This document shows positions 1 to 64,000 of a stretch of 64,000 nucleotides of DNA, piece by piece. The notes under the pieces are model-generated. The model worked only from the letters and a program-made list of their open reading frames with translations. It did no database searches and was not told where the DNA came from. The translations under genes were made by a program, and so were the position numbers. The stretch comes from an uncultured Candidatus Poseidoniales archaeon (GTDB lineage: Archaea > Thermoplasmatota > Poseidoniia > Poseidoniales > Thalassarchaeaceae), in the NCBI GenBank assembly GCA_963997805.1, contig CAXEOD010000001.1, forward strand, positions 3,635 to 67,634, read 5' to 3'. The first letter of the stretch is position 1, and every line of letters begins with the position of its first letter.

Positions 1-312
1 ATTCCCTTCCCCACACATATGGTCGTGAAGATGAGATATCGTGGTGCCATGTCCCGCACCCAAGTATAGAACCTGACTACCCGGCCTTGGTAAAAGTGAA
101 ATGCGGCCCTCTTTAGTTCTGAGAATTCCTGCACCCAATTTAGAATGGCGCGGTGACCAACTACGCCATTCTGTCCCTCTGATTCTCCTTAATCCCTCGC
201 CTCGCACACGCACACCTGGGACAGCATTTCTAGTCCAAAGACCCCGTCCTTGAGTGAGTACATTTTCACTCAACTCGTCAGTTTTACCATGACTTCGGGC
301 CAACAAATCACC

Positions 313-1314
313 TCATCTACGTGTTGGTTTTGGATGGCGTTTGCGGATTTCCGCAACTTTTTGTTCTATATCAGCGACTTCTGATTCGCCCCATGGTTGC
401 CCGTTGTAAGCATCCAATCTAGCGGCAATAGAAACCTTTCCAGAAAGCATTCTAGCAATCTTCCCACGCACCCAGCGCGGTGACCTTGATACCCAAGGGT
501 GCTGGAATAAATGGCCGTGTTTTGGCACAGGAATACCATCTCTAAGGTGTAGAAAGAAACTTGTTTCCGCTCCAAGAACTTGCACTGTTCCAGATGGTAA
601 ACGAGCAAATCTCTCTCTTCCATGCGCTGTTGTTGACATTCTTGCTGCCAGTAATGGTCCAATTAATGCTGAAGTTGAAGGAAGATGCTCAAGAGCAACT
701 TCTCTAATTGCTGATTCAACCGTTTTCAAACGGTCTTCAACTTCAACAACCCCTCTAGCCCATTGAGACAGAGCAGCCCATTCAGCCTCACTAATTCCAG
801 TCGGACTAGATTCAGTGTGAAGGGCGACTGCTGCGCTTTCAAGTGTGTTTGCCTCAGCAATCGCAATAGGGATCCCATCACGTTGCCCATCCAAATCAAT
901 TTCTGGAAGAAAAAGGCCAGCCCATTCAATCACTCTTGCTTCCAATGTTGTCCATGTAGCTCGCATCTCATCGCCTGCGCCAACGAGATGCTCAAGACGG
1001 CGATCAGGATCACTTGATGCCGCCGCTACCCCTGCCTGAGCAATGACCAAAGTTGCTTTTTGAAGTAGTTCAGCCTCCTCATCTAAAAGTTGGGGCCACC
1101 AACCAGTTAACAATTCATGAACTGGTGTTTCAATAGCATCAGGAAAACGCTCAGCAAGTCGCCTAGCCTCGTCTGTTTTCCTGCCCTTACTCAGAAGTGA
1201 AACTCGGGATGCAACCATTGCAGGATTCCGGCCAACATTCCAAATTGACTCATCTACAATCTCTCCTGCATCGTCAAAGATGCGGGCAAGTCGCCAGTCC
1301 CAACTGAGGCGCAT
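313..1314 (-). CDS. nop5: C/D box snoRNP protein Nop5 (Nop56/58 family)
   Basis: 333-aa ORF with a NOP domain and C-terminal region conserved with Nop56/58 (…LIGPLLAARMSTTAHG…PSGTVQVLGAETSFFLHLRDG…PKHGHLF…); the fibrillarin partner is expected further downstream on the minus strand, off or at the window edge. Confidence 0.8.
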   Translation of the reverse strand: MRLSWDWRLARIFDDAGEIVDESIWNVGRNPAMVASRVSLLSKGRKTDEARRLAERFPDAIETPVHELLTGWWPQLLDEEAELLQKATLVIAQAGVAAASSDPDRRLEHLVGAGDEMRATWTTLEARVIEWAGLFLPEIDLDGQRDGIPIAIAEANTLESAAVALHTESSPTGISEAEWAALSQWARGVVEVEDRLKTVESAIREVALEHLPSTSALIGPLLAARMSTTAHGRERFARLPSGTVQVLGAETSFFLHLRDGIPVPKHGHLFQHPWVSRSPRWVRGKIARMLSGKVSIAARLDAYNGQPWGESEVADIEQKVAEIRKRHPKPTRR

Positions 1315-1481
1315 GGTTCGCCCAACAGGTCCCCCTTCAAAAGGAGAAGCCCCCTAATCAACAAGGTATTTTTCAAAAGGGTAATGGCCTTTGAAACATC
1401 AATATAGATTATAATTGTAATAGATGATAATACTCTCAAGCGTCTTGCTTAAAAGCGAGTGGGCATCCGCTACCTCTATCG

Positions 1482-1853
1482 GAGTGTGATATCATCTTCT
1501 GTCCTGAGTGTGGAACCTTAGCCTTCCCTGGCCCTGATGGAAATATCAAATGTCCAAATGGCCGGTGCAACTATGTTGGCCCGACCAAAGGTAAGGTGAA
1601 ATTGCATTCAGGTGAAGAAGTTGATACTTCAGATACTGTTACTTCCTCAAAGGTTACCGATTTGAAACACCTTAAAGAAGTGATAGTTGATTCAGAGCAG
1701 CACCAAGGAGTGCTTACTCATGAAATGTATGTTTGTCCAAAATGTGAGGAGATGGATGTCTTCGCTGAACTAAAACAAACCCGAGCCTCAGATGAGCCAG
1801 AAACTAGGATTCTCACCTGTAAGAGTTGTAGCCACGGATGGCGTGAATACTGA
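1482..1853 (+). CDS. tfs: Transcription factor S / RNA polymerase subunit M-like (TFS). The annotated ORF 1596-1853 lacks the N-terminal zinc ribbon, which is encoded in-frame upstream
   Basis: C-terminal TFIIS-type zinc ribbon (…RASDEPETRILTCKSCSHGWREY). In-frame translation upstream of the first GTG gives the N-terminal ribbon …IIFCPECGTLAFPGPDGNIKCPNGRCNYVG… The reading frame is open from 1431 with no ATG/GTG/TTG before 1596, so the start codon is uncertain. Confidence 0.7.
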   Translation, partial: ECDIIFCPECGTLAFPGPDGNIKCPNGRCNYVGPTKGKVKLHSGEEVDTSDTVTSSKVTDLKHLKEVIVDSEQHQGVLTHEMYVCPKCEEMDVFAELKQTRASDEPETRILTCKSCSHGWREY

Positions 1854-1946
1854 ACTCTCGGTACATCCTGTTTCTTCGGATAAATTGACATTTTTCAGAG
1901 ATTTTCACTTGTAAGTAGGCGATAACAAGGTGTTGAGTTAGTTACA

Positions 1947-3848
1947 ATGCAATACCGAGCCTTGAAAGAGGGGAGGCATGAGGCGAGAAAGATGATGCCA
2001 GCACCGAAGGGCGGTTCTTCCGCTAAATTTTCAGATGGAACATCTGAAGCCGGTGACAAACAAATCCTTGGCCGCCAATTATGGCGAATTGTCCCTTATG
2101 TCAAACCATATTGGCGAAGGACAAGCTTAGGTATATTTTCGAATGCAATAGCACGTTTTTTTGATTTACTTCCTTTTGTAGCAATGGGATTTCTTACCGA
2201 TGCAATTCTATCTAACGAAATCAGTGAGACAAGTGAGTTTGCGTTTTATGGTTTATTGATATTAGGATCATTTACCGGATTAGCAATTTCTCAAGGTGTC
2301 TCAAATTATTGCTGGGAAACTTTAGCACAATATTTGCAGCATGATGTCAGAATGGCGGCCTTTGATTCACTTATCAAAATGGAAATTCGCTATTTTGAGG
2401 ACCGGCAAACAGGGGATATCATGGCGGTACTTTCTGCTGATGTCAACCAATTGGAAAATTTTCTCTCCGATGCATCAACATCAATGATTAGAATTGTAAT
2501 AACATTCTCAACAGGCTTTGCGATTCTCGCTTGGATGTCTTGGAAATTAGCATTGATTTTATTTGTGCCAATATTATTCATCATGCCACTAATCTATTTC
2601 TTCTCCACACGCGTGCAAAAGAAATACAGAGAATCGCGCCAATCATTTGGTGACATTAATGCAGTCCTTTCAAACAATATCTCTGGTATGGGAGTAGTTC
2701 AGGCATATAATGCAGAATCATATGAAGCTGACCGTGTGGGTGGTGAATCTTCATCTTACAAAGACCATGCAATTGGTGCAACTGTTCAACGCACAAAATT
2801 CCTACCCGGGATTTACGTAATTGCTGGACTTGCCTTTGGGCTTCTCGCTACCGCTGGCGGTTACCTGATGCTTGAAGGTCCCTCGCAAGGAGGTATCACC
2901 CCAGGCCAGTTTGTCACATTCCTATTGATGAGTACTAGAATGTCAATGCCCTTGTTTATTCTAGGGATGCTTGTTAACCAGATTCAGAAGTCTGAAGCAA
3001 GCGCCCGCAGAGTATTCGCAATGATTGACCTTGAGCCGTCAATCATTGATAGAGACGGCGCAGAATCATTACCGAGCCCTGCGAACTCAATATCTTTTGA
3101 TGATGTTCACTTTGCCTATCCCAATGGAAACAATGTTTTGAATGGTGTTTCATTTGAATTGAACCGCAACCAAAGCGTAGGAATCGTAGGCCCAACTGGC
3201 GCTGGAAAATCAACGATTGTCAAGTTACTTCTTAGGTATTACGAAACCGATGCAGGGTCTATCTCAATGAATGGTTCGGATATTAATGAGTTAACTCTAG
3301 GTTCAATCCGTGACCAGATAGGATATGTTAGCCAAGATGTCTATCTTTTCCATGGGACAGTTCGTGAAAATATCGCTTATGCAGACCAATCTGCAAGTAG
3401 CGAATCCATTGAAGAATCTGCAATGCTGGCTGGCGCTAGTGAATTCATTGAAAAATTCCCTCAAGGGTACGAAACAATTGTCGGTGACAGAGGAGTAAAA
3501 CTCTCAGGGGGTCAGCGACAGCGAATCTCACTGGCCAGAGCAATTCTTCGCCATCCACCACTCCTCATTCTTGATGAAGCGACTAGTGCTGTTGATACTC
3601 GGACTGAAGAGATTATTCAACGAAATCTCAATCAATTCAAAGATGGTAGAATGACTGTTGCTGTGGCCCACCGCCTGTCAACAATTCGGGATGCTGACCA
3701 AATTCTAGTGTTGGTAGAAGGCGTGGTTGTTGAACGCGGGGGTCACGACGAACTTATCGCTCAGGATGGGGTTTATGCAGACCTGTGGGCAGTTCAAACA
3801 GGGGAACTTGACAAAACAACAGGTGAGGCTACCCGTCATGACGGCTGA
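1947..3848 (+). CDS. ABC transporter, fused permease/ATP-binding exporter (MsbA/MdlB-like)
   Basis: N-terminal 6-TM domain; Walker A GPTGAGKST; ABC signature LSGGQRQR; Walker B LLILDEATSAVD; H-loop AHRLST. Confidence 0.85.
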   Translation: MQYRALKEGRHEARKMMPAPKGGSSAKFSDGTSEAGDKQILGRQLWRIVPYVKPYWRRTSLGIFSNAIARFFDLLPFVAMGFLTDAILSNEISETSEFAFYGLLILGSFTGLAISQGVSNYCWETLAQYLQHDVRMAAFDSLIKMEIRYFEDRQTGDIMAVLSADVNQLENFLSDASTSMIRIVITFSTGFAILAWMSWKLALILFVPILFIMPLIYFFSTRVQKKYRESRQSFGDINAVLSNNISGMGVVQAYNAESYEADRVGGESSSYKDHAIGATVQRTKFLPGIYVIAGLAFGLLATAGGYLMLEGPSQGGITPGQFVTFLLMSTRMSMPLFILGMLVNQIQKSEASARRVFAMIDLEPSIIDRDGAESLPSPANSISFDDVHFAYPNGNNVLNGVSFELNRNQSVGIVGPTGAGKSTIVKLLLRYYETDAGSISMNGSDINELTLGSIRDQIGYVSQDVYLFHGTVRENIAYADQSASSESIEESAMLAGASEFIEKFPQGYETIVGDRGVKLSGGQRQRISLARAILRHPPLLILDEATSAVDTRTEEIIQRNLNQFKDGRMTVAVAHRLSTIRDADQILVLVEGVVVERGGHDELIAQDGVYADLWAVQTGELDKTTGEATRHDG

Positions 3849-4587
3849 AAGTAACGTTGAGTGGCTGACAGTTAAGCCGGGCTCAGTTTGGCTTGGTAGT
3901 GATGATGGACGCCTCTCTTTACATCCTATCAAATACCACCCTCGTCACGAGGTTCGCATTGATTACACATTTGAAATCTCTAAAGACGCTTATCCTCTCA
4001 ATGGCCTGCTCAAACTGAGTGGTATTGATAGAGAACAGTTTGAGCAAGATGGGTTAAGACCACCATCAGAAGGGGAATGGATGCTTGCTCACACCCAAGG
4101 ATTGGTTGAGCAGGATGATGCTTTGTGGGAACAACTCGCAGATGAACGCCCACGAACAGGGTATTGGGAACAGAGATGCGATGGGCACCCACGAGAAACA
4201 AATTACAAGGTAAAACTGAACCTAATGAAAAAGTGGGGAGAAGAGGGCCATGAAACTAGTTACTCAACTGAAATGCCTGAGGCTATGAAAGGAAAGGAAG
4301 TTACTCGACTTGTGCGCACTCCCCAAATATCAAACAACCCACCAAGATTGCCGATAGAGGATAAACGACCATTCTTCATCCGTGAAATTCTGTTTACTCT
4401 TTTTGTCGGAATTATTCCTTCGATTTTGTGGGCATACAACTTTGCTTCATCAGAATATCTAACAGGAAACTGGACCAACATCATTGGTGGGGGAATTTTC
4501 ATCAGCCTTGCCAGTGGATTTGTCTGGCGGCCAAAAACTGCATCTTATCGTGTTTCAAGTGATGGAAGTTCAATGGAAAAAATGTGA
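3838..4587 (+). CDS. Hypothetical membrane protein, translationally coupled to the ABC exporter
   Basis: ATG at 3838 overlaps the ABC stop (ATGACGGCTGA); acidic N-terminal domain followed by two C-terminal TM helices; the longer ORF 3727-4587 begins inside the ABC gene. Confidence 0.45.
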   Translation: MTAESNVEWLTVKPGSVWLGSDDGRLSLHPIKYHPRHEVRIDYTFEISKDAYPLNGLLKLSGIDREQFEQDGLRPPSEGEWMLAHTQGLVEQDDALWEQLADERPRTGYWEQRCDGHPRETNYKVKLNLMKKWGEEGHETSYSTEMPEAMKGKEVTRLVRTPQISNNPPRLPIEDKRPFFIREILFTLFVGIIPSILWAYNFASSEYLTGNWTNIIGGGIFISLASGFVWRPKTASYRVSSDGSSMEKM

Positions 4588-4588
4588 T

Positions 4589-5728
4589 TCAAGAGCGGTC
4601 CTTGTCATCAACTTGCAGTCCAGGTTTCTTTGAAACATATATCCTCCACCACGCCTTGAGCACACCTGTACCATACGACCAGTGAAGCAGGAATGTCATC
4701 AGTGGAGCAACTAGAACGGTTGCAAAAGTTCGGCTTGGCGAGTTACCTTTGGCTGCTCCTGCCCAACAAAGGAGCACATAGAGAGCGCCTAAACTAACAG
4801 GTAGGTGAACCGCAGTTCGTGGGCATCCAAAAGGCACAACCGATGGAGAAATATTCCAGAATTCTGGCCACGCTAGGCCACCACTCATGGCACCACAAAT
4901 GAAGGCCCCAATACCGAATAGTGCGAGGATGGGAAAGAATCCAACCGCTGTATGCGACCATGCTTTCATTCCAGGGTGGACTTCACTTGCGAGAATTCTA
5001 ACTAGACCATAATTCTGAATTTGCTTTCGGACGCGGGCTGGATTACGGCGCCTATGCCACATGATGGCAGAGCCATCTGTCCACAATTTGTAGCCAGCTT
5101 GCTCAATACGGTGATCTAACATCGCATCTTCACATCCGATTGCCCCATCATCAAATCCGCCTACGGCGTCCAAAACCGACTTGCGATAAGCGGCATTGAC
5201 GCCAGGAAGTTGCTCGGCTCGCTCCAAGTCAGCTGTGCCTCGCTTGCCATAATTGGTACCAGCAGTCACCCATTTTGAACAAAATGTGACATCAATAACT
5301 CGCTGCCAAAATGTTGAGCGATTATCAGCAGGAGCAAAGTTTGGCCCACCAACTCCATCAACTTCTTCACGCTCAAACCAGCGTACTAACTTCTCAACCC
5401 AATCGGATTCAACCCAAACATCGTCATCAGTGAACATCACAATATCGCAATCAACAGCAGCCAATGCAACATTGCACGCGTCCGCACGCGTGCGTGAACC
5501 TGCATCATCAATGAAGCGAGCACCATGTGACTCAGCAACTGCTTGACCGGGGTCGCCATTTGGACCAACAACAACCACCTCAAAAGTTACGCCAGAACTT
5601 TTCGACTCATCACTTGGCCAAGTTTGATTTCCCAATCCATCAAGTGCGATACTCAACTCCTGAGCATTTCGTAAACTAGGGATTATCACGCATACACGCA
5701 ACTCACCCCCCTCACTGGCCATGCCCAT
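4589..5728 (-). CDS. Family 2 glycosyltransferase with C-terminal membrane domain
   Basis: GT-A fold motifs (VVVVGPNGD…, DXD in MFTDDDVWVE, NAAYRKSVLDAVGGFDD) and 4-5 C-terminal TM helices. Confidence 0.75.
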   Translation of the reverse strand: MGMASEGGELRVCVIIPSLRNAQELSIALDGLGNQTWPSDESKSSGVTFEVVVVGPNGDPGQAVAESHGARFIDDAGSRTRADACNVALAAVDCDIVMFTDDDVWVESDWVEKLVRWFEREEVDGVGGPNFAPADNRSTFWQRVIDVTFCSKWVTAGTNYGKRGTADLERAEQLPGVNAAYRKSVLDAVGGFDDGAIGCEDAMLDHRIEQAGYKLWTDGSAIMWHRRRNPARVRKQIQNYGLVRILASEVHPGMKAWSHTAVGFFPILALFGIGAFICGAMSGGLAWPEFWNISPSVVPFGCPRTAVHLPVSLGALYVLLCWAGAAKGNSPSRTFATVLVAPLMTFLLHWSYGTGVLKAWWRIYVSKKPGLQVDDKDRS

Positions 5729-5783
5729 CCGACCGACACCCCCATTTCAAGGCTAATGTGCCAAAGTACCACTCAACGAGAGA

Positions 5784-8201
5784 TTGATATGGGAAGTATT
5801 AGTGGCCAAGAGTATGAAATTGACCCAAATCATACTATTTCTAATGCTGCCACTTGCCGCGCTAAGCCCGCTGCTGCAACCAATTGATGTTGAACTTGAA
5901 AATGAAAAATCAGTAAACTCAGCAGAAAAAAGTTCTCATTTAGTTGTTGTAAATCCATCAGTTCATTGGACATTTACTGCTGGGGATTTTGCCATCTTTA
6001 ATGGCTCAGTCATTAGTGAACAAATGCGTTCAGAAATGGAAAATTCCAGTGAATTTGACCGGGCTGAAGTGAATTGGAACACAAATTTCCGGGTTGATTT
6101 ACTGGGTGATGCCTACTGTTCATTCCCGGCCTACTCTGGCCAATGTCATCGACAATTAATGTCATATCAAATGAATGTAACTGCATACAATGACACTGAT
6201 AATTTCATGATGATGATAAATATGTCACTCGGTCTCACTACCTTAATTCCAACTACCTATACTGGCTGGGAGAAAGGCGATGATAGTGTTCATTCTCGGA
6301 TGTGGGCGAAGGAACAGAGCGGGAATGAAGACATGTACCGTTCAACAAGTTGGGAAAATACTACATCTGAAACATACATTACTGGCTACAAAGAAAACAT
6401 TACTGTAGGGGATCAGTGGTCTGAAAATGAAAAGGAATGGAGCAATTGGACTTCAGAGTCAAATGATGAATATAACGCTGGAGGCGGTATTTGGTCCTCT
6501 TCCATCTCAAATGATGCTGGTAGTGATTTTGAGGAGGAAAATGATATCATGAATGCTAAAAGAGAAGTTACTATTCAGAGCCCCGGCTATAATTTAGCGG
6601 ATAGCAGTGGAAGTGGTCCAACCTCAATTACCGGTATAGAGGTTGAATATTGGAATGATGCGGGTGAACTCGAAGAAACCGCGGTACTTGGTGAATGGGG
6701 GTATCCCACCGAAATGATGGGTGGCGAAATAATCTCTTGGAAATATATGAATGGTGTATGGGTTGATGCAGATAATGATGGAGTTCATGATTCAATAGAC
6801 CTCTGCCCTAACACACCTGTGGGATATACCGGATTAGACTCTGAAGGATGCTCTTGGGAACAAAGAGATGAAGACTCTGACGGGGTTTTCAACCCTGACG
6901 ATAATTGCGCTGATACCGACGTCCTAACGATGACTGAGCTTGATGCGAACGGTTGTGCTTGGGAACAGAGAGATGATGACGGGGATTCAGTCCTCAATCC
7001 TGATGACCATTGTCCAGCAACACCTGCTAACGAGACCGCTGATACAGAACCACCATGGCAAGGATGCTCTGCAAGTCAGAAAGATACTGACAATGACGGG
7101 GTGCCGGATGACGTGGACCAATGTCAAGGATTCAATGATAGCATTGATGTAGACTTAGATGGAATCCCAGATGGCTGTGATTCTCTGATTGATAATGATG
7201 GGGATGGAGTCAACAATTCTGCTGACCTCTGCCCAGGCTTTGATGATGCTATTGATGTAGACCAAGATGGAGTTCCTGATGGTTGTGATGACATTGTTGA
7301 TAGCGACTTTGATGGAGTTGCTGATGCCGATGATGAATGCATGGGTTATGATGATACAATTGATGTTGATGCAGATGGAATCGTTGATGGATGTGACCCC
7401 ATTATCGATTCAGATGGCGATGGTGTTGCCGATTTATTCGAAGTGTGCCCTGGTCATGATGACAATATTGATGTTGATTCAGATGGAAAACCAGACGGTT
7501 GTGATGATATCATTGATTCAGATAATGACGGAGTTTCCGACTCTAATGATACCTGTGCAGGGCATGATGACAGCGTTGATGTAGACGGAGATGGAATTGC
7601 TGACGGATGTGATACTATCATTGATTCTGATGCTGATGAAGTAGCAGATGTTGATGACAAATGCCCTGGATTTGATGACAATATTGACATTGATAATGAC
7701 CAAACTCCGGACGGCTGTGATACCCTTCTTGATAATGATGCAGACGGGATTGCAAATGAAAACGATGATTGTGTAGATACAGCCCCAGGAACTGAAATTG
7801 ACAGTACTGGATGTGAAAAACCTGCAGCAGGATTAGCAGGCGGAATGGTCACTTCACCAATGATGATAGGTGGAATCCTTGGTGTTGTAGGTGTTGTTGT
7901 CTTAGTAGCCGCTATTATAATCATGCGTCGAGGAAAAGATGACGACGATAATGACGGGCACGAATCACTATTTGAAGAACCTCGGAGTAGTTTACAATTT
8001 GCTGGAGCAGGAATGCCAACTAGAGGTGCCAGCGTAGGTCACCCTACCTCAGGTGCACCTGCAATGGCGTCAACTCCACACCCATCACAAGTTGGAAAAA
8101 TGCAGACAGATGGATACGAGTATCTCGAACATCCTCCAAACTCCGAGACTTGGTGGTTTAGGGACCAGAACACCAACCATTGGATGAAATACCAAGGTTG
8201 A
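5784..8201 (+). CDS. Surface protein with more than 10 thrombospondin type-3-like Ca-binding repeats, C-terminal TM anchor, type I membrane topology
   Basis: Signal-like N-terminus (true start probably MKLTQIILFLMLPLAALS at about 5814); tandem DxDxDGxxDxCDxxxDxDxDG repeats from about 6780 to 7800; TM helix GGILGVVGVVVLVAAIIIM followed by a charged tail. Confidence 0.7.
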   Translation: MIWEVLVAKSMKLTQIILFLMLPLAALSPLLQPIDVELENEKSVNSAEKSSHLVVVNPSVHWTFTAGDFAIFNGSVISEQMRSEMENSSEFDRAEVNWNTNFRVDLLGDAYCSFPAYSGQCHRQLMSYQMNVTAYNDTDNFMMMINMSLGLTTLIPTTYTGWEKGDDSVHSRMWAKEQSGNEDMYRSTSWENTTSETYITGYKENITVGDQWSENEKEWSNWTSESNDEYNAGGGIWSSSISNDAGSDFEEENDIMNAKREVTIQSPGYNLADSSGSGPTSITGIEVEYWNDAGELEETAVLGEWGYPTEMMGGEIISWKYMNGVWVDADNDGVHDSIDLCPNTPVGYTGLDSEGCSWEQRDEDSDGVFNPDDNCADTDVLTMTELDANGCAWEQRDDDGDSVLNPDDHCPATPANETADTEPPWQGCSASQKDTDNDGVPDDVDQCQGFNDSIDVDLDGIPDGCDSLIDNDGDGVNNSADLCPGFDDAIDVDQDGVPDGCDDIVDSDFDGVADADDECMGYDDTIDVDADGIVDGCDPIIDSDGDGVADLFEVCPGHDDNIDVDSDGKPDGCDDIIDSDNDGVSDSNDTCAGHDDSVDVDGDGIADGCDTIIDSDADEVADVDDKCPGFDDNIDIDNDQTPDGCDTLLDNDADGIANENDDCVDTAPGTEIDSTGCEKPAAGLAGGMVTSPMMIGGILGVVGVVVLVAAIIIMRRGKDDDDNDGHESLFEEPRSSLQFAGAGMPTRGASVGHPTSGAPAMASTPHPSQVGKMQTDGYEYLEHPPNSETWWFRDQNTNHWMKYQG
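7090..7800 (+). repeat. In-frame tandem coding repeats of about 60-70 bp (TSP3-like calcium-binding units) within the surface-protein gene
   Basis: Periodic …gatgtagac…gatgga…ccagatggctgtgat… units, which correspond to the DVDxDGxPDGCD peptide repeats. Confidence 0.7.
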
Positions 8202-8288
8202 GATATCAAACTAAAATCACATAATTTGACCCCCTAGGGGTCAGAACCCTTTGCGCAAAGTTTTGAAGGGGGCCCCATCTCTCAGCAA

Positions 8289-9233
8289 TTGGTCAATATG
8301 GCTTCAGGAACAGGAATTAGGTTAAACGGCGCGCTAAGCATCCTTTTGGTATTACTACTGGTTTTAGGTGGCATGGCATCAATGTCATCCCTTGAGATGA
8401 ATGATACAGCCGCTGCAGGTGATAGTGGTAATGACGCTGTGGACAGCGACGCAAAGAAGACTGATTCAACTCTAGACAAAAGTGAATCTGCTTGGTTAGA
8501 GCGATGTAAAGAAATGAAGAACGTTGTACTTGATCGAGGTGACTGGGATCTGAATTCAGACACTCCACTTAGAGACCGTGGTGCTGCTACAGGAAGGCAA
8601 GCAGATAATAATGTAAATAACAATTCAACTGACAACAATACAGATGTTGTTGTTGACTGGCATTTACCGGACAACATTGTAGTGTCCAGAACTGCATCTG
8701 GTGAATATCTAATTCGAATTGTTGATGCAGATGGCAACATAACAGAGGAAGTCGTTACCGAAGAAGAATTCGCGGCATTCCTAAGAAACCACGGTTGGGC
8801 CACAACTGATGAGGTTGAACAAAACCAAACTGACCGAGCTGAGCACGACCGGGTTAGAGAAGAAATGGCGGCGTTGAATCTTGAAATTCTTGATGATGGA
8901 ACAATCATCATTACTCGTACCCACGGTGACTGGGTTGAGTACGAAATTATTCGAACTAGTGAGGATGGCTCAACTACTGTGATTCGAGTTAACCCACGGG
9001 GCACCGAAGTAATACACCCACAACCTGCTCGAGAAAAACACCACAGAGAAAATATGGGCGACCGTGACAGAGGTGAGGATGGATTTTCCCCTCTCTTTTC
9101 ATTCGCTGGCGAAATGGATGAAGGTGTTATGGAACGATGCCGAGAACTCATGCAGAGCGACAAGCGAACAATAGATGTTGATGTTTTGCGAATTGACCAC
9201 CCACTTGCAGAGCGAGATGGACAACGTAATTAG
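8289..9233 (+). CDS. Secreted or membrane-anchored acidic protein of unknown function
   Basis: N-terminal hydrophobic signal/anchor (ALSILLVLLLVLGGMASMSS); highly acidic composition typical of this genome; followed by a hairpin plus T-tract terminator; the antisense 293-aa ORF is Ser/Arg-rich and looks like an artefact. Confidence 0.5.
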   Translation: MVNMASGTGIRLNGALSILLVLLLVLGGMASMSSLEMNDTAAAGDSGNDAVDSDAKKTDSTLDKSESAWLERCKEMKNVVLDRGDWDLNSDTPLRDRGAATGRQADNNVNNNSTDNNTDVVVDWHLPDNIVVSRTASGEYLIRIVDADGNITEEVVTEEEFAAFLRNHGWATTDEVEQNQTDRAEHDRVREEMAALNLEILDDGTIIITRTHGDWVEYEIIRTSEDGSTTVIRVNPRGTEVIHPQPAREKHHRENMGDRDRGEDGFSPLFSFAGEMDEGVMERCRELMQSDKRTIDVDVLRIDHPLAERDGQRN

Positions 9234-9271
9234 AGTGATTTTAGAGTTGTAATTGGGTTAATTTGGATACC

Positions 9272-9292
9272 CTTCGCATAGCGAAGCCTTTT
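9272..9292 (+). terminator. Hairpin (CTTCGC-ATA-GCGAAG) followed by CCTTTTG; putative terminator of the 8289-9233 gene
   Basis: Perfect 6-bp inverted repeat with a 3-nt loop and a downstream T-tract, between convergent or independent genes. Confidence 0.45.
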
Positions 9293-9338
9293 GAGCCCTC
9301 CTTGAAGACACGATACATCGCAGGGGCGTGGGACCGAC

Positions 9339-10082
9339 ATGATGAACATAACAGCCCGTCAAGAAACCTTCAGAATGGTGGTTGACATTTTGTCAACTTT
9401 GGTGGAGGAAGCCCGCTTCAATTTTGAGGAAGATAAACTCGTGGTGAGGGTCGTAGACCCAAGCCATGTAGCAATGATTCAACTGGAAGTTGATTCTGCT
9501 GCTTTTGAATCATATGATGTGACTGAATCAGTTCTAGGATTAGAATTATCAAAAATATCCAAACTAGTACAGCTTGCTGGCGCTGGTGATCTGATTGTTA
9601 TCAACTACAATGATAGCGTTGGTAAGGTCGAATTCCAAGTCGGCGAAATTGAGCGCACTATTCGTCCACTTGACCGCCAAAACATGCAAGAACCAAATGT
9701 TCCTGAACTTGACACCGATATCTCTGTCAGCCTTTCTGGTGCAAAATTTGCCCGTGCTTTGAAGGCAGCAGACCAGGTTGGTGACTTAGTCACTTTTTCA
9801 ATTGACCAAACACGATTCAGTATCAATGTAACTGGTGAGTCAGATGCTGTTAACGTAAGTTATGATGCTGGTGAATTACAGGAATTGAATTGTGATAGCC
9901 CTGTCAAGAGTCAGTACAGTTTGCAATATCTACTCCCGTTGGCCAAGCGAATAGAATCAACTGTCGATAAAGTGACTGCTAGGTTTGGCGAAAACTATCC
10001 ACTTCGTTTGGAATTTGAATTCGCTGATGGTGGTGCTAATGTTGTGTATTTCCTAGCGCCTCGCGTTGAAGGCGATGCTTGA
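9339..10082 (+). CDS. pcn: DNA polymerase sliding clamp PCNA
   Basis: 247 aa; archaeal PCNA-like sequence (MMNITARQETFRMVVDILSTLVEEARFNFEEDKLVVRVVDPSHVAMIQLEV… ending with an acidic tail). Confidence 0.85.
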   Translation: MMNITARQETFRMVVDILSTLVEEARFNFEEDKLVVRVVDPSHVAMIQLEVDSAAFESYDVTESVLGLELSKISKLVQLAGAGDLIVINYNDSVGKVEFQVGEIERTIRPLDRQNMQEPNVPELDTDISVSLSGAKFARALKAADQVGDLVTFSIDQTRFSINVTGESDAVNVSYDAGELQELNCDSPVKSQYSLQYLLPLAKRIESTVDKVTARFGENYPLRLEFEFADGGANVVYFLAPRVEGDA

Positions 10083-10102
10083 GTAATTTACTCAATCTAA
10101 AC

Positions 10103-10158
10103 CGCCACTAACCAAGGTTGGCGGTGCAATTAAAGATGAAAAATGTTTGAAAATGAAG
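10103..10158. terminator. Bidirectional terminator region: a CCGCC/GGCGG hairpin plus a T-rich tract on the minus strand, downstream of tRNA-Gly
   Basis: accgccactaaccaaggttggcgg stem-loop; on the minus strand the tRNA 3' end is followed by TTTTCAAACATTTTTCATCTTT. Confidence 0.4.
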
Positions 10159-10229
10159 TGCGCTCGCCGGGATTTGAACCCGGGCGAAGAGGTTGGAAAC
10201 CTCTGATGCTACCCCTACATCACGAACGC
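10159..10229 (-). tRNA. tRNA-Gly (anticodon UCC)
   Basis: Minus-strand read is GCGUUCG-UG-AUGU…; cloverleaf with a 7-bp acceptor stem, T-arm CCGGG-UUCAAAU-CCCGG, anticodon stem AGAGG/CCUCU and loop UU-UCC-AA; discriminator A; CCA not encoded. Confidence 0.8.
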
Positions 10230-10307
10230 GTAGCCCGCCGACCGACATCTTAGACTTAACCGCGTCTATGGGAGGCTTGATGTTTAGTAGCCCCCGCACC
10301 TCAAATT

Positions 10308-10526
10308 ATGAGGGGGCGCAACTGGGTTGGAGTCGCTTTCATCTTTCTATTTCTGCCTGTCAATGTGCCACTGTGGGATATTGCTTTCCAAAAACTCGGT
10401 ATTGATATTATGGCAGTTTTCATAACTCCACTATTATTCTTCTTCGGGATATTGTTAGTCTTCTATCCCAGTAGAAATGACAAAATTTCAAGAACCACAC
10501 CTAACCCATCATCTGAGGAGGAGTGA
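10308..10526 (+). CDS. Possible small two-TM membrane protein upstream of the transporter (weak call)
   Basis: 72-aa ORF with two hydrophobic helices; it ends in GGAGGAG, which is positioned as the RBS for the next gene. Confidence 0.25.
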   Translation: MRGRNWVGVAFIFLFLPVNVPLWDIAFQKLGIDIMAVFITPLLFFFGILLVFYPSRNDKISRTTPNPSSEEE

Positions 10527-10529
10527 AAG

Positions 10530-12857
10530 ATGAAGAAAATTATTCTTATCAGCCTCATTTTGGTATTGTCAACTCTTGCCCTACCATTGGCTATTGCCCA
10601 GGAGGATGTGCTTCCTCCAGATGTGGACTATGAACCAGAAATGCGCATGACTAGACTATTCGCATATAGCCAAGATACACTATCTCCGGAACTAATTGAG
10701 CAGGCCGAAACTTCAAACCACGATTTCCCCGCAGGAGCTGTATCAGGGCCATCAAATGGGCCGACCATTACCACTCCTAGTTTCGTTCGGGATGCCCATA
10801 TTGGTAGTGAAGATTGGAATTTCTCACTTTGGGCAAGCGGGGATGGTCAAGTAAATATTGACCTCACCCTTTTCATTGATGGCACCGAATTAGACCAAGT
10901 AAATAGTGGTGGGATATCACTATCTGAAGTGAAACAGCGCATTGATTTCACGGGTGGAAATTTACCAGACAATATTTCAATTGACCAAACTCTTTCAATC
11001 CGCTGGACTGTTAATAGTGACGAGTTATTCCCAATCTTCAATTCTATCTCTTGCACAATCCACTGGGGCTCAGTTGAAACCCCGACAAATCTTACAATTT
11101 CTGCTGGGATGTACCAAATTGATGACCCTTACGTAGAGAATGAAGGAACACCATTCAGGGGTGAAGGAGAGAACTACTCACGCAGTGAAGTGGTTTGGGC
11201 TGTTCAGGCACGCTGGGCTATTGGCGAAGAACAACTGGAGAAGGAAACTCTAGTCTTACACGCTAATGACGGTGGCAAAGAGCTAATGCTTCAGCCCACC
11301 GGTGAGGGAATAAAATCAGACAATGGAATCTACCGCTGGGAAATTGAAGAATGGCATGACGGAGTAATTCTCTCAGCTCACGCGATGTGGAACGATACAT
11401 CTGGGAACCATGGAATGACAAATCAAGTCGTTGAAATGATGGACCCAAAGGGACCTAGTATCCTTTCTAGTGGACTCAAGGACATATTGTTTATCCTAAC
11501 AATACCAGTTCTCATTGGAGTAGGGTTTTGGCTCAAGGGTAGATACGAAACCCTTGAGGAGAAAGGAAAGGATACGGGACATGGACCTGGTAAAGAAGGT
11601 GATTTGAAACGCCTAGTTTTGGCAACTACATTTTTGATTGCTGGGATAAACAACGCTCTCATCCTCTATACTTTCCACACCCGTGAGTTGGGTGCTTCAG
11701 AAGATATCGTGATTCTACACCTGTGTTTACTTGCTTTTGCTCTTGGGGCTTTTGGCCCTATTTGGGGTGCGATTGCAGATAAATGGGGTCATCGTAAGCA
11801 ACTGATGACAGTTGCAATTATTGGAGCAAGTTTACTGATGATAACATTCCCATTCATGCCTCTTGAGGGTTACATCATTGTCTCAACTTTACAGGTTGCT
11901 CTATTCTCAGCGGTTCGGATGGGGGTTGCTGTTGGTACCGAATGGTATCCTGAACATAAAGGTGAGTTCCTTGGAGTCTTGTACGCTTTTGCCTCGTTTG
12001 CGGCAGCGATTGGATCAATGGTATGCAGTAAATTATATGTCACTTTATTGCCGATGAGCACCACATTTGCAATGCTTGGAATTGTAGGAATTTCAGTACC
12101 CGCACTACTGTTTGGCGCTTGGATGATAATGCAATTTGAAGGTGATGAGTTCTCCTGGCCAGTATGGATGCTGAAAGGTGGTAAGAAACCAGAGGCAGTG
12201 AAATTAACAATTTCCGAAAAATTGTCAATGTTCCGAGGCATGCTTCGTTTTGAAAGTAAATGGGCACTTCTCTGTCTATTAGGTGTAATCCTCGTTGCAA
12301 TCCCACGTGGAGCAGTTGTTCTAACTGCCCTACGTTATCTCGAAGTTGTCGGATTTGATGTTGATTTCACCGGCTTGTTAGAGGCATGGGCTGTGATTGC
12401 TGTCCTAATATTATACGCTGTAATTGGAAGAGTATGCGATGATCGTGGTCCACAAACTGTTCTACTTTGGTCAGCAGCAGCTTATGGAACGCTTTGGTCA
12501 ATCTTCAGCATTGGCCTTCCGCCAATGATAGCAGTGCTAATCTTTGTTGTTCCAATTTACCCAATGCTGTTGGTGTCTAATGATGCGCTAATGGCCAAGT
12601 TCACCAATGATGATGAGCGAAATCGTGGGATTGGAATGGCCAGCCTTGTTGCCTTCATGGGCCAATCAATCGGTATTCTTGCCGGTTTCTTCGTGCTGGG
12701 CTACCTGATATCCTCGGGTAAGACTGACATAGTCGCATACGAGACCTTCTACAGAGCTAATGTGCCTCTTTGGATTCTTGCAATTTGCTTCACATACTGG
12801 CTAGCTAAACGCATTGACGCTAGTGAGAATGTAATTGATGCTGAGATTAGCGAGTAA
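10530..12857 (+). CDS. Membrane transporter (MFS-like, about 12 TM) with a roughly 300-aa N-terminal extracellular domain
   Basis: Signal peptide, soluble N-terminal domain, then about 12 TM helices with MFS-like loops (e.g. …GAIADKWGHRKQLM…); RBS GGAGGAG 8 nt upstream of the start. Confidence 0.6.
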   Translation: MKKIILISLILVLSTLALPLAIAQEDVLPPDVDYEPEMRMTRLFAYSQDTLSPELIEQAETSNHDFPAGAVSGPSNGPTITTPSFVRDAHIGSEDWNFSLWASGDGQVNIDLTLFIDGTELDQVNSGGISLSEVKQRIDFTGGNLPDNISIDQTLSIRWTVNSDELFPIFNSISCTIHWGSVETPTNLTISAGMYQIDDPYVENEGTPFRGEGENYSRSEVVWAVQARWAIGEEQLEKETLVLHANDGGKELMLQPTGEGIKSDNGIYRWEIEEWHDGVILSAHAMWNDTSGNHGMTNQVVEMMDPKGPSILSSGLKDILFILTIPVLIGVGFWLKGRYETLEEKGKDTGHGPGKEGDLKRLVLATTFLIAGINNALILYTFHTRELGASEDIVILHLCLLAFALGAFGPIWGAIADKWGHRKQLMTVAIIGASLLMITFPFMPLEGYIIVSTLQVALFSAVRMGVAVGTEWYPEHKGEFLGVLYAFASFAAAIGSMVCSKLYVTLLPMSTTFAMLGIVGISVPALLFGAWMIMQFEGDEFSWPVWMLKGGKKPEAVKLTISEKLSMFRGMLRFESKWALLCLLGVILVAIPRGAVVLTALRYLEVVGFDVDFTGLLEAWAVIAVLILYAVIGRVCDDRGPQTVLLWSAAAYGTLWSIFSIGLPPMIAVLIFVVPIYPMLLVSNDALMAKFTNDDERNRGIGMASLVAFMGQSIGILAGFFVLGYLISSGKTDIVAYETFYRANVPLWILAICFTYWLAKRIDASENVIDAEISE

Positions 12858-12859
12858 CG

Positions 12860-13582
12860 CTACTCCGCTCTATCCGTTATGTGGGCTAGAGCCACATTGG
12901 TTTCCTGACCAGCAAGAAGTTGTTGCCAGGAATGGATACGATATAATTGAGAATTAATTGTGATTACTTCTTTCCCTATTACCTCAAAAGATTGTGGTGC
13001 AAGACCCATTCCAAGCCCTGTGGCTTTTTGAATAGCCTCTTTAACAACCCAAACCTGATTGGTTAGTGTGCTTGCTGTTTTGGGATTTTTATCCCATGCA
13101 ACCTCTAGTTTTGTCAATTCTTCTCCTGAAGCCATTAGTGGTAACAAATTACGTTGCCGACCAGAGTCTGGTTCTACATCAATTCCTACGGAAAGTTCAG
13201 TTGGGCCAATAATAGCAACGGCTAAGCCGCCGCTATGGGTAATAGAAATTGAAATAGGTTCTGGGCCAATTAGAATTGGCCTCCGGTATTCGTCCCTCTT
13301 GATTTGGTATTCTTTGATATCATATCCTTTTTGTTGTAATAGATAGCCAATAAGAAATCGGCCTGAAGCATGTTCTTCAGCACGCTTTGCAACTTTGAAT
13401 GACTGAGCCTCAATCGGGTCTACAAAATGAAGATTAGAGATATCGGGCATTGAATCGGTTGGTGAAGTGATTCGCGTCTTCATCCAGATAGCATGAAATT
13501 CTCCTTCAACCGTTTCTGGGAGATTCAAAGGAATGGGTTTTGAAGCCGGTTCCCACATCCCATTCACCAATTGGAAATTCAA
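12860..13582 (-). CDS. Sfp-type 4'-phosphopantetheinyl transferase
   Basis: PPTase motifs GIDVE…(Mg-binding) and W-VKEAIQKATG (WxxKEAxxK); lies immediately downstream of the megasynthase gene with a 4-nt gap. Confidence 0.8.
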   Translation of the reverse strand: MNFQLVNGMWEPASKPIPLNLPETVEGEFHAIWMKTRITSPTDSMPDISNLHFVDPIEAQSFKVAKRAEEHASGRFLIGYLLQQKGYDIKEYQIKRDEYRRPILIGPEPISISITHSGGLAVAIIGPTELSVGIDVEPDSGRQRNLLPLMASGEELTKLEVAWDKNPKTASTLTNQVWVVKEAIQKATGLGMGLAPQSFEVIGKEVITINSQLYRIHSWQQLLAGQETNVALAHITDRAE

Positions 13583-13586
13583 TTTT

Positions 13587-16500
13587 TCAATTGCGATTCA
13601 ACGAAAAGGATTCACCTTCTGAAATAGGAGCCATCCCCTTCAATCGCAACCCTTTCATGGAAACAACTGGTTTACCATCCTGATCCACAACCAAGCAATC
13701 GTGAATGGTGACCCCATCATCTTCTGCACCTCTCCTCACAGCGCGCATTCTTAGTGAATCTGTCTTTTCAGGAGTTCTAATCAATTCAAGCATCTCAATT
13801 CCAACAGGAAGAGATTGCAGACCATCTATTTCCATTGCTACCATCCCAGCATTCTGGAAACACGCTTCAATCAACATTGGTTGGGCTTCTAATGTAACAT
13901 CTCCAACTAAGAATTGATTTGTGTTTGCTAACTGATGCCGAGATAATGCAATTCCATCTGCTCCAAACATATCATCAATACTACATCCACCTAAAATCCC
14001 ACCATGTGATTGGAATCTTGGGCCATGGAAGAAGCGCTGATAAACAAAATCTGAACCTAAAACAACCCCGCCTCTTGAAGGAGTTCCAATTGACGGTAAC
14101 TTCAACAATCCTCGGTCGGCATCTCTCTTTAACATCCTCACTAATCCGTTGTGATGAATTGTTGGTTCTCCAAATATCTCACCAGATTTAGTCATCAAAT
14201 CTGATTCCAATCGACACTTTACCCATACATTTTCCGAATTTTGATGTGAGAATTCAGCAACTACTCTCAACTTTTGCTCTTGCTTCAGTAATTTAATCGG
14301 CAAGCCAAACCTAACTCCTGCAAATCCTATTACTGTACAAGGAGGCCACAATAATTGTGCCCCTTGTGAAAACATCTCAAGAGCCATTACCCCTGGGTGG
14401 TATGGTACGTTATCGATTGCATGGTCTTCTAGGAATGGGTAACTATTGACATCTATTGTGCACTCATATGAAAGTGTATCAAAGGGCTGGTGAGCAACAA
14501 CTTTGTCTACGAATGGAAAACGCTTGGCGTCAGCTAACAATGCTGAAACATCTGGCGGCAATCGTTGTGGTGGCTCTCGGTCAGAACCATCATCATTCAG
14601 AACTCCGAGATTCCCTGCAAGTACTACTCTGCGTTTACCACCACGCATCACTTCATCGACGAACAATGAAACACCCTGCTCAACTGAAACGGTCTCAATA
14701 CCTGCTTCCTCAAACACCCTTTCTATTGAGCCACGGGTTGCCATCCCAACATCTTGCCAACCAGTCCATGCCAAAGCAACGCCGTGTGGCTCTGATTCAA
14801 TGTGAGCGAGGCGTGACATTTCAGCATCAAGAATACAATTTGCTGCAGCATAATCAGTTTGCCCTCCATTCCCGAATCTCCCTGCAATTGAGGTAAAAGC
14901 ACAGCAATACCGTAATTGTGTGCTGTGGTCTTTAACAGCATTAACTAGAGATTGCCACCCATCAACTTTGACAGACATCACGTTGCTGAAGGTATCCCAA
15001 TCTTTGTCAGCAACCATCTTTGAATCTTCAATTCCTGCTCCGTGAATTATCCCAGTAATTGGGGAACGCTTCTTCTTCAACTTCTTGAGAACCTTTCTGA
15101 CCTGTTTACTAACTGTCACATCACAGGCATGATAGGTCGCAGTGTTACCACTTTCTTCTATATCTGAAAGGGTTTTATGAATGTTAATTGAGCGCTCAAT
15201 CTTTGACCATGCCTTTTCCCACTCAACGATTGTGACATTGCCAGACTTCGAATCGCGCTGCATCTGTTTTCGCAGTTCCATCTTCATTTGCTGCAACACT
15301 TCATCTGAGGCATCGGCTAAACTTGAAAGAGAGTCGTCCAGTTTAGTTCGTCCAAGTAATGCAAAGTGACAACCAATTCCTCGATTTGCTTGTGCTAGAC
15401 CAACAATACAGGCAGCAGTAACTCCAGAACCACCTCCGGATACAATGAACACATCTTCGGAATTTAACGACTGAGGCTCGGATTCATGAGGTTCATCATA
15501 GATGCATACCTGCCATCTTCTCCCATCACCATCAATCCCAAGTTCGCGGGGACCCATGTACTCAATTTCGCTGAGTATTGTCGCCGCCAATTTATCTGCG
15601 TTCACCAAAAGTTCAGGTGCAACATCAATTGCTCTAGCCCTGATGTTTGGTCTCTCTCTACCAAACGATTTGACGATTCCGTGGGCACCAGCCCCTAATG
15701 GATTGAATCGATATCCGCCATTCCCATGTCGTCCATCGAGTGCTGAAATTGAACAAACAATTCCATCACTACGGTTTGCCAACTTTGCATCTATTTGTTG
15801 CAGTACCCCAAATAGACCATGACATACCATCTGTGTTTGTTGCTGGCTAGTAACCTCAGCCCAAGCAATTCCTGCTAAAGTACAAGGAGCAGTATGAATA
15901 ACTCCTGCAATGTCTAAATCTGCAATGATTTCACCAAATTGAGAAAGGTGGTCTTGATTCCCGGGGTCTAGTCTGATGATGTCAATCCCCCCATCTTTTT
16001 CAATTTTAATCTTTGAAGTGATGCTAGGGTCTAACATCAACCTAACAGCTTCAGACCCACTTGATTCAAGTTGCTCACAGATAGCATTTCCAAGCCCCCA
16101 TGAATCATCAGTCACGATGATGTATGAACCGGCCATATCTATTGGGTGGGCTTCAGATTCATCGGCTTCCTCAACTTCAACTACCCAGCGCCGAACTGTA
16201 CTTTCAACAGGGTTTTCTGAAGGAGATGGTTCAACCACCTCTAACTCTGGTTTAGCAGAAAGAACTTCTTTTTCCTCTGGTTCAGAATCTACTGTTACCT
16301 CACTAACCACCGGTTCGCCTCCGCGCATTGAATCAATGTAGGATATCATGTCTGCAAGGGTTGGATAATCACGCAATTGGAATGATTCGTCTACAGGTAA
16401 GGAAAAATGTTCACGACAATCGGCCATAATCTCCGCTTGCTTGACTGTATCAATCCCCAATTCACCTTCTAAATCTTGATCTAGCTCAAGGAAATCTTCT

Positions 16501-19500
16501 GGATACCCTGTGTGCTTTACAACAATTGAAAGAACACCTGACTCAACATCACTATCAGTATTCTCTAGGCTAGGAGGATTACTCACAACCGACTCTTCGT
16601 CCACAGTACTACTCTGCAAGGGTTGCTCTTCTTGGGGGTTTTGTTGCTCTTCCCTTCCCTCACCCATACTGACAATGTAACTAATCATGTGATTTAGTGT
16701 TGGATGTTCACGTAACTGAAATGAATCATCAACTGGCAAGGAGAATGTCTCCCGTAAGTCGGCCATTATTTCTGCCTGCTTAACCGTGTCAATTCCTAAT
16801 TCGCCTTCTAAGTCTTGGTCAAGTTCAATGAAGTCAGTAGGGTAACCTGTGTGCTTCGCAACCGTTTCCACTACCTGTTGTTCAAGACCCTCTGGATGTT
16901 CTCTAGCTGTTATTTCTGGAACTGTTTGACTTGCTTTCCCAGCAGGTGGAGTCTCCTCAGAGAATTCCTCTTTAACTTCCTGTTTTGGTGTTTCAACAGA
17001 TTGTGATGGACCTGATTTCGGAGGTTTAGGTGCTGAAAGGGCGGAATCAGGTTGCGCATCTTGAGCAGAAACCTCCCATTCACTACCTTCAACGCCACCT
17101 ATCAATGATTCATCCGGGGCAATGTATGCAACTAATTTCCGCTTCAATAAGCGTAATTCAACATCGTCACCGGCTTGATTGATTGCCCATTTCACAACAC
17201 TTTCTCTATCAACTCTATTCAGGGTTCTAGCAATTCTCTTGAACATTGTAAGAGCAATTTGACTGCCAAATCCTGCTGCATGACGGAGCATGTATTCGAC
17301 ATCATATTCTCCACCTTCAGAAAGCCTGAGGTTTCCTAAGGCAGGGTCGGGTTGTTGGAAGTTAGCAATCGGTGGTAACCGTCCTGATGCAAGTCCATAT
17401 AATCCGGTGGCATCTTCAACGCCAACACCCATCGGATGGCCTGTGAATCCTTTGGTATTAGTGATGATTAAACTCTCAGCCGATTCCTTGAAAGTGCCTC
17501 TAAGAGATTCAATCTCAGCAGCAGCCGAACCGCCTCTCGGAGGGGTAAATGGTTCATGCGACATAAATGTCGTTTTGGGGGCAATCTCATGTCTATCGAT
17601 ACCCCAACGGTTTTCCATTTCAGTCACGAACTCGTCAAAAGTTGAGGCTACATGAGTGACATCTAGCCTTGTAGGATGGAAGGCTGAATTACCTATGTGA
17701 GCACCCAATAATTCAGCGTACGGAACTACTCCTCTCTCATCAGCGTGATTTGATTTCTCTATTACAAAGGCAGCCCCACCCATACCTAGCAACATACCGT
17801 TGCGTCTTACATCGAATGGTAACGCTACTTCTTCCACTACATTCCCCATTGAATGGGCACCCGCAGCAGCGAAACCTGCACCAATCCATTCCATTAAATC
17901 GTCACCAGTTGAATCGTCACCACTGATGACAATCACTCTGTCGCATCGGCCTGAATCTAACCAATCCTCTGCGATTGCAAAGGCTGCTGGAGTGGATGCA
18001 CATGCGTTGTTAATAGCCAAATTGGGGCCGCGAGCACCAATCCATTGAGCAAACTGTGCGTGACCCATTGTTAGAATTTGAAGTAAGAACCTTCTATCGA
18101 AAGTACCATTCTCGTCAGACCCATTGTTTAGTGCGTGCCTCATGGCCATAGCTATACCTGGAAATACAGAGGCAAAAACCACGCCAGTTCTTTCACGAAT
18201 CGAGTTAGGAAGATTCCATCCTCTTACTAACCTCTTACCAGCACTACTAACCTGTTCAACTGGTAGAAGTGGAAGGGCAGCATCTTTGAGGGCCTCCAAT
18301 CCAGCAGCAAATGAAAGTGTAGTGGAAACATCCATTGCCGCCACTATTTTTGGATCGATCCCATACTGCTCTGCCAAATCAAAGTAACCACCGACTCCTG
18401 CTAGTTGAGGTATCGTAGCAAAGGAATCACAGGGTACGAATTCAGCTCTGCCATCCGGGTGTTTAACAATTCTAACCATATTTTTGTCAAGTAAACGCTG
18501 CTTGACATCATCAGGTAATTCGGTGATAAAGTTCTCTCCAGCAATGATTCTCTCTAATGCATCTGGATCGAATATTTCATCCATTCCCGGAAGACCAAGG
18601 CTTACTCCGGTCACCACATAGGGATTGGTTCTTCGTTCAGCATGGGGGTCTGAAGATAACGCAACACTTGTTGCACCTTTCACCTTTTGAGAAACTGTGA
18701 ATCCACTCGGAGGAGATGTCACCCACTCGTTTAGGGCTGCTAAGGATGTTAATTTGCTAGCATCAGCCGGACCTGACACAGATGCTTCAGAAGTGATGCT
18801 TGCTAGTAAATCAGATAACGTGTCATCAGTTATTCCAAGTGCTGAAAGATGGAGTTCACCTTTGATGAGGCGAGCGGGATAACCAGTAATATCTGAAATG
18901 CGGCTTGCAAGGTAACCCTCTTTGTCAACAACCTGTTGGACAACATGGTGTCCACTATCATTCGAAATTGTTTGATGTTGAATATTCTGAGATGTTGTCG
19001 CTAATTGGCCATTTGATGAGCCATCCGGTAGCGGTCTAGCGCGAACCCGTAATTCTTCCATCTCTTCACTACTAGAATCACCGCTAACAATTCCACTTTT
19101 CTGCCACACCTCCAAAGGTCCAGCCCTGAACCCTTCAGTGAGCCGGTTTGAATCAACCGAGTGCATTGATGGTACCCGTCCTGAAAGAGCACATACTGCT
19201 AGTGATGAAAGGAATGATGCTACACCTCCAACCTTAGGGTGGTTTGTGTTCGTTACAACCTTTGATTGTTCATCAAGAATCTGCTCGGTAAAAAGGGCTA
19301 ATGCTCGCTTTGGCCCAACCTCAATGAATAGGCGGCCACCTCGGCTATACATCTCTTGAATCTGCCTAGTCCATTCTACTGCAGACGACATCTGTGGCGC
19401 CAATTGACTTAGGATTGCATCGTGAACGGTTTCTCCATCCTCAAGACTTTCGGGATAGAATTTACCATCATAGTTAGCCGTGATAGGGATTGAAGGCAAT

Positions 19501-22070
19501 GACAAATCCAAACCTTCGAGGAAGCGACGAAGCGGTTTGTTGGCAGGCGCAACAATACGTGAGTGGAATGCGTGACTCGTCTGAAGAGTAACGCATGGAA
19601 TGTTCATTTCACCAAACCGCTGAATTGCATCTTGCATCGGTTCTGTTTCACCTGCAATGACTGCCATCATCGGAGAATTCTTGTTAGCAGCAATAATGTA
19701 ACCATCAACCGAATCGATTACCTCCTGAATTTTCTCAAGTGGTGCAGTGACGCTTGCCATCAATCCCTTATCATTCACTTCCACGCTACCCATTTCAGTC
19801 CCGCGAGCGGCCGCAGCACGCAGTGCGTCGTGGAATTTCATTATTCCAGAGACCATCAGTGCGGCGTATTCTCCTAAACTGTGTCCAGCAACCATGTCAG
19901 GGTTGATTCCATGCTCACTTAGCAATCTGTAAATTGCTAAATCAGCCGTCAACATCGCTGGTTGAGTGAATTCTGTTTGTTTCAACTTCTCTTCTGCAAC
20001 TTTTGTCTGCTCTTCAGTGAGGTTATCGCGCAGAACAAACTCAGAAAGTTTCTCACCTGCAAGAATTTCAGCCATGGTTGAATCAGCTTCATCCCACGTT
20101 TCACCAATCACTTCAAACCTCTTTGAGAGGTCTAGCGTCATACCAACATATTGACTACCTTGACCTGGGAACATCTGTACCAATTTTGCGTCGGCTGGCA
20201 GTGCTTCCTCTTCAGTAATGAAAACCATCTGTTTTGCTAGGAATGTCCATTTTGAGGGGTCTGAGATATTCTCACTGAGTAAATCCATTCTCTTAGCTAA
20301 TTGTTTCCAATTAGTCGCGACAATTCCACAGCGAGCACCTTGTGGCTCAAAATCAGATGACAAATCCGAAAGGACTGCTGAAAGTCTACGTCCGGCTGGG
20401 TCATCATCGAAATTTGAAATTGATGATGAGAAGAGAGTTGATTGAACACGTTCAATTTCTGAGGTTAAAGATTCAATACCATCAGCATTCAGAAGCAAGA
20501 TTCCTCCTTCAATCTCAAGTAATTCTTGATGGTTCATTGAAGGTGTTGTAGTTGAATCTAGTACGCTTGCAGCCGTTGGAACTTGGAATTGAGAAGGTGA
20601 ACTATTAGACAAACTTGCAACTAGGGATTTGTGGTGTTCTGGGTCGTACTGCTCAAGTGCACAATGGAAATTTGTCCCTCCAAAACCAAACGCAGACACG
20701 CCTGCACGTCTAGGTGCTTTAGATTGTGGAATTGGCCAATCAGAAGAAATTGTAGGGACATAAAATGGAATTTCGTCCCAATTGACTGAAGTATTTGGTT
20801 GCTCAAACCCTGCAGATGGAGGTAAGGTTCTGTGGTGAAGTGCTAAACTCGCTTTCAGTAATCCAGCCATTCCAGCAGCTGCTTTAAGGTGACCAATTTG
20901 ACTTTTTACTGATCCTACTGCAACAAAATCACCAGCGCCACGGTCTGCAAATACGCCAGCAAGTGTTGACAACTCTGTTGCGTCTCCAACCTTAGTGCTC
21001 GTTCCGTGGGCCTCAATCAATTCTACTGAGGATGGAGAATATCCAGCCTGCTGATATGCCCGCATAACTGCCTGCTTTTGACCTCTAGTTGATGGGGCTG
21101 TGATTCCTTTTCCTCTGCCATCACTTGAGGAACCTATTCCGCGGATGACGCTGTAAATTGTATCACCATCTGCAATAGCATCCTCCAATCGCTTGAGAAC
21201 AACACAACCTGCACCTTCGCCCATCACGAATCCATTGGCACGTACATCAAAGGGCCGGGAATGAAGTGGGGATAGGGCACCGATAGCGCTGAATTTAGCG
21301 TATGTCCCAGGATCCATAGTTCGGTCGCTTGCACCACATAACATCAAATCCGTTTGGCCAGTTTGTAGCATCTGGCAAGCCCCAACTAAAGCGGCAAAGG
21401 TAGAGGCACAAGCAGCGTCAGCACTGAAATTTGGGCCTTGTAAGTCAAGCAGATTGGCCACTCGGCCAGCGACTACGTTGGCTAATTCTCCAGCCATCGT
21501 GTCTTCATCAATTCGTGGAGTACCGTCAGTGATTGAATCTTTAAATTCTTCACTGTTAGTTGCTGGCATACCGGCTTCAACTGCCTTGCGTGCAATTTGG
21601 TCTGCGTAAACACGCTTACTTGACATCACTCGGTTTTCTCCACCTAAGGCATTAGCGAATATCACGCCACAACGAGCGTTTGGGAGTTGTAACCGACTGT
21701 TTTCACCAATATAACCAGCATCCTCCAATGCTGCGGCTGAAACCTCAACCGCCCACAATTGAGTATCATCAATTTGGGAAAGCGTTCCGGGCGGTTGTTT
21801 CCAACGCCGCCAATCAAACTCAAAATCTTCAACAAAAGCCCCAATCTTTGAGTAAGTTTTGCCTTCTATTGCACTTCCAGGTTCACCTTCAACCCAAAAA
21901 TCGTCGGGGTTCCACCTATCGTGAGGTACTTCACGAATTGAAACTTTGGCATTCAACACATTATCCCAGAATGACTCAATATCTGGTGCGTCTGGAAAAA
22001 TAGCAGACTGCCCAACTATCGCAATCGGCGCGAAAGGATATTGGGGGACTTCGTCCAGTTGTTCGGTCAT
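13587..22070 (-). CDS. PUFA-synthase/type I PKS-like multidomain megasynthase (2827 aa): KS - AT - ACP-like - KS - ACP - ACP - KR - DH
   Basis: KS1 (aa 12-475; Cys in DAACAST, His in EAHGTST and KSQIGHLKAAAG); AT (aa 630-960; FPGQGSQY and GHSLGE); ACP-like (aa about 1040-1095; TGYP…LGITDD); KS2 (aa 1150-1615; NNACAST); two near-identical ACPs (aa 1730-1800 and 1845-1915; HTGYP…DLEGELGIDTVKQAEIMAD); KR (aa 1965-2480; VSGGGSGVTAACIVGLAQANRG, YAAANCILD); PKS-type DH (aa 2510-2810; LEDHAIDNVPYHPG). Confidence 0.9.
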   Translation of the reverse strand: MTEQLDEVPQYPFAPIAIVGQSAIFPDAPDIESFWDNVLNAKVSIREVPHDRWNPDDFWVEGEPGSAIEGKTYSKIGAFVEDFEFDWRRWKQPPGTLSQIDDTQLWAVEVSAAALEDAGYIGENSRLQLPNARCGVIFANALGGENRVMSSKRVYADQIARKAVEAGMPATNSEEFKDSITDGTPRIDEDTMAGELANVVAGRVANLLDLQGPNFSADAACASTFAALVGACQMLQTGQTDLMLCGASDRTMDPGTYAKFSAIGALSPLHSRPFDVRANGFVMGEGAGCVVLKRLEDAIADGDTIYSVIRGIGSSSDGRGKGITAPSTRGQKQAVMRAYQQAGYSPSSVELIEAHGTSTKVGDATELSTLAGVFADRGAGDFVAVGSVKSQIGHLKAAAGMAGLLKASLALHHRTLPPSAGFEQPNTSVNWDEIPFYVPTISSDWPIPQSKAPRRAGVSAFGFGGTNFHCALEQYDPEHHKSLVASLSNSSPSQFQVPTAASVLDSTTTPSMNHQELLEIEGGILLLNADGIESLTSEIERVQSTLFSSSISNFDDDPAGRRLSAVLSDLSSDFEPQGARCGIVATNWKQLAKRMDLLSENISDPSKWTFLAKQMVFITEEEALPADAKLVQMFPGQGSQYVGMTLDLSKRFEVIGETWDEADSTMAEILAGEKLSEFVLRDNLTEEQTKVAEEKLKQTEFTQPAMLTADLAIYRLLSEHGINPDMVAGHSLGEYAALMVSGIMKFHDALRAAAARGTEMGSVEVNDKGLMASVTAPLEKIQEVIDSVDGYIIAANKNSPMMAVIAGETEPMQDAIQRFGEMNIPCVTLQTSHAFHSRIVAPANKPLRRFLEGLDLSLPSIPITANYDGKFYPESLEDGETVHDAILSQLAPQMSSAVEWTRQIQEMYSRGGRLFIEVGPKRALALFTEQILDEQSKVVTNTNHPKVGGVASFLSSLAVCALSGRVPSMHSVDSNRLTEGFRAGPLEVWQKSGIVSGDSSSEEMEELRVRARPLPDGSSNGQLATTSQNIQHQTISNDSGHHVVQQVVDKEGYLASRISDITGYPARLIKGELHLSALGITDDTLSDLLASITSEASVSGPADASKLTSLAALNEWVTSPPSGFTVSQKVKGATSVALSSDPHAERRTNPYVVTGVSLGLPGMDEIFDPDALERIIAGENFITELPDDVKQRLLDKNMVRIVKHPDGRAEFVPCDSFATIPQLAGVGGYFDLAEQYGIDPKIVAAMDVSTTLSFAAGLEALKDAALPLLPVEQVSSAGKRLVRGWNLPNSIRERTGVVFASVFPGIAMAMRHALNNGSDENGTFDRRFLLQILTMGHAQFAQWIGARGPNLAINNACASTPAAFAIAEDWLDSGRCDRVIVISGDDSTGDDLMEWIGAGFAAAGAHSMGNVVEEVALPFDVRRNGMLLGMGGAAFVIEKSNHADERGVVPYAELLGAHIGNSAFHPTRLDVTHVASTFDEFVTEMENRWGIDRHEIAPKTTFMSHEPFTPPRGGSAAAEIESLRGTFKESAESLIITNTKGFTGHPMGVGVEDATGLYGLASGRLPPIANFQQPDPALGNLRLSEGGEYDVEYMLRHAAGFGSQIALTMFKRIARTLNRVDRESVVKWAINQAGDDVELRLLKRKLVAYIAPDESLIGGVEGSEWEVSAQDAQPDSALSAPKPPKSGPSQSVETPKQEVKEEFSEETPPAGKASQTVPEITAREHPEGLEQQVVETVAKHTGYPTDFIELDQDLEGELGIDTVKQAEIMADLRETFSLPVDDSFQLREHPTLNHMISYIVSMGEGREEQQNPQEEQPLQSSTVDEESVVSNPPSLENTDSDVESGVLSIVVKHTGYPEDFLELDQDLEGELGIDTVKQAEIMADCREHFSLPVDESFQLRDYPTLADMISYIDSMRGGEPVVSEVTVDSEPEEKEVLSAKPELEVVEPSPSENPVESTVRRWVVEVEEADESEAHPIDMAGSYIIVTDDSWGLGNAICEQLESSGSEAVRLMLDPSITSKIKIEKDGGIDIIRLDPGNQDHLSQFGEIIADLDIAGVIHTAPCTLAGIAWAEVTSQQQTQMVCHGLFGVLQQIDAKLANRSDGIVCSISALDGRHGNGGYRFNPLGAGAHGIVKSFGRERPNIRARAIDVAPELLVNADKLAATILSEIEYMGPRELGIDGDGRRWQVCIYDEPHESEPQSLNSEDVFIVSGGGSGVTAACIVGLAQANRGIGCHFALLGRTKLDDSLSSLADASDEVLQQMKMELRKQMQRDSKSGNVTIVEWEKAWSKIERSINIHKTLSDIEESGNTATYHACDVTVSKQVRKVLKKLKKKRSPITGIIHGAGIEDSKMVADKDWDTFSNVMSVKVDGWQSLVNAVKDHSTQLRYCCAFTSIAGRFGNGGQTDYAAANCILDAEMSRLAHIESEPHGVALAWTGWQDVGMATRGSIERVFEEAGIETVSVEQGVSLFVDEVMRGGKRRVVLAGNLGVLNDDGSDREPPQRLPPDVSALLADAKRFPFVDKVVAHQPFDTLSYECTIDVNSYPFLEDHAIDNVPYHPGVMALEMFSQGAQLLWPPCTVIGFAGVRFGLPIKLLKQEQKLRVVAEFSHQNSENVWVKCRLESDLMTKSGEIFGEPTIHHNGLVRMLKRDADRGLLKLPSIGTPSRGGVVLGSDFVYQRFFHGPRFQSHGGILGGCSIDDMFGADGIALSRHQLANTNQFLVGDVTLEAQPMLIEACFQNAGMVAMEIDGLQSLPVGIEMLELIRTPEKTDSLRMRAVRRGAEDDGVTIHDCLVVDQDGKPVVSMKGLRLKGMAPISEGESFSLNRN

Positions 22071-22079
22071 ATTACCACC

Positions 22080-22955
22080 TCAATCTGAGATACTGTCTGG
22101 TACCATAATGCTAGAATATCCAGCATCAACGTGAATTATTTGTCCTGTGACACCTGAAGACAAGGGTGAGGCTAACCAAGTTGCACACCCTGCAACATCT
22201 TCCTGTGTGACGTTTCGACGTAATGGTGAATTCCTCTCTACATGGGCGAGAATGTCATCAAAGCCAGGAATACCCCCTGCCGCTAAGGTTTTGATCGGCC
22301 CTGATGAAATTGCATTGACTCGGTGACCATCTGGGCCAACATGATTTGCAAGTTCACGAGTCCACGCTTCTAATGCTGCTTTTGCTATACTCATCACACC
22401 ATAGTTTGGCACCCATCTAGTTGAGGCCGCATAGGTTAGAGTGATTGTTGAAGAGTTGGGAGCTAGATGTGGCAAAGCGTAGCGCATCACTCTTTGTAGT
22501 GAATGAGCGCTGATTGTCATAGCAGTGTTCATCGGGTCATTTTCAACGAACAACACTGGTCGGTCAAAACATGGGCGTGGAGCAAATCCGATAGCATGAA
22601 TGACAATATCTGCTTTTGCACCCGGGTTGGCATTTTGCCACTCTGTGAAAAATTCGGCTGTCAATTCATTGGTTTCAACATCAATTGGATAAAATGCTTC
22701 AATAGCATCTAGTTTCTCTTTTAGTTGAAATACACGGCTCATAAATCGCTTCTGAAAACCAAGTATTAACTTACATCCAGCCGCTGCTAATTGCTCGCAT
22801 ATAGCCCACGCAATACTGTCTTCGCTTGCTACACCAAATACTAGTGCAGTTTTTCCCTTTAGTTCCAACATAAAAGCACCTGTTCCTACCAACATCGGTT
22901 CGCCGGCGAAGACGCCTTCAAGACCTTTGCCCACCCTGTGAGACAACAGCGTCAT
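22080..22955 (-). CDS. FabI-like enoyl-(acyl-carrier-protein) reductase (SDR), probable trans-acting ER for the megasynthase
   Basis: LKGKTALVFGVASEDSIAWAICEQLAAAG (FabI N-terminal signature) and catalytic Y-x6-K YGVMSIAKAALEAW; 10-nt gap to the megasynthase. Confidence 0.8.
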   Translation of the reverse strand: MTLLSHRVGKGLEGVFAGEPMLVGTGAFMLELKGKTALVFGVASEDSIAWAICEQLAAAGCKLILGFQKRFMSRVFQLKEKLDAIEAFYPIDVETNELTAEFFTEWQNANPGAKADIVIHAIGFAPRPCFDRPVLFVENDPMNTAMTISAHSLQRVMRYALPHLAPNSSTITLTYAASTRWVPNYGVMSIAKAALEAWTRELANHVGPDGHRVNAISSGPIKTLAAGGIPGFDDILAHVERNSPLRRNVTQEDVAGCATWLASPLSSGVTGQIIHVDAGYSSIMVPDSISD

Positions 22956-23023
22956 TCACGAAGGGATGTAATTATCCCAAAAATGTGCTCAATATCCCCT
23001 CATTTGAGTACAATTATCGAAAT

Positions 23024-23046
23024 TCCGACCGTAGGTCGGGAAGAAA
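23024..23046. promoter_or_regulatory. Near-perfect palindrome TTCCGACC-GTA-GGTCGG(G)AA upstream of the ER/megasynthase/PPTase operon; candidate operator, or terminator of the upstream TatD-like gene
   Basis: 8-bp arms in the 180-bp intergenic region 22956-23136, about 70-90 nt upstream of the FabI-like ATG at 22955; AT-rich TATA-like elements (GGGATAATTA, CGATAATTGTA) lie between it and the ATG. Confidence 0.3.
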
Positions 23047-23136
23047 CCGGAGTGAAAGTAGTCCAGAATTGACAAATTTCACGAATCATGGCCAATAAAA
23101 CTCGAATTGTGCTAATATTGCTGACTTGATATTACT

Positions 23137-24018
23137 TCATTCATATTCGCCATACAATGCCTCGGGCAGATCAATGTGGATTGCACTCAACACTGCTTCT
23201 GCATCCAATCCTCTGCCAATTAGAGAAGTTGCAAGAGCTTGGGTTCTTCGAGGCACCGTCTTTGGACCAAGTACTGCTCCAGGCCTACGTGGGTCATCCA
23301 TGTAATCAGTTTCCATTAGGAACCCGCCTTCATTTTGCCATATTGTATCAGAAATATCCTTGATTGAATCACGTCCAACCACTACAGAAGAAGTCAAGCC
23401 ATGAGTGAAATTTTTACTGATATCTGCATCGGCATGGTGGTGAATTGCACCGAACCTTGGGAAACCTACATGGTCACAAATATTAGCAATTTCACGGTTA
23501 GTTTTTTCACCATTAGCGTCGAGATGGAGTTGAGCAGGAACATTTGCCCTTTTACACATTGAAAGGACTTCAATCAAAATCTCATCAGCCTGATCTAATA
23601 CTTCATCACCCACATCCCAGTGAGGGCGACCTACTTCACCAACTCCAACCGCCAAATTTTCTTCACAAAATTCAATTGCTAATTCAACCGCTTGAAGATG
23701 TAATTCATTCGATTCTTCATTACCTAACGATGCACACTGATGAACCCATGCAGCAGGGTGGGGACCGAGCACAACCCGAACCCTCAAATCACATTCCAAG
23801 CGAACTTGTTCAGCCATTGCTACAGTGTCTTGGTATGCCTTTCGTACTTCCTCAACATTATTTGGTAGGTTGTCAAAATCTGGCTTGTGAACTAATACTA
23901 AATCGGTACCGCCAACACGCTGAAAATCAGCCGCAGCATCAAGATAACGTCCAACTCTATCTAAGTGAAAATGGTTGTCTAAAATAGGGCCATTCCAGTG
24001 CCCATCAACAAGAGTCAT
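23137..24018 (-). CDS. TatD-family metal-dependent hydrolase (amidohydrolase superfamily)
   Basis: N-terminal LDNHFHLD (HxH metal site) and a conserved His/Asp/Glu pattern along a 293-aa TIM-barrel-sized protein. Confidence 0.5.
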   Translation of the reverse strand: MTLVDGHWNGPILDNHFHLDRVGRYLDAAADFQRVGGTDLVLVHKPDFDNLPNNVEEVRKAYQDTVAMAEQVRLECDLRVRVVLGPHPAAWVHQCASLGNEESNELHLQAVELAIEFCEENLAVGVGEVGRPHWDVGDEVLDQADEILIEVLSMCKRANVPAQLHLDANGEKTNREIANICDHVGFPRFGAIHHHADADISKNFTHGLTSSVVVGRDSIKDISDTIWQNEGGFLMETDYMDDPRRPGAVLGPKTVPRRTQALATSLIGRGLDAEAVLSAIHIDLPEALYGEYE

Positions 24019-24027
24019 TGTGGCGCC

Positions 24028-24654
24028 TCACGATTCTTCTTCTTCTTCTACTTCAAGGGCGGCTTCTTCAGGCTCTGAATCAACTTTTTCTTCGGTCCCA
24101 TTAGATTTTACCAGAACTTCAACGAATAGACCCTCAGCATCAAATCTTGTACCCCAATGTGTGGCCGCCATCTCAACCAAATTTTTGTGTCTAGCACCAA
24201 GAGCAATTCCAAGCCCATTTGAAAAGAATAGTAAATCCATATCGTGCAACTTATCACTAATACGAATACACTCAAGTCGCTCGTCTTCCTCAAATTCCGG
24301 ATAGTATTCTGAAACCTGATCAGTTCGTAGTGGTTGACCATAGTCAAACGAAACTACGAGAGGACCCTTCTCAGTGGTAATCCCTTCATCAGGCCTGCCT
24401 AATCGGAGTAACATTTCACGAGCCGCTGCCCAAGCAATCTCTGAATGATTTGTGCCATGTACTACCAGCCTTCCCTCTTCGTCAACTAGCAGAGTTGCAC
24501 GTGGATTCTTAAGAGCCAGTATCACATACTTACCACTCTTCTTTCCTCCTAGAGTTTTGATGACCTCCTCGGCCTCAAATGGTTGAGGGGCTGTGAACCT
24601 GACCAATTGGTTCTCTACCCTGACTTTGATAGCACTTCGACGACCCATTCTCAC
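24028..24654 (-). CDS. Divergent TATA-box-binding protein (TBP)-like protein with two repeats and an acidic C-terminal tail
   Basis: Two roughly 85-aa repeats that line up with TBP repeats (IKVRVENQLVRF…PRATLLVDEEGRLVVHGTNHSE…AAREML ; PLVVSFDYGQP…YYPEFEEDERLECIRISDKLHDMDLLFFSNGLGIALGARHKNLVEMAA) compared with canonical …IENIVAS…[20 protein letters not shown]… / …[13 protein letters not shown]…[19 protein letters not shown]…; followed by an EEEEEES tail. Confidence 0.45.
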   Translation of the reverse strand: MRMGRRSAIKVRVENQLVRFTAPQPFEAEEVIKTLGGKKSGKYVILALKNPRATLLVDEEGRLVVHGTNHSEIAWAAAREMLLRLGRPDEGITTEKGPLVVSFDYGQPLRTDQVSEYYPEFEEDERLECIRISDKLHDMDLLFFSNGLGIALGARHKNLVEMAATHWGTRFDAEGLFVEVLVKSNGTEEKVDSEPEEAALEVEEEEES

Positions 24655-25433
24655 TCCTCCAACCCGACTGCTTCAACTGCTTCCACTTCTACGTTAGTCT
24701 TGAGCGTTGCGAGTATATCACCCATCCAATCTTGGTAAATTGGGACAATCAACACTGGTTCTTCTTTGATTGATGAAAGATTTGCAAGTGCCCCCCGTAG
24801 ACGGCTTGCAAACCTGCGATTTCTCCTCTCTTGCAATTCAACTGTAGAAAATGATTCCGAAATTCGCCACCAGGTTCCTGCTAATCCTGCCGCTATAGCC
24901 AGTGATTCCGAACCTTTTGATATTGGAGGTTCACTAACTTCTGGTTGAGTACGCTTCCATGTTTTTGCAAATCGCCGCCGAGCAAATAATTGCAAAAACA
25001 AACGAGACAATTTTGCAGCCTCATCCGCAGTTGCTTCCAACCAAGCAAGCCAATCCTCATCTTCAACCCCTGGCTCTATGAAATAAGTGGGAATACTATC
25101 CCTATCCGCCAACTTGAGTAAGCGGCGAGGCTCTGGGTCAGGAAATTTCGGTCCCTTGACATCTTCTAACAACTGCATACGAATCAACATCCGCGCTAAA
25201 TCACCGCCACCGTGAATTGCCAATATGGTTGAAGATCCCTTTCCAGACTTCTCCATCTTCTCTTCATCCTCCCAAGATTCCCGCTCTTCTGGATGTAGTA
25301 ATAATGCAAGCCCATCCCAATCATCTCTTGGACGAAGAATACGTGGTAATACAACCGTAGGGATGTAAGGGAAAAATCGAATTACCCCACCATCAGGGTC
25401 ATTCCAATCCACCGATTGCCAAGGCCAAGACAA
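24651..25433 (-). CDS. Hypothetical protein (operon with the acyl-CoA dehydrogenase and the TBP-like gene)
   Basis: 260-aa ORF overlapping the downstream gene by 4 nt; acidic; no recognisable motif. Confidence 0.4.
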   Translation of the reverse strand: MSWPWQSVDWNDPDGGVIRFFPYIPTVVLPRILRPRDDWDGLALLLHPEERESWEDEEKMEKSGKGSSTILAIHGGGDLARMLIRMQLLEDVKGPKFPDPEPRRLLKLADRDSIPTYFIEPGVEDEDWLAWLEATADEAAKLSRLFLQLFARRRFAKTWKRTQPEVSEPPISKGSESLAIAAGLAGTWWRISESFSTVELQERRNRRFASRLRGALANLSSIKEEPVLIVPIYQDWMGDILATLKTNVEVEAVEAVGLEE

Positions 25434-25442
25434 GAGAACACC

Positions 25443-26648
25443 TCAACCTAGAATTGATGAATCTTTAGCTAAATCTTTGGTGATATTCTTCTGATGACTC
25501 TCTAAAGTCCCACCACCAATTTCGAGGAGTTTTGCGTCACGCCACAATCTCTCAACCACATATTCGCCAACATAACCGTAGCCACCCATTACTTGCATTG
25601 CTCGGTCAGCAATATCTTTTGCTAGTGTTGTTGATACCAACTTTATCCCATCGGAATCCAACCGATTGCCGCTCTGCTCTACATCCATTTGTCTAGCTAC
25701 ATTGTAGAGATATGCCTCCATTCCACGCCATTCAGCGAATGATTGGCCGATGTAACGTTGTATCTGACCGAAATCTCTGATTGGCCGTCCAAATGCTTCT
25801 CTCTCAGAAGCATAGCGATTCATTTCTTTGACTGAGCGGCGAGCAATTCCTAGACTCATCGCCGCTAAAGTAAGCCGTTCTAATTCCAGATTACGCATCA
25901 TATGAATCATTGATTCACCGCACGCGCCAACGAGACTATCAGGGCCAACTACACAGTCATCATAGACTAACTCCGCAGTGTTGGAGCCTCGCATTCCAGT
26001 TTTGTCAACAATCTTTTGACCAACTGAAAAACCAGGTGAGTCTGCGAACACAAGGAAGGTCGATATCTCAGCCCTACCGTTTTCATTCACGCCTGTTTTA
26101 GCATAAGTCCAAACAACATCACAAGGTGTACCTTCTTCATCGATGCAGCCATTAGTTATCCACATTTTACGTCCGTTGATGACCCAATTACCGTCATCTC
26201 TTTGCTGAGCAGTAGTGCTCATTGACATCACATCTGTACCAACATCTGGTTCAGACATTGCCATTGCTCCTATCCACTCGCCACTGCAAACTTTGGGAAG
26301 TATCTCTTGCTTCTGAGTTGAATTACCATTACGTGAAAGGTTGTTGACAAATAGCATACTATGGGCAAGATAAGCTAATGCAAAGCCTGGGTCACTATAG
26401 GATAATTCCTCGTGAACAATTGCCGCGGCTAATGCGTCCATTCCAGCCCCACCGTACTCCTCTGGAGCAGTAATTCCAAGAAGTCCTAGTTCACCCATAT
26501 CACGTAATAATTGAAGATTGAACTTCTCATCTCGGTCAAACTCAAGTGCTTGTGGCTCAACTTCTGAACTGACCCAGTCACGGACCATCTCTCTTAGCAT
26601 CGCATGTTCTTCAGTCGGGTTGGTGATGTCAAGCGTCTTGTAATCCAC
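25443..26648 (-). CDS. Acyl-CoA dehydrogenase
   Basis: 401 aa with the ACAD N/M/C domain pattern (…WITNG…, …GGYGYVGEY…ERLWRDAKLLEIGGGT…). Confidence 0.85.
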   Translation of the reverse strand: MDYKTLDITNPTEEHAMLREMVRDWVSSEVEPQALEFDRDEKFNLQLLRDMGELGLLGITAPEEYGGAGMDALAAAIVHEELSYSDPGFALAYLAHSMLFVNNLSRNGNSTQKQEILPKVCSGEWIGAMAMSEPDVGTDVMSMSTTAQQRDDGNWVINGRKMWITNGCIDEEGTPCDVVWTYAKTGVNENGRAEISTFLVFADSPGFSVGQKIVDKTGMRGSNTAELVYDDCVVGPDSLVGACGESMIHMMRNLELERLTLAAMSLGIARRSVKEMNRYASEREAFGRPIRDFGQIQRYIGQSFAEWRGMEAYLYNVARQMDVEQSGNRLDSDGIKLVSTTLAKDIADRAMQVMGGYGYVGEYVVERLWRDAKLLEIGGGTLESHQKNITKDLAKDSSILG

Positions 26649-26679
26649 GCTTTCACCCCCTCACCTAATTGATGCAATT

Positions 26680-29600
26680 TCACTTGTTCTCTCGCACCCA
26701 ATCCTGAAGTTGTTGCAGTGACCATCCTTGGTCAAAGTAACCTTGAATCGTTGCATCATCCCAGAATGGGAATAGACGCTTTGCTCGGTCCATCTTTGAA
26801 TCCCCTCCAGCAGGAGGCCCATCACCATACCCAGGTGGACCACTACTCTGAGTGGCATAGTCAGCACTACCGCCAGTTTCAGCGCGAGCAGGCCCTCTTG
26901 ACATCGGAGTTACAGCCTCGCCAGCAGGCAAATAATCTTCATCCTCAACGAAGAAATCACCCTCTTCTTCGGATTCTCTTCCTACGTACATCATGATACC
27001 AATTACTAATGCGACAAGAACTAAAATTACAGCAGCAATGCCACCATAAAGTGCCCAGTTGGTTTCAGTACCTCCAGAACTACCTGCTTCACGAATATGG
27101 AATGAAGGTGACTCACCTAATTCATTACCAGCAGCATCGTGTATTTTGAACATAACAGATGAAACAGGTTGCGGGAAAGCTTCAACTTGTACTCTACAAA
27201 TATTATTCATTGCAGGAGTAAAAGTTGTACCACATGAGTAGTTGAAGTTGCTTAATTGGCGGCCTTCAATCACCGTGAAGATTTGTAATTCTAATTCTCC
27301 GGAATCAGTACCAATATTGGTTACATCAACGAGCAGTTCGAATGGTTGTCCTGCCTCTGGTTGACCAGGTGAAATGATAATTTTGTTGATAACGAATTCA
27401 GCTTCCTTGTAGGTTAATGAGTAATCACCACCCTCAACGGCAGCACCAAATTGTCCACCAAGAGCAATACCGTTTCCTGCTGAATCGGTGCCTGTAACCC
27501 AGAACCTCAAATCAACGCCATCAAGGTCTGATGGTAATTCATGGCCAGGCCACAAATCAACACAGTTACCAATTGCACGATTTGGTGATGCTGACAAATC
27601 AAGTTGAAGATCAGCAGACTGCCAAGCATCTGGGAAAGTCGAGCGATATTGACTCCAATTCAAATCGTGCTCGTAGTACATCCAGTTGATTTTCATTGAA
27701 CCTGCTACTAGTTTCTGTCTCTCCTCTATTGCGAAATTGATGTTGACGCAATGAATTGTTGAAGATGGCAGAATATCATTATACTCTTCAGCATCAGAGC
27801 CAGCAGCCAATTGCCATGAATTCCAGACTACAGTGGGTGCCTCATTGTCGACCTTCACATAGAAGGTTTTGTCACCAGTCATTGAGAAATCGTTGGCCCC
27901 TGCTGGCAATGTGTCCTCACAATCTGGATTGTTTACATCCGTTGAGTCGCATACTCTGAAGACATATCGATATTCGTTGGTTGATAATGCCGCTGGAATA
28001 ACCAAGTCAAATGTTCCATTTTCAAAATTATAGTAGAAGACTTCTGTAGCTGCAGCCACATATCCGCTTCCAGGATTATCGGATTCACCACCAGGATAAA
28101 CTGGAGTTCGAGTCAATTCCATTGTCATTGGAATTTCAGGTTGAACGTCAATTCCTGACTCTAATGCAGCCTTGAAGAAGTATTTACCATGGAATTGTAA
28201 TAAATCACCGGGGCGAACAAAGCCACCATCTTGAGAACCAACTGAGTTTGTGATGAAACCTGAAGTATCATCAATAGTTAGAGATTCACTATCAAACTTC
28301 AAACCAGAAGAATATGCCAATAGTTGGATATAGCGACTGCTTGAAAGTTTGCTCTCACCATTCTCTGGATCCAAATCCTTCATGAAAATTTCAGGAGTTA
28401 TCACTCCCTGCAGATTAACCACACCCCAACGCATACGTATCGGTATGTCAACTAAGAATTCTGTCTCAAACGGGTCAATTAGTGCGGTGCCATCCAAGCG
28501 TGTTATACGTGGTCCGATTCCATCCACCTCAGCATTCAAAATATCTGCTGAAGTACTTTCACTCCAAGAAGTTCCGTTGCGAGGTGAGAAGTAAACCACG
28601 AGGTCATTACTAATTGCAGGGTTAAGATCAACTTTGACGTAATCTACATCTCTCCAACCGTTATCGTCAGTACCCTCAACCAACAAATGGTACACATTCC
28701 CAGCATACACTGATTTGTTGAACTCTGTCAAGGGGTTTCCACCAGCATCGCCAACATGGAATGAGTAAATTCCCGGAGGGCGAGATTGCCTGCCGATGTA
28801 GGTAATCAAATCTGATATGAAACCTCCATCTCCGCCATCGATTGAATTACCGGAAATATCAGTACCAGAAACAAACAAACTCGTGCGAGGAGCTGGTTCG
28901 CCGTTGGGGACTGTCAAACCGGTTTGACGGTCGTCAATGCAATCATTTGTTGGTGGACAAGCCAAGTTTGAGATGAAGTAAGTTGTATTTCCATTAACAT
29001 CAGTTGAATCCTCATCAAGAGGTACCGACTGATATTCACTCAAATCTGGAATTCTATCTCCGTTAATATCGTGTTGTGCTTCAACCCAGTAATTCAAAAC
29101 GAATGAAGGGGGAGTCTCAGGAATATCCCTAACCATGACTCGGAACTTTTGGTTAGCCTGAGGTGGTATCCAAGTATCGTCCGCGAGATCTCTCCAGTTC
29201 TGTAATCCCATCACGCTGATGTTGATGAGATAGGGTGAATACTGGTCAATGTAAACTGTCATTGGAATGCCACATTCTACATCAGGTGAAAGGGAAACAG
29301 GAGGGCAATTAGTATCGCCACCAGTATAATTGTCCATGCGTAGCCGATAGGTGTCGTTTCCTGCTGAAAGTTCTGGTATTGCAGGTTGCCACGAGAAGTT
29401 ACCCCCGAGGGTACCTGGGAGTCGGTCAATTTCGTTCCATTGGCTAATATTTGAGTCATTCTGCAATTCAAAGACAAGGGTGTAAGATGCAGGATCAGGA
29501 GCTACTCCTAAGTCCTCAAAACGCACAGTCCCTTCCAAAGTCAACTCATTATTGCTGTGAACATTCTCTAAGTCATTCTGAACTGCATCTGCTTGGTTGT

Positions 29601-32523
29601 AAACTGTCAAGGTAGTAATAGATGCATCATTCTCAACTGCATTACCAACCAATAAATCAAACATTATTGCCGCAGGAAGTCCTTCAGAGCCTGTATCAGT
29701 GATTAGTGTGGCGAACAATCTTGCAGAATTAGAATCATCCCATATTGGGTTTATTCTGAAACGCCAAGTTATCTGTTTACCATTTGCGGTATCAGTCGAA
29801 CTTGACAGAGCGACCATTATGGAAACAAATTCAGATCCACTTTCTGACCAAAATGAACCATTACTTGCAGCCCAACGAAGTTCTGCCCAGCCACTTTCTG
29901 ATTCAAATTGTAGGCTTGCACCAGCGATGGATGTCCCTGTTTCAACAGCAACAGAATGGGTTGTAATTACTTCATAAACCTCACCAGAAGCATAGAATCC
30001 AGTGATATCATCACTCATATTTATGGTAGAATCATATCCATTCTCAGTGTTAATTAGAAGATTATCTAGGACTATGCCACCACCATCATCGGAAGTGAAT
30101 TTCATAGGCACTACAACTTGACCACCCATAGGCTGGCCAAGAGCTACTCCTTGATTCAATTCACGAGCAATTCCATTCTCGTCAGAGAGTGCCCTACTCC
30201 ATGTGTAAAAGATATCAAGGTCTTTCAGATTGATACTTGTAGCAGCCTGAGCAGTTGGATTCTCGAACTTGAAACGGAACTGAATCCATTCGTTCCCATA
30301 TGCATCAATGTGGCCCACTGGCACATTGGGGTCGTCTAACAAAGCCTGTACATGATGGTAAAATTCTGAAAATTCTGAACCAGCGTCGGGAGTTCTCCTG
30401 CTCACATCTCGAGTATATCCAAGATTCTGTGATGAAGGACCAGCCAATAACTCAATTGAAGCATTTCCAATAGCGGAATTATCCCACGATAATTCAGCGT
30501 GATTGACGACTGCTCCCTTTGGCAAGAAGAAGACTGCTCCTTCTGCAACACCATTGATATTCATCGCTAAAGTGGTGTTGTCTGCACCATAATTGATTCC
30601 ATTTACCATCTGTGTCCTAAACATTTGTTGGCGCCCTAGTGAACCAAATGCACTCTCGACCATTCCCCATTCAATATCGCCATCACCGGCAACATCAAGC
30701 TTGACATTTGACATTGTGTGCGCAAATCTAAGTTCCAACCAAATTGAGTAAACGGTACATTGGTCAGAGTATTGTGCCCCGAAGGCCACCATTGTTGATG
30801 GTGAAGAAAATGTCACCCATTGATTATTTACAGGGGTGAACTGTCCTGACTGATTACTATTAGCAAACAATATCAGATTGCGATTCGCAGATCCACAAGA
30901 ATCCTCAATAATTGGTTTCACAGCCATTATCGGAGCACTGAAACGGTTTTTCTCCAACATGGGTGACCAACTGGTATCGTTCATTTTCGGCACATATACA
31001 ATCATGCCACCAGTAACGTCGACGGTCCATTCACCATTATTCAAGTATCCCCCCTCACGAAATACCCCATCAGTAGAGTTGAGGCCAGTGCCGATTTTTG
31101 TTCCAAGGGTAAAACTATACATTATCGGAGTATTCATTCGATTTCCGCCAGAATTATAATTAAAACGAAGGTCGATTAATCCATATTGATCGCTATCAAT
31201 ATCCCAAAGCTCAATCAATTCACCTTCTAAGCCATTCATTGGTTTACCATATTTATCAACAACTGTTTGACCATTTGAAGCATCTAGAACATCAACGGTA
31301 AAAGATCCCGGTCCGGCACTAGCAACCTCAACATCAAGAATCCCATAGCCATTCGGGAATCCAGGATTAGGGTGAGAACGCGGAGCAAATGATTTCATCA
31401 CTACGTTTCCTGATTGAGGTAATGCATCACCTATTCTGAGTGAATCAATATACCACCCAGGCATTGAACTATTTATTGGAGTCCCTAGCAGTGGATTTTT
31501 CTCCATTACGAACTTCAGTTTCACATATTTACCTTCATGTGGTGAAAGGTCAAGAGCAATGTTCGCCCAGCCATTTTGGTTGTTTGCCCACGTACTCATT
31601 CCAGCTAAAACCCAAGCGTCTGCCGGCACTGCAAGAGAACCTTTCCCATTACAAGCTGTCCCAACTTGGTTGACTCCAGTTCCCTTCTGAAATAATCCTT
31701 GAGTTCCCTGCTGTAACCCAGTTGTTGCTCCGATGTCAATGCCAATAAATTCCCAAGGCGACCAACCAACAGCATCAGATGAATTTTGAACAGCAACATA
31801 AGCACAGTCTTCGTAATATTTGTTGCTGCCAGTTGCTACACGATTGTAGAGACTGTGGTAAGAATTGAAAGTCGCTGCTCCTTTAGTTGGAAAGACCCAA
31901 ATGGCTGGACTATCCATTGTATATTCGTAACTTGGCTCTGGTGCATCATCTGTGTAATCAGGGTCATCAAAATTAGTGCCCCAACAATAGTCTCCGGTTG
32001 CGCAACCAGATGCTGGAATATGCATCATTCCTTGTGTTTTCCTTTCCCAATTGAATATGTCCACTGGCATTTGAGGACTCATTCCTTGACTCCCAGTTTC
32101 AAAGTCGGCATTGAATCCCTTGCTCGTTAGAGACAAGGTGGGTGATGTGGATGAGAAAGAACAATCCATAGGATTTGCTGCGTGACAATTAGCATCGTTG
32201 TATGTGGTTAATCCGCTGTTGTAGCGAGCATCCCAAATTCCTCCACCCCCTGATGGCATGAGAGATTGGTCGTATGTTGTGAAATCGTCATGCATGGCAA
32301 AACCAGTTGAAACATTAACGCTTGCTGAAGTAATCGTTTCCCCTTCTGGGAGTGAAATCGCTCCTGTCATACTATCCATAAAATTGCCCGGTTCTCTCAA
32401 TTCAACCTCAACACTAGCAGTCCCATCTGAAAATGTTGTAACCGATGCTGCGGCTGCTGTGGTTGAAAGAATCATCAACCCAAGGATGAGGTAACTGGTG
32501 GCCTTCTTATTCTTGTCATTCAT
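26680..32523 (-). CDS. Giant (1947 aa) cell-surface protein: signal peptide, large extracellular region, C-terminal TM anchor and cytoplasmic Gly/Pro-rich tail
   Basis: N-terminal signal (YLILGLMILSTTAAAAS); C-terminal TM helix (LYGGIAAVILVLVALVIGIMMYV) followed by an EEEGDFF… tail; GGAGAG RBS 6 nt before the ATG. Confidence 0.7.
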   Translation of the reverse strand: MNDKNKKATSYLILGLMILSTTAAAASVTTFSDGTASVEVELREPGNFMDSMTGAISLPEGETITSASVNVSTGFAMHDDFTTYDQSLMPSGGGGIWDARYNSGLTTYNDANCHAANPMDCSFSSTSPTLSLTSKGFNADFETGSQGMSPQMPVDIFNWERKTQGMMHIPASGCATGDYCWGTNFDDPDYTDDAPEPSYEYTMDSPAIWVFPTKGAATFNSYHSLYNRVATGSNKYYEDCAYVAVQNSSDAVGWSPWEFIGIDIGATTGLQQGTQGLFQKGTGVNQVGTACNGKGSLAVPADAWVLAGMSTWANNQNGWANIALDLSPHEGKYVKLKFVMEKNPLLGTPINSSMPGWYIDSLRIGDALPQSGNVVMKSFAPRSHPNPGFPNGYGILDVEVASAGPGSFTVDVLDASNGQTVVDKYGKPMNGLEGELIELWDIDSDQYGLIDLRFNYNSGGNRMNTPIMYSFTLGTKIGTGLNSTDGVFREGGYLNNGEWTVDVTGGMIVYVPKMNDTSWSPMLEKNRFSAPIMAVKPIIEDSCGSANRNLILFANSNQSGQFTPVNNQWVTFSSPSTMVAFGAQYSDQCTVYSIWLELRFAHTMSNVKLDVAGDGDIEWGMVESAFGSLGRQQMFRTQMVNGINYGADNTTLAMNINGVAEGAVFFLPKGAVVNHAELSWDNSAIGNASIELLAGPSSQNLGYTRDVSRRTPDAGSEFSEFYHHVQALLDDPNVPVGHIDAYGNEWIQFRFKFENPTAQAATSINLKDLDIFYTWSRALSDENGIARELNQGVALGQPMGGQVVVPMKFTSDDGGGIVLDNLLINTENGYDSTINMSDDITGFYASGEVYEVITTHSVAVETGTSIAGASLQFESESGWAELRWAASNGSFWSESGSEFVSIMVALSSSTDTANGKQITWRFRINPIWDDSNSARLFATLITDTGSEGLPAAIMFDLLVGNAVENDASITTLTVYNQADAVQNDLENVHSNNELTLEGTVRFEDLGVAPDPASYTLVFELQNDSNISQWNEIDRLPGTLGGNFSWQPAIPELSAGNDTYRLRMDNYTGGDTNCPPVSLSPDVECGIPMTVYIDQYSPYLINISVMGLQNWRDLADDTWIPPQANQKFRVMVRDIPETPPSFVLNYWVEAQHDINGDRIPDLSEYQSVPLDEDSTDVNGNTTYFISNLACPPTNDCIDDRQTGLTVPNGEPAPRTSLFVSGTDISGNSIDGGDGGFISDLITYIGRQSRPPGIYSFHVGDAGGNPLTEFNKSVYAGNVYHLLVEGTDDNGWRDVDYVKVDLNPAISNDLVVYFSPRNGTSWSESTSADILNAEVDGIGPRITRLDGTALIDPFETEFLVDIPIRMRWGVVNLQGVITPEIFMKDLDPENGESKLSSSRYIQLLAYSSGLKFDSESLTIDDTSGFITNSVGSQDGGFVRPGDLLQFHGKYFFKAALESGIDVQPEIPMTMELTRTPVYPGGESDNPGSGYVAAATEVFYYNFENGTFDLVIPAALSTNEYRYVFRVCDSTDVNNPDCEDTLPAGANDFSMTGDKTFYVKVDNEAPTVVWNSWQLAAGSDAEEYNDILPSSTIHCVNINFAIEERQKLVAGSMKINWMYYEHDLNWSQYRSTFPDAWQSADLQLDLSASPNRAIGNCVDLWPGHELPSDLDGVDLRFWVTGTDSAGNGIALGGQFGAAVEGGDYSLTYKEAEFVINKIIISPGQPEAGQPFELLVDVTNIGTDSGELELQIFTVIEGRQLSNFNYSCGTTFTPAMNNICRVQVEAFPQPVSSVMFKIHDAAGNELGESPSFHIREAGSSGGTETNWALYGGIAAVILVLVALVIGIMMYVGRESEEEGDFFVEDEDYLPAGEAVTPMSRGPARAETGGSADYATQSSGPPGYGDGPPAGGDSKMDRAKRLFPFWDDATIQGYFDQGWSLQQLQDWVRENK

Positions 32524-32609
32524 GTGTATCTCTCCGGAACCGCTATGCGGTTCATGAAACCGAGCGCCGAGTCACATTTAATCTCAATGGGCCAATGACT
32601 GTGGCAAAC

Positions 32610-33290
32610 TTACTGCAAAAGTGGTTCATCTCTGCGTTTTGAATAGCATTTTTCGGCCAAATTTGCCAATCCTCCAAGATTTCCTTCATTCGCTTCAAGT
32701 CGAGTAATATTTGCCACTGTAGTCGGGTGTTTTGGTCCCAAAACATCACATAATTCTGGTCCTTTACTTACATCGAATGTTCCAAGAACTCGCGCTTCAT
32801 CAATTATCTCTTGTTTATCCAGCCCTAGAAGAGGTCTGAGAATTGGCCTGTTTGAAGATTTTTCGACCGCACCAAGGTTCCCCAAGGTTTGACTTGATAC
32901 TTGCCCGAGATTTTCACCAGTGATGAGGTGAGTTGCACCAACTTCATCAGCAACCATGCAACCAAGTATATTGAACAATCTCTTCATGTGAACGAAATAA
33001 TCCCGATGAGATTCTGAAGCAGTGAACATCGCTAGTGTTTCTCCTACTGGAATGACTGTCAGTTTATCAGAAATTTTCCCCCCATTCTCTGCTAATGGAC
33101 CATCAGGGTTAGCGAGTAATGCAAGTGTGCCAAGTGTTTTTTCTTCCGCTTCTCGACCAGTAATTGGCTCTTGAGAACAATGCATTGGATGAATTGTCCA
33201 CCCTGACTGCACCATACGCGCGACCGCCACTGGTGAATCAATGCCACCAGATACCAAGGCCACAGCCACCTTGTCGCCCCCGCCTTCCAT
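32610..33290 (-). CDS. ThiI-like PP-loop ATPase domain protein with no THUMP domain
   Basis: VALVSGGIDSPVAVARM matches the ThiI PP-loop (SGGxDSPVA); 226 aa, which is only the adenylyltransferase domain. Confidence 0.5.
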   Translation of the reverse strand: MEGGGDKVAVALVSGGIDSPVAVARMVQSGWTIHPMHCSQEPITGREAEEKTLGTLALLANPDGPLAENGGKISDKLTVIPVGETLAMFTASESHRDYFVHMKRLFNILGCMVADEVGATHLITGENLGQVSSQTLGNLGAVEKSSNRPILRPLLGLDKQEIIDEARVLGTFDVSKGPELCDVLGPKHPTTVANITRLEANEGNLGGLANLAEKCYSKRRDEPLLQ

Positions 33291-33403
33291 AGGGGTCCGA
33301 GAACACTCTTACGCATGAGCACTTCTCTTACAACATCCGTTCTTTGAGTGTAGGATGAACAAGGATTGATGAGGGATGAGCATCGGCCAAGGTTACGATT
33401 ACG

Positions 33404-33865
33404 ATGACGAATAAGCCCTTCACGACTGAGCCAGTTGTACTACTTCAGGAAGTTTTCCCTGGGGATACCAATGCCTACAACACCCTTTTTGGAGGGCGTT
33501 TACTCTCAATAATGGATACCGCTGCTGGGATTGTCTCTAGTAAATTCGCCCATCGTGAGTTCGTTACAGTCAGCATTGATTCCCTCAAATTCAAACGACC
33601 TGCATACCAAGGGGATTTGATTGAAGTTACTGCACAAGTGGTTTTCACCTCAACCCACACTGCCGGATGTCATGTTATTGCTAGACGACTAGACCGCAGT
33701 GTTTGGGAATCTGAAGAAATCTGTACTGGCTTTTTTTTCATGGTTGCAATTGATAATCAAATGAGGCCGATACCAATTCCACAGTTTGTCCCAAAAAGTG
33801 ACGAAGAAAAGAAACTGTGGAATTCAGCAGAGACTGCACGTGATGCAATGAAGGCATCTGACTAA
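33404..33865 (+). CDS. Hotdog-fold acyl-CoA thioesterase (YciA/acyl-CoA hydrolase family)
   Basis: …GDTNAYNTLFGGRLLSIMDTAAGIV… and …GDLIEVTAQVVFTSTHTAGCHV… are typical of acyl-CoA thioester hydrolases. Confidence 0.75.
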   Translation: MTNKPFTTEPVVLLQEVFPGDTNAYNTLFGGRLLSIMDTAAGIVSSKFAHREFVTVSIDSLKFKRPAYQGDLIEVTAQVVFTSTHTAGCHVIARRLDRSVWESEEICTGFFFMVAIDNQMRPIPIPQFVPKSDEEKKLWNSAETARDAMKASD

Positions 33866-33888
33866 GCGACGGGTTCAATTCTAATGGG

Positions 33889-34908
33889 TTGTCCGCCCCC
33901 ACCATGACGGTGTTGAATGTGGCTTTCGTCGGCTCTCAGGAATTCGCCAAGAGCATTGCTAAACTCAATGACACAAGAGATATAGAGAGTTACGTATTCA
34001 AGATGGTACAAGATGATGAAGTAAAGATTCTCTCACTTCTTCGACCACTACGCCACCCAGAAAAACTTAGGCCATTACTCAGTATCCTCAACGTTGCTAG
34101 AGCAGGGGTTGTTGAAATATCCAAAGTTGATGCCTCACTTGGAGAAATTCTTGTCGCTTTTGGCTGTTCCGGAATAGAGAATGGCCATATCATTATTCGT
34201 CCTGCTGACGGTGAATGGGTTGACCCAGAACAAGTCAAGATGATTCAACAACAAGCCGGATTATCTTCTTGGACTTTACACGAAAATCCACTTGACGAGC
34301 ACCAAATGCGAACACTTCTCTTTGCCGAACTTGATAAGTTAGCAGACCATTCTGCACAGCCTCTAGTAATTCCTGTTGATCAATATTTCAATGTAAAAGG
34401 AGTTGGATTAGTTGCAATTGGTTATGTGCAATCTGGAACTGTTAACAAGCACGACCGATTGTTAGCTCTACCTACTGCTGAATCTGGTGTGACTCGCTCC
34501 CTACAAGTGATGGATGATGATGTTGATACTGCAAGGGCTGGTGACCGGGTTGGTGTCGCGATGCGGGATTTACGTGAAGCAGCACTTGAGCGAGGAAGTA
34601 TCCTTGTTCATCCTGACGACGATGGAAATTACAATGAGTCTATCATTAAACATCTAAAAAGTCGCATAGAATTAGTCAAAGCACCATTCCAACAGAAAGA
34701 AATTGCTGTCGGAGATGTAATTCATGCCGCAGTTGACTTGCAATTTATTGTTGGCCGAGTTGAATCAATTGAAGGAGATGAGTTAGAGGTAACTTGGGAC
34801 CAACCATTGTTCTTACGACAAGTGTCACAACCAAGAGTCTTGATTAATCAACTGGATGCAAAAATGAGACTCCTTGGTTTCAGCACTAATCTAACCCTCT
34901 TAGAATAA
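33889..34908 (+). CDS. EF-Tu/EF-1alpha/aIF2gamma-like paralog with a degenerate GTPase domain
   Basis: Domain II/III beta-barrel motifs (…VIPVDQYFNVKGVGLVAIGYVQSGTVNKHDRLLALPT…ARAGDRVGVAMRDL…), but the P-loop is GSQEFAKS (G-to-A) and the NKxD/SAx motifs are absent; 339 aa. Confidence 0.5.
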   Translation: MSAPTMTVLNVAFVGSQEFAKSIAKLNDTRDIESYVFKMVQDDEVKILSLLRPLRHPEKLRPLLSILNVARAGVVEISKVDASLGEILVAFGCSGIENGHIIIRPADGEWVDPEQVKMIQQQAGLSSWTLHENPLDEHQMRTLLFAELDKLADHSAQPLVIPVDQYFNVKGVGLVAIGYVQSGTVNKHDRLLALPTAESGVTRSLQVMDDDVDTARAGDRVGVAMRDLREAALERGSILVHPDDDGNYNESIIKHLKSRIELVKAPFQQKEIAVGDVIHAAVDLQFIVGRVESIEGDELEVTWDQPLFLRQVSQPRVLINQLDAKMRLLGFSTNLTLLE

Positions 34909-35090
34909 GCATTAGATATACATCGCTAGAAGGGGTAATTTTTACCGCACTCAAAGAACCACTCACTAGACCGGCCTGAACACCCTCTTCTCTTGGGTAA
35001 TATGTATAAGCAGACCGCTATCCTGCTAGTTCCGGGATGCGCACTAGGGTTAGGCCCTAAACGATGAATAGAGTAGAAGGGGGCAGGTGA

Positions 35091-36896
35091 TTGGAGAACG
35101 AAAAATTCGCGCCGTTGAAGATGGCTGGTGTTGAGGGCCAAATCACTGCCATTTTGACCAATGATAATCTTCTATTGGAGCGCAATGACCGTAAAGGTAT
35201 GAGAATTGATTTGGATACGATAACTCGTATTCGCCACCACAACGTTGCCTTCACACCACCACTAGTCACATTGTTTGGTGTACTAGCCATCCTCTCTAGT
35301 TTCAGAGTTTTTACTGGGGTAATACAATATTACGCTTTTATTCTAGGTGTCAGCGCATTACTCGCTTGGTTATTAGGAAGAAGACCCGCTCTTTGTATTG
35401 ATACAAAACAAGGTGACCGTCACCTATTACACGGGCGCGACCATTTATTGCATCGCCTATACACTATTCTTGATCGCATGTCAGATGGTTACACTTTGGA
35501 TGATGCGGTAATAGGATTGGAAGAATTACAACAACCAGAGTTGGCTCTAATCGGTGATATTGAGGATATTCGTTACGAAGCGGGTTCAGTTGCTGTTGCC
35601 GAGGCTGAATTGCAATTGGTTGGTGTTGATGAGTCTCTTGAACAAGCCCTTGCAAAATTACATAGGAACAAAAGTCCAAACACCATTCCCTCTGAGATTG
35701 TGAGTAGAGCCTCCAACTCACCTCAGCCAACTGATAGTTCTGCATATGAGAAAGTTTGGGGAAGGGGGGAACCTGATTGGTACTCAGAAAAAGAAAATGA
35801 CCCGGATCAAACCAGTATGATGGAACGTTCCACAAAGGCATTGGCAGAGCAGAGAGAACAAAGACACACAGCAGCCTCAAGTTATGATACTCCATTCCAA
35901 TTACCTGACTATTCAAACCAACCAAGTTCATCTAGTGTGACCACATTACCAGTTGACGGCCCTCCTGCAAGCCCACCATTGAATCGAGCACATGCAGCGG
36001 CTCTAGAGGCAAGTGAGGCTAACTTTGATTCTGGTGGACTATTCGATATGTTTGACGATTTGGATAGTGCTAGTGAATCCTCAGCAGTTACCCCCCATAC
36101 TAATGGAATATCATCACCATCCACCAATTTACCTGCAGTCACTCAACCTAGTTGGAAAAGACCTACTGACTCTAATGTTTCATCCTACGCCATGTTGAGT
36201 GAAGCTGCTGGTCCGAATTTGCCAGAGCCAACTCGGGTTGCATTACGTTCTAACCTGCCAACAAGTCCAGGTCTAGTCGCATCTGCAGCGGTCAAAACCA
36301 TAGAAGAACAACCACCATTGCCTGAACAACTTCAAAGATCATTCAATCAAATTAACAAGCCTCACCCATTAGCATCATACCCTGCTCTCAATCGGATGCA
36401 GAAACAATATGCACGTGATCCTCGAATAAGGGTGAATCGTTCATACAGTCGTAGACGTGGGGCATTGAAAGCAATCGGAGAATGGGTCAAACCCGGACTG
36501 AAGAGAATTGAAAGCAGTGGAAAGGACATCACTCGGAAATTAATTGGTGCGGGTGACGGATACAGAGATGTTTACGGCGACGATGATGGAAATCAAAATG
36601 ATGACTTTGAAGAAACTCAATTAAATTCAACCCAAATCCTCCGTTTACGTGCTGATCAAGACTCACAGTCTGATGTTCAAGCGCGTTTGCGATTGTTAAC
36701 TACCAACGGAGGCGGTGCAATAGCTGATGATTTAGCAAACCGCACATTACGCGGAATCTCAAGCAGTAGCAGAAGTGAAGGATTCACTCTCTCAGGAATG
36801 GAATCTGAGAAATTAAGTGCACCTGAAAATTTCAATGGCATGGTTGCTAGCAACGAGCCAGCGCCAAGATTTGCTGGAATGCAACGACTTGGATGA
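35091..36896 (+). CDS. Hypothetical membrane protein with an N-terminal PH-like domain and a long Ser/Pro-rich disordered region
   Basis: N-terminal bacterial-PH-like segment followed by two TM helices (LVTLFGVLAILSSF…YYAFILGVSALLAWLL); the remaining roughly 450 aa are low complexity. Confidence 0.4.
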   Translation: MENEKFAPLKMAGVEGQITAILTNDNLLLERNDRKGMRIDLDTITRIRHHNVAFTPPLVTLFGVLAILSSFRVFTGVIQYYAFILGVSALLAWLLGRRPALCIDTKQGDRHLLHGRDHLLHRLYTILDRMSDGYTLDDAVIGLEELQQPELALIGDIEDIRYEAGSVAVAEAELQLVGVDESLEQALAKLHRNKSPNTIPSEIVSRASNSPQPTDSSAYEKVWGRGEPDWYSEKENDPDQTSMMERSTKALAEQREQRHTAASSYDTPFQLPDYSNQPSSSSVTTLPVDGPPASPPLNRAHAAALEASEANFDSGGLFDMFDDLDSASESSAVTPHTNGISSPSTNLPAVTQPSWKRPTDSNVSSYAMLSEAAGPNLPEPTRVALRSNLPTSPGLVASAAVKTIEEQPPLPEQLQRSFNQINKPHPLASYPALNRMQKQYARDPRIRVNRSYSRRRGALKAIGEWVKPGLKRIESSGKDITRKLIGAGDGYRDVYGDDDGNQNDDFEETQLNSTQILRLRADQDSQSDVQARLRLLTTNGGGAIADDLANRTLRGISSSSRSEGFTLSGMESEKLSAPENFNGMVASNEPAPRFAGMQRLG

Positions 36897-36915
36897 TTAG
36901 AACAGAACTGTAAAT

Positions 36916-38277
36916 TCACAGTAGGTTTGGATGCTCTTCAATATACTGAATAGTAATATCCCGAGCTAAATAATCAGGCTCATTCAAAATTGCCTTATGC
37001 AGAGGAATCACTGTCTCAACCCCTACCAACACGGTCTCATCTAGAGCTGTTTTCATCCCAGCAATCGCATCATCTCTATTTGCTCCCCAGACAACCATCT
37101 TGGCTAGTAAGGAGTCAAAACACCCAGGCATTTCGTAACCAACATGCGCGTGAGTGTCTACTCTTACCCCAAAACCAGAAGGAAAATGACAATCCCAAAG
37201 ACGTCCGGGAGAGGGGACGAAGTTTACTGGATCTTCTGCGTTAATCCGACATTGGATAGCGTGACCTGAAATCTCAATTTCATCTTGTGAAAAGGGTAAA
37301 GATTCACCTGCAGCAACACGGATACCAAGACTCACTAAGTCATGGCCAGTAATCATCTCTGTTACGGTGTGTTCAACTTGAACCCTAGGATTCACTTCCA
37401 AGAAATAGAATTCGCCGCTTGAATCGCGCAAGAACTCAAAGGTTGCCAATCCCTTGTAACCAACTGCTTCTGCGCCAGCACAAACTCTAGCCCCTATTTC
37501 CTCACGCTCTTCACTAGAAAGCCATGGGCCTTCTTCCAGTAATTTCTGATGACGGCGTTGTATCGAGCAAAAACGCTCTCCGAAATGAATTGCGTTTTTC
37601 CCATCAGCAAGCACCTGGAATTCTATGTGCTGTGCGCCCTCAATGAATTTCTCAATAAATACACGCTCGTCCCCAAAAGCCGAACGTGCTCGTGATTGAC
37701 AGAGATTGAGAGCAGAATCAAACTCGCTTTCTTGGTGAACTATTTGCATGCCAATCCCCCCACCTCCAGCAGCAGCCTTGATGATAACTGGATAACCGAT
37801 TTCGTCAGCAATTGTTGCGGCTTCTGAGGAGGTTTCTATTGGCTCACTACTACCCTTAGCAACTGGCAGTCCAGCCGCCTCCATAGCCTTCCTAGCCTCT
37901 ATCTTGTCACCAAGCAATGATATTACCTCTGATGATGGGCCGATGAAAACAATACCTTCTTCTTCACATCGTCGAACAAATGCAGCATTCTCAGCCAAGA
38001 ATCCATACCCCGGATGTATTGCTTGTGCTCCAATCTCCTTCGCTACCTCAATCACTTTTTCATAATCAAGATAGGCTTCTAGTGGGTTATCGGAATAATT
38101 TGGAATTGCAATATCAGAGAATCGAACAGGCAAAGAAAGGCGGTCTTCCCTGCCATGAATGATTGCAACCTCGCAACCCAAAGTCCGCAGTGCCCTAGAA
38201 ATTCTAAGAGCGATTTCACCGCGGTTGGCAATGAGCACCCTCTCAAACATGAATTGCCACGAGAGGCCCCGGTTCAA
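36916..38277 (-). CDS. accC: Biotin carboxylase subunit (acetyl-CoA/pyruvate carboxylase, ATP-grasp)
   Basis: …RVLIANRGEIALRI… N-terminus, ATP-grasp core, and the biotin carboxylase C-terminal domain (…EFQVLADGKNAIHFGERFCSIQRRHQKLLEE…). Confidence 0.85.
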   Translation of the reverse strand: MNRGLSWQFMFERVLIANRGEIALRISRALRTLGCEVAIIHGREDRLSLPVRFSDIAIPNYSDNPLEAYLDYEKVIEVAKEIGAQAIHPGYGFLAENAAFVRRCEEEGIVFIGPSSEVISLLGDKIEARKAMEAAGLPVAKGSSEPIETSSEAATIADEIGYPVIIKAAAGGGGIGMQIVHQESEFDSALNLCQSRARSAFGDERVFIEKFIEGAQHIEFQVLADGKNAIHFGERFCSIQRRHQKLLEEGPWLSSEEREEIGARVCAGAEAVGYKGLATFEFLRDSSGEFYFLEVNPRVQVEHTVTEMITGHDLVSLGIRVAAGESLPFSQDEIEISGHAIQCRINAEDPVNFVPSPGRLWDCHFPSGFGVRVDTHAHVGYEMPGCFDSLLAKMVVWGANRDDAIAGMKTALDETVLVGVETVIPLHKAILNEPDYLARDITIQYIEEHPNLL

Positions 38278-38303
38278 TAGAATGACTATTCCTAGATATC
38301 TAA

Positions 38304-39638
38304 TTAGTAGACATCACGGAGGTACCGTTTCTCTTGCTTCATCATACGCTGTTCAACAAATTCCTTAGCATCTTCAGCACTCATCCCACCATGCTCCTCG
38401 CAAATATTGATGAGAGTTTTGTGAACGTCCTTTGCCATACGGTTTTTATCGCCACAAACATAGAAGTATGCGCCACCGTCAATCCATGACCAAATCTCTT
38501 CACCATTTTTGGCCATTAAATTCTGCACATAGGTTTTGGGAATTTCTGCCATGCGTGACCACGCAAGGTCTAGGCGGGTCAAGTGTCCGCTGTCTAACCA
38601 ATCATCCAACTCACCACCATAGAGATATTCATGGGTAAAGGTTCGGTCACCAAAGAATAGCCAATTCCGACCTTTAGCTCCGTCAAACTTTCTCTGTTCG
38701 AGGAAGGCTCTGAATGGAGCAATACCAGTACCAGGCCCAACCATAATGATGTCTGTGTCACCGTTTGCTGGTAACACGAAACTACGGGTTGGTGACATAA
38801 ACATTGGAATTGTTTCTTTATTGAGAGGTGCTGAGTCTGCCATGTAAACCGTACACAATCCACCACGGTCCCTACCATGGTGGTTGTACCTAACGATTGC
38901 AACTGTCAATTCAACTTGACCTGGATGCGCGTCAAGAGATGAAGCGATTGAGTATAGACGTGGTTTTAACCGGTCCAAATTTGAAACAAACTCTTGTGGT
39001 GTAAAGGATAGATTGGGCATATCTGATAACAAATCAATGTAGTCACGACTCCAGAGATAATCTTCCATTGCATCAGGATCATTTACTAGTGATTCCCATA
39101 ACATCAGGGCAGGGTCACTTAATGCACCAACAGGTGCGAATCCTTCTGGGTAATCTTCTTCTTCGCCTGACCAACCCCACTCAACATTGTTAGAATCACC
39201 ATTTGTTGATGCTCTACTTCGCCCAACTAACCTAACAGATATTTTGGGACTTGTTGATGAAAACTTCATTTCAAGACCTTGAATGAACTTCTTGCATAAG
39301 CGGTGAATTTCGTAGTGATTTGCTAATGCATCCCCAATATTTGTCTCACCAAGGTGTGTCTCTACCATTTCCTCACCAGTGAAATTTAGCAGCCCGAGCA
39401 AATCTGAAACTAGTTCTTCAGGGTTTTCTGGAATGATTCCAAGTGCATCACCGACTTTGTATTCCAGACCGGAATCACCGAGGTCAAAAACGATATGGCG
39501 AGTTTCTTTTGTTGAGTCTGGATGAGTGATAACTCTCTTCTCAACCATTTTCCCAAGATAGGGACTTTTGCTGCTGTATTCGCTCATTGCACCATCTCCT
39601 GATGTCACTCCGCCTACGGCGGGGTGACTATCCGTCAA
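38304..39638 (-). CDS. Sulfite reductase flavoprotein (CysJ)/CPR-like FAD/NADPH-binding reductase lacking the FMN (flavodoxin) domain
   Basis: CysJ connecting/FAD domain (TRHIVFDLGDSGLEYKVGDALGII), FAD motif RLYSIASS, and C-terminal …FYVCGD…YLRDVY, but no N-terminal flavodoxin domain. Confidence 0.75.
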   Translation of the reverse strand: MTDSHPAVGGVTSGDGAMSEYSSKSPYLGKMVEKRVITHPDSTKETRHIVFDLGDSGLEYKVGDALGIIPENPEELVSDLLGLLNFTGEEMVETHLGETNIGDALANHYEIHRLCKKFIQGLEMKFSSTSPKISVRLVGRSRASTNGDSNNVEWGWSGEEEDYPEGFAPVGALSDPALMLWESLVNDPDAMEDYLWSRDYIDLLSDMPNLSFTPQEFVSNLDRLKPRLYSIASSLDAHPGQVELTVAIVRYNHHGRDRGGLCTVYMADSAPLNKETIPMFMSPTRSFVLPANGDTDIIMVGPGTGIAPFRAFLEQRKFDGAKGRNWLFFGDRTFTHEYLYGGELDDWLDSGHLTRLDLAWSRMAEIPKTYVQNLMAKNGEEIWSWIDGGAYFYVCGDKNRMAKDVHKTLINICEEHGGMSAEDAKEFVEQRMMKQEKRYLRDVY

Positions 39639-39744
39639 GTCTGCTGTTTATCAAGCGAATGGAAAAGCGTGTGTTGTTTTGAGACAAATGAAATCCGACG
39701 CATAACTAAAGCACTCTTGCATTCTCCGACTGTTTGGGCGTAGC

Positions 39745-40521
39745 ATGGTTGAAGTTAGATTTCTAGGTAGTGGTAATGCCTTTTGTCCAGATGGGCGGAT
39801 GCATTCACTAGTCTTACTCGATGGGAAAATTCTCATTGACACACCACCAACTATCCTACCCCAATTAGGGCAAGCGGGACTCAGCCCTGCTGATATCAAC
39901 ACAATTCTATTCACCCATTGGCATGGCGACCACATTTTCGGTTTCCCATTCTTCATACTCGAGCGCAAATACATATCAGACCGAGAAGGACACAACACCC
40001 TAGAAGTTCACCTGCATGAAGGTGGAGACAAGAAGTTGATGGAACTCTCTGAAATCGCATTCCCTGGTTCTTTGACTGATGTACTCGAAAATCGTGTGAG
40101 GTTCCACCACTCAAAAAATGGCCAAGTTACAGGAGCATCAGATTGGGTGTTTGAAAGGTTCAAGGTAAACCATGAACCCGCTACAGATCCGCACGGTTAC
40201 CAATTACACCACACTTCTGGATTAACAATTATCCATTGTGGAGATTCAGGACCTTGTGAAGAAATTGAACAAAGAGTTGGAGATGCTGAAATAGTAATAA
40301 TTGAAGTTGGGGTTCCAGATGGAGTCCCCACAGATTTTCATTTCAAACCATCGAGCTTAACTGAACTAGCAAAGAAGAATCCTTCAACCATATTCCTCGC
40401 GACTCATCTTTACACGACAAAAGATGAGTCAATATCTGATTTACCGAACAATGTTATTCAAGTGCAAGATGGAGACATATTCAATTGCGAAACTGGTGGG
40501 ATTATTGCAAAATCCAATTGA
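39745..40521 (+). CDS. MBL-fold metallo-hydrolase
   Basis: HxHxDH motif (THWHGDHIFG) and downstream His/Asp ligands; 258 aa. Confidence 0.7.
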   Translation: MVEVRFLGSGNAFCPDGRMHSLVLLDGKILIDTPPTILPQLGQAGLSPADINTILFTHWHGDHIFGFPFFILERKYISDREGHNTLEVHLHEGGDKKLMELSEIAFPGSLTDVLENRVRFHHSKNGQVTGASDWVFERFKVNHEPATDPHGYQLHHTSGLTIIHCGDSGPCEEIEQRVGDAEIVIIEVGVPDGVPTDFHFKPSSLTELAKKNPSTIFLATHLYTTKDESISDLPNNVIQVQDGDIFNCETGGIIAKSN

Positions 40522-40999
40522 ATGTTTATTTCAGATGATAAGATATTAATGATTTTAATATCATGACGTGGGTGTCATAATTGCTGGGATGCGATTTTGT
40601 TCGATTGCAATAATTATCTTAAGGGGGATTTTGATAAACACACTTCCTCTTGATAAAAATGTTACAAAAAAACGCTTGAAAAATTCACTTCTTTCGATTC
40701 CTTATTCTGAGACATTCTCTTTGCCTATTCTGAGAAGGGGTTAACCGCCATTGCTGGCGCCAAAATATCAAAAACACAATACGGGGGCTTTAAAATAGTT
40801 ATTTTTTTGCTCATTCCAATTGGGAGTTAATATAGTATAATTCTATTTGACTTGCGCGAAAAAATAGGTCTAAGATTGTGATTCAGCAATTAGGCTTATT
40901 AGACCGACACGCCTCCTCAGGAATCTCCGTAACAGTTGGGACCACCGCTCACAAGACAAACACGGAGAGAATGAAACGAGATGGCGTTGGTGTTATAAA
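40522..40999. promoter_or_regulatory. Candidate chromosomal replication origin (oriC): AT-rich unwinding element and repeats immediately upstream of orc1/cdc6
   Basis: 478-bp non-coding, AT-rich region with direct repeats (CTTATTCTGAGA / CCTATTCTGAGA; TTGATAAACA / TTGATAAAAA), inverted repeats (TATCATGAC…GTCATAAT; AGGTCTAA…TTAGACC), an ORB-like TTCCAATTGGGAG element, and an A/T run (TTTAAAATAGTTATTTTTTTGCTCATTCC). Confidence 0.4.
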
Positions 41000-42238
41000 A
41001 TGGGCGAAAATATTTTCAACCACTTACTAGGTAATGATAGCCTATTTAAAAACCGCGATGTGCTTCATCACGGATTCACACCCGATAACCTACCACACAG
41101 GGAAAATGAGGTAAAATCTTTAGTTCATAATTTAGTTGAGGCACTTCATGGACAGATACCATCCAATATGATATTGTATGGACAACCTGGATTAGGAAAA
41201 ACAGCCGTAACTCGTTATGTCTGTAAACAATTGTTGAATCGTGGAAAAGAAATAGGGCGTGCAATTCACGCAGTTGAAGTCAACTGTTGCTCAATTGATA
41301 CCAAGTATCGTGTACTAGCTAAGTTGGCAAATGATTTAGCAACTGACAATGAAAGTCTGGTGCCTTTCACTGGATGGCCAACCGACAAGGTGCTTCAACA
41401 GCTTCGCCAAAATATGGAATCAAAAGGCGGAGTTCATATATTCGTATTAGACGAAATCGACCACTTAGTAAAACGGCATGGTGACGACATTCTCTACCTA
41501 CTTACCAGCCTCAATTATGAATTGAGAAATTCTAAGTGTTGTATAATCGGAATTACAAACGACCTACAATTCACTGAGATGCTTGACGCTAGAATTTCCT
41601 CACGACTTGGCTCGGAAGACTTGGCATTCCCACCGTATGACGCTCGTCAAATTGCAGACATCCTTTCCCAACGCGCGCTCGCGGGCGTACGCGAAGGAGT
41701 TCTTGAGAATGGGGTTATCAAACTCTGCTCCGCCTTAGCCGCTCAAGAACATGGAGACGCGAGGCGCGCTTTGGATTTACTACGAGTTTCTATTCACAAA
41801 GCAGATGTCATGGAAGATGACCATGTTTCCACTGAACACGTTCGTTTAGCCCAGAATCAATTACAATTTGACCAAATGACACCAGTAATTTCTAGTCTAC
41901 CATTCCACCAAAAACTGGTGCTTTACAGTATTTTACTCAACGAGAGTAATGGTTTGACGAATGTTTCAACTGGAGAAGTATTCTCAGTTTACCAAATGAC
42001 TTGTAACAACGCTTCGGTCACACCATTAGTTTCACGCTCTATTGGAAATGTGATCAAGAATCTTGACAGCCTTGGATTAGTTACTGCCAAAACAACCAGC
42101 CTAGGACGTTATGGTAGAAGCAATCGCATCAATTCTTGCATACCTCAAAACATCAACGCCGTAACCATCATGGTTGAGGCTGATGAAGCGATGAAACCAG
42201 TGGTAAACTGCACATACCGCCTCCAAGCAAGGCTTTGA
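41000..42238 (+). CDS. cdc6: Orc1/Cdc6 replication initiator
   Basis: AAA+ Walker A GQPGLGKTAV, Walker B FVLDEIDHL, sensor motifs, and a C-terminal winged helix; 412 aa. Confidence 0.9.
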   Translation: MGENIFNHLLGNDSLFKNRDVLHHGFTPDNLPHRENEVKSLVHNLVEALHGQIPSNMILYGQPGLGKTAVTRYVCKQLLNRGKEIGRAIHAVEVNCCSIDTKYRVLAKLANDLATDNESLVPFTGWPTDKVLQQLRQNMESKGGVHIFVLDEIDHLVKRHGDDILYLLTSLNYELRNSKCCIIGITNDLQFTEMLDARISSRLGSEDLAFPPYDARQIADILSQRALAGVREGVLENGVIKLCSALAAQEHGDARRALDLLRVSIHKADVMEDDHVSTEHVRLAQNQLQFDQMTPVISSLPFHQKLVLYSILLNESNGLTNVSTGEVFSVYQMTCNNASVTPLVSRSIGNVIKNLDSLGLVTAKTTSLGRYGRSNRINSCIPQNINAVTIMVEADEAMKPVVNCTYRLQARL

Positions 42239-42270
42239 GTAACAATATCTCACATATTCTACGCTAAGAA

Positions 42271-42894
42271 TTGTTAAGAGAGGGTCGCCGGTCGGGCGCC
42301 TTGATGAGCGACGAAAGTGGAGACAGCGGAAATGAGTCTGTCAGCATGATTGTAGATTGGATTAAGTCACCAGGTAAGGCCTTTTCATCACTAGTCTTTG
42401 GACTTGGAGTATGGGGCCTAGTGCTTGGAATCGTAAATGTGGTGTGTGGCGCGGTTGTTGCTGGTGAACGAAAGGTTGTATGGGCCGGCTATCTCACAAT
42501 GGGTTACCTTTGGGATGAGCCTTACTCAGAGATGGTCTATCGCCCTTGGTCTGACACTGTATTCTTGGCTATGGCTGTTACCGGGATAGCATGGGGCGCT
42601 TGGGGAATTCACCAAAAAGTTGAGGGCGGTTTTCAAGCTTGGATAAAAGGAATTTTCTTCCACCCAATTTGGACAAGCCTAGTTTCTGGACGAGAAGAGG
42701 GTGGTATGACGATGACTGCTGCTGCTTGGTGCCTACTACTTGGTATCGGATTCTACTCCTATTGGTCAATCGTCCACTGGGCGTGGACTGACATCGGCGT
42801 TTACGCAGTGACTGCACCTCTTCTTGCATTTGGCTTTGGTTTGCGCTTCCTAGCATTAATTGATGATAGTGATAGTTCACTATCAGAACTCTGA
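42271..42894 (+). CDS. Hypothetical integral membrane protein (4-5 TM)
   Basis: Hydrophobic helices rich in Trp/Gly; no recognisable motif. Confidence 0.4.
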   Translation: MLREGRRSGALMSDESGDSGNESVSMIVDWIKSPGKAFSSLVFGLGVWGLVLGIVNVVCGAVVAGERKVVWAGYLTMGYLWDEPYSEMVYRPWSDTVFLAMAVTGIAWGAWGIHQKVEGGFQAWIKGIFFHPIWTSLVSGREEGGMTMTAAAWCLLLGIGFYSYWSIVHWAWTDIGVYAVTAPLLAFGFGLRFLALIDDSDSSLSEL

Positions 42895-42924
42895 ACGGTT
42901 AACACCTTTTTCTGCTAACCACAG

Positions 42925-43860
42925 TTAATGACCATTTCTTCCGAGTAATGCGTCTATGCATCCTTCAAATGTTCCCAGCCAAAGAGCAGCACTCCATAAC
43001 AGATAGTTTCGGAAAATAATAGTTGATACTACGATTACTGCACCCGTGATAACTGGGTCAAGAAAATTTACCATGGTGGCTAATAATGCAATATATGGAA
43101 TTAAAAGGAATGCAATAAGCATTCCATCTTTAGAGAAATCATGTTTTACACCACGGTATTCCCTCATTATTCGTGTGTGTGCTCTTGCATCTCTACGACG
43201 CTTTTGAAGAAATATCTTGAGAGAATTCTCTGCTACATGATCCACCACTGCTTCAGGCTCATAGCGAATGTTTCCACCTGTTTGAATTAATTTCATGGAG
43301 ACCTCCATATCCTCAGCATGATACCAAGATGGGTCAAAACCGCCTAGTGAAATGAGATTCTCTCTCTTGAACATTGAACATGGGCCATTGGCTAATGTAG
43401 CGTCAGCAGAACGTGCCGAGTATTTCCAAGCAATAGCACGAGAACGCAATCTGCTTACTGAAGTTCTACCTTCGTCAAAGATAACTCTGCCCGTTACAGC
43501 ATCCATTCCTTCACTCGACGCAAACATCCTCTCAATCCAATCTGACCTTGGACGGCAATCGATGTCAGTTATCGCTACCCATTCCCCCTTTGAAATATTG
43601 AGTGCTTTGTTCCTACCTGCCGACAGCCCCAATGGTCCTTGTGAAAGAATTTGAATAGGGATCCCTTCAGAAGAGCCATCTTCCGAGGCTTCCCATTGTT
43701 GAAGTAACTCATTGCTTCCATCTGTTGAACCGTCATCAACAGCGATAATTTCCAACGGCCGATATGTTTGAGCACACAATGCAGTCATGCAATCGTCAAT
43801 CCAGTGGACTCCATTGCGAACGCAAACGGTGATGCTAATTAGCGGAGATACCACTCTCAC
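42925..43860 (-). CDS. Family 2 glycosyltransferase (dolichyl-phosphate sugar transferase-like) with C-terminal TM helices
   Basis: IIAVDDGSTDGS motif, DXD (ITDID), and a C-terminal membrane anchor; overlaps the downstream gene by 4 nt. Confidence 0.75.
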   Translation of the reverse strand: MRVVSPLISITVCVRNGVHWIDDCMTALCAQTYRPLEIIAVDDGSTDGSNELLQQWEASEDGSSEGIPIQILSQGPLGLSAGRNKALNISKGEWVAITDIDCRPRSDWIERMFASSEGMDAVTGRVIFDEGRTSVSRLRSRAIAWKYSARSADATLANGPCSMFKRENLISLGGFDPSWYHAEDMEVSMKLIQTGGNIRYEPEAVVDHVAENSLKIFLQKRRRDARAHTRIMREYRGVKHDFSKDGMLIAFLLIPYIALLATMVNFLDPVITGAVIVVSTIIFRNYLLWSAALWLGTFEGCIDALLGRNGH

Positions 43861-44900
43861 AGCTCCTTAGTGAATACATCAAGAAGTCTACGGCAATTTT
43901 CTTTTGTTTCTCGGCTGGTAATCCTAACAACAACCCCCTTCCCTGGTTGACCATAGAGTACAGCACAACCTATTGGGGCAAGTAAGTGGATAATGATGGG
44001 TGCTAAATCCTCCTCTCCTTTAACCACAATAAGAGTAGGCCGGCTATTCAAGAGTGCTACCTTTGTAGCTAGTTTCAAGTCTGCAGTGATAAGTCCAGGG
44101 GGATTAGTGCAGGTTGATAGATGTGGGAATAATTCTCTATCAAGGTTTTCGGCTTCAGCCCAAACCTCACGCTTCGTCATTCCGTCGATAAAAGATATGT
44201 CGGGAATTACACCCATGTCAACTAATGTTTGTACTGTAACATCTCCGACTGCAATCAGTTTTGGCGATGACTCTGAAATCGAGGCTAGGGCTCTACGCAT
44301 CGCTACTTCAGGCCTTGACTCCGGGCCTTCATGAAGGGTTCCAAAAGGTTGCTTTAGTTCGTCATCTAGAATTTCTGGCATTCGCTGATCAAGATACATT
44401 TCAGCCTCTCCGAGCCAAGGCTGACCTTGACGGTCAATTTCACCATCTCTTATTCTACTTGAAGAAATGATTTCACCAGCAGTCCCTAGAATATGTTCTG
44501 CCATAATAATACTCAATGGAGGCAAGGATTCTATTTTTCTTGAACTATTGATATCTTCACATGCAGACCTAGTTTCAGGGGTGCATCCAATCGAATCTGC
44601 CTCTAAACTAGTTGGGGCAGGCCCAATTTCATTCTCTAAAAGATGAATAGATAACCGATCACAAGCATCTTCTGAATCAGCCCAAACCAAAATATCTTGT
44701 TTTCGGGTTTCCCAATCCAAAACGATAGGGGTTTTTGATTTAGCCATATTATCGCTTGTAAGCCATATCTGAACCTCATCAGATTGTTCCAAACAAGTAG
44801 AAATCAAATGATGGTGGCCAGCATGAAGGCGGTCAAATGTACCACCTAGTAAACACAGTGAGTGCCGGCGCATTAAAACATCTGAGAGGTTGAACCTCAA
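43857..44900 (-). CDS. Fusion protein: archaeal phosphopantetheine adenylyltransferase (PPAT) N-domain plus a DUF359-like C-domain (putative GTP-dependent dephospho-CoA kinase)
   Basis: N-terminus LLGGTFDRLHAGHHHL…TSD (cytidylyltransferase HxGH); C-terminal roughly 150 aa (…LIAVGDVTVQTLVDMGVIPDISFIDGMTKR…) of DUF359 size and character; 347 aa compared with about 160 aa for a stand-alone PPAT. Confidence 0.55.
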   Translation of the reverse strand: MRFNLSDVLMRRHSLCLLGGTFDRLHAGHHHLISTCLEQSDEVQIWLTSDNMAKSKTPIVLDWETRKQDILVWADSEDACDRLSIHLLENEIGPAPTSLEADSIGCTPETRSACEDINSSRKIESLPPLSIIMAEHILGTAGEIISSSRIRDGEIDRQGQPWLGEAEMYLDQRMPEILDDELKQPFGTLHEGPESRPEVAMRRALASISESSPKLIAVGDVTVQTLVDMGVIPDISFIDGMTKREVWAEAENLDRELFPHLSTCTNPPGLITADLKLATKVALLNSRPTLIVVKGEEDLAPIIIHLLAPIGCAVLYGQPGKGVVVRITSRETKENCRRLLDVFTKEL

Positions 44901-44924
44901 TCAATCCTACGGATGGATGGAAAA

Positions 44925-45250
44925 ACAAAAGTGTGCCCCGGGGAGTAACGAACCGCCTCATCGCTTTTGGCTCGGAGGTTCTGACCCACCCCGGGGCGTC
45001 TGTCGGACAAGTGGGTGGTTCCGGTAGTCATTCCGCGCACAGCAGTCGTATGGAGACCTTCTCGCCCTGCCGCCATTTTGCACCGAGGTTCATTCCCCGA
45101 AGGGTCACCACGGCCTTCGAAGGCGGCGATACCCCGCACTTGGTACCACAGTTCATCCCTCGCCGGCGAAGGCCAAGGTCCGTGTGGTGTTGCAGCCGGG
45201 GCAAACTTTTGGGTAAAAGCACCCCTTTTGAATCCTCTTATTGATGGAAA
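44925..45250 (-). ncRNA. rnpB: GC-rich structured ncRNA, probable RNase P RNA (strand and identity are tentative; SRP RNA is the alternative)
   Basis: About 330-bp GC-rich island in a mid-40% GC genome, open in all six frames only as short mutually overlapping ORFs; the minus-strand read contains blocks resembling RNase P RNA conserved regions (…CAAAAGU…CCCCGGCU…; …GGCAGGG…; …GGAAUGACU…GUCCGACAGACGCCCCGGGG…GGGUCAG…) with complementary P4-like strands CCCCGG/CCGGGG and a GCCUUCGAAGGC hairpin. Confidence 0.4.
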
Positions 45251-45254
45251 TGGT

Positions 45255-47906
45255 TCATAATCGCCGCTGAGTAGACTCTCTTAGGCCATCATGGTAGCCA
45301 CTTATACCAGCGGCTAATCGAGCTGCCACTTCGGGGTCACCGTTGACAATTTCAGTTGCACTGAAGGCTGGCCATCTCTCACGAGGTTGCAACAACCATC
45401 CAATCATCGGATGAATTTGTCCTACAACTGGTTTAGTGTTGACAAGAATTGACTTCAACGTATTCAGAATGTCTGTCAACTCAGCAAAGCCCTGCAACTC
45501 CACGTCAATTTCAACACCCTGCAGAATCCTCTCCAAACGAGAGACAAGGTCAGTAGGACAACCGGGGTGTTCTACCTCACCTATCCCTGGAATTGTATGT
45601 ATCTCACCAATCTGACGAAATAGGGCCGACGCCCATGGAATACTCTCACCCAAAAGCATCTCTCGCCCGTCTACTCCTTCAGTAATGGTATTGAACAATA
45701 GTGGTGAAAAAGGGGCCCACCATTCAATGGGTAGAGATGTGATTTCTCTAATTTCTTCAACCGATGGGGTTCTATCATCTCTCGCTGTTGAGAGCAGGGA
45801 TATCCAGCCATTAATTATGGGTGATGACCTTTGAGATGCCTCAATGTCCCTTACCCAGTTATCATCTAATTCTCCTTGAGAAGATAGCCAAGTCAATCCG
45901 GTTAAAGCCGGAATTATATTTGATGGTGAGGATTTAGAAATACTATTTGGAGCCCAACGAGCCAAATCAGAAGCAAGTTCAGGTGGTAGCCATGCAACCT
46001 GCGAAAGTAGCGTGGAGGTTAACCATGACGAAGCAACATCATTGAAGTGATGTGAATCAATTAGAGTTCTCAATCTCAACGCTAAGTCATCCTCATCTCG
46101 GATCCTTTGTACAAGATGATTGTGAGCTAATTCCTGCCAATCATTCGGCGCAGTTCCTGCAATTTCCGATAGAAATTCTATTGGCACTTTTTCTACAGGT
46201 AGAAGCGAAATCCAATCAGCGCCTAGCCGATTACCTTGTCGACGCCACAGCGGCCAGCGATTATCATCTGGACACGCTATCCATGCAGCTAATGGGTCAA
46301 CTGATTCAATTCTATCAGCCCAATCAGCATCACCTTCTGGATATCGCAGTGATGCGGCAAACAATCTCATCTCTTCGGATGAGTCTTCAGATGCATCAGG
46401 AGGTGCCGAATCACCTGCTGCATGTCGCGCCGCTGCAACAACCTCCTCTAGAGTTGATGCTGAATTTGGAGGCACCCAAAGTGGCGGTGGGGATGTGAAA
46501 CTAGGTGGTGGGCGATGTGTTACCTTGCAGGGTAACTCAACATCTCCAGCCAATTTCAAGAGGTACCAAGAGAGTGAGCGAATTGGATCTGGCCTTAGGG
46601 TGGGGTAGGCGAGTGGCTCTTCAGGTTCTTGAGAGAGAATTGCGAGTCTAGTTCTCGGGTCTTGGAAAACTGAATGTAGTTGTCCTGGATCATGGTGGCC
46701 AGGAGGGTATTGTAAAACTACAGGGGTTGTTTCTTGGCGTGCCAAAGACCAGTCAATCAGAGAAAGCCAAGCCGTTGATGATAGACCTTGAACATCGATG
46801 ATAATATTCTCTACCTCACTTTTTTCACTCCATTGATGTTTCGACCAATCTGATTGGAAACGCCTCCAAGTTGATTCTTCAACTCTAATGTTACCACTTC
46901 GTTTGCGGCGTCCTTTACGAATTGCTTGAGTCAATCCTTGCAATCGGTGTCGGCGTTCTGTTTCTGAAAGGCGTGGGTGAGCGCGATTAATCCATGAATC
47001 AAGAATTGAAAGGGGTAGAGTATCACCTTGACGTCCTAAAAGTGATGCTTCTGCAATTACAAGGGCACCATTTGAGGCAGCTGAAAGGAGAGTAGTTGTT
47101 GAAAGTCTATCAGGTAATATTGCACAAATAGGGCATTGGGACTGAAGGGGGGAAATTGATTCATGGGCTGTTCCAAGGGTCCAAGATTCTGATTCCCCCA
47201 TCGGCATTGGGAGGTCTGGCCAGCCCTCTATCCCAGGTTCACCAAACCAACTTCCAATTGCTAACTTCAGCGATTGACGTGGGTCAAGCAATCTAGCACG
47301 AACTAATCCTATTACAGGTGCAGGTTCTACCCAATCTGACAATGATGTTGTTGATTGTTCATCAGAAGGTGCAGGAACCTGCTCAAGAGATGCTAAGTCG
47401 TACCATCTTACTTCTGCCTCGCGCGCAACTGCCCAAACATATTCAGCCTTCACCCCCTTAATTCCACTAGAGATTACCGTTTGCTCTGAATGACTGTAAT
47501 CTCCACTCCAAGGTAATGGAATGAGGGGGCTAGTGAGGGGTTTAGTGTAAGCAAGTAGAAGTTGAGGACCATCTTTTGCAAGTAATTTTCCAATCGCATG
47601 TTCGGGAATTGAATCAATACTGCTTTCAGCCAATCTAGCCAATTCATCACCAAGAAAAATCTGCCAGCCAGCCGCTGTGAGATGCTGTTTTGCACCTCTT
47701 TGCCCTGGTCCAGAATCCGACTGTATAAGGCCCTCTGCCCTCATTCTCTTCAATTCTGCAGAAGCATGGGGCAATCGTAATGCAACTGCTTTACTTGAAC
47801 CGGTGACAGTTGAAGGGCCATCGGAAAGATGGTCCAATAACCTCCGTCTGTAACTACCTCGGATTCGTGAAAAGGTCACCGGATTTCCACTCTTGGCCAT
47901 ACCCAC
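45255..47906 (-). CDS. Large (883 aa) hypothetical protein with an N-terminal winged-helix DNA-binding-like domain
   Basis: N-terminal wHTH-like segment (…RRRLLDHLSDGPSTVTGSSKAVALRLPHASAELKRMRAEGLIQS…); Leu/Trp-rich alpha-helical remainder; no NTPase motifs found. Confidence 0.5.
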   Translation of the reverse strand: MGMAKSGNPVTFSRIRGSYRRRLLDHLSDGPSTVTGSSKAVALRLPHASAELKRMRAEGLIQSDSGPGQRGAKQHLTAAGWQIFLGDELARLAESSIDSIPEHAIGKLLAKDGPQLLLAYTKPLTSPLIPLPWSGDYSHSEQTVISSGIKGVKAEYVWAVAREAEVRWYDLASLEQVPAPSDEQSTTSLSDWVEPAPVIGLVRARLLDPRQSLKLAIGSWFGEPGIEGWPDLPMPMGESESWTLGTAHESISPLQSQCPICAILPDRLSTTTLLSAASNGALVIAEASLLGRQGDTLPLSILDSWINRAHPRLSETERRHRLQGLTQAIRKGRRKRSGNIRVEESTWRRFQSDWSKHQWSEKSEVENIIIDVQGLSSTAWLSLIDWSLARQETTPVVLQYPPGHHDPGQLHSVFQDPRTRLAILSQEPEEPLAYPTLRPDPIRSLSWYLLKLAGDVELPCKVTHRPPPSFTSPPPLWVPPNSASTLEEVVAAARHAAGDSAPPDASEDSSEEMRLFAASLRYPEGDADWADRIESVDPLAAWIACPDDNRWPLWRRQGNRLGADWISLLPVEKVPIEFLSEIAGTAPNDWQELAHNHLVQRIRDEDDLALRLRTLIDSHHFNDVASSWLTSTLLSQVAWLPPELASDLARWAPNSISKSSPSNIIPALTGLTWLSSQGELDDNWVRDIEASQRSSPIINGWISLLSTARDDRTPSVEEIREITSLPIEWWAPFSPLLFNTITEGVDGREMLLGESIPWASALFRQIGEIHTIPGIGEVEHPGCPTDLVSRLERILQGVEIDVELQGFAELTDILNTLKSILVNTKPVVGQIHPMIGWLLQPRERWPAFSATEIVNGDPEVAARLAAGISGYHDGLRESTQRRL

Positions 47907-48191
47907 CTCTCCGACACCTCAACAGGGCGCTTGGTATTAGGGAGTTGTTGATAGTACTTCAATTATTTCATTAGTTACCGTTTGTTACATATTTCCACTG
48001 GAGAAAGTACGGTTTTACTAACTCACCGATTATTTTATTCTCCAACCATGCAATAAATACGTCACCATCTGTAACAACAATGCGTCATCTGTGGCAATGG
48101 TTATATCAGCGACAGCACTCCCTCAGGTCAGACGGTGTAAAGAACCCCCGTGGGTAACCGTTAGATGACTTGGAGGAAAAGGTGAAGAAAA

Positions 48192-48494
48192 ATGAAAACA
48201 GTTAGAATCAGACAGAAGATTAAGGCATTCCTTGCTGAGAGACCACGTAATACCGCGGAAATTCTTGAGCACATCAATACCACAATGAGACACGGGACAA
48301 CAAGCCAACAACTTGGCAATGTTCTCTCTAAAGATAAAGACATAGTGAAGGTCGGATACATCAAGAGAAGTGGAATTCTCTCAGGTGGGTATGATATCTG
48401 TGAGTGGGCAATTGTCGACTGGGTAAAAGACAAGCATCCAGAATGGAGACCTGGCCAGCCATTTCTTCTTGACCGTGGCGGCCCAGGGTTCTGA
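48192..48494 (+). CDS. Small winged-helix protein (100 aa)
   Basis: RBS GGAGGAAAAGGTG before the ATG; wHTH-like pattern (…NTAEILEHINTTMRHGTTSQQLGNVLSKDKDIVKVGY…). Confidence 0.4.
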   Translation: MKTVRIRQKIKAFLAERPRNTAEILEHINTTMRHGTTSQQLGNVLSKDKDIVKVGYIKRSGILSGGYDICEWAIVDWVKDKHPEWRPGQPFLLDRGGPGF

Positions 48495-48587
48495 AGTAGT
48501 TGATTGAAAATCAATTTACAATCGCGAATGGTTCACCATCCATCGTGTACTAGTGGCCGAGAAGTACTTTGTAGGTACATTTGGCTC

Positions 48588-49607
48588 TCAATTTTCAAGT
48601 GTAATGTCCCAATCGCCTGAACGTGCAAGGCTATTCATCTTGGCACGGTGGGAAAAAGCGTTTTGGCTATCTTCTGGAGTCCCAGTAGCCCAAGTTTGGA
48701 GTGCTGCTGCTTGTAAGGCTCTACCATAGGAGTACGAAAGTTGCCACGGTGGGTTTTCATCCATTGAATTCATCAAATTGAGATGAGCGGTAGCATCTTC
48801 ATCAGATTGTCCACCAGACAAGAACACTATACCGGGCAGATTTTGGGGGACATTCTCCCTCAGGCACTTGAGAGTTAACTGAGCTACTTCTTCTCTAGAT
48901 ATTTGCTCAGTACAATCCGTCCCAGCGATTATCATGTTTGGTTTCAAGAGGGCACCAGGGATGTGTACCCCCTGATCTTTACAAGCCGCAAAGGTTGCAG
49001 TGAGTATATCTGCAGTAACAGAATAACAACGAGCGGCATCATGACTCCCTTCCATCAAAACTTCTGGCTCAATAATTGGCACTAATCCTTGCTCTTGACA
49101 TATTGCTGAATAGCGAGCTAATGCATGTGCATTTGCGCTGATGCAAGCTTGGGAAGGGATTCCATCGGCAATCGTAATGACGGCGCGCCATTTTGCAAAT
49201 CGTGCACCCATGTTGAAATATTCCATACATCGAGACCGCAATCCATCTAAGCCTTCTGTGATTTTTTCACCACTGTGATTTGCCAAAAGATAAGCGCCTG
49301 TGTCTACTTTGATTCCAGGGAGAATGTCTTTCGCTAACAAGTAATCAGGTATTGCTATCCCATCATCCATCATCTGTCTGATGGTCTCATCATAGAGGAT
49401 TACACCACTTACTGCCGATTCGCAACCTGGTGCCGCGAACAAGTTTGCTCGGTAAGACCGACGTGCCTCTTCAGTTGGCTCAACCCCAACTCCTTGAAGT
49501 CGGCTACTCATTGTCCCCGTACTTTCATCTGCAGCTAGAATCCCTCGCCCCGGAGTGACCAATTTATTTGCATTTTCTTCAAGCATCGTAATGTCCATGC
49601 GTACCAC
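48588..49607 (-). CDS. Fructose-bisphosphate aldolase, class I, eukaryotic type
   Basis: GRGILAADESTGTMSSRL signature and Schiff-base lysine context ALLKPNMIIAG; 339 aa. Confidence 0.85.
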   Translation of the reverse strand: MVRMDITMLEENANKLVTPGRGILAADESTGTMSSRLQGVGVEPTEEARRSYRANLFAAPGCESAVSGVILYDETIRQMMDDGIAIPDYLLAKDILPGIKVDTGAYLLANHSGEKITEGLDGLRSRCMEYFNMGARFAKWRAVITIADGIPSQACISANAHALARYSAICQEQGLVPIIEPEVLMEGSHDAARCYSVTADILTATFAACKDQGVHIPGALLKPNMIIAGTDCTEQISREEVAQLTLKCLRENVPQNLPGIVFLSGGQSDEDATAHLNLMNSMDENPPWQLSYSYGRALQAAALQTWATGTPEDSQNAFSHRAKMNSLARSGDWDITLEN

Positions 49608-49837
49608 TTATGAAGCACGAGTCGGCTTGGTATTTTCAAGTCATCGCAGGAAGTTAATACGCAATATTAGTCACATCATCACGTAAAATAATTGCACAAA
49701 CATACAAGAATTATTAACCAATTTATTTAACTACATAATCGGACTCAAAAAAAAAACAAGTCATGGCTATAATACGTAGGTAATGTGCTGAAGACGAGTA
49801 AAAGAATTGAACGTGTAAAGGGTGGGGGGGGAATACG

Positions 49838-50023
49838 ATGGTTGAAAGTAACTTGACATGTCCCGAATGTAGCCATATTGAAACGATTGAAATGCCGACT
49901 GATTACTGCTTATTCTTTCATCAGTGTAATAATTGTAAAATTACTTTGAAACCCAAAAAAGGTGACTGCTGTGTGTTTTGCAGTTATGGAGATAAATTAT
50001 GTCCACCAAAAAGTGGTTGCTAG
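49838..50023 (+). CDS. Small Cys-rich zinc-ribbon protein (61 aa)
   Basis: CPEC…CNNC…CCVFC…C pattern; G-rich RBS (GGGTGGGGGGGG) upstream of the ATG. Confidence 0.35.
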   Translation: MVESNLTCPECSHIETIEMPTDYCLFFHQCNNCKITLKPKKGDCCVFCSYGDKLCPPKSGC

Positions 50024-50027
50024 TGAC

Positions 50028-50981
50028 TCATTGAGGATACTCAGTACTGATGAATCGTCTTACTCCACTTGCCACATCAATTACTTCTGAGTGTACAACT
50101 ACCCGACCACCAAGGTCTTCTACTCCTGGAAGATACCCTGAGCAAACGCCACTGGCAACGAATAATGCGTCTGAACTCGAGCACAAATCATCCCTACCCC
50201 ATAGCCGATAAACATCATCCCCAATCATCTCCTTTGCTCGACGCTCGTGGTCTTCATTTGTAGTTACGAGACGTCCTTCAAAATGACCACCTAAACCCCT
50301 CAATGCTGTTGCTGTTATCACACCTTCAGGAGCCGCCCCTATCCCCATCAGGAGATCAATATCACTTTCTGGGTTTGCGGCGTCAAGGGCTGCGGCAACG
50401 TCCCCATCACCAATGAGAGGTACTGAGACACCGAAATCTCTCAATTCTTTAATCAAGTCAATGTGACGATCTCGGTCCATTACAACGATTTTTAGGTCTG
50501 TTATTTCTTTGTCCAAAGCGGACGCGGCGGCTTCTACATTGTATGCAACATCCGCTTCAAGTGAAATTTCGCCAACAACTTCAGCAGGACCTGCTAGTTT
50601 GTCCATATAACAATCCGGCGCATGTAAAAGGGAACCACGCGGAGCGGCGGCAAGCACCGCAATTGCATTAGGTAAATCCTTGGCAACATGATTAGTACAC
50701 TCAAGAGGGTCTACTGCAATGTCAACCTGTAATGCTCCCTCCTCGCCCTGCATTGAACCAAGTGGTTCACCAATCCACAACATTGGTGCGTCATCTCTCT
50801 CACCCTCACCGATAGCCACTCGGCCATCAAATGGTACTGAGTCAAAGACACTACGCATCGCTTCCACTGCGGCTCCATCAGCCAATTTACCATCACCGTG
50901 TCCGCGCCATTTTGCTGCTGCTATTGCAGCAGCCTCGGTTGCTTTCACGAAGTAAGATGTCAAATCACTAGTCTTCGCCAT
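50028..50981 (-). CDS. glpX: Fructose-1,6-bisphosphatase class II (GlpX type)
   Basis: N-terminus …ATEAAAIAAAKWRGHGDGKLADGAAVEAMR… and the overall GlpX pattern; 317 aa. Confidence 0.85.
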   Translation of the reverse strand: MAKTSDLTSYFVKATEAAAIAAAKWRGHGDGKLADGAAVEAMRSVFDSVPFDGRVAIGEGERDDAPMLWIGEPLGSMQGEEGALQVDIAVDPLECTNHVAKDLPNAIAVLAAAPRGSLLHAPDCYMDKLAGPAEVVGEISLEADVAYNVEAAASALDKEITDLKIVVMDRDRHIDLIKELRDFGVSVPLIGDGDVAAALDAANPESDIDLLMGIGAAPEGVITATALRGLGGHFEGRLVTTNEDHERRAKEMIGDDVYRLWGRDDLCSSSDALFVASGVCSGYLPGVEDLGGRVVVHSEVIDVASGVRRFISTEYPQ

Positions 50982-51017
50982 GGTTGCGGGAGGACCTATC
51001 GGTTCTCAATGTGGCGG

Positions 51018-51467
51018 TCACGAACCTTTCTTCTTTTCAAGAACTTGAATAGACTCAATTTGAGTTTCTGGATATTGTCCTTGGTCATCCTTTTCTAATG
51101 ACTTCACCATATCCCACGCGCATAGAAGGCCTGCTGAAACACCAACAATTGCTTCCATCTCAACACCAGTTTTCCAATGCGCTGAAACAGATAATGTGCA
51201 ACGAAGGGAATCTTCTTCCCAATCCCAAGACACATTACAACCTTCAATGGGAATAACATGACAATGAGGAATGATTCTCGGCGTGTCTTTTACCGCTTGA
51301 ATTGCCGCAACAGTAGATGCTTCCAAAACATCACCCTTTGCGATTAATCCATTCCTAATTGCATCTGCTGAATCGGAGGATAGACGCAGTAATCCGGTAG
51401 CAACCGCGCTTCTCTCAACTATTGGCTTATGCCCAATTGGTACTATTCCATCAATGCCGTTGCTCAT
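51018..51467 (-). CDS. moaC: Cyclic pyranopterin monophosphate synthase MoaC
   Basis: 149 aa with MoaC motifs (…AVATG…IAKGDVL…AAIQAVK…IPHCH…). Confidence 0.85.
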   Translation of the reverse strand: MSNGIDGIVPIGHKPIVERSAVATGLLRLSSDSADAIRNGLIAKGDVLEASTVAAIQAVKDTPRIIPHCHVIPIEGCNVSWDWEEDSLRCTLSVSAHWKTGVEMEAIVGVSAGLLCAWDMVKSLEKDDQGQYPETQIESIQVLEKKKGS

Positions 51468-51895
51468 CCCAAACCACCTTTCCAGATCGTGCCATCAGCC
51501 CTAACTTCTTTTTTCCACAGGGGGGCTTGGGACTTCAGTTCATCTATCAACCAACTACAGGCCTCAAAACCCTCTGCCCTGTGCGGGCTTGCAACATGAA
51601 TCGCAACAATTGGTTCACTTGGTCCTACACTTCCAGTCCGGTGTGCCATTGAAACTGAAGAAACACCAAACTTAGACAGAGCTTGATATCCGAGGCTTGA
51701 GAGTACTTGGGGTAATTTTTCTTCCCATGCGTCAAATTCTAACCTTTTTATTTCCACCCCATTATCTTCCCCTCTAGTAATACCGAGAAAAGATACGATG
51801 CTGCCGCAACCCTCCAGATGAAGTCTTTCTCTGACCGCAGTCGAATCAAGAGATTCTGCCGCAGCAACTACGATAACTCTCTCATCTACAGTCAT
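51464..51895 (-). CDS. moaE: Molybdopterin synthase catalytic subunit MoaE
   Basis: …GSIVSFLGITRG…HRTGSVGPSEPIVAIHVASPHRAEGFEACSWLIDELKSQAPLWKKEV matches MoaE; overlaps moaC by 4 nt. Confidence 0.75.
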   Translation of the reverse strand: MTVDERVIVVAAAESLDSTAVRERLHLEGCGSIVSFLGITRGEDNGVEIKRLEFDAWEEKLPQVLSSLGYQALSKFGVSSVSMAHRTGSVGPSEPIVAIHVASPHRAEGFEACSWLIDELKSQAPLWKKEVRADGTIWKGGLG

Positions 51896-51952
51896 TTGAT
51901 TTTACTGAAAAAGCACCCCCGCATTAAACCGCCGATGGCGAATGCTTCATGA

Positions 51953-53218
51953 TTGAAGCGCCTCCCGAAGAAATTGATGGTGACGGTGTCTGATACTGAT
52001 GGGCCCATTCAAATCATGGGTGCTGGACTCTCGGGGTTAGCCGCTGCCATCATTTTAGCCAAAGCCGGACGTGAGGTGCATGTCCACGATATTCGTAACG
52101 ATTCAGGGGCAAGATTTGACGGTGATTTCCAAGGGATTGAAAATTGGACTAGCGATAAAGATTTCTTGGATGAGATGAGAGAATGGGGAATCGACCCTGA
52201 CGAATTTAAGAGTACTGCATTCCACCAAGTTGACGTCATTCATCCCGACGACGTCATCACTCAGGCATGGAGCCCAACAGTTGCATTCCGAGTCATTGAA
52301 AGAGGGACTGCACATCATACCATCGACCAAGGGCTGAAGCGTCAAGCAGTCGCAGCAGGAGCAAATCTTCACTACAAGTCAAGGGTAAAGCCAGAAGACT
52401 GCCATATCATCGCTGCAGGTCCGAAGGATACCTCGGCCCTCGCTTATGGCGAGATATTTGAGACATCACATCCAGACCATGTGGCTTTCCACTTCAATGA
52501 CAAATTAGCACCCGGAGCCTACGCTTACCTGATTGTCATAGACGGAATCGGACTGATCTGCACCTGTCTTTGGCGTAAACAACAGAAGAGTGGGCGCTAC
52601 CTCAACGAAACCATAGCTTGGTACGACAAGCATTATCCTGAACTAGACAGAAAGCCGATTAAACGGGTTGGAGGAAAAGGTGACTTCACAATTAATCGTA
52701 ATTACACAGTAGATGGCCGCCACTATGTAGGCGAGGCCGGCGGACTTCAGGACTTCATGTGGGGTTTTGGTATGCGATGTGCGATAACAAGTGGCGTATT
52801 TGCCGCCAAAGATATACTTGGTGAATGCAATTATGACAAGGAGGTACGCACCAGATTACTACCAACCGTCAAGACATCGGTGTCTAATCGTTGGCTAATG
52901 AATCGTGTTGGGAATCGCGCCTTCAAGCGAATCTCTGTTTCTTGGATGAAGGACCAGAAGAAGAGACAGGATGGACTTCCCTTCATCGGTCGGCTCTTTC
53001 GACCCGACCTGTTCCGAGGGCTCGTCTATCACCTCGCTGCGAAGTGGATGTTGAAGAAAGTAGATGTTGCAGATGGGCGAGTCATTCATCGGCTTCCCTA
53101 TCGAAAGGCCCTGAAACGTGATATTTGGGACCCTAGTGAGGAAGCCCTAGCCGTTGAGAATGAGTGGAAACTTTCTCGTAAGGTCGGTGGTAGAGAATCA
53201 TTCTCAGAAGAGGAATGA
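51953..53218 (+). CDS. FAD-dependent oxidoreductase, geranylgeranyl reductase family
   Basis: N-terminal Rossmann fold IMGAGLSGLAAAIILAKAGREVHVHD and GGR-like length (421 aa); substrate unknown. Confidence 0.5.
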   Translation: MKRLPKKLMVTVSDTDGPIQIMGAGLSGLAAAIILAKAGREVHVHDIRNDSGARFDGDFQGIENWTSDKDFLDEMREWGIDPDEFKSTAFHQVDVIHPDDVITQAWSPTVAFRVIERGTAHHTIDQGLKRQAVAAGANLHYKSRVKPEDCHIIAAGPKDTSALAYGEIFETSHPDHVAFHFNDKLAPGAYAYLIVIDGIGLICTCLWRKQQKSGRYLNETIAWYDKHYPELDRKPIKRVGGKGDFTINRNYTVDGRHYVGEAGGLQDFMWGFGMRCAITSGVFAAKDILGECNYDKEVRTRLLPTVKTSVSNRWLMNRVGNRAFKRISVSWMKDQKKRQDGLPFIGRLFRPDLFRGLVYHLAAKWMLKKVDVADGRVIHRLPYRKALKRDIWDPSEEALAVENEWKLSRKVGGRESFSEEE

Positions 53219-53219
53219 C

Positions 53220-53891
53220 TCAGGGCAACATACCGGTTGATCGGTATTCACGGGTGATGTCTTTGCCAGGGAATTGGTCCTCGGACTCTCGATAAACTGT
53301 TCTTAGATTGTTCACCCATTGCATTTGCTGGGTTACTATCCAGAACTCCTTTACCCCAATATCCTCAGCGGTGTCCATCCAACCCATCACAATCTCCATT
53401 GTCATTCTCGCCCCTTCACGATGTGGATAGGCAAACACATCCATACTAAGTGGGGGTGTAGCTACAATTGCTCTATCTTTGACGTTTGAAAGTTGTTCAA
53501 ATAATGTTTCATAGGCCTTTTTGATGAGACTCCGCCTTGATTCATCTTGGGTTGGTCTGCGACAATCTGGACCAACAACATGAATTAATTTCTTAGTTGC
53601 TAAATCATATGGTTCAGTGATAACTGATGTCCCAACTGGGCAAGGTTGCAAGTTATCTTTCCTGCGCTCAACAGCAATAGCATCACACTCTGCCCGTAAT
53701 CCAGGACCTGCCTGTTTGTGAATTTCTCCATCAACTCCCTCCCTTCCTGCAAGACGGTTGTTTGCAGTAGTAATCATTACATCTGCTTCAATCTTGGAAA
53801 TGTCGCCAATAATGACTTTTACCAAGCCATTCTTGCACTGTCGCGCCATGAAAACATCCACCATGTTTAGAGCAGGTGAGGCCGTCGGCAA
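53220..53891 (-). CDS. Macro domain protein (ADP-ribose / O-acetyl-ADP-ribose processing)
   Basis: …VIIGDISKIEADVMITTANNRLAGREGVDGEIHKQAGP… macro-domain signature. Confidence 0.7.
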   Translation of the reverse strand: MPTASPALNMVDVFMARQCKNGLVKVIIGDISKIEADVMITTANNRLAGREGVDGEIHKQAGPGLRAECDAIAVERRKDNLQPCPVGTSVITEPYDLATKKLIHVVGPDCRRPTQDESRRSLIKKAYETLFEQLSNVKDRAIVATPPLSMDVFAYPHREGARMTMEIVMGWMDTAEDIGVKEFWIVTQQMQWVNNLRTVYRESEDQFPGKDITREYRSTGMLP

Positions 53892-53964
53892 TATACCCCA
53901 CGCTGAATAGCCCTAAAATAAGGCTTTTTTTTAGAACACACACTGACATTAATGCGATAATTTA

Positions 53965-56900
53965 TTGAGCAAGAAGAAATTAACAACAGTTGTGTCCAGC
54001 GTACGCTTTAGCCTCGCTTTGGCCTTACTGCTAGTGTCCCTACCATGGGCTAACTTTGCCCATCAACCTGAAGTGTTAGAGAAAGGGCAATCAAGTTCCT
54101 TCAGTAACGATATTTGGAATGAGACTCCTTTCAGAGATGTTGCAATCCCAGAAACATTCACTTTTCTAAATTACATTGATTATTCGGATGTTGGTGTTCT
54201 CATTAACAACAATAGTCAGGCAAGTAAAACCATTGGTTATGCTTTTGTTGCCGCTCGTAATATTAGTACTAACCGTGTTTTCTTATTCGATAACGATAGT
54301 ACACCTACTGCTGAAACCATCAACCCAACTCAATTTGACACTTATTTCGCAGAACCGTTGCGACAAATGATTAGTGATCGGAATCTGACTACAGAACTCA
54401 ATTATTTAGTCACCACAAAAGGAATCCCTCTGAGAATCGATGGGCCTGGAAATGGCAAAGCCGCCTTTGATTCTGAAATTGGTTTAGTCAACGGTGTATT
54501 CAACTCAACAATACACCAAAACTGGTGGGCATCTCACACCTATGGTCCAGGTGCTGGTGAGGAAATGAAACAGTTTTCGCGCCAAGAAGAGGGTTTCTAT
54601 TTAGTCACTAGATTAACGGGGTACACAGTTGATACGGCGCTCGGCCTAATTGACAAGGCCAACAATTCGTTTGGTCAGAGAGGGCAGGGTGTGCTGGACC
54701 TCGCTACAAACCGCAATGGCTCGGGATACAAATGGTGGAACGATTTGCTCTATGCGGCAAATACGACATTAAATGGTAGCATGGAGATTCCAGTCCACTT
54801 TAATCAAAATTCTACTTTTGTAACAAATGAATCAAATGTAATGTTGTACGCTTCGTGGGGTTCTAATGATGGCTCATGGGATTCCAACTGGCTACCAAAT
54901 TCCGGCTTTGATTCGGCCGATAGCGGATGGGGAACTGGTGCCAAATATTGGGATTCAACTAATCCGCCCCTGGTAGGTGACGAGGGTTTTACTTGGGCTA
55001 GGCAAACCGTTGTAAAAAGGAATGGAAATGGCGCACTTGAAGGGGCTTTAACATCCGATACCTGCACAGTTACTGAGGCTAGCGGAACCGCTGGACTACT
55101 TGCTGAATATTTTGATAATAGTGGAGTGACATATAACTCTAGTTTGATGCCTGATTTATCGGGTAGAAATCCTCACTATTGGCGCTCTGAGCCAAATATC
55201 AACCATGCCGTGACGCTCGGGACATGGGCTGGACTTGACAGTAGTCGGTTCGGTGATTATTATTCTGCCCGCCATAGTGGTGCTATCACGGTCCCAGATA
55301 GTGGAAACTGGACTTTCTACCTCAATAGTGATGATGGTTCCAAATTATGGATTGATGGTAACGAAGTTGTCAGTAATGTTGGAGTTCACGGAATGAGTGA
55401 AATCTCTAGTACAGTATGGCTTTCCTCGGGAGTTCACACACTACGCACTGAGTTCTTTGAGCATGGAGGGCATGCGGGACTCATCCTTTCGTGGCAGGGT
55501 CCAAATCAAAGCAAACAGATAGTACCATCCTCTGCTTTCACGAGAGGTGTGGCCGATTCGGTAACAACTGATTTAGCACATCACTGGTCCTTTGATGATG
55601 GCTCTGGAACCAGTATCACTGATTCAATAGGGAATGCAAACTTAACTCTATTCAACAGCAATAATGGTGTTGGGTGGCAACAATGCCTGTTTGGAAATTG
55701 TTACCAATTTGATGGAGTGGATGATTATGCCAAAATTGATGTCAACGACTGGGCTGGAAACTTTTCAGTCTCATTGTGGACCAAAACAGGAAATGTTAGT
55801 CAAGATCGTTATTCTTCTGCCTTTGCAGTGAATGATGTCGCAGGCGACTCTGCCTCTTTCCAAATTATGACGAGTGGTTCAAATTCTGGTGATTGGGAAG
55901 TTTATCACAACGTCTCATATTCATTTGGAGCCATTGAAGCTGGAGTTTGGACGCATCTAGCAGTTACCTACGAAAGCAATACCTTGAAACAATATCTCAA
56001 TGGTGAATTAATACAAACAAACGTTGTACTAAATGGAAGTATTGATAGTATTGAACTATACAAAGTAGGTGTTAACAGGGGTGGAAATACCCATTATGAA
56101 GGATTGATTGATGACTTGAAAGTTTGGAACAGAACGCTACAGGATTCTGAGGTGGCGGAAGTCAATGCTGCTGCTGCTGTAACTTGTTCTGACTACAGCA
56201 ATGCAGGAAGTGGTGAAACATCTGTAGAACAAGACTATGATTTCAGTGATGATTTGAAAGATCATGCTTGGATAGTATATGGCTATGGCATGAAAGATGG
56301 TTGGATTACTGGAAATTATCGAATTGAAGTAGACTCCTTTGACGATAACGGTACACTGCTTGAAACCAATACAAGTTCGACTCAAAATTTGGCAACCTCG
56401 TGGAATTCGAAAACTATGCGTTTCAGGCCACCTGCAAACGCTTCATCGTTCAAAGTCACAATGGTTGCATTACTTGATACAGGTAGTAGAAATGGTTCGA
56501 TCTACTTTGATACTATGAATTTGCGAGCAATTCGCCCTCACTTTGAGTGGGTTGATGGCAGTATTGCGGAGACCGCTGTGAGTACCGGTGGCAGAACGTT
56601 TGCATGGGAAGCGACGTACGGGCAGAGTTTGGTGGTTGATCTCTTAGAGGATGGTGTGTCAGGGGTGAAAGGGTATGTCTACGAGCCTTACCTTTCAGCA
56701 ATTGGTTATCCAAATTTACTTCTCCCCTACTATGCTTATGGGTACAATTTCGCAGAAGTGAATTATGCTGCTAATCCCTTAATCTCATGGATGGGTACTG
56801 CGGTTGGTGACCCTAAGATGGCACCTTATTCAGACATTCTTCACGATATAGATGTAGAGGCGGTTAGAGTAGATGGTCGATTGACCACTGGTGTTAACGG

Positions 56901-59217
56901 GAGTATTGATGTGTTAGTGCAAAACCTCGCGCCAGGTACTGTAAATGGTACCCTTGAGGTGCGAGAGAGAAATGGTGATGCAATCCTTGCAAATGTGACC
57001 ATACAGATGCCTGGTGGCAATGACATCGGTTCTCGACGAATCATTTCAGTTAATCTTACTCCAACTCGAATTGGCTTCAACGAGTATGTCATCCGCTACA
57101 TTGCTAGCGACTGGAAAAATCCTGAACGAGTTGTAGACAACAACCTTGAGATATTCAATACAGAGGTTAACGGACCCCCCGTCATCAATAATTTGGTATG
57201 CTCATCATGGACTGTAAGCAGAGGGGATACTGTCGGATGTACAACTACTGTCAGTGATGATTTTGGTGTAGTACAAAGTCGACTTGGATGGCGACTTAAC
57301 GGTAGTGGTGACAACTGGACTTTCATCAATTCAACTAGTGTTGATTATATTGCTTGGTATAGTGGTTTGACAATTCCAACTAATATTGAATTGGGTACTC
57401 TTGATCTAATTGCTGAAGTTAGAGATGGACAATTTCAGTACACTCTTCTACAACTTGATAACGCAATAGTAGTGACCAATGCTTTACACAATTGGTTCGG
57501 AGTTCATATCGCGGGAGTAGATACGGATGAATGGAACGGAGTTACAACACTCTCACCGTTCACTGCTCCAAAAACCGTAGTACGTGATACTAATATTCTA
57601 CTCAAAGCGTGTGTTGTTGACGCTGACCACGACCCTTTGACTGAGTTGCCTATGATAATCACCAATAGCGGTAATGTAAGTGGTGTTGAGCCAACGGATA
57701 GCGAATTTTCAGATGTCTTTTGCTACCAAGCAACTTGGCGCTTGGACTGGGGTAGTGAAACTAGTGATGTCACTGTTTATCTGTACGATTCGATTGGTAA
57801 TCTGTTTACAACTAGATTGGTTTCAGTGCATGATGAGAAATTCAATGCAAATCTCACCCTCGTTGATTTTGACGGGGACTTGCTCGCTTTGGCAAGAGGT
57901 ACAGGTGAGAGAATAGTGATCTCCCTATCTGATTATGATGACCCACTTTCAGACTATACCTACAATGTAACAGTTGAATGGCCAGGGCATTCAGAATATA
58001 CTCGACATGGCGAAATTAATGCAGCAGAAATGATGCGACAAAACTCCTCTGTAACTTTACCTCCACCAGAGGCGGGATTAGTATTTGGTGAATTAATTGT
58101 CACATTGGAAATTACCGACATTGCACCAAATGGCGAAAGTCAAATTGTTGTAATGAATTGGACTATGCATCTACAACCCCCTCTTGTTTATGACATTGGC
58201 TTCTGCGAAGGGGAAGAATTACCTCTAACACGGGGTGAAGAAGCTCGTGGCTGGGTAATGATAGATCCTAACCGGCTGATTGAAGGAGCATCAGTCAACC
58301 TCGCTCAATCAGGTAACATCAAACCGATGCTATCGAGTAAATGGGACTGGGATGATTGCCAATTCCCAGATTCAGCAGACTATCATTGGGGTTTCATCAT
58401 TTTAGCAGATAACAGTTTTACAGCCGGAGGTGCAACCTTACAGATTATTGCAAGGGATATTGATGGATTGAGTGCGGTTGGTGAATTTACAGTTGAAATT
58501 GAGTATGGACTTCCTAAAATCGTAAACCAATCTGGAGAGGTAACCGAGGGTGAGTTTGGACAACTTGAAGCGATTGTTCATGATTCTGACGGGCATCTAG
58601 ACACTGTTTGCACCTTCATCATCATCGACACTAATGGTACAACAGTTATGGAATCAGAAGGTCCACTATCTGATGCCGGTACATTCATCGCTCGCTGGAT
58701 GCCACCCACAGGAGGAGCACCATTTGCATCAACTATCGGCTGTACAGATGCTCAAGGGCATCAAGTCGCTCATACAAGACATGGTATCATTCCCGTGCCG
58801 ATAATTCAGAACGAAACGGGAGAGGGGGATGTATTGAACCAAAGTTCTGATTCTCAAGAATCAAATATAAATTTGGTTATGGGAGTTCGACTTGCTCTAC
58901 TAATAATTTCAATCCTTGGCATTACTCTCTTAGGAATGTGGTTGCGCCCTCCAGACGCAGATATTGACGAGGATGAGTTAAGTGACGAAGAAATGGTTGG
59001 ATGGGCTGCACCAGCTGATTCTCGAGCCGAAGGCGAACAAAATATCGCTATCGCTGAAATGGCTATGGAATCCCTAAGTGATGTCTCTGAATCAGAAAAT
59101 GAATTAGAAGGAGTTGAAGAAGTTCTCAATTCTGAAACGATAGAGGAAGATGATTCAGAACTTGATTTGGTTGATGAAAATTCACTATTTAGTGCCTCTG
59201 ATGAGCCAAAGGATTGA
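53965..59217 (+). CDS. Giant (1750 aa) surface protein with PA14 and LamG/ConA-like lectin domains, C-terminal TM anchor and acidic tail
   Basis: Signal peptide; PA14 (GLLAEYFDNSG…GDYYSARHSGAITVPDSGNWTFYLNSDDGSKLWIDGNEVV…GLILSWQGP); LamG-like (HHWSFDDGSGTSITDSIGNANLTL…FDGVDDYAKI…LKVWNRTL); TM helix LALLIISILGITLLGMWL. Confidence 0.75.
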   Translation: MSKKKLTTVVSSVRFSLALALLLVSLPWANFAHQPEVLEKGQSSSFSNDIWNETPFRDVAIPETFTFLNYIDYSDVGVLINNNSQASKTIGYAFVAARNISTNRVFLFDNDSTPTAETINPTQFDTYFAEPLRQMISDRNLTTELNYLVTTKGIPLRIDGPGNGKAAFDSEIGLVNGVFNSTIHQNWWASHTYGPGAGEEMKQFSRQEEGFYLVTRLTGYTVDTALGLIDKANNSFGQRGQGVLDLATNRNGSGYKWWNDLLYAANTTLNGSMEIPVHFNQNSTFVTNESNVMLYASWGSNDGSWDSNWLPNSGFDSADSGWGTGAKYWDSTNPPLVGDEGFTWARQTVVKRNGNGALEGALTSDTCTVTEASGTAGLLAEYFDNSGVTYNSSLMPDLSGRNPHYWRSEPNINHAVTLGTWAGLDSSRFGDYYSARHSGAITVPDSGNWTFYLNSDDGSKLWIDGNEVVSNVGVHGMSEISSTVWLSSGVHTLRTEFFEHGGHAGLILSWQGPNQSKQIVPSSAFTRGVADSVTTDLAHHWSFDDGSGTSITDSIGNANLTLFNSNNGVGWQQCLFGNCYQFDGVDDYAKIDVNDWAGNFSVSLWTKTGNVSQDRYSSAFAVNDVAGDSASFQIMTSGSNSGDWEVYHNVSYSFGAIEAGVWTHLAVTYESNTLKQYLNGELIQTNVVLNGSIDSIELYKVGVNRGGNTHYEGLIDDLKVWNRTLQDSEVAEVNAAAAVTCSDYSNAGSGETSVEQDYDFSDDLKDHAWIVYGYGMKDGWITGNYRIEVDSFDDNGTLLETNTSSTQNLATSWNSKTMRFRPPANASSFKVTMVALLDTGSRNGSIYFDTMNLRAIRPHFEWVDGSIAETAVSTGGRTFAWEATYGQSLVVDLLEDGVSGVKGYVYEPYLSAIGYPNLLLPYYAYGYNFAEVNYAANPLISWMGTAVGDPKMAPYSDILHDIDVEAVRVDGRLTTGVNGSIDVLVQNLAPGTVNGTLEVRERNGDAILANVTIQMPGGNDIGSRRIISVNLTPTRIGFNEYVIRYIASDWKNPERVVDNNLEIFNTEVNGPPVINNLVCSSWTVSRGDTVGCTTTVSDDFGVVQSRLGWRLNGSGDNWTFINSTSVDYIAWYSGLTIPTNIELGTLDLIAEVRDGQFQYTLLQLDNAIVVTNALHNWFGVHIAGVDTDEWNGVTTLSPFTAPKTVVRDTNILLKACVVDADHDPLTELPMIITNSGNVSGVEPTDSEFSDVFCYQATWRLDWGSETSDVTVYLYDSIGNLFTTRLVSVHDEKFNANLTLVDFDGDLLALARGTGERIVISLSDYDDPLSDYTYNVTVEWPGHSEYTRHGEINAAEMMRQNSSVTLPPPEAGLVFGELIVTLEITDIAPNGESQIVVMNWTMHLQPPLVYDIGFCEGEELPLTRGEEARGWVMIDPNRLIEGASVNLAQSGNIKPMLSSKWDWDDCQFPDSADYHWGFIILADNSFTAGGATLQIIARDIDGLSAVGEFTVEIEYGLPKIVNQSGEVTEGEFGQLEAIVHDSDGHLDTVCTFIIIDTNGTTVMESEGPLSDAGTFIARWMPPTGGAPFASTIGCTDAQGHQVAHTRHGIIPVPIIQNETGEGDVLNQSSDSQESNINLVMGVRLALLIISILGITLLGMWLRPPDADIDEDELSDEEMVGWAAPADSRAEGEQNIAIAEMAMESLSDVSESENELEGVEEVLNSETIEEDDSELDLVDENSLFSASDEPKD

Positions 59218-59242
59218 ATGCCCAGCCATTCTCGGTGGTTCC

Positions 59243-59476
59243 ATGGCAGTTGGATACGTGCTCATCAATGTAAAACCAGGCTCAGAATTAGAAGTATATG
59301 ATGCTATCAAAGCATTAGATATGGTTGAGGATGCAACTTTATTGTTCGGAGATTATGACCTCTTGGTCAAAATGACTGCAGATTCCATGAGTAGCATTGC
59401 TGCTGCGGTGGTTGAAAACATCCGTTCCATCTCTGGAGTAAATGACACAAAGACCCTTGCTGGTGCAGAACTTTGA
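59243..59476 (+). CDS. Stand-alone RAM/ACT-like (Lrp/AsnC C-terminal) ligand-binding domain protein, about 78 aa
   Basis: MAVGYVLINVKPGSELEVYDAIKALDMVEDATLLFGDYDLLVKMTADSMSSIAAAVVENIRSISGVNDTKT fits the AsnC-type regulatory domain; the longer ORF from 59150 overlaps the preceding gene, so an internal ATG start is proposed. Confidence 0.5.
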   Translation: MAVGYVLINVKPGSELEVYDAIKALDMVEDATLLFGDYDLLVKMTADSMSSIAAAVVENIRSISGVNDTKTLAGAEL

Positions 59477-59786
59477 CGAATCAATCCAGCATCTTGATCT
59501 ATTTTTCAACCTCAATTCTTAGATCGAAGAGAGGTTGTTTCATAGTTTAAATTCCTGATTTCTGATAATTCAGAAAGTTGTTTTCCGGAAATCATTACAA
59601 TGTTATTATTTAATCCCAGATTCTATTAACCCGTTAAAAATCCGTAAACGATGGACCTCTAGCCTATGCAAGTATTGCCATTCGGAATGGGGTACGGAAC
59701 CTTCAATGTAGCGCAGTACTGCGTTTAGACGGGGAAATGCTTAAATAATCAACGAGTAGGGGTGACTGTCACAGAGGTAATCTGAA

Positions 59787-60050
59787 ATGAGTAAGAAATA
59801 TTTCGTCCTGATGGACGGCGGAAATGATACGAGCCAAGTGTTCGCGAGCAAGCAGCCTAGGGGCGCAGCCCTGAAAGCAGCTAGTCGCGGAGAGACAGAC
59901 ATCCACTTGCGTGAGCGTGGCGGTGGAGGCCGTGTTCACGTATTCAAGGGATGGAGAGCGCAGGTCCCAAAACCTGCAAACGGCCCAGCGTGGCTACCTG
60001 ACAAGGTCTGGAAGGCCAATGTCAAGAAGATACGCGTGGACCACCTCTGA
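59787..60050 (+). CDS. Archaeal chromatin protein MC1
   Basis: …KYFVLMDGGNDTSQVFASKQPRGAALKAASRG…HLRERGGGGRVHVFKGWRAQVPKPANGPAWLPDKVWKANVKKIRVDHL closely parallels Methanosarcina MC1 (…NFVLRDE…GVFTGKQPRQAALKAANRG…RLRERGTKKVHVFKAWKE…PKNRPAWMPEKISKPFVKKE…). Confidence 0.8.
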   Translation: MSKKYFVLMDGGNDTSQVFASKQPRGAALKAASRGETDIHLRERGGGGRVHVFKGWRAQVPKPANGPAWLPDKVWKANVKKIRVDHL

Positions 60051-60152
60051 TTGAAGTCAAATCACTTGATGAACTACACAAGTAATGCGAACAGCCCGTT
60101 TGAGGGGGGAGTAATTCCTCCTCAGGCGGGCCATTTTTTTAAAAAAAAACAA

Positions 60153-60953
60153 TCACTTTCTGAGTCCAACTTTCTTGGCAACCCAAGCTACTGGATCATA
60201 ATATTCAGTGACAATCCTCTCCTTCAGTGGGATAATCGCATTGTCTGTGATATTAATTCCGGCAGGACATACATCAGTACAGCAGCGAGTGATGTTACAA
60301 TATCCAATACCATATTCATCTTTGATTGATGCTAACCTATCCTCAGTATCAAGTGGATGCATCTCCAAGTTTGCTAATCGGACGAAGAATCGTGGCCCAG
60401 CAAACTCGTCAAACAATTTGTGCTCACGTAAAACGTGGCAGGTGTCAATGCAAAGCATACACTCGATGCAAGCCCTAAATTCTTGAACTCGGTCTGCTTC
60501 ATTTTGCTGGAATTTCCAATCAAACTCTGCTGGGCCCGCAATAGGAGTGATTTTCTTATTCAACTCATAAGTCCAAGAAACATCAACCACCAAATCTTTG
60601 GTTAGTGGAAATGCTTGCATCGGTTTAACCAATACCGGTTGACCAGGGGGTGTCTCTTCCTCAATATCTGACATTCTCGTCATACACATCAAACGCGGTT
60701 TACCATTTACTTCAGCAGAACACGAACCACATTTGCCAGCCTTACAATTCCAGCGACAAGATAGGTCTGGCGCATGCTCTGCCTGAATCTGGTGGATTAC
60801 GTCCAGTACCACCATGCCTTCATCCATCTCAACGGTGTAATCAACCATCTCACCACAAGGATCGCCATCCTCATCTGGTTCACCCCTGAAAACTCTGAAG
60901 GTGACTTCTTTGCTCATCTTACTCTTCCTCCTCATGTAAGTCTGATGCATCAA
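60153..60953 (-). CDS. sdhB: Succinate dehydrogenase/fumarate reductase iron-sulfur subunit
   Basis: 2Fe-2S ferredoxin N-domain (CRWNCKAGKCGSC…C) and C-terminal 4Fe-4S/3Fe-4S cysteine motifs (CIECMLCIDTC; CCTDVCP). Confidence 0.85.
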   Translation of the reverse strand: MMHQTYMRRKSKMSKEVTFRVFRGEPDEDGDPCGEMVDYTVEMDEGMVVLDVIHQIQAEHAPDLSCRWNCKAGKCGSCSAEVNGKPRLMCMTRMSDIEEETPPGQPVLVKPMQAFPLTKDLVVDVSWTYELNKKITPIAGPAEFDWKFQQNEADRVQEFRACIECMLCIDTCHVLREHKLFDEFAGPRFFVRLANLEMHPLDTEDRLASIKDEYGIGYCNITRCCTDVCPAGINITDNAIIPLKERIVTEYYDPVAWVAKKVGLRK

Positions 60954-62766
60954 GTAAATCTTTCAAATCATCACGTATTGATGGATAAGTTCTGTGTTCT
61001 AGAACCATTTCACCTTTCTCACCCATCATGATTACACTGTTTATTTTACCCCAATGACTGTGGTCAGGGGTTGGGAAATCTTCGCGGGTGTGTCCACCTC
61101 TGCTCTCTTCCCGAGCCAATGCCGCCATGGCGCACATCCGGCTGATGTCAACCATGGCATTGATTTCCAGTGCTTGATGCCAACCTGGGTTGTAGATTCT
61201 ACTACCACCAGGAGATGTTGTTTTTCCGCGTGCGGCAAATTCGTTGAGGTCATCTAATGCTTCAGTGAGTAAACCCTTAGTGCGGATTATACCAACTTTT
61301 TCCTGCATCATTTTACGTAATTCATTAACCACCGTTGCAGGGTTCTCTCCGCCTTCTCTACTGAAAGGCGCTAAAGTTTCAGCAACTACTTCGTCTATTT
61401 CTGACTGAGATATTTCTTCCCAACCATCCATCTCCGCTGCAGCCCTTGCCGAGTATTCTCCGGCTCGCTTGCCAAAGGTGATTAAATCAGAAAGTGAATT
61501 ACCCCCAAGTCTGTTAGCACCATGCAATCCAGTTGCTGCTTCGCCAGCAGCATACAAACATTGTACTGTTGTTTCCTGAGTTATTGGCTCTACTTTGACC
61601 CCACCCATCACATAATGCGCGGTAGGACCGACCTCCATTTGTTCGGTTGTGATGTCAACTCCAGCTAATTCTTTGAACTGATGGTACATACCTGGTAACT
61701 TTTTCCTAACCTGCTCTTCATCTCGCCAAGATATGTCAAGATAAGCACCACCGTGTTCACTACCACGTCCTGCTTTAATCTCAGAATTAATAGCCTTAGC
61801 AACAACATCTCTTGTGAGAAGTTCAGGAGGTCTTCGCTTTGTGGCCAACTTACCATCAATCACCTCTTGCACCCATTCAAGGGCCTCTGATTCAGTATCA
61901 GCAAATTCAGGCTTATACATTTCAGGCACATAATTGAACATGAATCGGTCTCCTTCAGAGTTACTCAACATTCCACCTTCGCCACGTACTCCTTCGGTAA
62001 CCAAGATTCCTTTCACAGATGGCGGCCAAATCATTCCAGTAGGGTGAAATTGAACAAATTCCATGTCGCCCATTTCCGCGCCTGCCCAATAAGCCAGTGC
62101 GTGACCCTCCCCCGTGTACTCCCACGAACCAGAGCAAACTTCCCAACAACGGGTAATTCCGCCGGTAGCAAGAACCATTGTTTTAGCTTTGAAAACGTGC
62201 ATAGTACCGTCAGCGCGGTTGTAAGCAAAACAGCCCGTTGCCTTACCATCTTTAGTGAATATTTTGCGCACGGTGTATTCCATAAATACCTCCATCCCGC
62301 TGTGAACCCCCCTCTCTTGTAGAGTTCGAATCAACTCAAGGCCTGTCGCATCCCCAATGTGGGCAAGTCGAGGATAGGTGTGTCCACCGAAGTTCCTTTG
62401 ATTGGTTAATCCGGCTGGAGTACGGTCAAAAATTGCACCCCATTGCTCAAGTTCCCGAATTCTGTCAGGAGATTCCTTCGCATGAATCTCAGCCATTCGC
62501 CAATCATTGAGGTATTTACCCCCCTTCATGGTGTCACGGAAATGAATTTCCCAATTGTCACGTGGGTCAGCGTTTCCTAATGCTGCTGCGGCTCCACCTT
62601 CTGCCATCACGGTATGTGCTTTTCCAAGCATAGACTTGCAAATGATTGCCACAGTTGCACCTTTGCGTGTTGCTTCAATCGCAGCCCTAAGGCCAGCACC
62701 ACCAGCGCCAATAATGACAACATCATATTCGTGGGTTGTAACATCAGTCATCATAATCCACCCCAC
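60919..62766 (-). CDS. sdhA: Succinate dehydrogenase/fumarate reductase flavoprotein subunit
   Basis: FAD Rossmann DVVIIGAGGAGLRAA, covalent-FAD His region, active-site …HYVMGG…, and RLGGNSL motif; 615 aa. Confidence 0.9.
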   Translation of the reverse strand: MGWIMMTDVTTHEYDVVIIGAGGAGLRAAIEATRKGATVAIICKSMLGKAHTVMAEGGAAAALGNADPRDNWEIHFRDTMKGGKYLNDWRMAEIHAKESPDRIRELEQWGAIFDRTPAGLTNQRNFGGHTYPRLAHIGDATGLELIRTLQERGVHSGMEVFMEYTVRKIFTKDGKATGCFAYNRADGTMHVFKAKTMVLATGGITRCWEVCSGSWEYTGEGHALAYWAGAEMGDMEFVQFHPTGMIWPPSVKGILVTEGVRGEGGMLSNSEGDRFMFNYVPEMYKPEFADTESEALEWVQEVIDGKLATKRRPPELLTRDVVAKAINSEIKAGRGSEHGGAYLDISWRDEEQVRKKLPGMYHQFKELAGVDITTEQMEVGPTAHYVMGGVKVEPITQETTVQCLYAAGEAATGLHGANRLGGNSLSDLITFGKRAGEYSARAAAEMDGWEEISQSEIDEVVAETLAPFSREGGENPATVVNELRKMMQEKVGIIRTKGLLTEALDDLNEFAARGKTTSPGGSRIYNPGWHQALEINAMVDISRMCAMAALAREESRGGHTREDFPTPDHSHWGKINSVIMMGEKGEMVLEHRTYPSIRDDLKDLLDASDLHEEEE

Positions 62767-63608
62767 AATACCACGTCAGTCCACCAACCCATTGTGCAGG
62801 CGTAGACATAAAAGTCTGCAAACATCACCCAAAATAAGGAAAACAAAGCCCAATCTTTGTGTTTTACATTTAGGTAGGTACTGAGACTCCAGAATTTATA
62901 CTTGAGACGAGCAATACCTGAGGATGTCCAATCATTTGTACCACCTCCAATTAGGTGGCGAAAAGCATGACATCCTAGAGTGTAACCAGTTAGAAGTATC
63001 ACGTTTAGAGCGAGAACTAATGTACCAACTGAAAAGCCCCAAGAGCCACCTTCAAAGTGAGTTGAGAGCAAAACATCGTATGATAGAATAGGTAGGTAGA
63101 CAAGAGCCGCGTACATGAAGTATCGATGTAAGTTTTGAACGACAAGAAGTTTTGTTTCACCCTTGTATGCATTCCAAGGCTTACTAACTGCACAAGCAGT
63201 TGGTTGTTGGAAAAAGGCACGATAGTATGCTTTACGATAATAGTAGCAAGTCCCCCTAAATCCTGCTGGGAAAATTAGAATGAACATTGCTGGAGACATC
63301 CACCACAGAAACTCAGGAATTGGCCCACCGAGCCCGTCACCACCCGGGAGAATGAGTGGACTAAACAGTGGGCTCAACACGTGACTTCCTTGATTTTCTA
63401 TTGCCATGGTTTGAACCCCTGCTGAGCGACCAAATTCTGAAAATATCCAGAAATCCGCTTCCATGAATCCGCGCCATGTAGAATATGCTATCATTATACC
63501 TAGGTAGAGGGCCATTGCAGTGGGACCTTTCCACCAAGCATCTATCCTATCGGTTGCGCCGAATCCACGGCGCATAGGTAATTTGACTGCCTCGCCCATC
63601 AACCCCAA
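62751..63608 (-). CDS. Putative succinate dehydrogenase membrane anchor / cytochrome b subunit (5-6 TM)
   Basis: 285-aa polytopic membrane protein immediately upstream of and overlapping sdhA by 16 nt; His residues in TM segments. Confidence 0.45.
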   Translation of the reverse strand: MGLMGEAVKLPMRRGFGATDRIDAWWKGPTAMALYLGIMIAYSTWRGFMEADFWIFSEFGRSAGVQTMAIENQGSHVLSPLFSPLILPGGDGLGGPIPEFLWWMSPAMFILIFPAGFRGTCYYYRKAYYRAFFQQPTACAVSKPWNAYKGETKLLVVQNLHRYFMYAALVYLPILSYDVLLSTHFEGGSWGFSVGTLVLALNVILLTGYTLGCHAFRHLIGGGTNDWTSSGIARLKYKFWSLSTYLNVKHKDWALFSLFWVMFADFYVYACTMGWWTDVVLWGGL

Positions 63609-63677
63609 ACCCTATTCAGGTCTAGGCGAGCGCCTATATTCTATCAACTTCACTACTAAAACTAGAGTAAGTACCCA

Positions 63678-63932
63678 CTAGGAAAATTCTGATTTCAATG
63701 ACTGTGCTGCCTTCTCAATTCGGAATTCTTCAATCTCAGGGACTTCACATAGAGTAAACAAAACTGCAGAATCATCGCCCCTGATACGTGTGTTATGGCT
63801 GTCCCGATAAGGATAGAGAGCAATTATTTGCTCAGCTACTGACAATACTAGTTCTTGACCTGTGCATGGCTTTGGTTCTGGAAATCCTATTCCAAGGAAT
63901 GGTTCACCTTGTTGGGCCATGCGCATTGTCAA
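63678..63932 (-). CDS. Hypothetical small protein (weak call)
   Basis: 84-aa ORF upstream of the sdh operon; no motif. Confidence 0.2.
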   Translation of the reverse strand: MTMRMAQQGEPFLGIGFPEPKPCTGQELVLSVAEQIIALYPYRDSHNTRIRGDDSAVLFTLCEVPEIEEFRIEKAAQSLKSEFS

Positions 63933-64000
63933 TTTTTTATCACTAAGATAATCTGTTGAGAGTGCGCCGATGCTGATGCGATTTTCAGCTGATATGAGAT

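What the first reader, a model, noticed from the sequence alone, without database searches (positions are those of the whole stretch)
12860..22955. Complete PUFA-synthase/type-I-PKS-like assembly line (PPTase + 2827-aa megasynthase + trans FabI-like ER) in an archaeal genome
Archaea normally lack ACP, PPTases and FAS/PKS megasynthases. Here three co-directional, nearly abutting genes encode everything an ACP-dependent iterative synthase needs. The megasynthase has KS, AT, three carrier-protein-like domains, a second Cys-containing KS, a KR and a PKS-type DH. It is followed by a FabI-like enoyl reductase upstream and an Sfp-type PPTase downstream. The domain order most resembles PfaA of PUFA/ole/heterocyst-glycolipid synthases with an inserted second KS. 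The surrounding genes (Nop5, TFS, PCNA, Cdc6, MC1, RNase P-like RNA, archaeal tRNA) make an archaeal host most likely, so this would be a horizontally acquired or lineage-specific lipid or hydrocarbon pathway. Possible substrate suppliers or product handlers nearby are the MFS-like transporter (10530-12857), acyl-CoA dehydrogenase (25443-26648), hotdog thioesterase (33404-33865), biotin carboxylase (36916-38277) and the CysJ-like reductase (38304-39638).
Basis: partly seen in the sequence, partly recalled or inferred. Interest (0 to 1): 0.9.

Follow-up and report, generated by a model that had tools for sequence, protein, structure and literature searches.

The report
Archaeal fatty-acid-type megasynthase with threonine carriers
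This Marine Group II archaeon, like the rest of its very abundant ocean order, carries a bacterial-type operon for building fatty-acid-like chains on carrier domains, which archaea normally lack, and those carrier domains have a threonine where all characterised ones have a serine.

Summary
Window 12860-22955 (- strand) holds three tightly packed genes. They encode a FabI-type enoyl reductase, a 2827-aa megasynthase and an Sfp-type PPTase.

The megasynthase reads KS1-AT-degenerate ACP-KS2-ACP-ACP-KR-DH, and every catalytic motif is intact. The host is a Poseidoniales (Marine Group II) archaeon. PCNA, TBP, Cdc6 and Nop5 flank the operon. The same trio in the same synteny occurs across both MGII families, down to 54% identity, so this is a core lineage trait and not a chimeric assembly.

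It is not a PUFA synthase. The PfaA model score is below its cutoff, and the window has no PfaC, no PfaD and no FabA-type dehydratase.

It belongs to a large unnamed family found in many bacterial phyla. The family is marked by the second, FabF-like KS and by tandem ACPs with the motif LGIDTVKQAE. In that motif a threonine sits exactly where the phosphopantetheine-bearing serine should be (97-99% Thr, with occasional switches to Ser). In bacteria the upstream gene is an acyl-CoA-dehydrogenase-like gene; in MGII it is FabI.

The most likely function is iterative, malonyl-CoA-fed synthesis of a largely saturated acyl chain. This bears on the proposed "mixed membranes" of MGII. Product, release route and Thr pantetheinylation are inferred, not shown.

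The parts
22080..22955 (-). FabI-type enoyl-ACP reductase (291 aa), acting in trans. It lies immediately upstream of the megasynthase (9-nt gap).
   Evidence: Pfam adh_short_C2 2e-67. Full-length match to T. thermophilus FabI 1ulu, E 5e-54, with the Tyr-x6-Lys catalytic pair aligned. The best NCBIfam hits are all FabI equivalogs but fall below their cutoffs. It is 72-98% identical in all MGII loci and always adjacent to the megasynthase.
13587..22070 (-). 2827-aa iterative megasynthase: KS1-AT-degenerate ACP-KS2-ACP-ACP-KR-DH. There is no TE or other release domain.
20625..22028 (-). KS1, PKS/PfaA-type ketosynthase (res 15-482). Catalytic residues are Cys221, His355 and His394.
   Evidence: Pfam ketoacyl-synt 3.6e-71 and Ketoacyl-synt_C 1.7e-40. 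The DAACAS, EAHGTST and SQIGH motifs are invariant in 14 diverse homologues.
19182..20174 (-). Acyltransferase (res 633-963) with GQGSQ, GHSLGE (Ser731) and HAFH motifs. HAFH is the malonyl-CoA-specific signature.
   Evidence: Pfam Acyl_transf_1 5e-36. NCBIfam FabD 2.7e-55. Motifs are invariant. Reading HAFH as malonyl specificity comes from established PKS knowledge.
18726..18938 (-). Degenerate ACP remnant (about res 1045-1115) between AT and KS2. It has no conserved Ser or Thr at the attachment position (LGITDDT in this window).
   Evidence: Not detected by Pfam. hhalign against the family ACP profile gives 96% probability, E 4e-9. The attachment column is variable in the alignment. Some bacterial relatives have a true Thr-ACP at this position (P0144, P0146, P0154).
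17196..18653 (-). KS2, a divergent FabF-like ketosynthase (res 1140-1625) with an intact triad: Cys1357, His1505 and His1545.
   Evidence: PDB FabF 4ddo E 1e-23 with the catalytic residues aligned. NCBIfam fabF 1e-31, below cutoff. Motifs are conserved in 14 homologues.
16674..16880 (-). ACP1 (res 1731-1799), motif DLEGELGIDTVKQAEIM. Thr1762 (codon ACG, 16785-16787) sits at the phosphopantetheine attachment position.
   Evidence: Pfam PP-binding 4e-16. PDB ACP alignments place the Thr on the DS-motif Ser. Codon.
16335..16541 (-). ACP2 (about res 1844-1912) with the same motif. Thr1875 (codon ACA, 16446-16448) sits at the attachment position.
   Evidence: Second PP-binding stretch..
14691..16193 (-). 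Ketoreductase with its structural subdomain (about res 1960-2460). The NADPH-binding stretch is GGGSGVT and the catalytic Tyr is Tyr2407 (YAAAN).
   Evidence: Pfam KR 3.6e-28. The region aligns to the PfaA model at positions 1754-2238, E 1.4e-50. Motifs are conserved.
13638..14510 (-). PKS-type double-hotdog dehydratase (res 2521-2811). It has His2550 in an HxxxNxxxxP motif and an ExxxQ motif at 2735-2739.
   Evidence: Pfam PS-DH 6.5e-9, above cutoff, and PKS_DH_N 3.8e-5, just below cutoff. Motifs are conserved.
12860..13582 (-). Sfp-type 4'-phosphopantetheinyl transferase (240 aa from the TTG start; an ATG lies 8 codons further in). It lies 4 nt downstream of the megasynthase.
   Evidence: Pfam ACPS 1.6e-8 and 4PPT_N 1.1e-6. 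The GIDxE metal-binding and WxxKEAxxK motifs are present and invariant across four divergent loci. A PPTase sits immediately downstream in 14 of the 15 loci that extend past the 3' end of the megasynthase gene (13 archaeal, 2 bacterial), and one gene further along in bacterial L021, where a fused acetyl-CoA carboxylase gene intervenes.

Best explanation
This is a three-gene operon of bacterial type that is fixed in the archaeal order Poseidoniales. It encodes a self-contained, iterative, ACP-dependent fatty-acid/polyketide-type synthase.

Proposed mechanism:
1. The Sfp-type PPTase converts the two tandem ACP domains to their holo form. It attaches phosphopantetheine to Thr1762 and Thr1875, the residues occupying the canonical Ser position.
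2. The single malonyl-specific AT loads malonyl units.
3. The two catalytically intact ketosynthases, PKS-type KS1 and FabF-like KS2, divide the condensation steps between them. The split is probably initiation or short chains versus elongation, as the two KS types do in PUFA synthases.
4. KR and the PKS-type DH give the trans-2-enoyl intermediate.
5. The separately encoded FabI-type reductase saturates it.
6. The cycle repeats and yields a largely saturated straight acyl chain.
7. The chain is released in trans by a thioesterase or acyltransferase encoded elsewhere, most plausibly for membrane or other structural lipids.

Shown here: the domains, their intact motifs, the operon structure, the archaeal host, conservation across the order, membership of the family, and the position of the Thr.

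Inferred: Thr pantetheinylation, the division of labour between the two KS domains, the saturated product, the release route and the cellular role.
For: - All domains score above Pfam cutoffs and all catalytic motifs are invariant across homologues down to 54% identity.
- There is one AT, one KR and one DH, which means iterative use. The HAFH motif indicates malonyl specificity.
- The FabI-like protein matches solved FabI structures over its full length with the Tyr/Lys pair aligned. It is the most conserved of the three genes, at 72-98% identity.
- The trio FabI-megasynthase-PPTase is adjacent in every locus long enough to show it. This covers L001-L020 and L024, and both Thalassarchaeaceae and Poseidoniaceae by source names. 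That pattern fits a core function and not a sporadic secondary-metabolite cluster.
- ACP copy number varies from 1 to 4 with the motif kept perfectly, as in functional tandem ACPs.
- The Thr aligns exactly with the Ppant Ser of solved ACPs. Thr and Ser interchange repeatedly in the family, at least twice inside the MGII clade, and one protein carries both. No other invariant Ser exists in the domain. A PPTase with intact catalytic motifs is always co-encoded.
- In bacterial relatives, the slot immediately upstream holds an acyl-CoA-dehydrogenase-like gene whose best match is acryloyl-CoA reductase. ETF and acetyl-CoA carboxylase genes lie nearby. This is consistent with an enoyl-reducing partner and a malonyl-CoA supply.
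- Literature: MGII lack G1P dehydrogenase, have G3P dehydrogenase, and are reported to have a putative fatty-acid pathway and PlsC homologues (PMC6461757; PMC6962369, citing Villanueva 2017).
Against: - No product, expression or modification data exist.
- To my knowledge no natural Thr-linked phosphopantetheine has been reported. I also recall that Ser-to-Thr mutants of E. coli ACP are not modified (own knowledge, not verified here).
- No release domain is present, and no acyltransferase was found in the 64-kb window.
- The DH has ExxxQ and HxxxN where the usual motifs are DxxxQ and HxxxG.
- FabI-family NCBIfam scores are below the equivalog cutoffs, so its substrate could differ.
- Nothing shows that FabI acts in every cycle, so hydroxy, enoyl or partly unsaturated products are not excluded.
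- BGC surveys class such loci as T1PKS (PMC10304266).
Confidence: 0.6

Rival explanations
1. It is a PUFA / olefin / heterocyst-glycolipid-type 'secondary lipid' synthase. On this reading it makes polyunsaturated or hydroxylated long chains or hydrocarbons.
For: The best NCBIfam model is PfaA, at 865 bits. The tandem ACPs carry a PUFA-like motif (GID[S/T][IV]K). The order KS-AT-ACPn-KR-DH matches PfaA apart from the inserted KS2.
Against: The score is below the PfaA cutoff of 1010. The window has no PfaC (KS-CLF plus FabA-type DH pair), no PfaD-type FMN reductase and no PfaB, and none appears in the flanks of the 20+ related loci examined. Without a FabA-type dehydratase/isomerase there is no known route to methylene-interrupted cis double bonds. 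A FabI-type reductase is present instead.
Confidence: 0.12
2. It is a secondary-metabolite type I PKS making a bioactive polyketide, such as a polyene or polyol, and not a primary lipid.
For: Genome-mining surveys report T1PKS as the second-largest BGC class in marine archaeal genomes (PMC10304266). There is no TE domain. The wider family is found in many bacterial phyla; whether all genomes of those phyla carry it was not tested.
Against: The operon is conserved in fixed housekeeping synteny (TBP, TatD, PCNA nearby) across both MGII families and a deeper relative. It has the full reductive set including a trans ER. It has no tailoring genes, regulators or resistance genes around it. Bacterial loci pair it with acetyl-CoA carboxylase and ETF/ACAD, which look like primary-metabolism partners.
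Confidence: 0.12
3. The Thr-type carrier domains cannot be pantetheinylated. The intermediates would then ride on a stand-alone ACP or on CoA, or the pathway would be crippled, and the tandem domains would have a structural or regulatory role.
For: All characterised carrier proteins use Ser (established knowledge). The first ACP-like domain in the same protein has clearly degenerated.
Against: The motif around the Thr is invariant (33 invariant columns in 80) and the domain is duplicated 1-6 times. A PPTase with intact motifs is always adjacent. Ser and Thr swap at exactly this position, including within one protein. No stand-alone ACP gene lies in the window or in the related loci.
Confidence: 0.12
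4. Bacterial contamination or a chimeric assembly placed a bacterial PKS on an archaeal contig.
For: The genes are of bacterial type.
Against: GC content is uniform at 0.41-0.47 across the window with no step at the operon. The same junctions with archaeal genes on both sides recur in at least 16 distinct assembled loci (15 from the genome-contig scan plus further ENA/NCBI contigs) from different depositors, at 54-96% identity. A TBP gene lies about 1 kb upstream and PCNA about 2.8 kb downstream.
Confidence: 0.01

Closest known systems
PfaA subunit of bacterial and thraustochytrid PUFA synthases (TIGR02813)
   Same: It has a KS-AT head, tandem ACPs with a GIDxxK motif, and a KR + PKS-type DH tail. 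It is iterative, malonyl-fed and served by a dedicated Sfp-type PPTase (PfaE-like). It is the best-scoring curated model, and the KR region aligns to PfaA positions 1754-2238.
   Different: The score is below the family cutoff. An extra degenerate ACP plus a second FabF-like KS is inserted between the AT and the ACPs. The ACPs have Thr instead of Ser. There are no PfaB, PfaC or PfaD partners and no FabA-type DH. The enoyl reductase is FabI-type (SDR) and not the FMN/TIM-barrel PfaD type.
Unnamed bacterial 'two-KS / Thr-ACP' megasynthases, annotated only as 'SDR family NAD(P)-dependent oxidoreductase' or 'type I polyketide synthase'. Examples are MBN2383391.1 and the Oscillochloris fontis, Chloroploca, Acidobacteriota, Myxococcota, Brocadiae, Calditrichota and Saprospiraceae proteins.
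   Same: They share the same length, the same domain order and the same KS2. They share the LGIDTVKQAE ACP motif and have a PPTase downstream. Identity is 36-50% over KS2 + ACP.
   Different: Bacterial loci have an acyl-CoA-dehydrogenase-like gene (about 550 aa) where MGII has FabI, often with ETF and acetyl-CoA carboxylase genes nearby. They have more ACP copies (2-6, against 1-4). Some keep a functional-looking ACP between AT and KS2. I found no member with a described function.
Bacterial type II fatty acid synthase components (FabF, FabD, FabG, FabI, AcpP/AcpS)
   Same: KS2, AT, KR and the trans ER are each recognisably FabF-, FabD-, FabG- and FabI-like. The predicted chemistry is the same reductive cycle.
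   Different: All except the ER are fused into one polypeptide. The DH is PKS-type and not FabZ/FabA. The PPTase is Sfp-type and not AcpS. The carrier residue is Thr.
The proposed ACP-independent archaeal fatty-acid pathway (Lombard et al. 2012; PMC3533463)
   Same: Both have been invoked to explain fatty acids in archaea.
   Different: That pathway uses CoA-linked, thiolase-based, non-decarboxylative chemistry with no ACP or PPTase. The system here is explicitly ACP- and PPTase-dependent and malonyl-fed. It is therefore an exception to the statement that ACP machinery is missing in most archaea.

Membership tests
PUFA synthase (Pfa) system | The PfaA-type subunit scores above the curated TIGR02813 cutoff | tested here: not met
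   865.2 bits against a cutoff of 1010.1, split into 3 stretches.
PUFA synthase (Pfa) system | Partner subunits are present: PfaC (KS-CLF + two FabA-type DH), PfaD (FMN enoyl reductase) and PfaB (AT) | tested here: not met
   No such Pfam domains occur in any ORF of 90 aa or more in the 64-kb window, nor in the flanks of related loci. The rest of the genome could not be examined.
Iterative type I FAS/PKS-like megasynthase | KS, AT, ACP, KR and DH domains lie on one polypeptide with intact catalytic residues | tested here: met
   Pfam hits are above cutoffs. The catalytic residues found are Cys221/His355/His394, Ser731, Cys1357/His1505/His1545, Tyr2407 and His2550.
Iterative type I FAS/PKS-like megasynthase | A conserved Ser in the ACP (D-S-[LIV]) serves as the phosphopantetheine attachment site | tested here: not met
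   Both ACPs read GIDTVK. The Thr aligns with the Ser of solved ACPs. Thr occupies this position in 275 of 283 MGII ACP motifs.
Unnamed two-KS / Thr-ACP megasynthase family | A second FabF-like KS with a Cys-His-His triad lies between the AT and tandem ACPs, the ACPs carry the LGIDTVKQAE motif, and a PPTase gene lies downstream | tested here: met
Unnamed two-KS / Thr-ACP megasynthase family | An acyl-CoA-dehydrogenase-like gene lies immediately upstream, as seen in the three bacterial loci examined | tested here: not met
   FabI-like occupies that slot in all MGII loci. The window's 401-aa ACAD at 25443-26648 lies four genes away and is absent from three of the four divergent loci examined (L016, L019, L020), though present on the opposite strand in L024.
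Sfp-type 4'-phosphopantetheinyl transferase | A two-domain fold (4PPT_N + ACPS) with the Mg-binding D-x-E motif and the W-x-x-K-E-A motif | tested here: met
   Pfam gives 29.1 and 35.0 bits, both above cutoffs. GIDVEP and WVVKEAIQK are present and conserved.
Sfp-type 4'-phosphopantetheinyl transferase | It transfers Ppant from CoA to the carrier residue (Thr in this case) | not testable with these tools
   This needs mass spectrometry of the co-expressed ACP and PPTase.
FabI enoyl-ACP reductase | An SDR fold of the FabI subfamily with the Tyr-x6-Lys catalytic pair | tested here: met
   adh_short_C2 scores 227.5 bits. The alignment to FabI 1ulu is full length, E 5e-54, with the YxxxxxxK pair aligned.
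FabI enoyl-ACP reductase | It scores above an NCBIfam FabI equivalog cutoff | tested here: not met
   The best score is 225.6 bits against a cutoff of 391. It is a divergent member of the family.
Archaeal (Poseidoniales) chromosome | Archaeal information-processing genes lie on the same contig, and the same locus occurs in named Poseidoniales genomes | tested here: met
   The window holds PCNA, Cdc6, Nop5 and PPAT/DUF359 and TBP. All 15 genome loci come from archaeal MAGs: 12 are titled Poseidoniales or Thalassarchaeaceae and 3 only 'Methanobacteriota archaeon'.

The most novel reading that the evidence does not exclude
A large, functionally undescribed family of megasynthases attaches its phosphopantetheine arm to threonine instead of serine, through dedicated co-encoded PPTases. 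The family includes the enzyme that is universal in the most abundant surface-ocean archaea. This would be the first natural O-phosphopantetheinyl-threonine carrier chemistry. In Marine Group II, the enzyme would be the de novo source of fatty acyl chains for bacterial-like or chimeric membrane lipids in an archaeon.
Probability: 0.35. Interest if true: 0.9.

Novelty: new variant of a known kind. Interest (0 to 1): 0.78.

Why it matters
Archaea are thought to make any fatty acids without ACP. ACP, PPTase and malonyl transacylase are described as missing from most archaea and, where present, acquired sporadically (PMC3533463). Here an ACP-dependent, self-contained synthase is a fixed trait of a whole order that dominates planktonic archaea in surface oceans.

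The membrane lipids of that order are still unknown. It lacks the G1P dehydrogenase gene, has the gene for G3P dehydrogenase, and has been proposed to build 'mixed' membranes (PMC6461757, PMC6962369, PMC13037920). This operon gives a concrete, clonable candidate for the fatty-acyl supply, so the mixed-membrane hypothesis becomes testable without a culture.

Separately, the invariant Thr at the carrier site would extend the chemistry of phosphopantetheinylation if it is truly modified. It recurs across hundreds of sequence clusters in many phyla. It could also provide carrier/PPTase pairs that are orthogonal to the Ser-based ones used in synthetic biology.

The family is currently annotated only as 'SDR family oxidoreductase' or 'type I PKS'. 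Genome-mining surveys therefore probably count it as a secondary-metabolite cluster.

Tried and rejected
- Chimeric or contaminant contig: rejected on composition and on recurrent synteny in independent assemblies.
- PUFA synthase identity: rejected on the sub-threshold PfaA score and the missing partners.
- KS2 as a chain-length factor (an inactive KS): rejected because its Cys-His-His triad is intact and conserved.
- The first carrier-like domain as a working ACP: rejected.
- The conserved upstream block as part of the pathway: rejected.
  - The 1947-aa ORF is a signal-peptide, C-terminally anchored surface protein.
  - The 208-aa gene is a divergent TBP.
  - The 260-aa gene has no detectable relatives in the PDB.
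  - TatD is a housekeeping nuclease.
- The window's acyl-CoA dehydrogenase as the orthologue of the bacterial cassette ACAD: not supported. It shares only 29% identity, is 401 aa against about 550 aa, and is not conserved in most divergent loci.
- Literature searches found nothing specific. They covered the ACP motif, Thr-linked phosphopantetheine, and an MGII PKS/FAS. Villanueva et al. 2017 and Dibrova et al. 2014 are not held, so I could not see whether this gene was singled out there.
The sister lineage was instead examined through its contig.
- No maximum-likelihood tree was possible. The only tree is a neighbour-joining tree of KS2, so the HGT donor is not identified.

Full report
**1. 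What is in the sequence**

- 22080-22955, 291 aa
- 13587-22070, 2827 aa
- 12860-13582, 240 aa

They are separated by 9 and 4 nt. A GAGGTG ribosome-binding-like site precedes the megasynthase start. Together this looks like one operon, and a 181-nt gap upstream of the first gene could hold its promoter.

Pfam assigns the small proteins as follows:
- The upstream protein belongs to the FabI subfamily of SDRs (adh_short_C2, 2e-67).
- The downstream protein is a two-domain Sfp-type PPTase (4PPT_N + ACPS).

Pfam assigns these domains to the large protein:
- KS, residues 15-482
- AT, residues 633-963
- two PP-binding domains
- KR
- a PKS-type dehydratase

**2. Anatomy of the megasynthase**

Reading the translation against 13 diverse homologues gives this order:

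| Domain | Key residues or motifs |
|---|---|
| KS1 | Cys221, His355, His394 |
| AT | GQGSQ, GHS731LGE, HAFH |
| degenerate ACP | about res 1045-1115 |
| KS2 | res 1140-1625 |
| ACP1 | res 1731-1799 |
| ACP2 | about res 1844-1912 |
| KR with structural subdomain | Tyr2407 |
| DH | His2550, ExxxQ |

The protein ends just after the DH, so it has no thioesterase, reductase or condensation release domain.

KS2 is only weakly seen by Pfam. It aligns with solved FabF enzymes (4ddo, E 1e-23) with the Cys, both His and the Lys in register. These residues are invariant in the family. KS2 is therefore a real condensing enzyme and not a chain-length factor.

The segment between AT and KS2 is homologous to the family's ACPs (hhalign 96%). 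Its attachment column is variable (D, G, P, A, E or S). It is a decayed carrier domain. Some bacterial relatives still have a normal-looking ACP there. The ancestral layout was therefore probably two modules: KS-AT-ACP followed by KS-ACPn-KR-DH.

HAFH is the classical malonyl-CoA signature (established PKS knowledge). The KR has an I-E-D stretch where B-type KRs have L-D-D, which suggests the FAS-like 3R alcohol (inference).

**3. The carrier residue is threonine**

Both ACPs read DLEGELGIDTVKQAEIM. Alignment with solved carrier proteins (the PigH didomain and the Streptomyces ACP) puts the Thr exactly on the phosphopantetheinylated Ser of the D-S motif. The codons are ACG (16785-16787) and ACA (16446-16448).

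This is not a local oddity. Thr occupies the position in these shares of ACP motifs:

| Protein set | Thr motifs / all motifs |
|---|---|
| 120 closest MGII proteins | 275 / 283 |
| 150 cluster representatives of the wider family | 412 / 425 |
| 115 bacterial relatives | 537 / 540 |

Ser appears sporadically:
- It arises in two separate places inside the MGII clade.
- It is found in a Heimdallarchaeota protein.
- One protein has the pattern S-T-S across its three ACPs.

No other Ser is invariant in the domain. A PPTase with intact metal-binding and KEA motifs is always co-encoded. The ACPs are multiplied 1-6 times with the motif preserved.

I infer that the Thr is the attachment site, at about 0.7 probability. 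I found no paper describing this. The library does not cover most subscription journals, so prior description cannot be excluded.

**4. Whose genome this is**

The window encodes these archaeal markers:
- PCNA, Cdc6/Orc1, Nop5 and a PPAT-DUF359 fusion
- a divergent TATA-binding protein two genes upstream of FabI (profile against P. woesei TBP, E 7e-10)

GC content is flat at 0.41-0.47, with no step at the operon.

A scan of one genome per GTDB species returned 15 loci, all from archaeal MAGs. Twelve are titled Poseidoniales or Thalassarchaeaceae and three only 'Methanobacteriota archaeon'. Identity is 69-96%.

The protein database returned more than 120 clusters at 90% identity with the same architecture. 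Identity goes down to 54%. Source names include Thalassarchaeum, Poseidoniaceae and Poseidonia.

In all loci long enough to judge, the order TBP-TatD-FabI-megasynthase-PPTase is kept. It is also kept in the deepest relative found, on a 3.0-Mb contig. Contamination or chimerism is excluded. The operon is a core feature of the order.

**5. Relatives outside the order**

An exhaustive search with the KS2 + ACP region found 964 clusters at 50% identity with E of 1e-30 or better. Most of the full-length proteins among the top 150 (about 2.8-3.4 kb of residues) place KS2 near residue 1000-1500, and 140 of the 150 carry only Thr-type ACP motifs.

Source names place them in these groups, plus one Heimdallarchaeota MAG:
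- Myxococcota
- Acidobacteriota
- Chloroflexota (Oscillochloris, Chloroploca, Caldilineaceae)
- Planctomycetota (Brocadiae)
- Calditrichota
- Bacteroidota (Saprospiraceae)
- Gammaproteobacteria (Woeseiaceae)

All are annotated generically.

Three bacterial loci show a recurrent cassette of an ACAD-like gene (about 550 aa), the megasynthase and a PPTase. Acetyl-CoA carboxylase is adjacent in two of them and ETF genes in one. The ACADs score best against acryloyl-CoA reductase, an enzyme that works in the reducing direction with ETF. In MGII a FabI-type gene occupies that same upstream slot. I read this as a non-orthologous replacement of the enoyl-reducing partner (inference).

In a neighbour-joining tree of KS2, the MGII sequences form one clade nested among Thr-type bacterial sequences. 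This fits a single ancient acquisition from bacteria. The donor is not resolved.

**6. How it most likely works**

1. The PPTase primes the two ACPs.
2. The AT loads malonyl.
3. KS1 and KS2 share the condensations.
4. KR and DH process the beta-keto group.
5. FabI reduces the enoyl thioester in trans.
6. The cycle repeats.

With one AT, one KR and one DH, the enzyme must be iterative. With a full reductive set and no FabA-type isomerase, a largely saturated straight chain is the simplest product.

Release must occur in trans. A hotdog (4HBT) thioesterase at 33404-33865 is a candidate. It is also found next to the block in two divergent loci. Nothing ties it to the pathway, however, and no acyltransferase lies in the window.

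The biotin carboxylase at 36916-38277 could contribute to malonyl-CoA supply. Its carboxyltransferase and BCCP partners are not in the window.

**7. Comparison with what is known**

The closest curated family is PfaA. The protein fails the PfaA cutoff (865 bits against 1010) and lacks every partner that defines a PUFA synthase (and the window annotation). It works like an iterative type I FAS/PKS. It is a member of an unnamed family that differs from PfaA in three ways:
- the inserted KS2
- the Thr carriers
- its reductase partner

The literature says that ACP machinery is missing from most archaea (PMC3533463). [quoted passage not shown] T1PKS is the second-commonest BGC class in marine archaeal genomes (PMC10304266).

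A fatty-acid or PKS potential in MGII is therefore already noted in general terms. I found no description of this operon's architecture, its family, the FabI/ACAD swap or the Thr carriers.

**8. Verdict**

It is also stranger, because of the Thr carriers and the two active KS domains. I rate it a new variant of a known kind, with an interest score of about 0.78.

Noticed in passing
window 24028-24654 (-): A 208-aa protein that Pfam barely recognises (TBP, E 3e-4) is a divergent archaeal TATA-binding protein. A profile of 8 orthologues hits P. woesei TBP at E 7e-10. It sits in a block of a 260-aa unknown gene, TBP and TatD that lies just upstream of the synthase operon in the divergent Poseidoniia loci examined.
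   Followed up: partly
L025:10001-19705 (GCA_026702845.1, Heimdallarchaeota MAG): An Asgard MAG contig carries a 3234-aa member of the same two-KS family, with Ser-type ACPs. Nearby are an Arf/Ras-like GTPase, acetyl-CoA carboxylase subunits and a FabH-like gene. ACP-dependent synthesis may therefore occur in a second archaeal lineage.
   Followed up: partly
L021, L022, L023 (bacterial loci): There is a recurrent bacterial cassette of an ACAD-like gene (about 550 aa), the megasynthase and a PPTase. Acetyl-CoA carboxylase lies nearby in two of the three loci, once as a single 1862-aa fused protein, and ETF plus an Fe-S oxidoreductase in one. I found no described function.
   Followed up: partly
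window 48588-49607 (-) and 50028-50981 (-): The window holds a class I ('Glycolytic', PF00274, E 3e-126) fructose-bisphosphate aldolase and a GlpX-type FBPase. These are bacterial/eukaryotic-type gluconeogenic enzymes in an archaeon and may be further examples of imported genes.
   Followed up: no
window 10530-12857 (+): A 775-aa protein has a signal peptide, an extracellular domain of about 320 aa and then an MFS transporter. It is convergent with the PPTase gene (2-nt gap). It is conserved at this position in Thalassarchaeaceae loci, and a shorter or displaced version is seen in two deeper loci.
   Followed up: partly
window 26680-32523 (-), 53965-59217 (+), 5784-8201 (+), 45255-47906 (-): There are four very large ORFs. 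The first has a signal peptide and a C-terminal membrane anchor but no Pfam domain. The second has PA14 and laminin-G domains, and the third has thrombospondin-type repeats. They are probably cell-surface proteins.
   Followed up: no
window 1-64000: Rfam at gathering thresholds finds only tRNA-Gly(TCC) at 10159-10229.
   Followed up: partly
window 33404-33865 (+): A hotdog-fold (4HBT) thioesterase lies about 10.4 kb upstream of the operon. It is also adjacent to the conserved block in loci L019 and L020 (79% and 69% identity). It is a candidate chain-release enzyme, but no link to the pathway is shown.
   Followed up: partly
window 43857-44900 (-): This gene fuses a cytidylyltransferase-like (PPAT) domain with DUF359, which I recall as the archaeal dephospho-CoA kinase family. 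It would be a CoA-biosynthesis gene, and CoA is the phosphopantetheine donor for the PPTase.
   Followed up: no

What the first reader, a model, noticed from the sequence alone, without database searches (positions are those of the whole stretch)
16326..16883. Both tandem ACP domains carry Thr in place of the phosphopantetheinylated Ser (GIDT instead of GIDS), encoded by two different codons
The two near-identical carrier domains read …HTGYP-DF-ELDQDLEGELGIDTVKQAEIMAD…, where PUFA-synthase ACPs read …LGIDSIKRVEIL…. On the + strand the reverse complements are …gtcaatTCCtaattc… at about 16785-16787 (codon ACG) and …atcaatCCCcaattc… at about 16446-16448 (codon ACA). Both give Thr but with different third-position bases. 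That argues for conservation under selection rather than a sequencing error or a recent duplication artefact. A third ACP-like domain (aa about 1040-1095, nt 18786-18953) reads LGITDDT and also has no Ser at this position. No natural Thr-linked phosphopantetheine carrier is established. This means the carrier domains are either inactive scaffolds, are modified on Thr by the co-encoded PPTase, or use a different attachment residue.
Basis: seen in the sequence. Interest (0 to 1): 0.8.

Follow-up and report, generated by a model that had tools for sequence, protein, structure and literature searches.

The report
Threonine-type carrier domains in archaeal lipid synthase
A giant fatty-acid/polyketide-type synthase in a marine Group II archaeon, and nearly all of its many bacterial relatives, carries threonine where every known acyl carrier protein has the serine that holds the phosphopantetheine arm, so this family probably uses a threonine-linked cofactor that has not been described.

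Summary
Both tandem ACP domains of the 2827-aa synthase (13587..22070, minus strand) read GELGIDTVKQAE. Thr1762 (ACG, 16785-16787) and Thr1875 (ACA, 16446-16448) align with the phosphopantetheinylated Ser of solved ACPs and start helix II in a confident model.

This is a family trait. The gene is a PfaA-like "Type R" secondary-lipid synthase (KS-AT-KS2-ACPn-KR-DH) followed by an Sfp-type PPTase. It occurs in Marine Group II archaea (the window's host) and many bacterial phyla.

- A survey seeded with the KS2 domain, so not biased by the motif, gave 331 Thr and 17 Ser at matched ACP-like domains. The few other residues sit in degenerate or truncated copies.
- All four Thr codons are used.
- Ser appears in at least six scattered lineages, one of them an MGII sister clade. 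One protein reads Ser-Thr-Ser.
- All catalytic motifs are intact, and no other carrier was detected in the synthase or the window.
- The PPTase lies downstream in 63 of 68 loci.

Best reading (about 0.7): Thr is the phosphopantetheine attachment site. I found no report of such a linkage. Mass spectrometry is needed. The third "ACP-like" stretch is a degenerate remnant.

The parts
13587..22070 (-). 2827-aa iterative type I synthase, PfaA-like 'Type R': KS1-AT-(degenerate ACP-like)-KS2-ACP1-ACP2-KR-DH
   Evidence: ORF. Pfam domains. Best NCBIfam match is TIGR02813 PfaA at 865 bits, below the 1010 cutoff. Catalytic motifs are conserved in 41 full-length homologues.
20625..22028 (-). KS1 (aa 15-482) with the Cys-His-His triad (DAACAS, HGTSTKVGD, IGHLK)
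   Evidence: Pfam ketoacyl-synt and Ketoacyl-synt_C; motif conservation.
19182..20174 (-). Acyltransferase domain (aa 633-963) with the GHSLG motif
   Evidence: Pfam Acyl_transf_1, 125 bits; TIGR00128 FabD-like; GHSLGE conserved.
18777..18902 (-). Degenerate ACP-like remnant (aa 1057-1098, ITGYP...LGITDDT). The attachment-site equivalent is Asp.
   Evidence: Scores 4.8 bits against the family ACP profile. Not detected by Pfam. The site is variable in relatives: E, D, G, Q, P or S.
17076..18638 (-). KS2, the domain called 'CLF' in the literature, which keeps Cys/His/His (NNACAST, SHEPFTPPRGG, GFTGHPMG)
   Evidence: Translation; motifs conserved in 41 homologues. Used as the seed of the unbiased survey.
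16659..16886 (-). Carrier domain ACP1 (aa 1729-1804), GELGIDTVKQAE
   Evidence: 119 bits to the family profile; Pfam PP-binding; AF2 model pLDDT 91.3; ACP fold.
16785..16787 (-). Thr1762 codon ACG at the canonical phosphopantetheine-Ser position of ACP1
16317..16550 (-). Carrier domain ACP2 (aa 1841-1918), GELGIDTVKQAE
   Evidence: 115 bits to the family profile; Pfam PP-binding.
16446..16448 (-). Thr1875 codon ACA at the canonical phosphopantetheine-Ser position of ACP2
14751..15179 (-). Ketoreductase domain (aa 2298-2440) with the catalytic Tyr (GGQTDYAAAN)
   Evidence: Pfam KR, 99 bits; motif conserved.
13638..14510 (-). PKS-type dehydratase (aa 2521-2811) with the catalytic His (LEDHAIDNVPYHPGV)
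   Evidence: Pfam PKS_DH_N and PS-DH; motif conserved.
12860..13582 (-). Sfp-type 4'-phosphopantetheinyl transferase, directly downstream of the synthase on the same strand. Proposed to modify the Thr carriers.
   Evidence: Pfam ACPS and 4PPT_N. Aligns to human AASDHPPT, PptAb and Sfp across ISHxG / VGIDxE / WxxKEAxxK. A downstream same-strand homologue is present in 63 of 68 loci that have at least 1 kb of downstream sequence, including every such MGII locus.
22080..22955 (-). FabI-like enoyl reductase immediately upstream, the probable trans-acting ER of the synthase
   Evidence: Pfam adh_short_C2, 227 bits. The best NCBIfam matches are FabI models, all below their cutoffs, e.g. NF005615 at 225.6 against 391. 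Found at this position in every MGII locus that reaches upstream of the synthase.
25443..26648 (-). Acyl-CoA dehydrogenase. A homologous ACAD sits immediately upstream of the synthase in the bacterial loci.
   Evidence: Pfam; synteny.

Best explanation
The gene is the Marine Group II archaeal member of a large, cross-domain family of iterative PfaA-like lipid synthases (KS-AT-KS2-ACPn-KR-DH, the 'Type R' secondary lipid synthases). In this family the carrier domains have threonine as the prosthetic-group attachment residue.

Proposed mechanism:
1. The Sfp-type PPTase encoded directly downstream transfers 4'-phosphopantetheine from CoA to the side-chain hydroxyl of Thr1762 and Thr1875, at the N-terminus of helix II. 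This gives O-phosphopantetheinyl-threonine holo-carriers.
2. The AT domain loads malonyl units onto these carriers.
3. KS1/KS2, KR, DH and the adjacent FabI-like enoyl reductase build a fatty-acyl or polyketide-like lipid chain on them.

What is shown: the Thr, its position in the fold, its conservation, its exclusive exchange with Ser, the intact catalytic domains, and the obligatory PPTase partner. What is inferred: the chemical modification itself and the nature of the product.
For: 1. Thr sits exactly where solved ACPs carry the modified Ser. It is the first residue of helix II in a pLDDT-91 model with an ACP fold.
2. Family-wide conservation. 243 of the 247 GxD[T/S] carrier domains in the fetched loci and window have Thr, using all four Thr codons. 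The survey seeded with KS2, which is blind to the motif, gave 128 representative proteins with carrier domains: 110 all-Thr and 5 all-Ser. The remaining 13 score as mixed; one is a genuine Ser-Thr-Ser protein and most of the others are Thr proteins with one degenerate or truncated copy. The tally is 331 Thr to 17 Ser. Five further matched domains (2 Asp, and Gln, Gly and Pro once each) are degenerate non-carrier copies, and 6 are truncated. One Ser sits in a degenerate copy of an otherwise all-Thr protein (P0134).
3. Ser variants are scattered. Each has Thr-type nearest neighbours in a KS2 tree, which implies at least 6 independent Thr->Ser switches. One switch is in two MGII MAGs (L007, L038) that are sister to the window's clade. 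Exclusive Ser/Thr exchange points to a requirement for the hydroxyl.
4. No Ser is conserved anywhere else in the domain.
5. KS1 Cys-His-His, AT GHSLG, KS2 Cys/His/His, KR Tyr and DH His are conserved in all 41 full-length members. The synthase is therefore under selection to work, and no carriers other than the Thr domains were detected in it. No canonical ACP was detected elsewhere in the 64-kb window.
6. An Sfp-type PPTase with intact core motifs lies downstream on the same strand in 63 of 68 loci. The gap is either 9-450 nt or about 5.7 kb; in most of the latter loci a biotin-carboxylase/ACC gene starts just after the synthase. It accompanies both Thr-type and Ser-type MGII synthases.
7. 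Shulse & Allen 2011 (PMC3098273) independently defined this architecture plus the downstream PPTase as 'Type R'.
Against: - No chemical evidence exists here; nothing shows a +340 Da adduct on Thr.
- From my own knowledge, not tested here: Ser-to-Thr substitutions at the attachment site of E. coli ACP have been used as non-modifiable variants. Canonical PPTases may therefore not accept Thr, and the cluster PPTase would need an adapted acceptor pocket.
- I found no clean residue co-variation between PPTases of Ser-type and Thr-type MGII loci.
- The literature check is limited to open-access full text and to 10 searches. A report in a subscription journal could exist.
- Counts from the first protein search and the genome scan were biased by the motif words. 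The KS2-seeded survey corrects this but shows only the best 150 representatives.
Confidence: 0.7

Rival explanations
1. The Thr domains are unmodified, non-catalytic scaffolds (pseudo-carriers). The synthase works on CoA- or pantetheine-bound substrates, or with a separately encoded Ser-type ACP.
For: Canonical PPTases are described as Ser-specific (own knowledge). Most archaea lack ACP and are thought to make fatty acids without it (own knowledge). A clearly degenerate ACP-like remnant already exists in the same protein, so carrier decay does occur in this family.
Against: The Thr domains are the most conserved part of the linker region, with 15 invariant residues including the whole helix-II recognition motif. 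They are kept in 2-6 tandem copies. They never show anything but Thr or Ser at the site, unlike the real remnant, which drifts to D/E/G/Q/P. A dedicated PPTase is retained next to the synthase in 63 of 68 loci, including in archaea, where no other substrate is in view. No stand-alone ACP was detected in the window.
Confidence: 0.1
2. Phosphopantetheine is attached to a different residue of the domain, for example the nearly invariant Thr of the TGYP motif or the invariant Thr of the YPTL motif, and the helix-II Thr is only structural.
For: T15 (TGYP) is nearly invariant and T65 (PTL) is invariant across the family.
Against: These positions lie at the end of helix I and just before helix IV, away from the site that PPTases and partner enzymes address in solved ACP complexes (own knowledge). 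Some Ser variants lack the TGYP or PTL threonines (P0258 reads RAGIP; P0207 lacks PTL). The residue that toggles as Thr<->Ser is the canonical position, within an otherwise canonical DLGxD(S/T) motif.
Confidence: 0.05
3. Thr carries another modification or tether, such as a direct acyl oxo-ester or a different phospho-linked cofactor, and not phosphopantetheine.
For: No precedent for Thr-phosphopantetheine was found, so another chemistry cannot be excluded from sequence alone.
Against: The only conserved modifying enzyme in the module is an Sfp-type PPTase with the CoA/Mg-binding core motifs. KS-type Claisen condensation and AT loading use thioesters (established enzymology). Lineages that revert to Ser keep the same synthase and PPTase.
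Confidence: 0.05
4. Sequencing or assembly error, or a recent duplication artefact, confined to this contig.
For: None beyond the unusual residue.
Against: A 100% identical ACP region occurs in an independent MAG (L002). There are hundreds of independent genomes with Thr, four synonymous Thr codons, and 65% nt identity between the two domains.
Confidence: 0.005

Closest known systems
'Type R' secondary lipid synthase gene cluster (Shulse & Allen 2011, PLoS One 6:e20146, PMC3098273)
   Same: A single pfaA homologue with KS-MAT-'CLF'-ACPn-KR, followed by a PPTase gene. An ACC gene is sometimes inserted between them, as described for Koribacter. I see the matching PPTase gap of about 5.7 kb in Acidobacteriota, Lysobacterales, Solirubrobacterales and Actinomycetes loci, most with a biotin-carboxylase hit just after the synthase. 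In Amycolatopsis (L042) I see the ACC gene but no PPTase within the locus. The same phyla appear among my loci: Acidobacteriota (including a Korobacteraceae fragment, P0307), Elusimicrobiota and Chloroflexota.
   Different: The paper does not mention threonine (0 occurrences) or archaea, and the product is unknown. The window's host is an MGII archaeon. It has 2 ACPs (the paper gives 3-6). It has a FabI-like ER instead of the ACAD found upstream in bacteria. The 'CLF' keeps its active-site Cys.
PfaA of bacterial PUFA synthases (NCBIfam TIGR02813)
   Same: KS-AT-tandem ACP-KR-DH megasynthase that is iterative, malonyl-fed and partnered with an Sfp-type PPTase (PfaE). It is the best NCBIfam hit.
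   Different: The score of 865 bits is below the 1010-bit cutoff. This protein has an extra KS2 between AT and the ACPs. No PfaB/C/D partners are encoded nearby. The carrier motif is LGIDT-VKQAE rather than LGIDS-IKRVE.
PigH tandem ACP doublet of prodigiosin biosynthesis (PDB 5Y08)
   Same: The closest solved sequence relative of the carrier domain (E 7e-12). It is a tandem doublet and shares the TGY...L(E)xDLG(V/I)D motif.
   Different: PigH has Ser at the attachment site and about 30% identity. It belongs to a different pathway.
Canonical acyl/peptidyl carrier proteins (Pfam PF00550 PP-binding)
   Same: Four-helix fold, a D-x-G-x-D-(S) motif at the start of helix II, and modification by AcpS- or Sfp-type PPTases.
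   Different: The defining Ser is replaced by Thr in about 95% of the domains of this family.

Membership tests
Acyl carrier protein / PP-binding (PF00550) | Sequence match above the Pfam gathering score | tested here: met
   59.5 bits against a cutoff of 20.8, two stretches.
Acyl carrier protein / PP-binding (PF00550) | Four-helix ACP fold with the attachment residue at the N-terminus of helix II | tested here: met
   AF2 model pLDDT 91.3 with helix II starting at T36. Foldseek TM 0.8-0.86 to AntF, amxACP, PigH and AcpP.
Acyl carrier protein / PP-binding (PF00550) | Conserved serine as the phosphopantetheine attachment residue | tested here: not met
   Thr1762 and Thr1875 align to the Ser of solved ACPs. 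Across the family the count is 331 Thr to 17 Ser.
Acyl carrier protein / PP-binding (PF00550) | Covalent 4'-phosphopantetheine in the mature protein | not testable with these tools
   Requires mass spectrometry of the expressed protein.
'Type R' secondary lipid synthase (Shulse & Allen 2011) | Single pfaA homologue with KS-MAT-CLF-ACP(3-6)-KR | tested here: met
   KS-AT-KS2-ACP2-KR-DH. Relatives carry 2-6 ACPs. The window has 2 ACPs, just outside the published 3-6 range.
'Type R' secondary lipid synthase (Shulse & Allen 2011) | PPTase gene downstream of the synthase | tested here: met
   12860..13582(-), starting a few bases after the synthase stop codon. 63 of 68 loci have it.
'Type R' secondary lipid synthase (Shulse & Allen 2011) | KS phylogeny clustering with the published exemplars (Koribacter, Solibacter, Elusimicrobium, Roseiflexus) | tested here: inconclusive
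   The window clusters with homologues from Elusimicrobiota, Acidobacteriota and Chloroflexota MAGs, and a Korobacteraceae fragment is Thr-type. The exemplar sequences themselves were not retrieved.
PfaA, PUFA synthase subunit A (TIGR02813) | Score at or above the NCBIfam cutoff | tested here: not met
   865.2 bits against a cutoff of 1010.1.
PfaA, PUFA synthase subunit A (TIGR02813) | Partner genes pfaB, pfaC and pfaD in the cluster | tested here: not met
   The neighbours are a FabI-like ER, TatD, ACAD, PPTase and MFS. No PfaB/C/D-like genes are present.
Sfp-type 4'-phosphopantetheinyl transferase | ACPS and 4PPT_N domains, and the core motifs (I/V)SHxG, GxDxE, WxxKE(A/S)xxK | tested here: met
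   Pfam 35.0 and 29.1 bits, both above their cutoffs. Alignment to 2cg5, 6qwu, 1qr0 and 4mrt shows ITHSG, VGIDVE and WVVKEAIQKATG.
Sfp-type 4'-phosphopantetheinyl transferase | Transfer of phosphopantetheine to the carrier (here, to Thr) | not testable with these tools
   Needs an enzymatic assay or MS.

The most novel reading that the evidence does not exclude
O-(4'-phosphopantetheinyl)-threonine is the native cofactor linkage of an entire, widely distributed family of lipid megasynthases, installed by a Thr-competent clade of Sfp-type PPTases. The family is found in hundreds of genomes across Acidobacteriota, Myxococcota, Chloroflexota, Actinomycetota, Elusimicrobiota and Spirochaetota, and in the Marine Group II archaea that dominate the surface ocean. 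In MGII this would also be a self-contained ACP-dependent fatty-acyl synthase (FabI-like ER, synthase and PPTase) in archaea that lack the archaeal glycerol-1-phosphate backbone enzyme. That bears on the 'lipid divide'.
Probability: 0.65. Interest if true: 0.85.

Novelty: new variant of a known kind. Interest (0 to 1): 0.8.

Why it matters
The rule that carrier proteins are phosphopantetheinylated on an invariant serine underlies textbook descriptions, motif definitions (the PROSITE and Pfam 'phosphopantetheine attachment site') and the annotation rules that genome-mining tools use to call carriers active or inactive. A family in which about 95% of several hundred carrier domains have threonine, with serine as the only alternative, has several consequences if confirmed:

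- It would add a new post-translational linkage.
- It would define a PPTase specificity class that may be orthogonal to host AcpS/Sfp, which is useful for engineering.
- It would show that tools which discard non-Ser carriers as dead are wrong for this family.

The host matters too. Marine Group II archaea are uncultured, highly abundant, and reported to lack G1P dehydrogenase while having G3P dehydrogenase (Rinke et al. 2018). The MGII genome papers I could read describe only fatty-acid degradation and mention no PKS, ketoacyl synthase or ACP. A conserved, intact operon of FabI-like ER, synthase and PPTase gives a concrete, testable candidate for acyl-lipid synthesis in these archaea.

Tried and rejected
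- **Literature.** Ten full-text searches were run. They covered Thr-linked phosphopantetheine phrases, 'GIDT', Ser replaced by Thr, MGII with PKS/ACP/fatty acid, and PfaA with MGII. None reported a Thr attachment site or the MGII synthase. Only Shulse & Allen 2011 describes the family. Villanueva et al. 2017 is not held. A paper on planktonic archaeal lipids does not mention fatty acids.
- **Single-sequence AlphaFold2 of the didomain.** The model was poor (pLDDT 50). I replaced it with an alignment-based model of ACP1.
- **Retrieving the named Type R exemplars.** A protein search seeded with an Elusimicrobium homologue returned only fragments of 786 aa or less and no exemplar strain.
- **PPTase residues co-varying with Ser-type versus Thr-type carriers.** There is no clean signal. 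The residue after the catalytic Glu is Ser in the two Ser-type MGII loci and mostly Ala in Thr-type loci, but L010 is a counter-example and both residues are common in Sfp-type enzymes generally.
- **A hidden canonical ACP in the window.** A phmmer search with E. coli AcpP (sequence from memory) and a PROSITE-like motif scan found none.
- **Rejected: sequencing error or a recent duplication**.
- **Rejected: the third ACP-like stretch as a third Thr-type carrier**.

Full report
**1. Observation**

The region lies inside a 2827-aa ORF on the minus strand (13587..22070). Pfam finds KS (aa 15-482), AT (633-963), a second divergent KS (about 1145-1665), two PP-binding domains (about 1729-1804 and 1841-1918), KR (2298-2440) and a PKS-type DH (2521-2811).

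Both carrier domains read ...HTGYPxDFxELDQDLEGELGIDTVKQAEIMAD.... The Thr codons are ACG at 16785-16787 (Thr1762) and ACA at 16446-16448 (Thr1875).

In phmmer alignments to solved carrier proteins the Thr aligns with the phosphopantetheinylated Ser. The proteins were the PigH doublet 5y08, actinorhodin ACP and several AcpPs. An AlphaFold2 model of ACP1 built on a 14-sequence alignment (pLDDT 91.3) has helix II starting at this Thr. The model superposes on ACP structures with TM 0.8-0.86.

The two domains share 58/80 residues but only 156/240 nucleotides, and 37 identical residues use different codons. The duplication is therefore old and under purifying selection.

Two details of the finding need correcting:
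The coordinates are right.
- The 'third ACP-like domain' (aa 1057-1098) is only a 4.8-bit match to the family profile, and it has Asp at the equivalent position.

**2. Host and neighbourhood**

The window encodes PCNA, Cdc6/Orc1, Nop56/58 and a TBP-like protein. Its ACP region is 100% identical to a 'Methanobacteriota archaeon' MAG and 66-86% identical to about 37 Poseidoniales (Marine Group II) MAGs. The host is an MGII archaeon.

The synthase is preceded by a FabI-like enoyl reductase (22080..22955). It is followed, a few bases after its stop codon, by an Sfp-type PPTase (12860..13582). The PPTase core motifs (ITHSG, VGIDVE, WVVKEAIQKATG) align with human AASDHPPT, PptAb and Sfp. An acyl-CoA dehydrogenase lies 3.4 kb upstream. 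A biotin carboxylase and a PPAT/DUF359 (CoA synthesis) fusion lie elsewhere in the window.

**3. Thr is a family trait**

A search with the ACP didomain returned 842 proteins. In the best 120, 247 GxD-T sites stood against 3 GxD-S sites.

A scan of one genome per GTDB species gave more than 600 pattern matches, of which 547 were confirmed. The best 79 loci come from Poseidoniales, Myxococcales, Solirubrobacterales, a cultured Amycolatopsis strain, Chloroflexota/Caldilineae, Leptospiraceae/Spirochaetota, Acidobacteriota, Elusimicrobiota and Lysobacterales.

Profile search of the six-frame translations found 243 Thr and 4 Ser. The Thr codons were ACG 126, ACC 75, ACT 25 and ACA 17; the Ser codons were TCA 2, TCT 1 and TCG 1.

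Those searches were seeded with the motif itself, so I ran an independent survey with the KS2 domain only, against 1.84 billion representative proteins. It gave 7007 hits at E<=1e-3 and 528 at E<=1e-30, with the best 150 listed. Of 128 representatives that contain carrier domains:
- 110 are all-Thr and 5 are all-Ser;
- 13 score as mixed. One of these (P0207) is a genuine Ser-Thr-Ser protein. Most of the rest are Thr proteins carrying one degenerate or truncated copy.

The tally is 331 Thr to 17 Ser. The other 11 matched domains are degenerate remnants (2 Asp, and Gln, Gly and Pro once each) or truncated copies (6). One of the 17 Ser also sits in a degenerate copy of an otherwise all-Thr protein (P0134). 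Bona fide carrier domains, those with the GxD[S/T]-[VIL]-K motif, show only Thr or Ser.

No Ser is conserved elsewhere in the domain.

**4. Ser/Thr exchange**

In a tree of 41 full-length synthases the MGII sequences are monophyletic. The two MGII MAGs with Ser in both ACPs (L007, L038) form a pair that is sister to the window + L004 clade and is nested among Thr-type sequences.

In a KS2 tree of 145 sequences, each of the six Ser-containing representatives has Thr-type nearest neighbours. That implies at least six independent Thr->Ser changes. The changes usually affect all tandem copies, and one protein shows an intermediate state.

A site that tolerates only the two hydroxyl amino acids, and that returns to the canonical Ser again and again, behaves like a site whose hydroxyl is used.

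**5. The synthase is under selection to work, and the PPTase travels with it**

KS1 Cys/His/His, AT GHSLG, KS2 Cys/His/His, KR Tyr and DH His are conserved in all 41 full-length members. No carriers other than the Thr domains were detected in these proteins, and the window holds no canonical ACP.

An iterative search with the window's PPTase finds a homologue downstream on the same strand in 63 of 68 loci that have at least 1 kb of downstream sequence. That includes every such MGII locus, both Thr-type and Ser-type. The gap is 9-450 nt in most loci and about 5.7 kb in others. In most of the long-gap loci a biotin-carboxylase/ACC gene starts just after the synthase (the ACC architecture was read in Amycolatopsis L042).

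In archaea a FabI-like ER is always upstream. In bacteria an ACAD takes that place.

**6. Interpretation**

The simplest reading is that the cluster PPTase phosphopantetheinylates the Thr hydroxyl and that the Thr domains are the working carriers of an iterative, malonyl-fed lipid synthase. In MGII the trans-acting FabI-like ER completes the reduction cycle.

The modification and the product are inferred. Everything else in sections 1-5 is shown. I put this reading at about 0.7.

Rivals:
- Unmodified scaffolds, with substrates carried otherwise (about 0.1). The strict Ser/Thr pattern, the tandem amplification and the PPTase synteny weaken it.
- Attachment at another residue (about 0.05).
- A different tether chemistry (about 0.05).
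- An artefact (excluded).

Why Thr rather than Ser is unknown. Insulation from the host's AcpS/AcpH, or a more hydrolysis-resistant phosphodiester, are speculations.

**7. Comparison with what is known**

The architecture and the downstream PPTase match the 'Type R' secondary lipid synthase cluster of Shulse & Allen 2011 (KS-MAT-CLF-ACP(3-6)-KR plus PPTase). That cluster was described in Koribacter, Solibacter, Elusimicrobium and Roseiflexus, with ACC inserted in Koribacter and the product unknown. The paper does not mention threonine or archaea.

PfaA (TIGR02813) is the best curated match, but it scores below its cutoff at 865 against 1010 bits. The PfaB/C/D partners are absent.

The closest solved carrier is the PigH ACP doublet, which has Ser.

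MGII genome papers that I could read describe fatty-acid degradation, and G3P dehydrogenase without G1P dehydrogenase. They do not mention a PKS, a ketoacyl synthase or an ACP. Ten full-text searches found no report of a Thr-linked phosphopantetheine (among them). That library excludes most subscription journals.

**8. Verdict**

The finding is real and is not a local oddity. It is the signature of a large family, and it most likely marks a carrier-protein variant that uses threonine as the cofactor attachment site. I rate it a new variant of a known kind with interest 0.8. The decisive experiment is mass spectrometry of the didomain co-expressed with its PPTase.

Noticed in passing
window 17076..18638 (-), aa 1145-1665: The second KS, called 'CLF' in the literature on this family, keeps the active-site Cys (NNACAST) and both His motifs (SHEPFTPPRGG, GFTGHPMG) in all 41 full-length family members. 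It looks like a potentially active second ketosynthase and not a chain-length factor.
   Followed up: partly
window 22080..22955 (-); loci L002-L038, L065: A FabI-like enoyl reductase is immediately upstream of the synthase in every MGII locus that reaches upstream of it. Bacterial loci have an acyl-CoA dehydrogenase there instead, and often a multidomain (eukaryote-like) acetyl-CoA carboxylase between synthase and PPTase. The reductive partner was swapped between domains of life.
   Followed up: partly
L007 and L038 (MGII MAGs UBA596 and NAT135); P0121, P0030: An MGII subclade sister to the window's clade has Ser (TCA/TCT/TCG) in both carrier domains (GVDSVKQAE). It keeps the same FabI-synthase-PPTase operon. 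This is a natural Thr->Ser 'mutant' for comparison.
   Followed up: yes
P0207 (2353 aa, representative from the KS2 survey): One family member carries three carrier domains that read Ser, Thr, Ser at the attachment position within the same polypeptide.
   Followed up: partly
window 43857..44900 (-): A fusion of a cytidylyltransferase-like (PPAT-type) domain with DUF359. From my own knowledge DUF359 is the archaeal dephospho-CoA kinase family, so this would encode the last two steps of CoA synthesis. CoA is the donor of phosphopantetheine.
   Followed up: no
window 36916..38277 (-): A stand-alone biotin carboxylase (CPSase_L_D2, Biotin_carb_N, Biotin_carb_C) lies 15 kb from the synthase. It could be part of an acetyl-CoA carboxylase supplying malonyl-CoA.
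   Followed up: no
window 26680..32523 (-), 45255..47906 (-), 53965..59217 (+): Very large ORFs: 1947 aa and 883 aa with no Pfam match at all, and 1750 aa that I did not scan. Their function is unknown.
   Followed up: no
window 10530..12857 (+): A 775-aa MFS transporter with an N-terminal extension of about 360 aa before the MFS domain. It is convergent with the PPTase gene and might export the product.
   Followed up: no
window 8282..9163 (-) and 8289..9233 (+): Two almost fully overlapping ORFs of about 300 aa on opposite strands, neither with a Pfam match. At most one is likely to be real.
   Followed up: no
hits (e.g. P0007, P0012, P0079): Many bacterial Thr-type ACP proteins carry a precomputed Pfam label PF27202.1 that is absent from the local Pfam copy. 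I could not find out what it describes. It may be a model built on this very domain or its linker.
   Followed up: no
loci L006-L035 versus window, L004, L007, L038: Carrier copy number tracks phylogeny. The window's MGII clade has 2 ACPs, the other MGII clade has 3, and bacteria have 2-6.
   Followed up: partly

Follow-up and report, generated by a model that had tools for sequence, protein, structure and literature searches.

Several described systems offer points of comparison for the divergent TBP-like protein reported here. Eukaryotic TLF/TRF2 (TBPL1) is a TBP-fold paralog that has lost the TATA-kinking Phe residues and coexists with a canonical TBP; the archaeal protein is of independent origin and is not an ortholog of it. 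To our knowledge, the TBP paralogs of Halobacterium and Methanosarcina stay recognisably canonical and keep their Phe pairs, whereas in Poseidoniales it is the copy at the ancestral position that was remodelled. As in Marine Group II (MGII) archaea, genomes of Halobacterium (TbpA-F) and Methanosarcina (TBP1-3) encode multiple TBPs, which presumably divide the labour between them (PMC2121645, PMC5501381). The poxviral factor VITF-3, an atypical TBP/TFIIB-like heterodimer (PMC12917281), joins a divergent TBP-fold protein to a dedicated partner, much as is proposed below, although no TFIIB/cyclin similarity is detectable in the Poseidoniales partner. Single TBP domains also occur fused to catalytic domains, as enzyme appendages (RNase HIII N-domain, AlkA N-domain; PMC3597702), whereas the TBP-like protein has two repeats, stands alone and carries no catalytic domain.

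The nearest reference remains the canonical archaeal TBP itself, represented by Pyrococcus woesei (1PCZ/1AIS) and by the TatD-linked TBPs of Methanomassiliicoccales and Thermoplasmata. The two-repeat saddle and the core length are common to both kinds of protein, and the canonical genes of Methanomassiliicoccales and Thermoplasmata occupy the same position upstream of TatD as the TBP-like gene does. The differences lie in identity (about 20%), in the residues through which canonical TBP handles DNA (set out below), in scores that fall below the Pfam and NCBIfam thresholds, and in the coupling to a lineage-specific partner gene. It is well known that archaea may have multiple TBPs, and annotation pipelines already tag members of this family as TBP. 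The combination of an ancestral-position copy without Phe pairs, an orphan partner and conservation across an ocean clade appears to be undescribed, and the literature on MGII/Poseidoniales and TBP yielded no paper describing the protein.

The window, meaning the whole 64,000-nucleotide stretch of DNA analysed, belongs to a chromosome of Poseidoniales (Marine Group II, Thalassarchaeaceae) and is apart from the features listed below an ordinary archaeal chromosome (Nop56/58, PCNA, Orc1/Cdc6, FBP aldolase, GlpX, MoaC/E, SdhAB).

Table. Features of the window around the TBP-like gene, with side observations from the same stretch.
Feature	Position	Strand	Remarks
TBP-like gene	24028..24654	(-)	208-aa ORF; probable true start ATG 24648, giving 206 aa
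TBP repeat 1	24391..24633	(-)	residues ~8-88; from alignment with 46 canonical TBPs, yeast and P. woesei
TBP repeat 2	24127..24381	(-)	residues ~92-176; from family profile and alignment with canonical TBPs
Acidic C-terminal tail	24031..24120	(-)	residues 179-208, net charge -11
Orphan ~260-aa partner	24651..25433	(-)	directly upstream of TBP-like gene
TatD-related metal-dependent hydrolase	23137..24018	(-)	PF01026; K07049/arCOG00893 in published tables
Acyl-CoA dehydrogenase	25443..26648	(-)	Pfam match; lineage-specific neighbour, outside the conserved unit
PKS/PUFA-synthase-like megasynthase	12860..22955	(-)	2827 aa; KS, AT, ACP, KR, DH; counterparts L001 10716-16543, L008 12613-20531
Predicted surface protein	26680..32523	(-)	~1950 aa; counterparts L001 1304-7183, L008 3225-8948
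ORF, 293 aa	8282..9163	(-)	no Pfam match; nearly coextensive with the next
ORF, 314 aa	8289..9233	(+)	no Pfam match; opposite strand to the preceding
ORF, 601 aa	35091..36896	(+)	no Pfam match; unannotated 477-559-aa counterparts at the same syntenic position in L004 and L006
ORF, 883 aa	45255..47906	(-)	no Pfam match
ORF, 207 aa	42271..42894	(+)	no Pfam match
ORF, 286 aa	3727..4587	(+)	no Pfam match

The longest reading frame of the TBP-like gene opens at GTG 24654 (window 24646-24654). Homologs start (MARK...) at what is its third codon, ATG 24648, and that codon is preceded, at about 8 nt, by GGAGGA; on both counts the true start is probably ATG 24648, with which the TGA stop of the partner falls 2 nt before the TBP-like ATG and the two genes do not overlap.

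Taken by itself, the protein sequence is that of a borderline TBP. Its match to Pfam PF00352 (E=3e-4, 21.0 bits) stays under the 22.9 cut-off and covers residues 42-82, in one repeat, and its scores against the NCBIfam TBP equivalogs are 13-16 bits where the cut-offs are 270-278, which places it below both sets of curated thresholds; in a phmmer search of the PDB the best matches were all TBP (E=5.8e-5). Other members of the family score up to E=2.5e-13 on PF00352, and a profile from the 37-member family alignment (A1) found 35 PDB matches, every one a TBP, with the best at E=7e-11 and both repeats in register. The AlphaFold2 model (mean pLDDT 88.9) runs twice through the pattern S1-H1-S2-S3-S4-H2 (S-H-S-S-S(-S)-H), and the best 44 Foldseek matches in the PDB were all TBP (E down to 4e-12, target-normalised TM 0.7-0.8), a poxviral PIC chain following as a distant match at rank 47. 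Model, Foldseek and family profile concur on two tandem TBP domains in a saddle fold. The preliminary description, made from the letters of the window and its reading frames, had recognised this two-repeat architecture by alignment, and the best structural matches and the profile search alike led to TBP, rather than to another fold or an unrelated family.

That description had also noted an acidic C-terminal end, and the tail is real. Its pLDDT of 52-63 in the model is consistent with disorder, and together with a conserved L-[DE]-[VIL]-x-[ED] motif it is common to the Thalassarchaeaceae homologs and specific to that branch. Some archaeal TBPs, for example that of P. woesei, are also acidic-tailed.

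Extreme divergence and the loss of canonical functional residues might be expected of a decaying relic, left behind when an ancestral TBP was displaced. We find this hardly credible, given a dN/dS of 0.04-0.07 against close homologs, which indicates strong purifying selection, and a reading frame that is intact in 80/80 marine metagenome loci; moreover, the new residues R19, G97 and T54 are invariant in the family, the AlphaFold2 model is confident and the gene is transcribed. The gene was found with 100% identity in the metagenome contig JYMV01043584.1.

Close homologs (64-95% identity, 202-210 aa), all of them acidic-tailed, are named Thalassarchaeaceae or Poseidoniales, and more distant relatives (43-50% identity, ~180 aa) are named Poseidonia. 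When 1.84 billion representatives were searched exhaustively with phmmer, just 59 relatives came up, so the family is a narrow one; it is confined to Poseidoniales-type marine Thermoplasmatota, and in the family search the gene was ubiquitous and single-copy. NCBI calls the product a hypothetical protein, JGI assigns it to TBP/COG2101 and Prokka labels it plain TBP, and neither kind of name conveys that the family is a distinct paralog. Three database entries (P0079, P0081, P0140) join part of the TBP-like protein to the C-terminus of the partner or to an acyl-CoA synthetase fragment, and seem to be artefacts of frameshift or chimeric assembly, not genuine fusions. P0132 (1851 aa, six weak matches) was considered as a relative and rejected as an unrelated repetitive protein.

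On the minus strand of the window, the order of genes is surface protein (1947 aa), acyl-CoA dehydrogenase, 260-aa hypothetical, TBP-like gene and TatD, followed after a 181-nt gap by a FabI-like reductase, a PKS-like megasynthase (2827 aa) and a phosphopantetheinyl transferase. A gap of 9 nt separates the end of the acyl-CoA dehydrogenase from the partner, the partner stop lies 2-4 nt from the TBP-like start, and TatD begins 9 nt past the TBP-like stop, which bears out the tight packing with a hypothetical gene, an acyl-CoA dehydrogenase and a TatD-like hydrolase that had been seen at the outset. The further reading of these genes as a metabolic operon does not survive comparison across Poseidoniales. 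In a scan of marine metagenomes with the TBP-like family alignment as bait, which gave 80 loci, partner, TBP-like gene and TatD were complete in 73, the other 7 being cut by contig ends; the partner was present in 77, the remaining 3 being cut at the contig end. It is found in L001-L009, always immediately upstream of the TBP-like gene, and across loci the members of the trio are separated by 1-9 nt or overlap by 4 nt. No acyl-CoA dehydrogenase stands between the surface protein or 4HBT gene and the partner in L001-L009, a set that includes L008 and the MGIIa loci L001-L003, where the trio occurs without it. In L004-L007 the surface protein, the acyl-CoA dehydrogenase and the PKS are all absent from the position of the trio, which is flanked by a 4HBT thioesterase gene on one side and by ABC transporter, PCNA, TFS, Nop and fibrillarin genes on the other. 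The conserved unit is thus the trio of orphan ~260-aa protein, TBP-like gene and TatD, and because this trio is all that travels together across lineages, the apparent operon of the window is an accident of lineage-specific insertions.

The same comparison bears on the idea that the TBP-like protein is a dedicated regulator of the surrounding fatty-acid, PKS and acyl-CoA genes. In the window the gene is indeed co-directional and packed with an acyl-CoA dehydrogenase, a FabI-like reductase and a PKS-like megasynthase; but in L004-L007 the trio is flanked by other genes (4HBT, ABC transporter, PCNA, Nop, fibrillarin), and PKS, surface protein and acyl-CoA dehydrogenase are all lacking there, the acyl-CoA dehydrogenase is missing at the MGIIa and L008 loci, and the presence of the trio does not correlate with the PKS cluster across genomes. 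Comparative gene order contradicts a role in regulating the neighbouring lipid genes, and we give that explanation very little credence.

The lipid-type genes merit mention in their own right. Here an archaeal chromosome carries the megasynthase together with genes for a FabI-like enoyl reductase and a 4'-phosphopantetheinyl transferase, and this PKS cluster is conserved in MGIIa and in the L008 lineage and absent from the same position in L004-L007. The large predicted surface protein, with an N-terminal signal/TM segment and a C-terminal TM segment and with no Pfam domain on record in related loci, occurs at a conserved place upstream of the trio in lineages that have the PKS.

As for the partner, a 35-sequence profile found no match in Pfam or the PDB, and no TFIIB/cyclin similarity was detectable in these searches; a single-sequence structure model was unusable (pLDDT 47.7). 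Promoter and TATA sequences upstream of the trio were inspected and offered nothing interpretable.

The association of TBP with TatD is older than the TBP-like gene. A scan of GTDB genomes with a TatD alignment gave 80 loci, nearly all labelled Thermoplasmatota (Methanomassiliicoccales, Thermoplasmata, Aciduliprofundum, Methanomethylophilaceae and others), of which 73 had enough upstream sequence. In 45/73 the gene immediately preceding TatD, in the same orientation, encodes a fully canonical TBP (225-296 bits against the canonical profile). The best canonical TBP of the exhaustive search is one of a small group (P0136/P0224), one member of which (L010) is followed 2 nt later by TatD. With canonical TBP next to the orthologous TatD in these 45 loci and in L010, TBP and TatD are an old pair in Thermoplasmatota, which makes the Poseidoniales TBP-like gene the positional ortholog of canonical Thermoplasmatota TBP; the pairing predates the divergence of the TBP-like gene. 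The partner gene is absent from the 80 other Thermoplasmatota loci and was seen in Poseidoniales-type loci alone. The TatD of the window has 34% identity to the TatD of other lineages, compared with 54% among those lineages.

Upstream of the orthologous TatD, a TBP of any kind was not detectable in 28/73 loci, including L013-L016, L054, L055, L068 and L085-L092; these belong to Methanomethylophilaceae, Aciduliprofundum and some other Thermoplasmatota, in which the gene pair is broken. Two further variants were met among TatD-linked TBPs. P0224 (L010 10001-10561), with P0136, P0226 and P0230, comes from a rare Thermoplasmatota-like lineage whose TatD-linked TBP has all four Phe, and P0224 and its relatives have an atypical first repeat, 'ALVFEDGGVVVTG'. 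Outside Poseidoniales, Thermoplasmatota MAG244 (L049 3072-3608, plus strand; JBFMEL010000073.1) carries a strongly divergent TBP-like gene 145 nt upstream of TatD, with a PF00352 score of 22.7 bits, just below the cut-off, and 'LLLESGR' in place of 'LLFxSGK'; this gene suggests that the TatD-linked TBP was remodelled more than once.

The extent of remodelling in Poseidoniales was read from a MAFFT alignment of the TBP-like family (37 sequences) with 46 canonical positional orthologs, P. woesei TBP and yeast TBP. Identity to the positional orthologs is 19.5% for the window protein, 39.9% for yeast TBP and 45.6% for P. woesei TBP, in keeping with the initial impression of a divergence far beyond what is usual among archaea. 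In yeast numbering, F99, F116, F190 and F207 are each Phe in 46/46 canonical sequences. In the TBP-like family, F99 is lost by a 4-residue deletion (37/37), F116 has become Asp58 (35/37) and F190 Leu127 (36/37), and of the four-Phe intercalating set the equivalent of F207 is kept, as Phe or Trp in 37/37 and as Phe144 in the window protein. The pairs whose conservation bears on DNA intercalation have therefore survived at one position and gone at three. Of the minor-groove Asn/Thr set, the N69 equivalent is retained (N in 44/46 canonical sequences; Asn15 in 33/37 of the family); N159 (N in 45/46) is replaced by Pro98 (34/37), T124 (T in 45/46) by His66 (36/37), and the T215 position by L, S or A. 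At yeast T/S73, where 43/46 canonical sequences have S, the family has Arg19 without exception (37/37). Repeat 1 has accordingly lost both kinking Phe, and Arg19, Asp58 and His66 are new there and near-invariant, while Leu127, Pro98 and the retained Phe144 belong to repeat 2; R19, G97 and T54 are new residues that are invariant in the family.

Given the established relation of structure to function in TBP, the loss of three of the four kinking Phe, with Asp in place of one, makes it unlikely that the protein bends TATA DNA in the canonical manner. In the TFB-contact motif E186-x-E188-L/Q189 (L189 is Q in archaeal TBPs), the family has D124 (36/37), a variable residue at E188 and R126 (35/37); with the motif partly kept, binding of TFB would seem uncertain. 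Within the family, columns that face the concave side, as assigned by homology to yeast TBP and not from coordinates, are at least as conserved (0.73) as core-facing ones (0.67), with repeat 1 the most strongly conserved. This conserved face, and an orphan partner that is co-located and probably co-translated, suggest a new ligand, which may be nucleic acid or protein. One sequence, P0101, had seemed to mark a gradient towards canonical TBP through an apparent Phe in S3; this was rejected, as the Phe lies one column off and the sequence, at 17.6% identity, is no closer.

Published genome tables supply a second TBP. For MAG SIMO Bin 19-2, Damashek et al. 2021 (PMC9723583, Suppl. Table S3) list two TBP genes, tbp_1 and tbp_2. 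The first, to which neither BlastKOALA (KO) nor eggNOG gives an assignment, is flanked by a TatD-related deoxyribonuclease (K07049, arCOG00893) and by an 810-nt gene without annotation, and a 4HBT thioesterase and an ABC transporter are close by; its locus is the trio of partner, TBP-like gene and TatD. The second (714 nt, ~237 aa) is assigned to K03120, COG2101 and arCOG01764, adjoins mevalonate kinase and has MG2_1477 of the Iverson MGII genome as its eggNOG seed ortholog. Field metatranscriptome coverage in the first two samples of the same table is 0.54 and 3.18 for tbp_2 and 0.23 and 0.19 for tbp_1, so that tbp_1 is transcribed, whereas coverage of TatD is near zero. Tully 2019 (PMC6336850, suppl. 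file 12) gives a KEGG TBP function in 0.94 of MGIIa and 0.93 of MGIIb MAGs, and since tbp_1 receives no KO in the Damashek table, this core function is presumably of the tbp_2 type. From these database assignments we infer that tbp_2 keeps its Phe pairs and acts as the general factor. The Rinke 2018 supplements held nothing relevant to a second TBP, and no canonical TBP was found in a scan of viral contigs. Among the matches listed in a search of proteins with a two-sequence canonical profile there were relatives of P0232 and Thermococcales alone; P0136 as search bait had at least 13 matches.

The search for a second, database-recognised TBP, to which the preliminary description pointed, thus ends at a K03120/COG2101/arCOG01764 copy at another locus in the published MGII MAG tables. 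Of the two possibilities that had been offered at the start, an extremely derived general factor or a paralog recruited to a specialised role, a second TBP elsewhere in about 94% of MGII genomes favours the paralog. The TBP-like protein could still be the general TBP of Poseidoniales, derived to an extreme, with the K03120-type tbp_2 as an accessory paralog: it holds the ancestral TBP position beside TatD, and its gene, which the family search showed to be ubiquitous and single-copy, is strongly constrained by purifying selection. Such an assignment of roles seems quite improbable, however, when three of four Phe, N159 and T124/T215, invariant or nearly so in the 46 canonical orthologs, are gone, and when the second TBP, which KEGG, COG and arCOG all recognise, belongs to the MGII core and has the higher transcript coverage in the one MAG table.

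A stronger competitor leaves transcription aside. The TBP-fold protein and its partner might serve the TatD-related hydrolase as a module for nucleic-acid binding or targeting, for instance in DNA/RNA processing or repair, a role that single TBP domains play in RNase HIII and AlkA-type glycosylases. Such a module would fit the close packing of the trio (spacings of 1-9 nt or overlaps), its universal conservation, and the loss of the DNA-kinking residues from a protein whose concave face is conserved. Yet TBP is paired with TatD where the TBP is fully canonical too, and adjacency alone is therefore no proof of joint function; TatD coverage is near zero in the MAG table in which tbp_1 is transcribed; and the best structural matches of the model are full two-repeat TBPs and not single-domain enzyme appendages, with no RNase HIII- or AlkA-type protein among its significant Foldseek matches in the PDB. 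We hold this role with TatD in nucleic-acid processing to be unlikely, while ranking it as the main rival, ahead of the minor one in which the protein is still the general TBP.

The evidence agrees best with two TBPs in Poseidoniales-type archaea, the TatD-linked copy having been rebuilt once the second had become available. On balance it appears probable, if well short of assured, that the protein is a neofunctionalised TBP paralog, the copy in the ancestral slot having been rebuilt beside a second, general TBP, and that it works with the partner as a specialised factor. In the mechanism we infer, general TATA recognition would be carried out by the second TBP, and the TatD-linked copy, thereby freed, would have taken on a new function as a TBP-like factor without canonical TATA kinking, most likely in complex with the presumably co-translated partner. 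A different DNA target, or a protein, would be bound through the conserved concave face in repeat 1 and the repeat 2 stirrup, the partner and a TFB paralog being candidate protein ligands, and the result would be a specialised or regulatory branch of transcription initiation. By analogy with eukaryotic TRF2/TLF, such a specialised or regulatory role in initiation is the one we favour. A more specific version, which we offer as speculation and think rather doubtful, is that the ancestral TBP, displaced by the second, was rebuilt with a newly arisen partner into a two-subunit TBP-fold factor that would act at promoters without TATA kinking or, alternatively, keep RNA polymerase or a TFB paralog bound within a regulatory complex.

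Few proteins of archaea and eukaryotes are as conserved as TBP, and the copy at the ancestral position in these genomes has diverged further from its orthologs than has yeast TBP; its kinking residues are lost, yet the gene is tightly constrained beside a dedicated orphan partner. If the two-subunit factor is real, it would be an archaeal analogue of TRF2/TLF or VITF-3 in one of the most abundant archaeal groups of the surface ocean. If the protein is an alternative initiation or regulatory factor, the family would constitute a natural experiment in how a basal factor gains a new function, and would open a way into how uncultured Marine Group II archaea control transcription.
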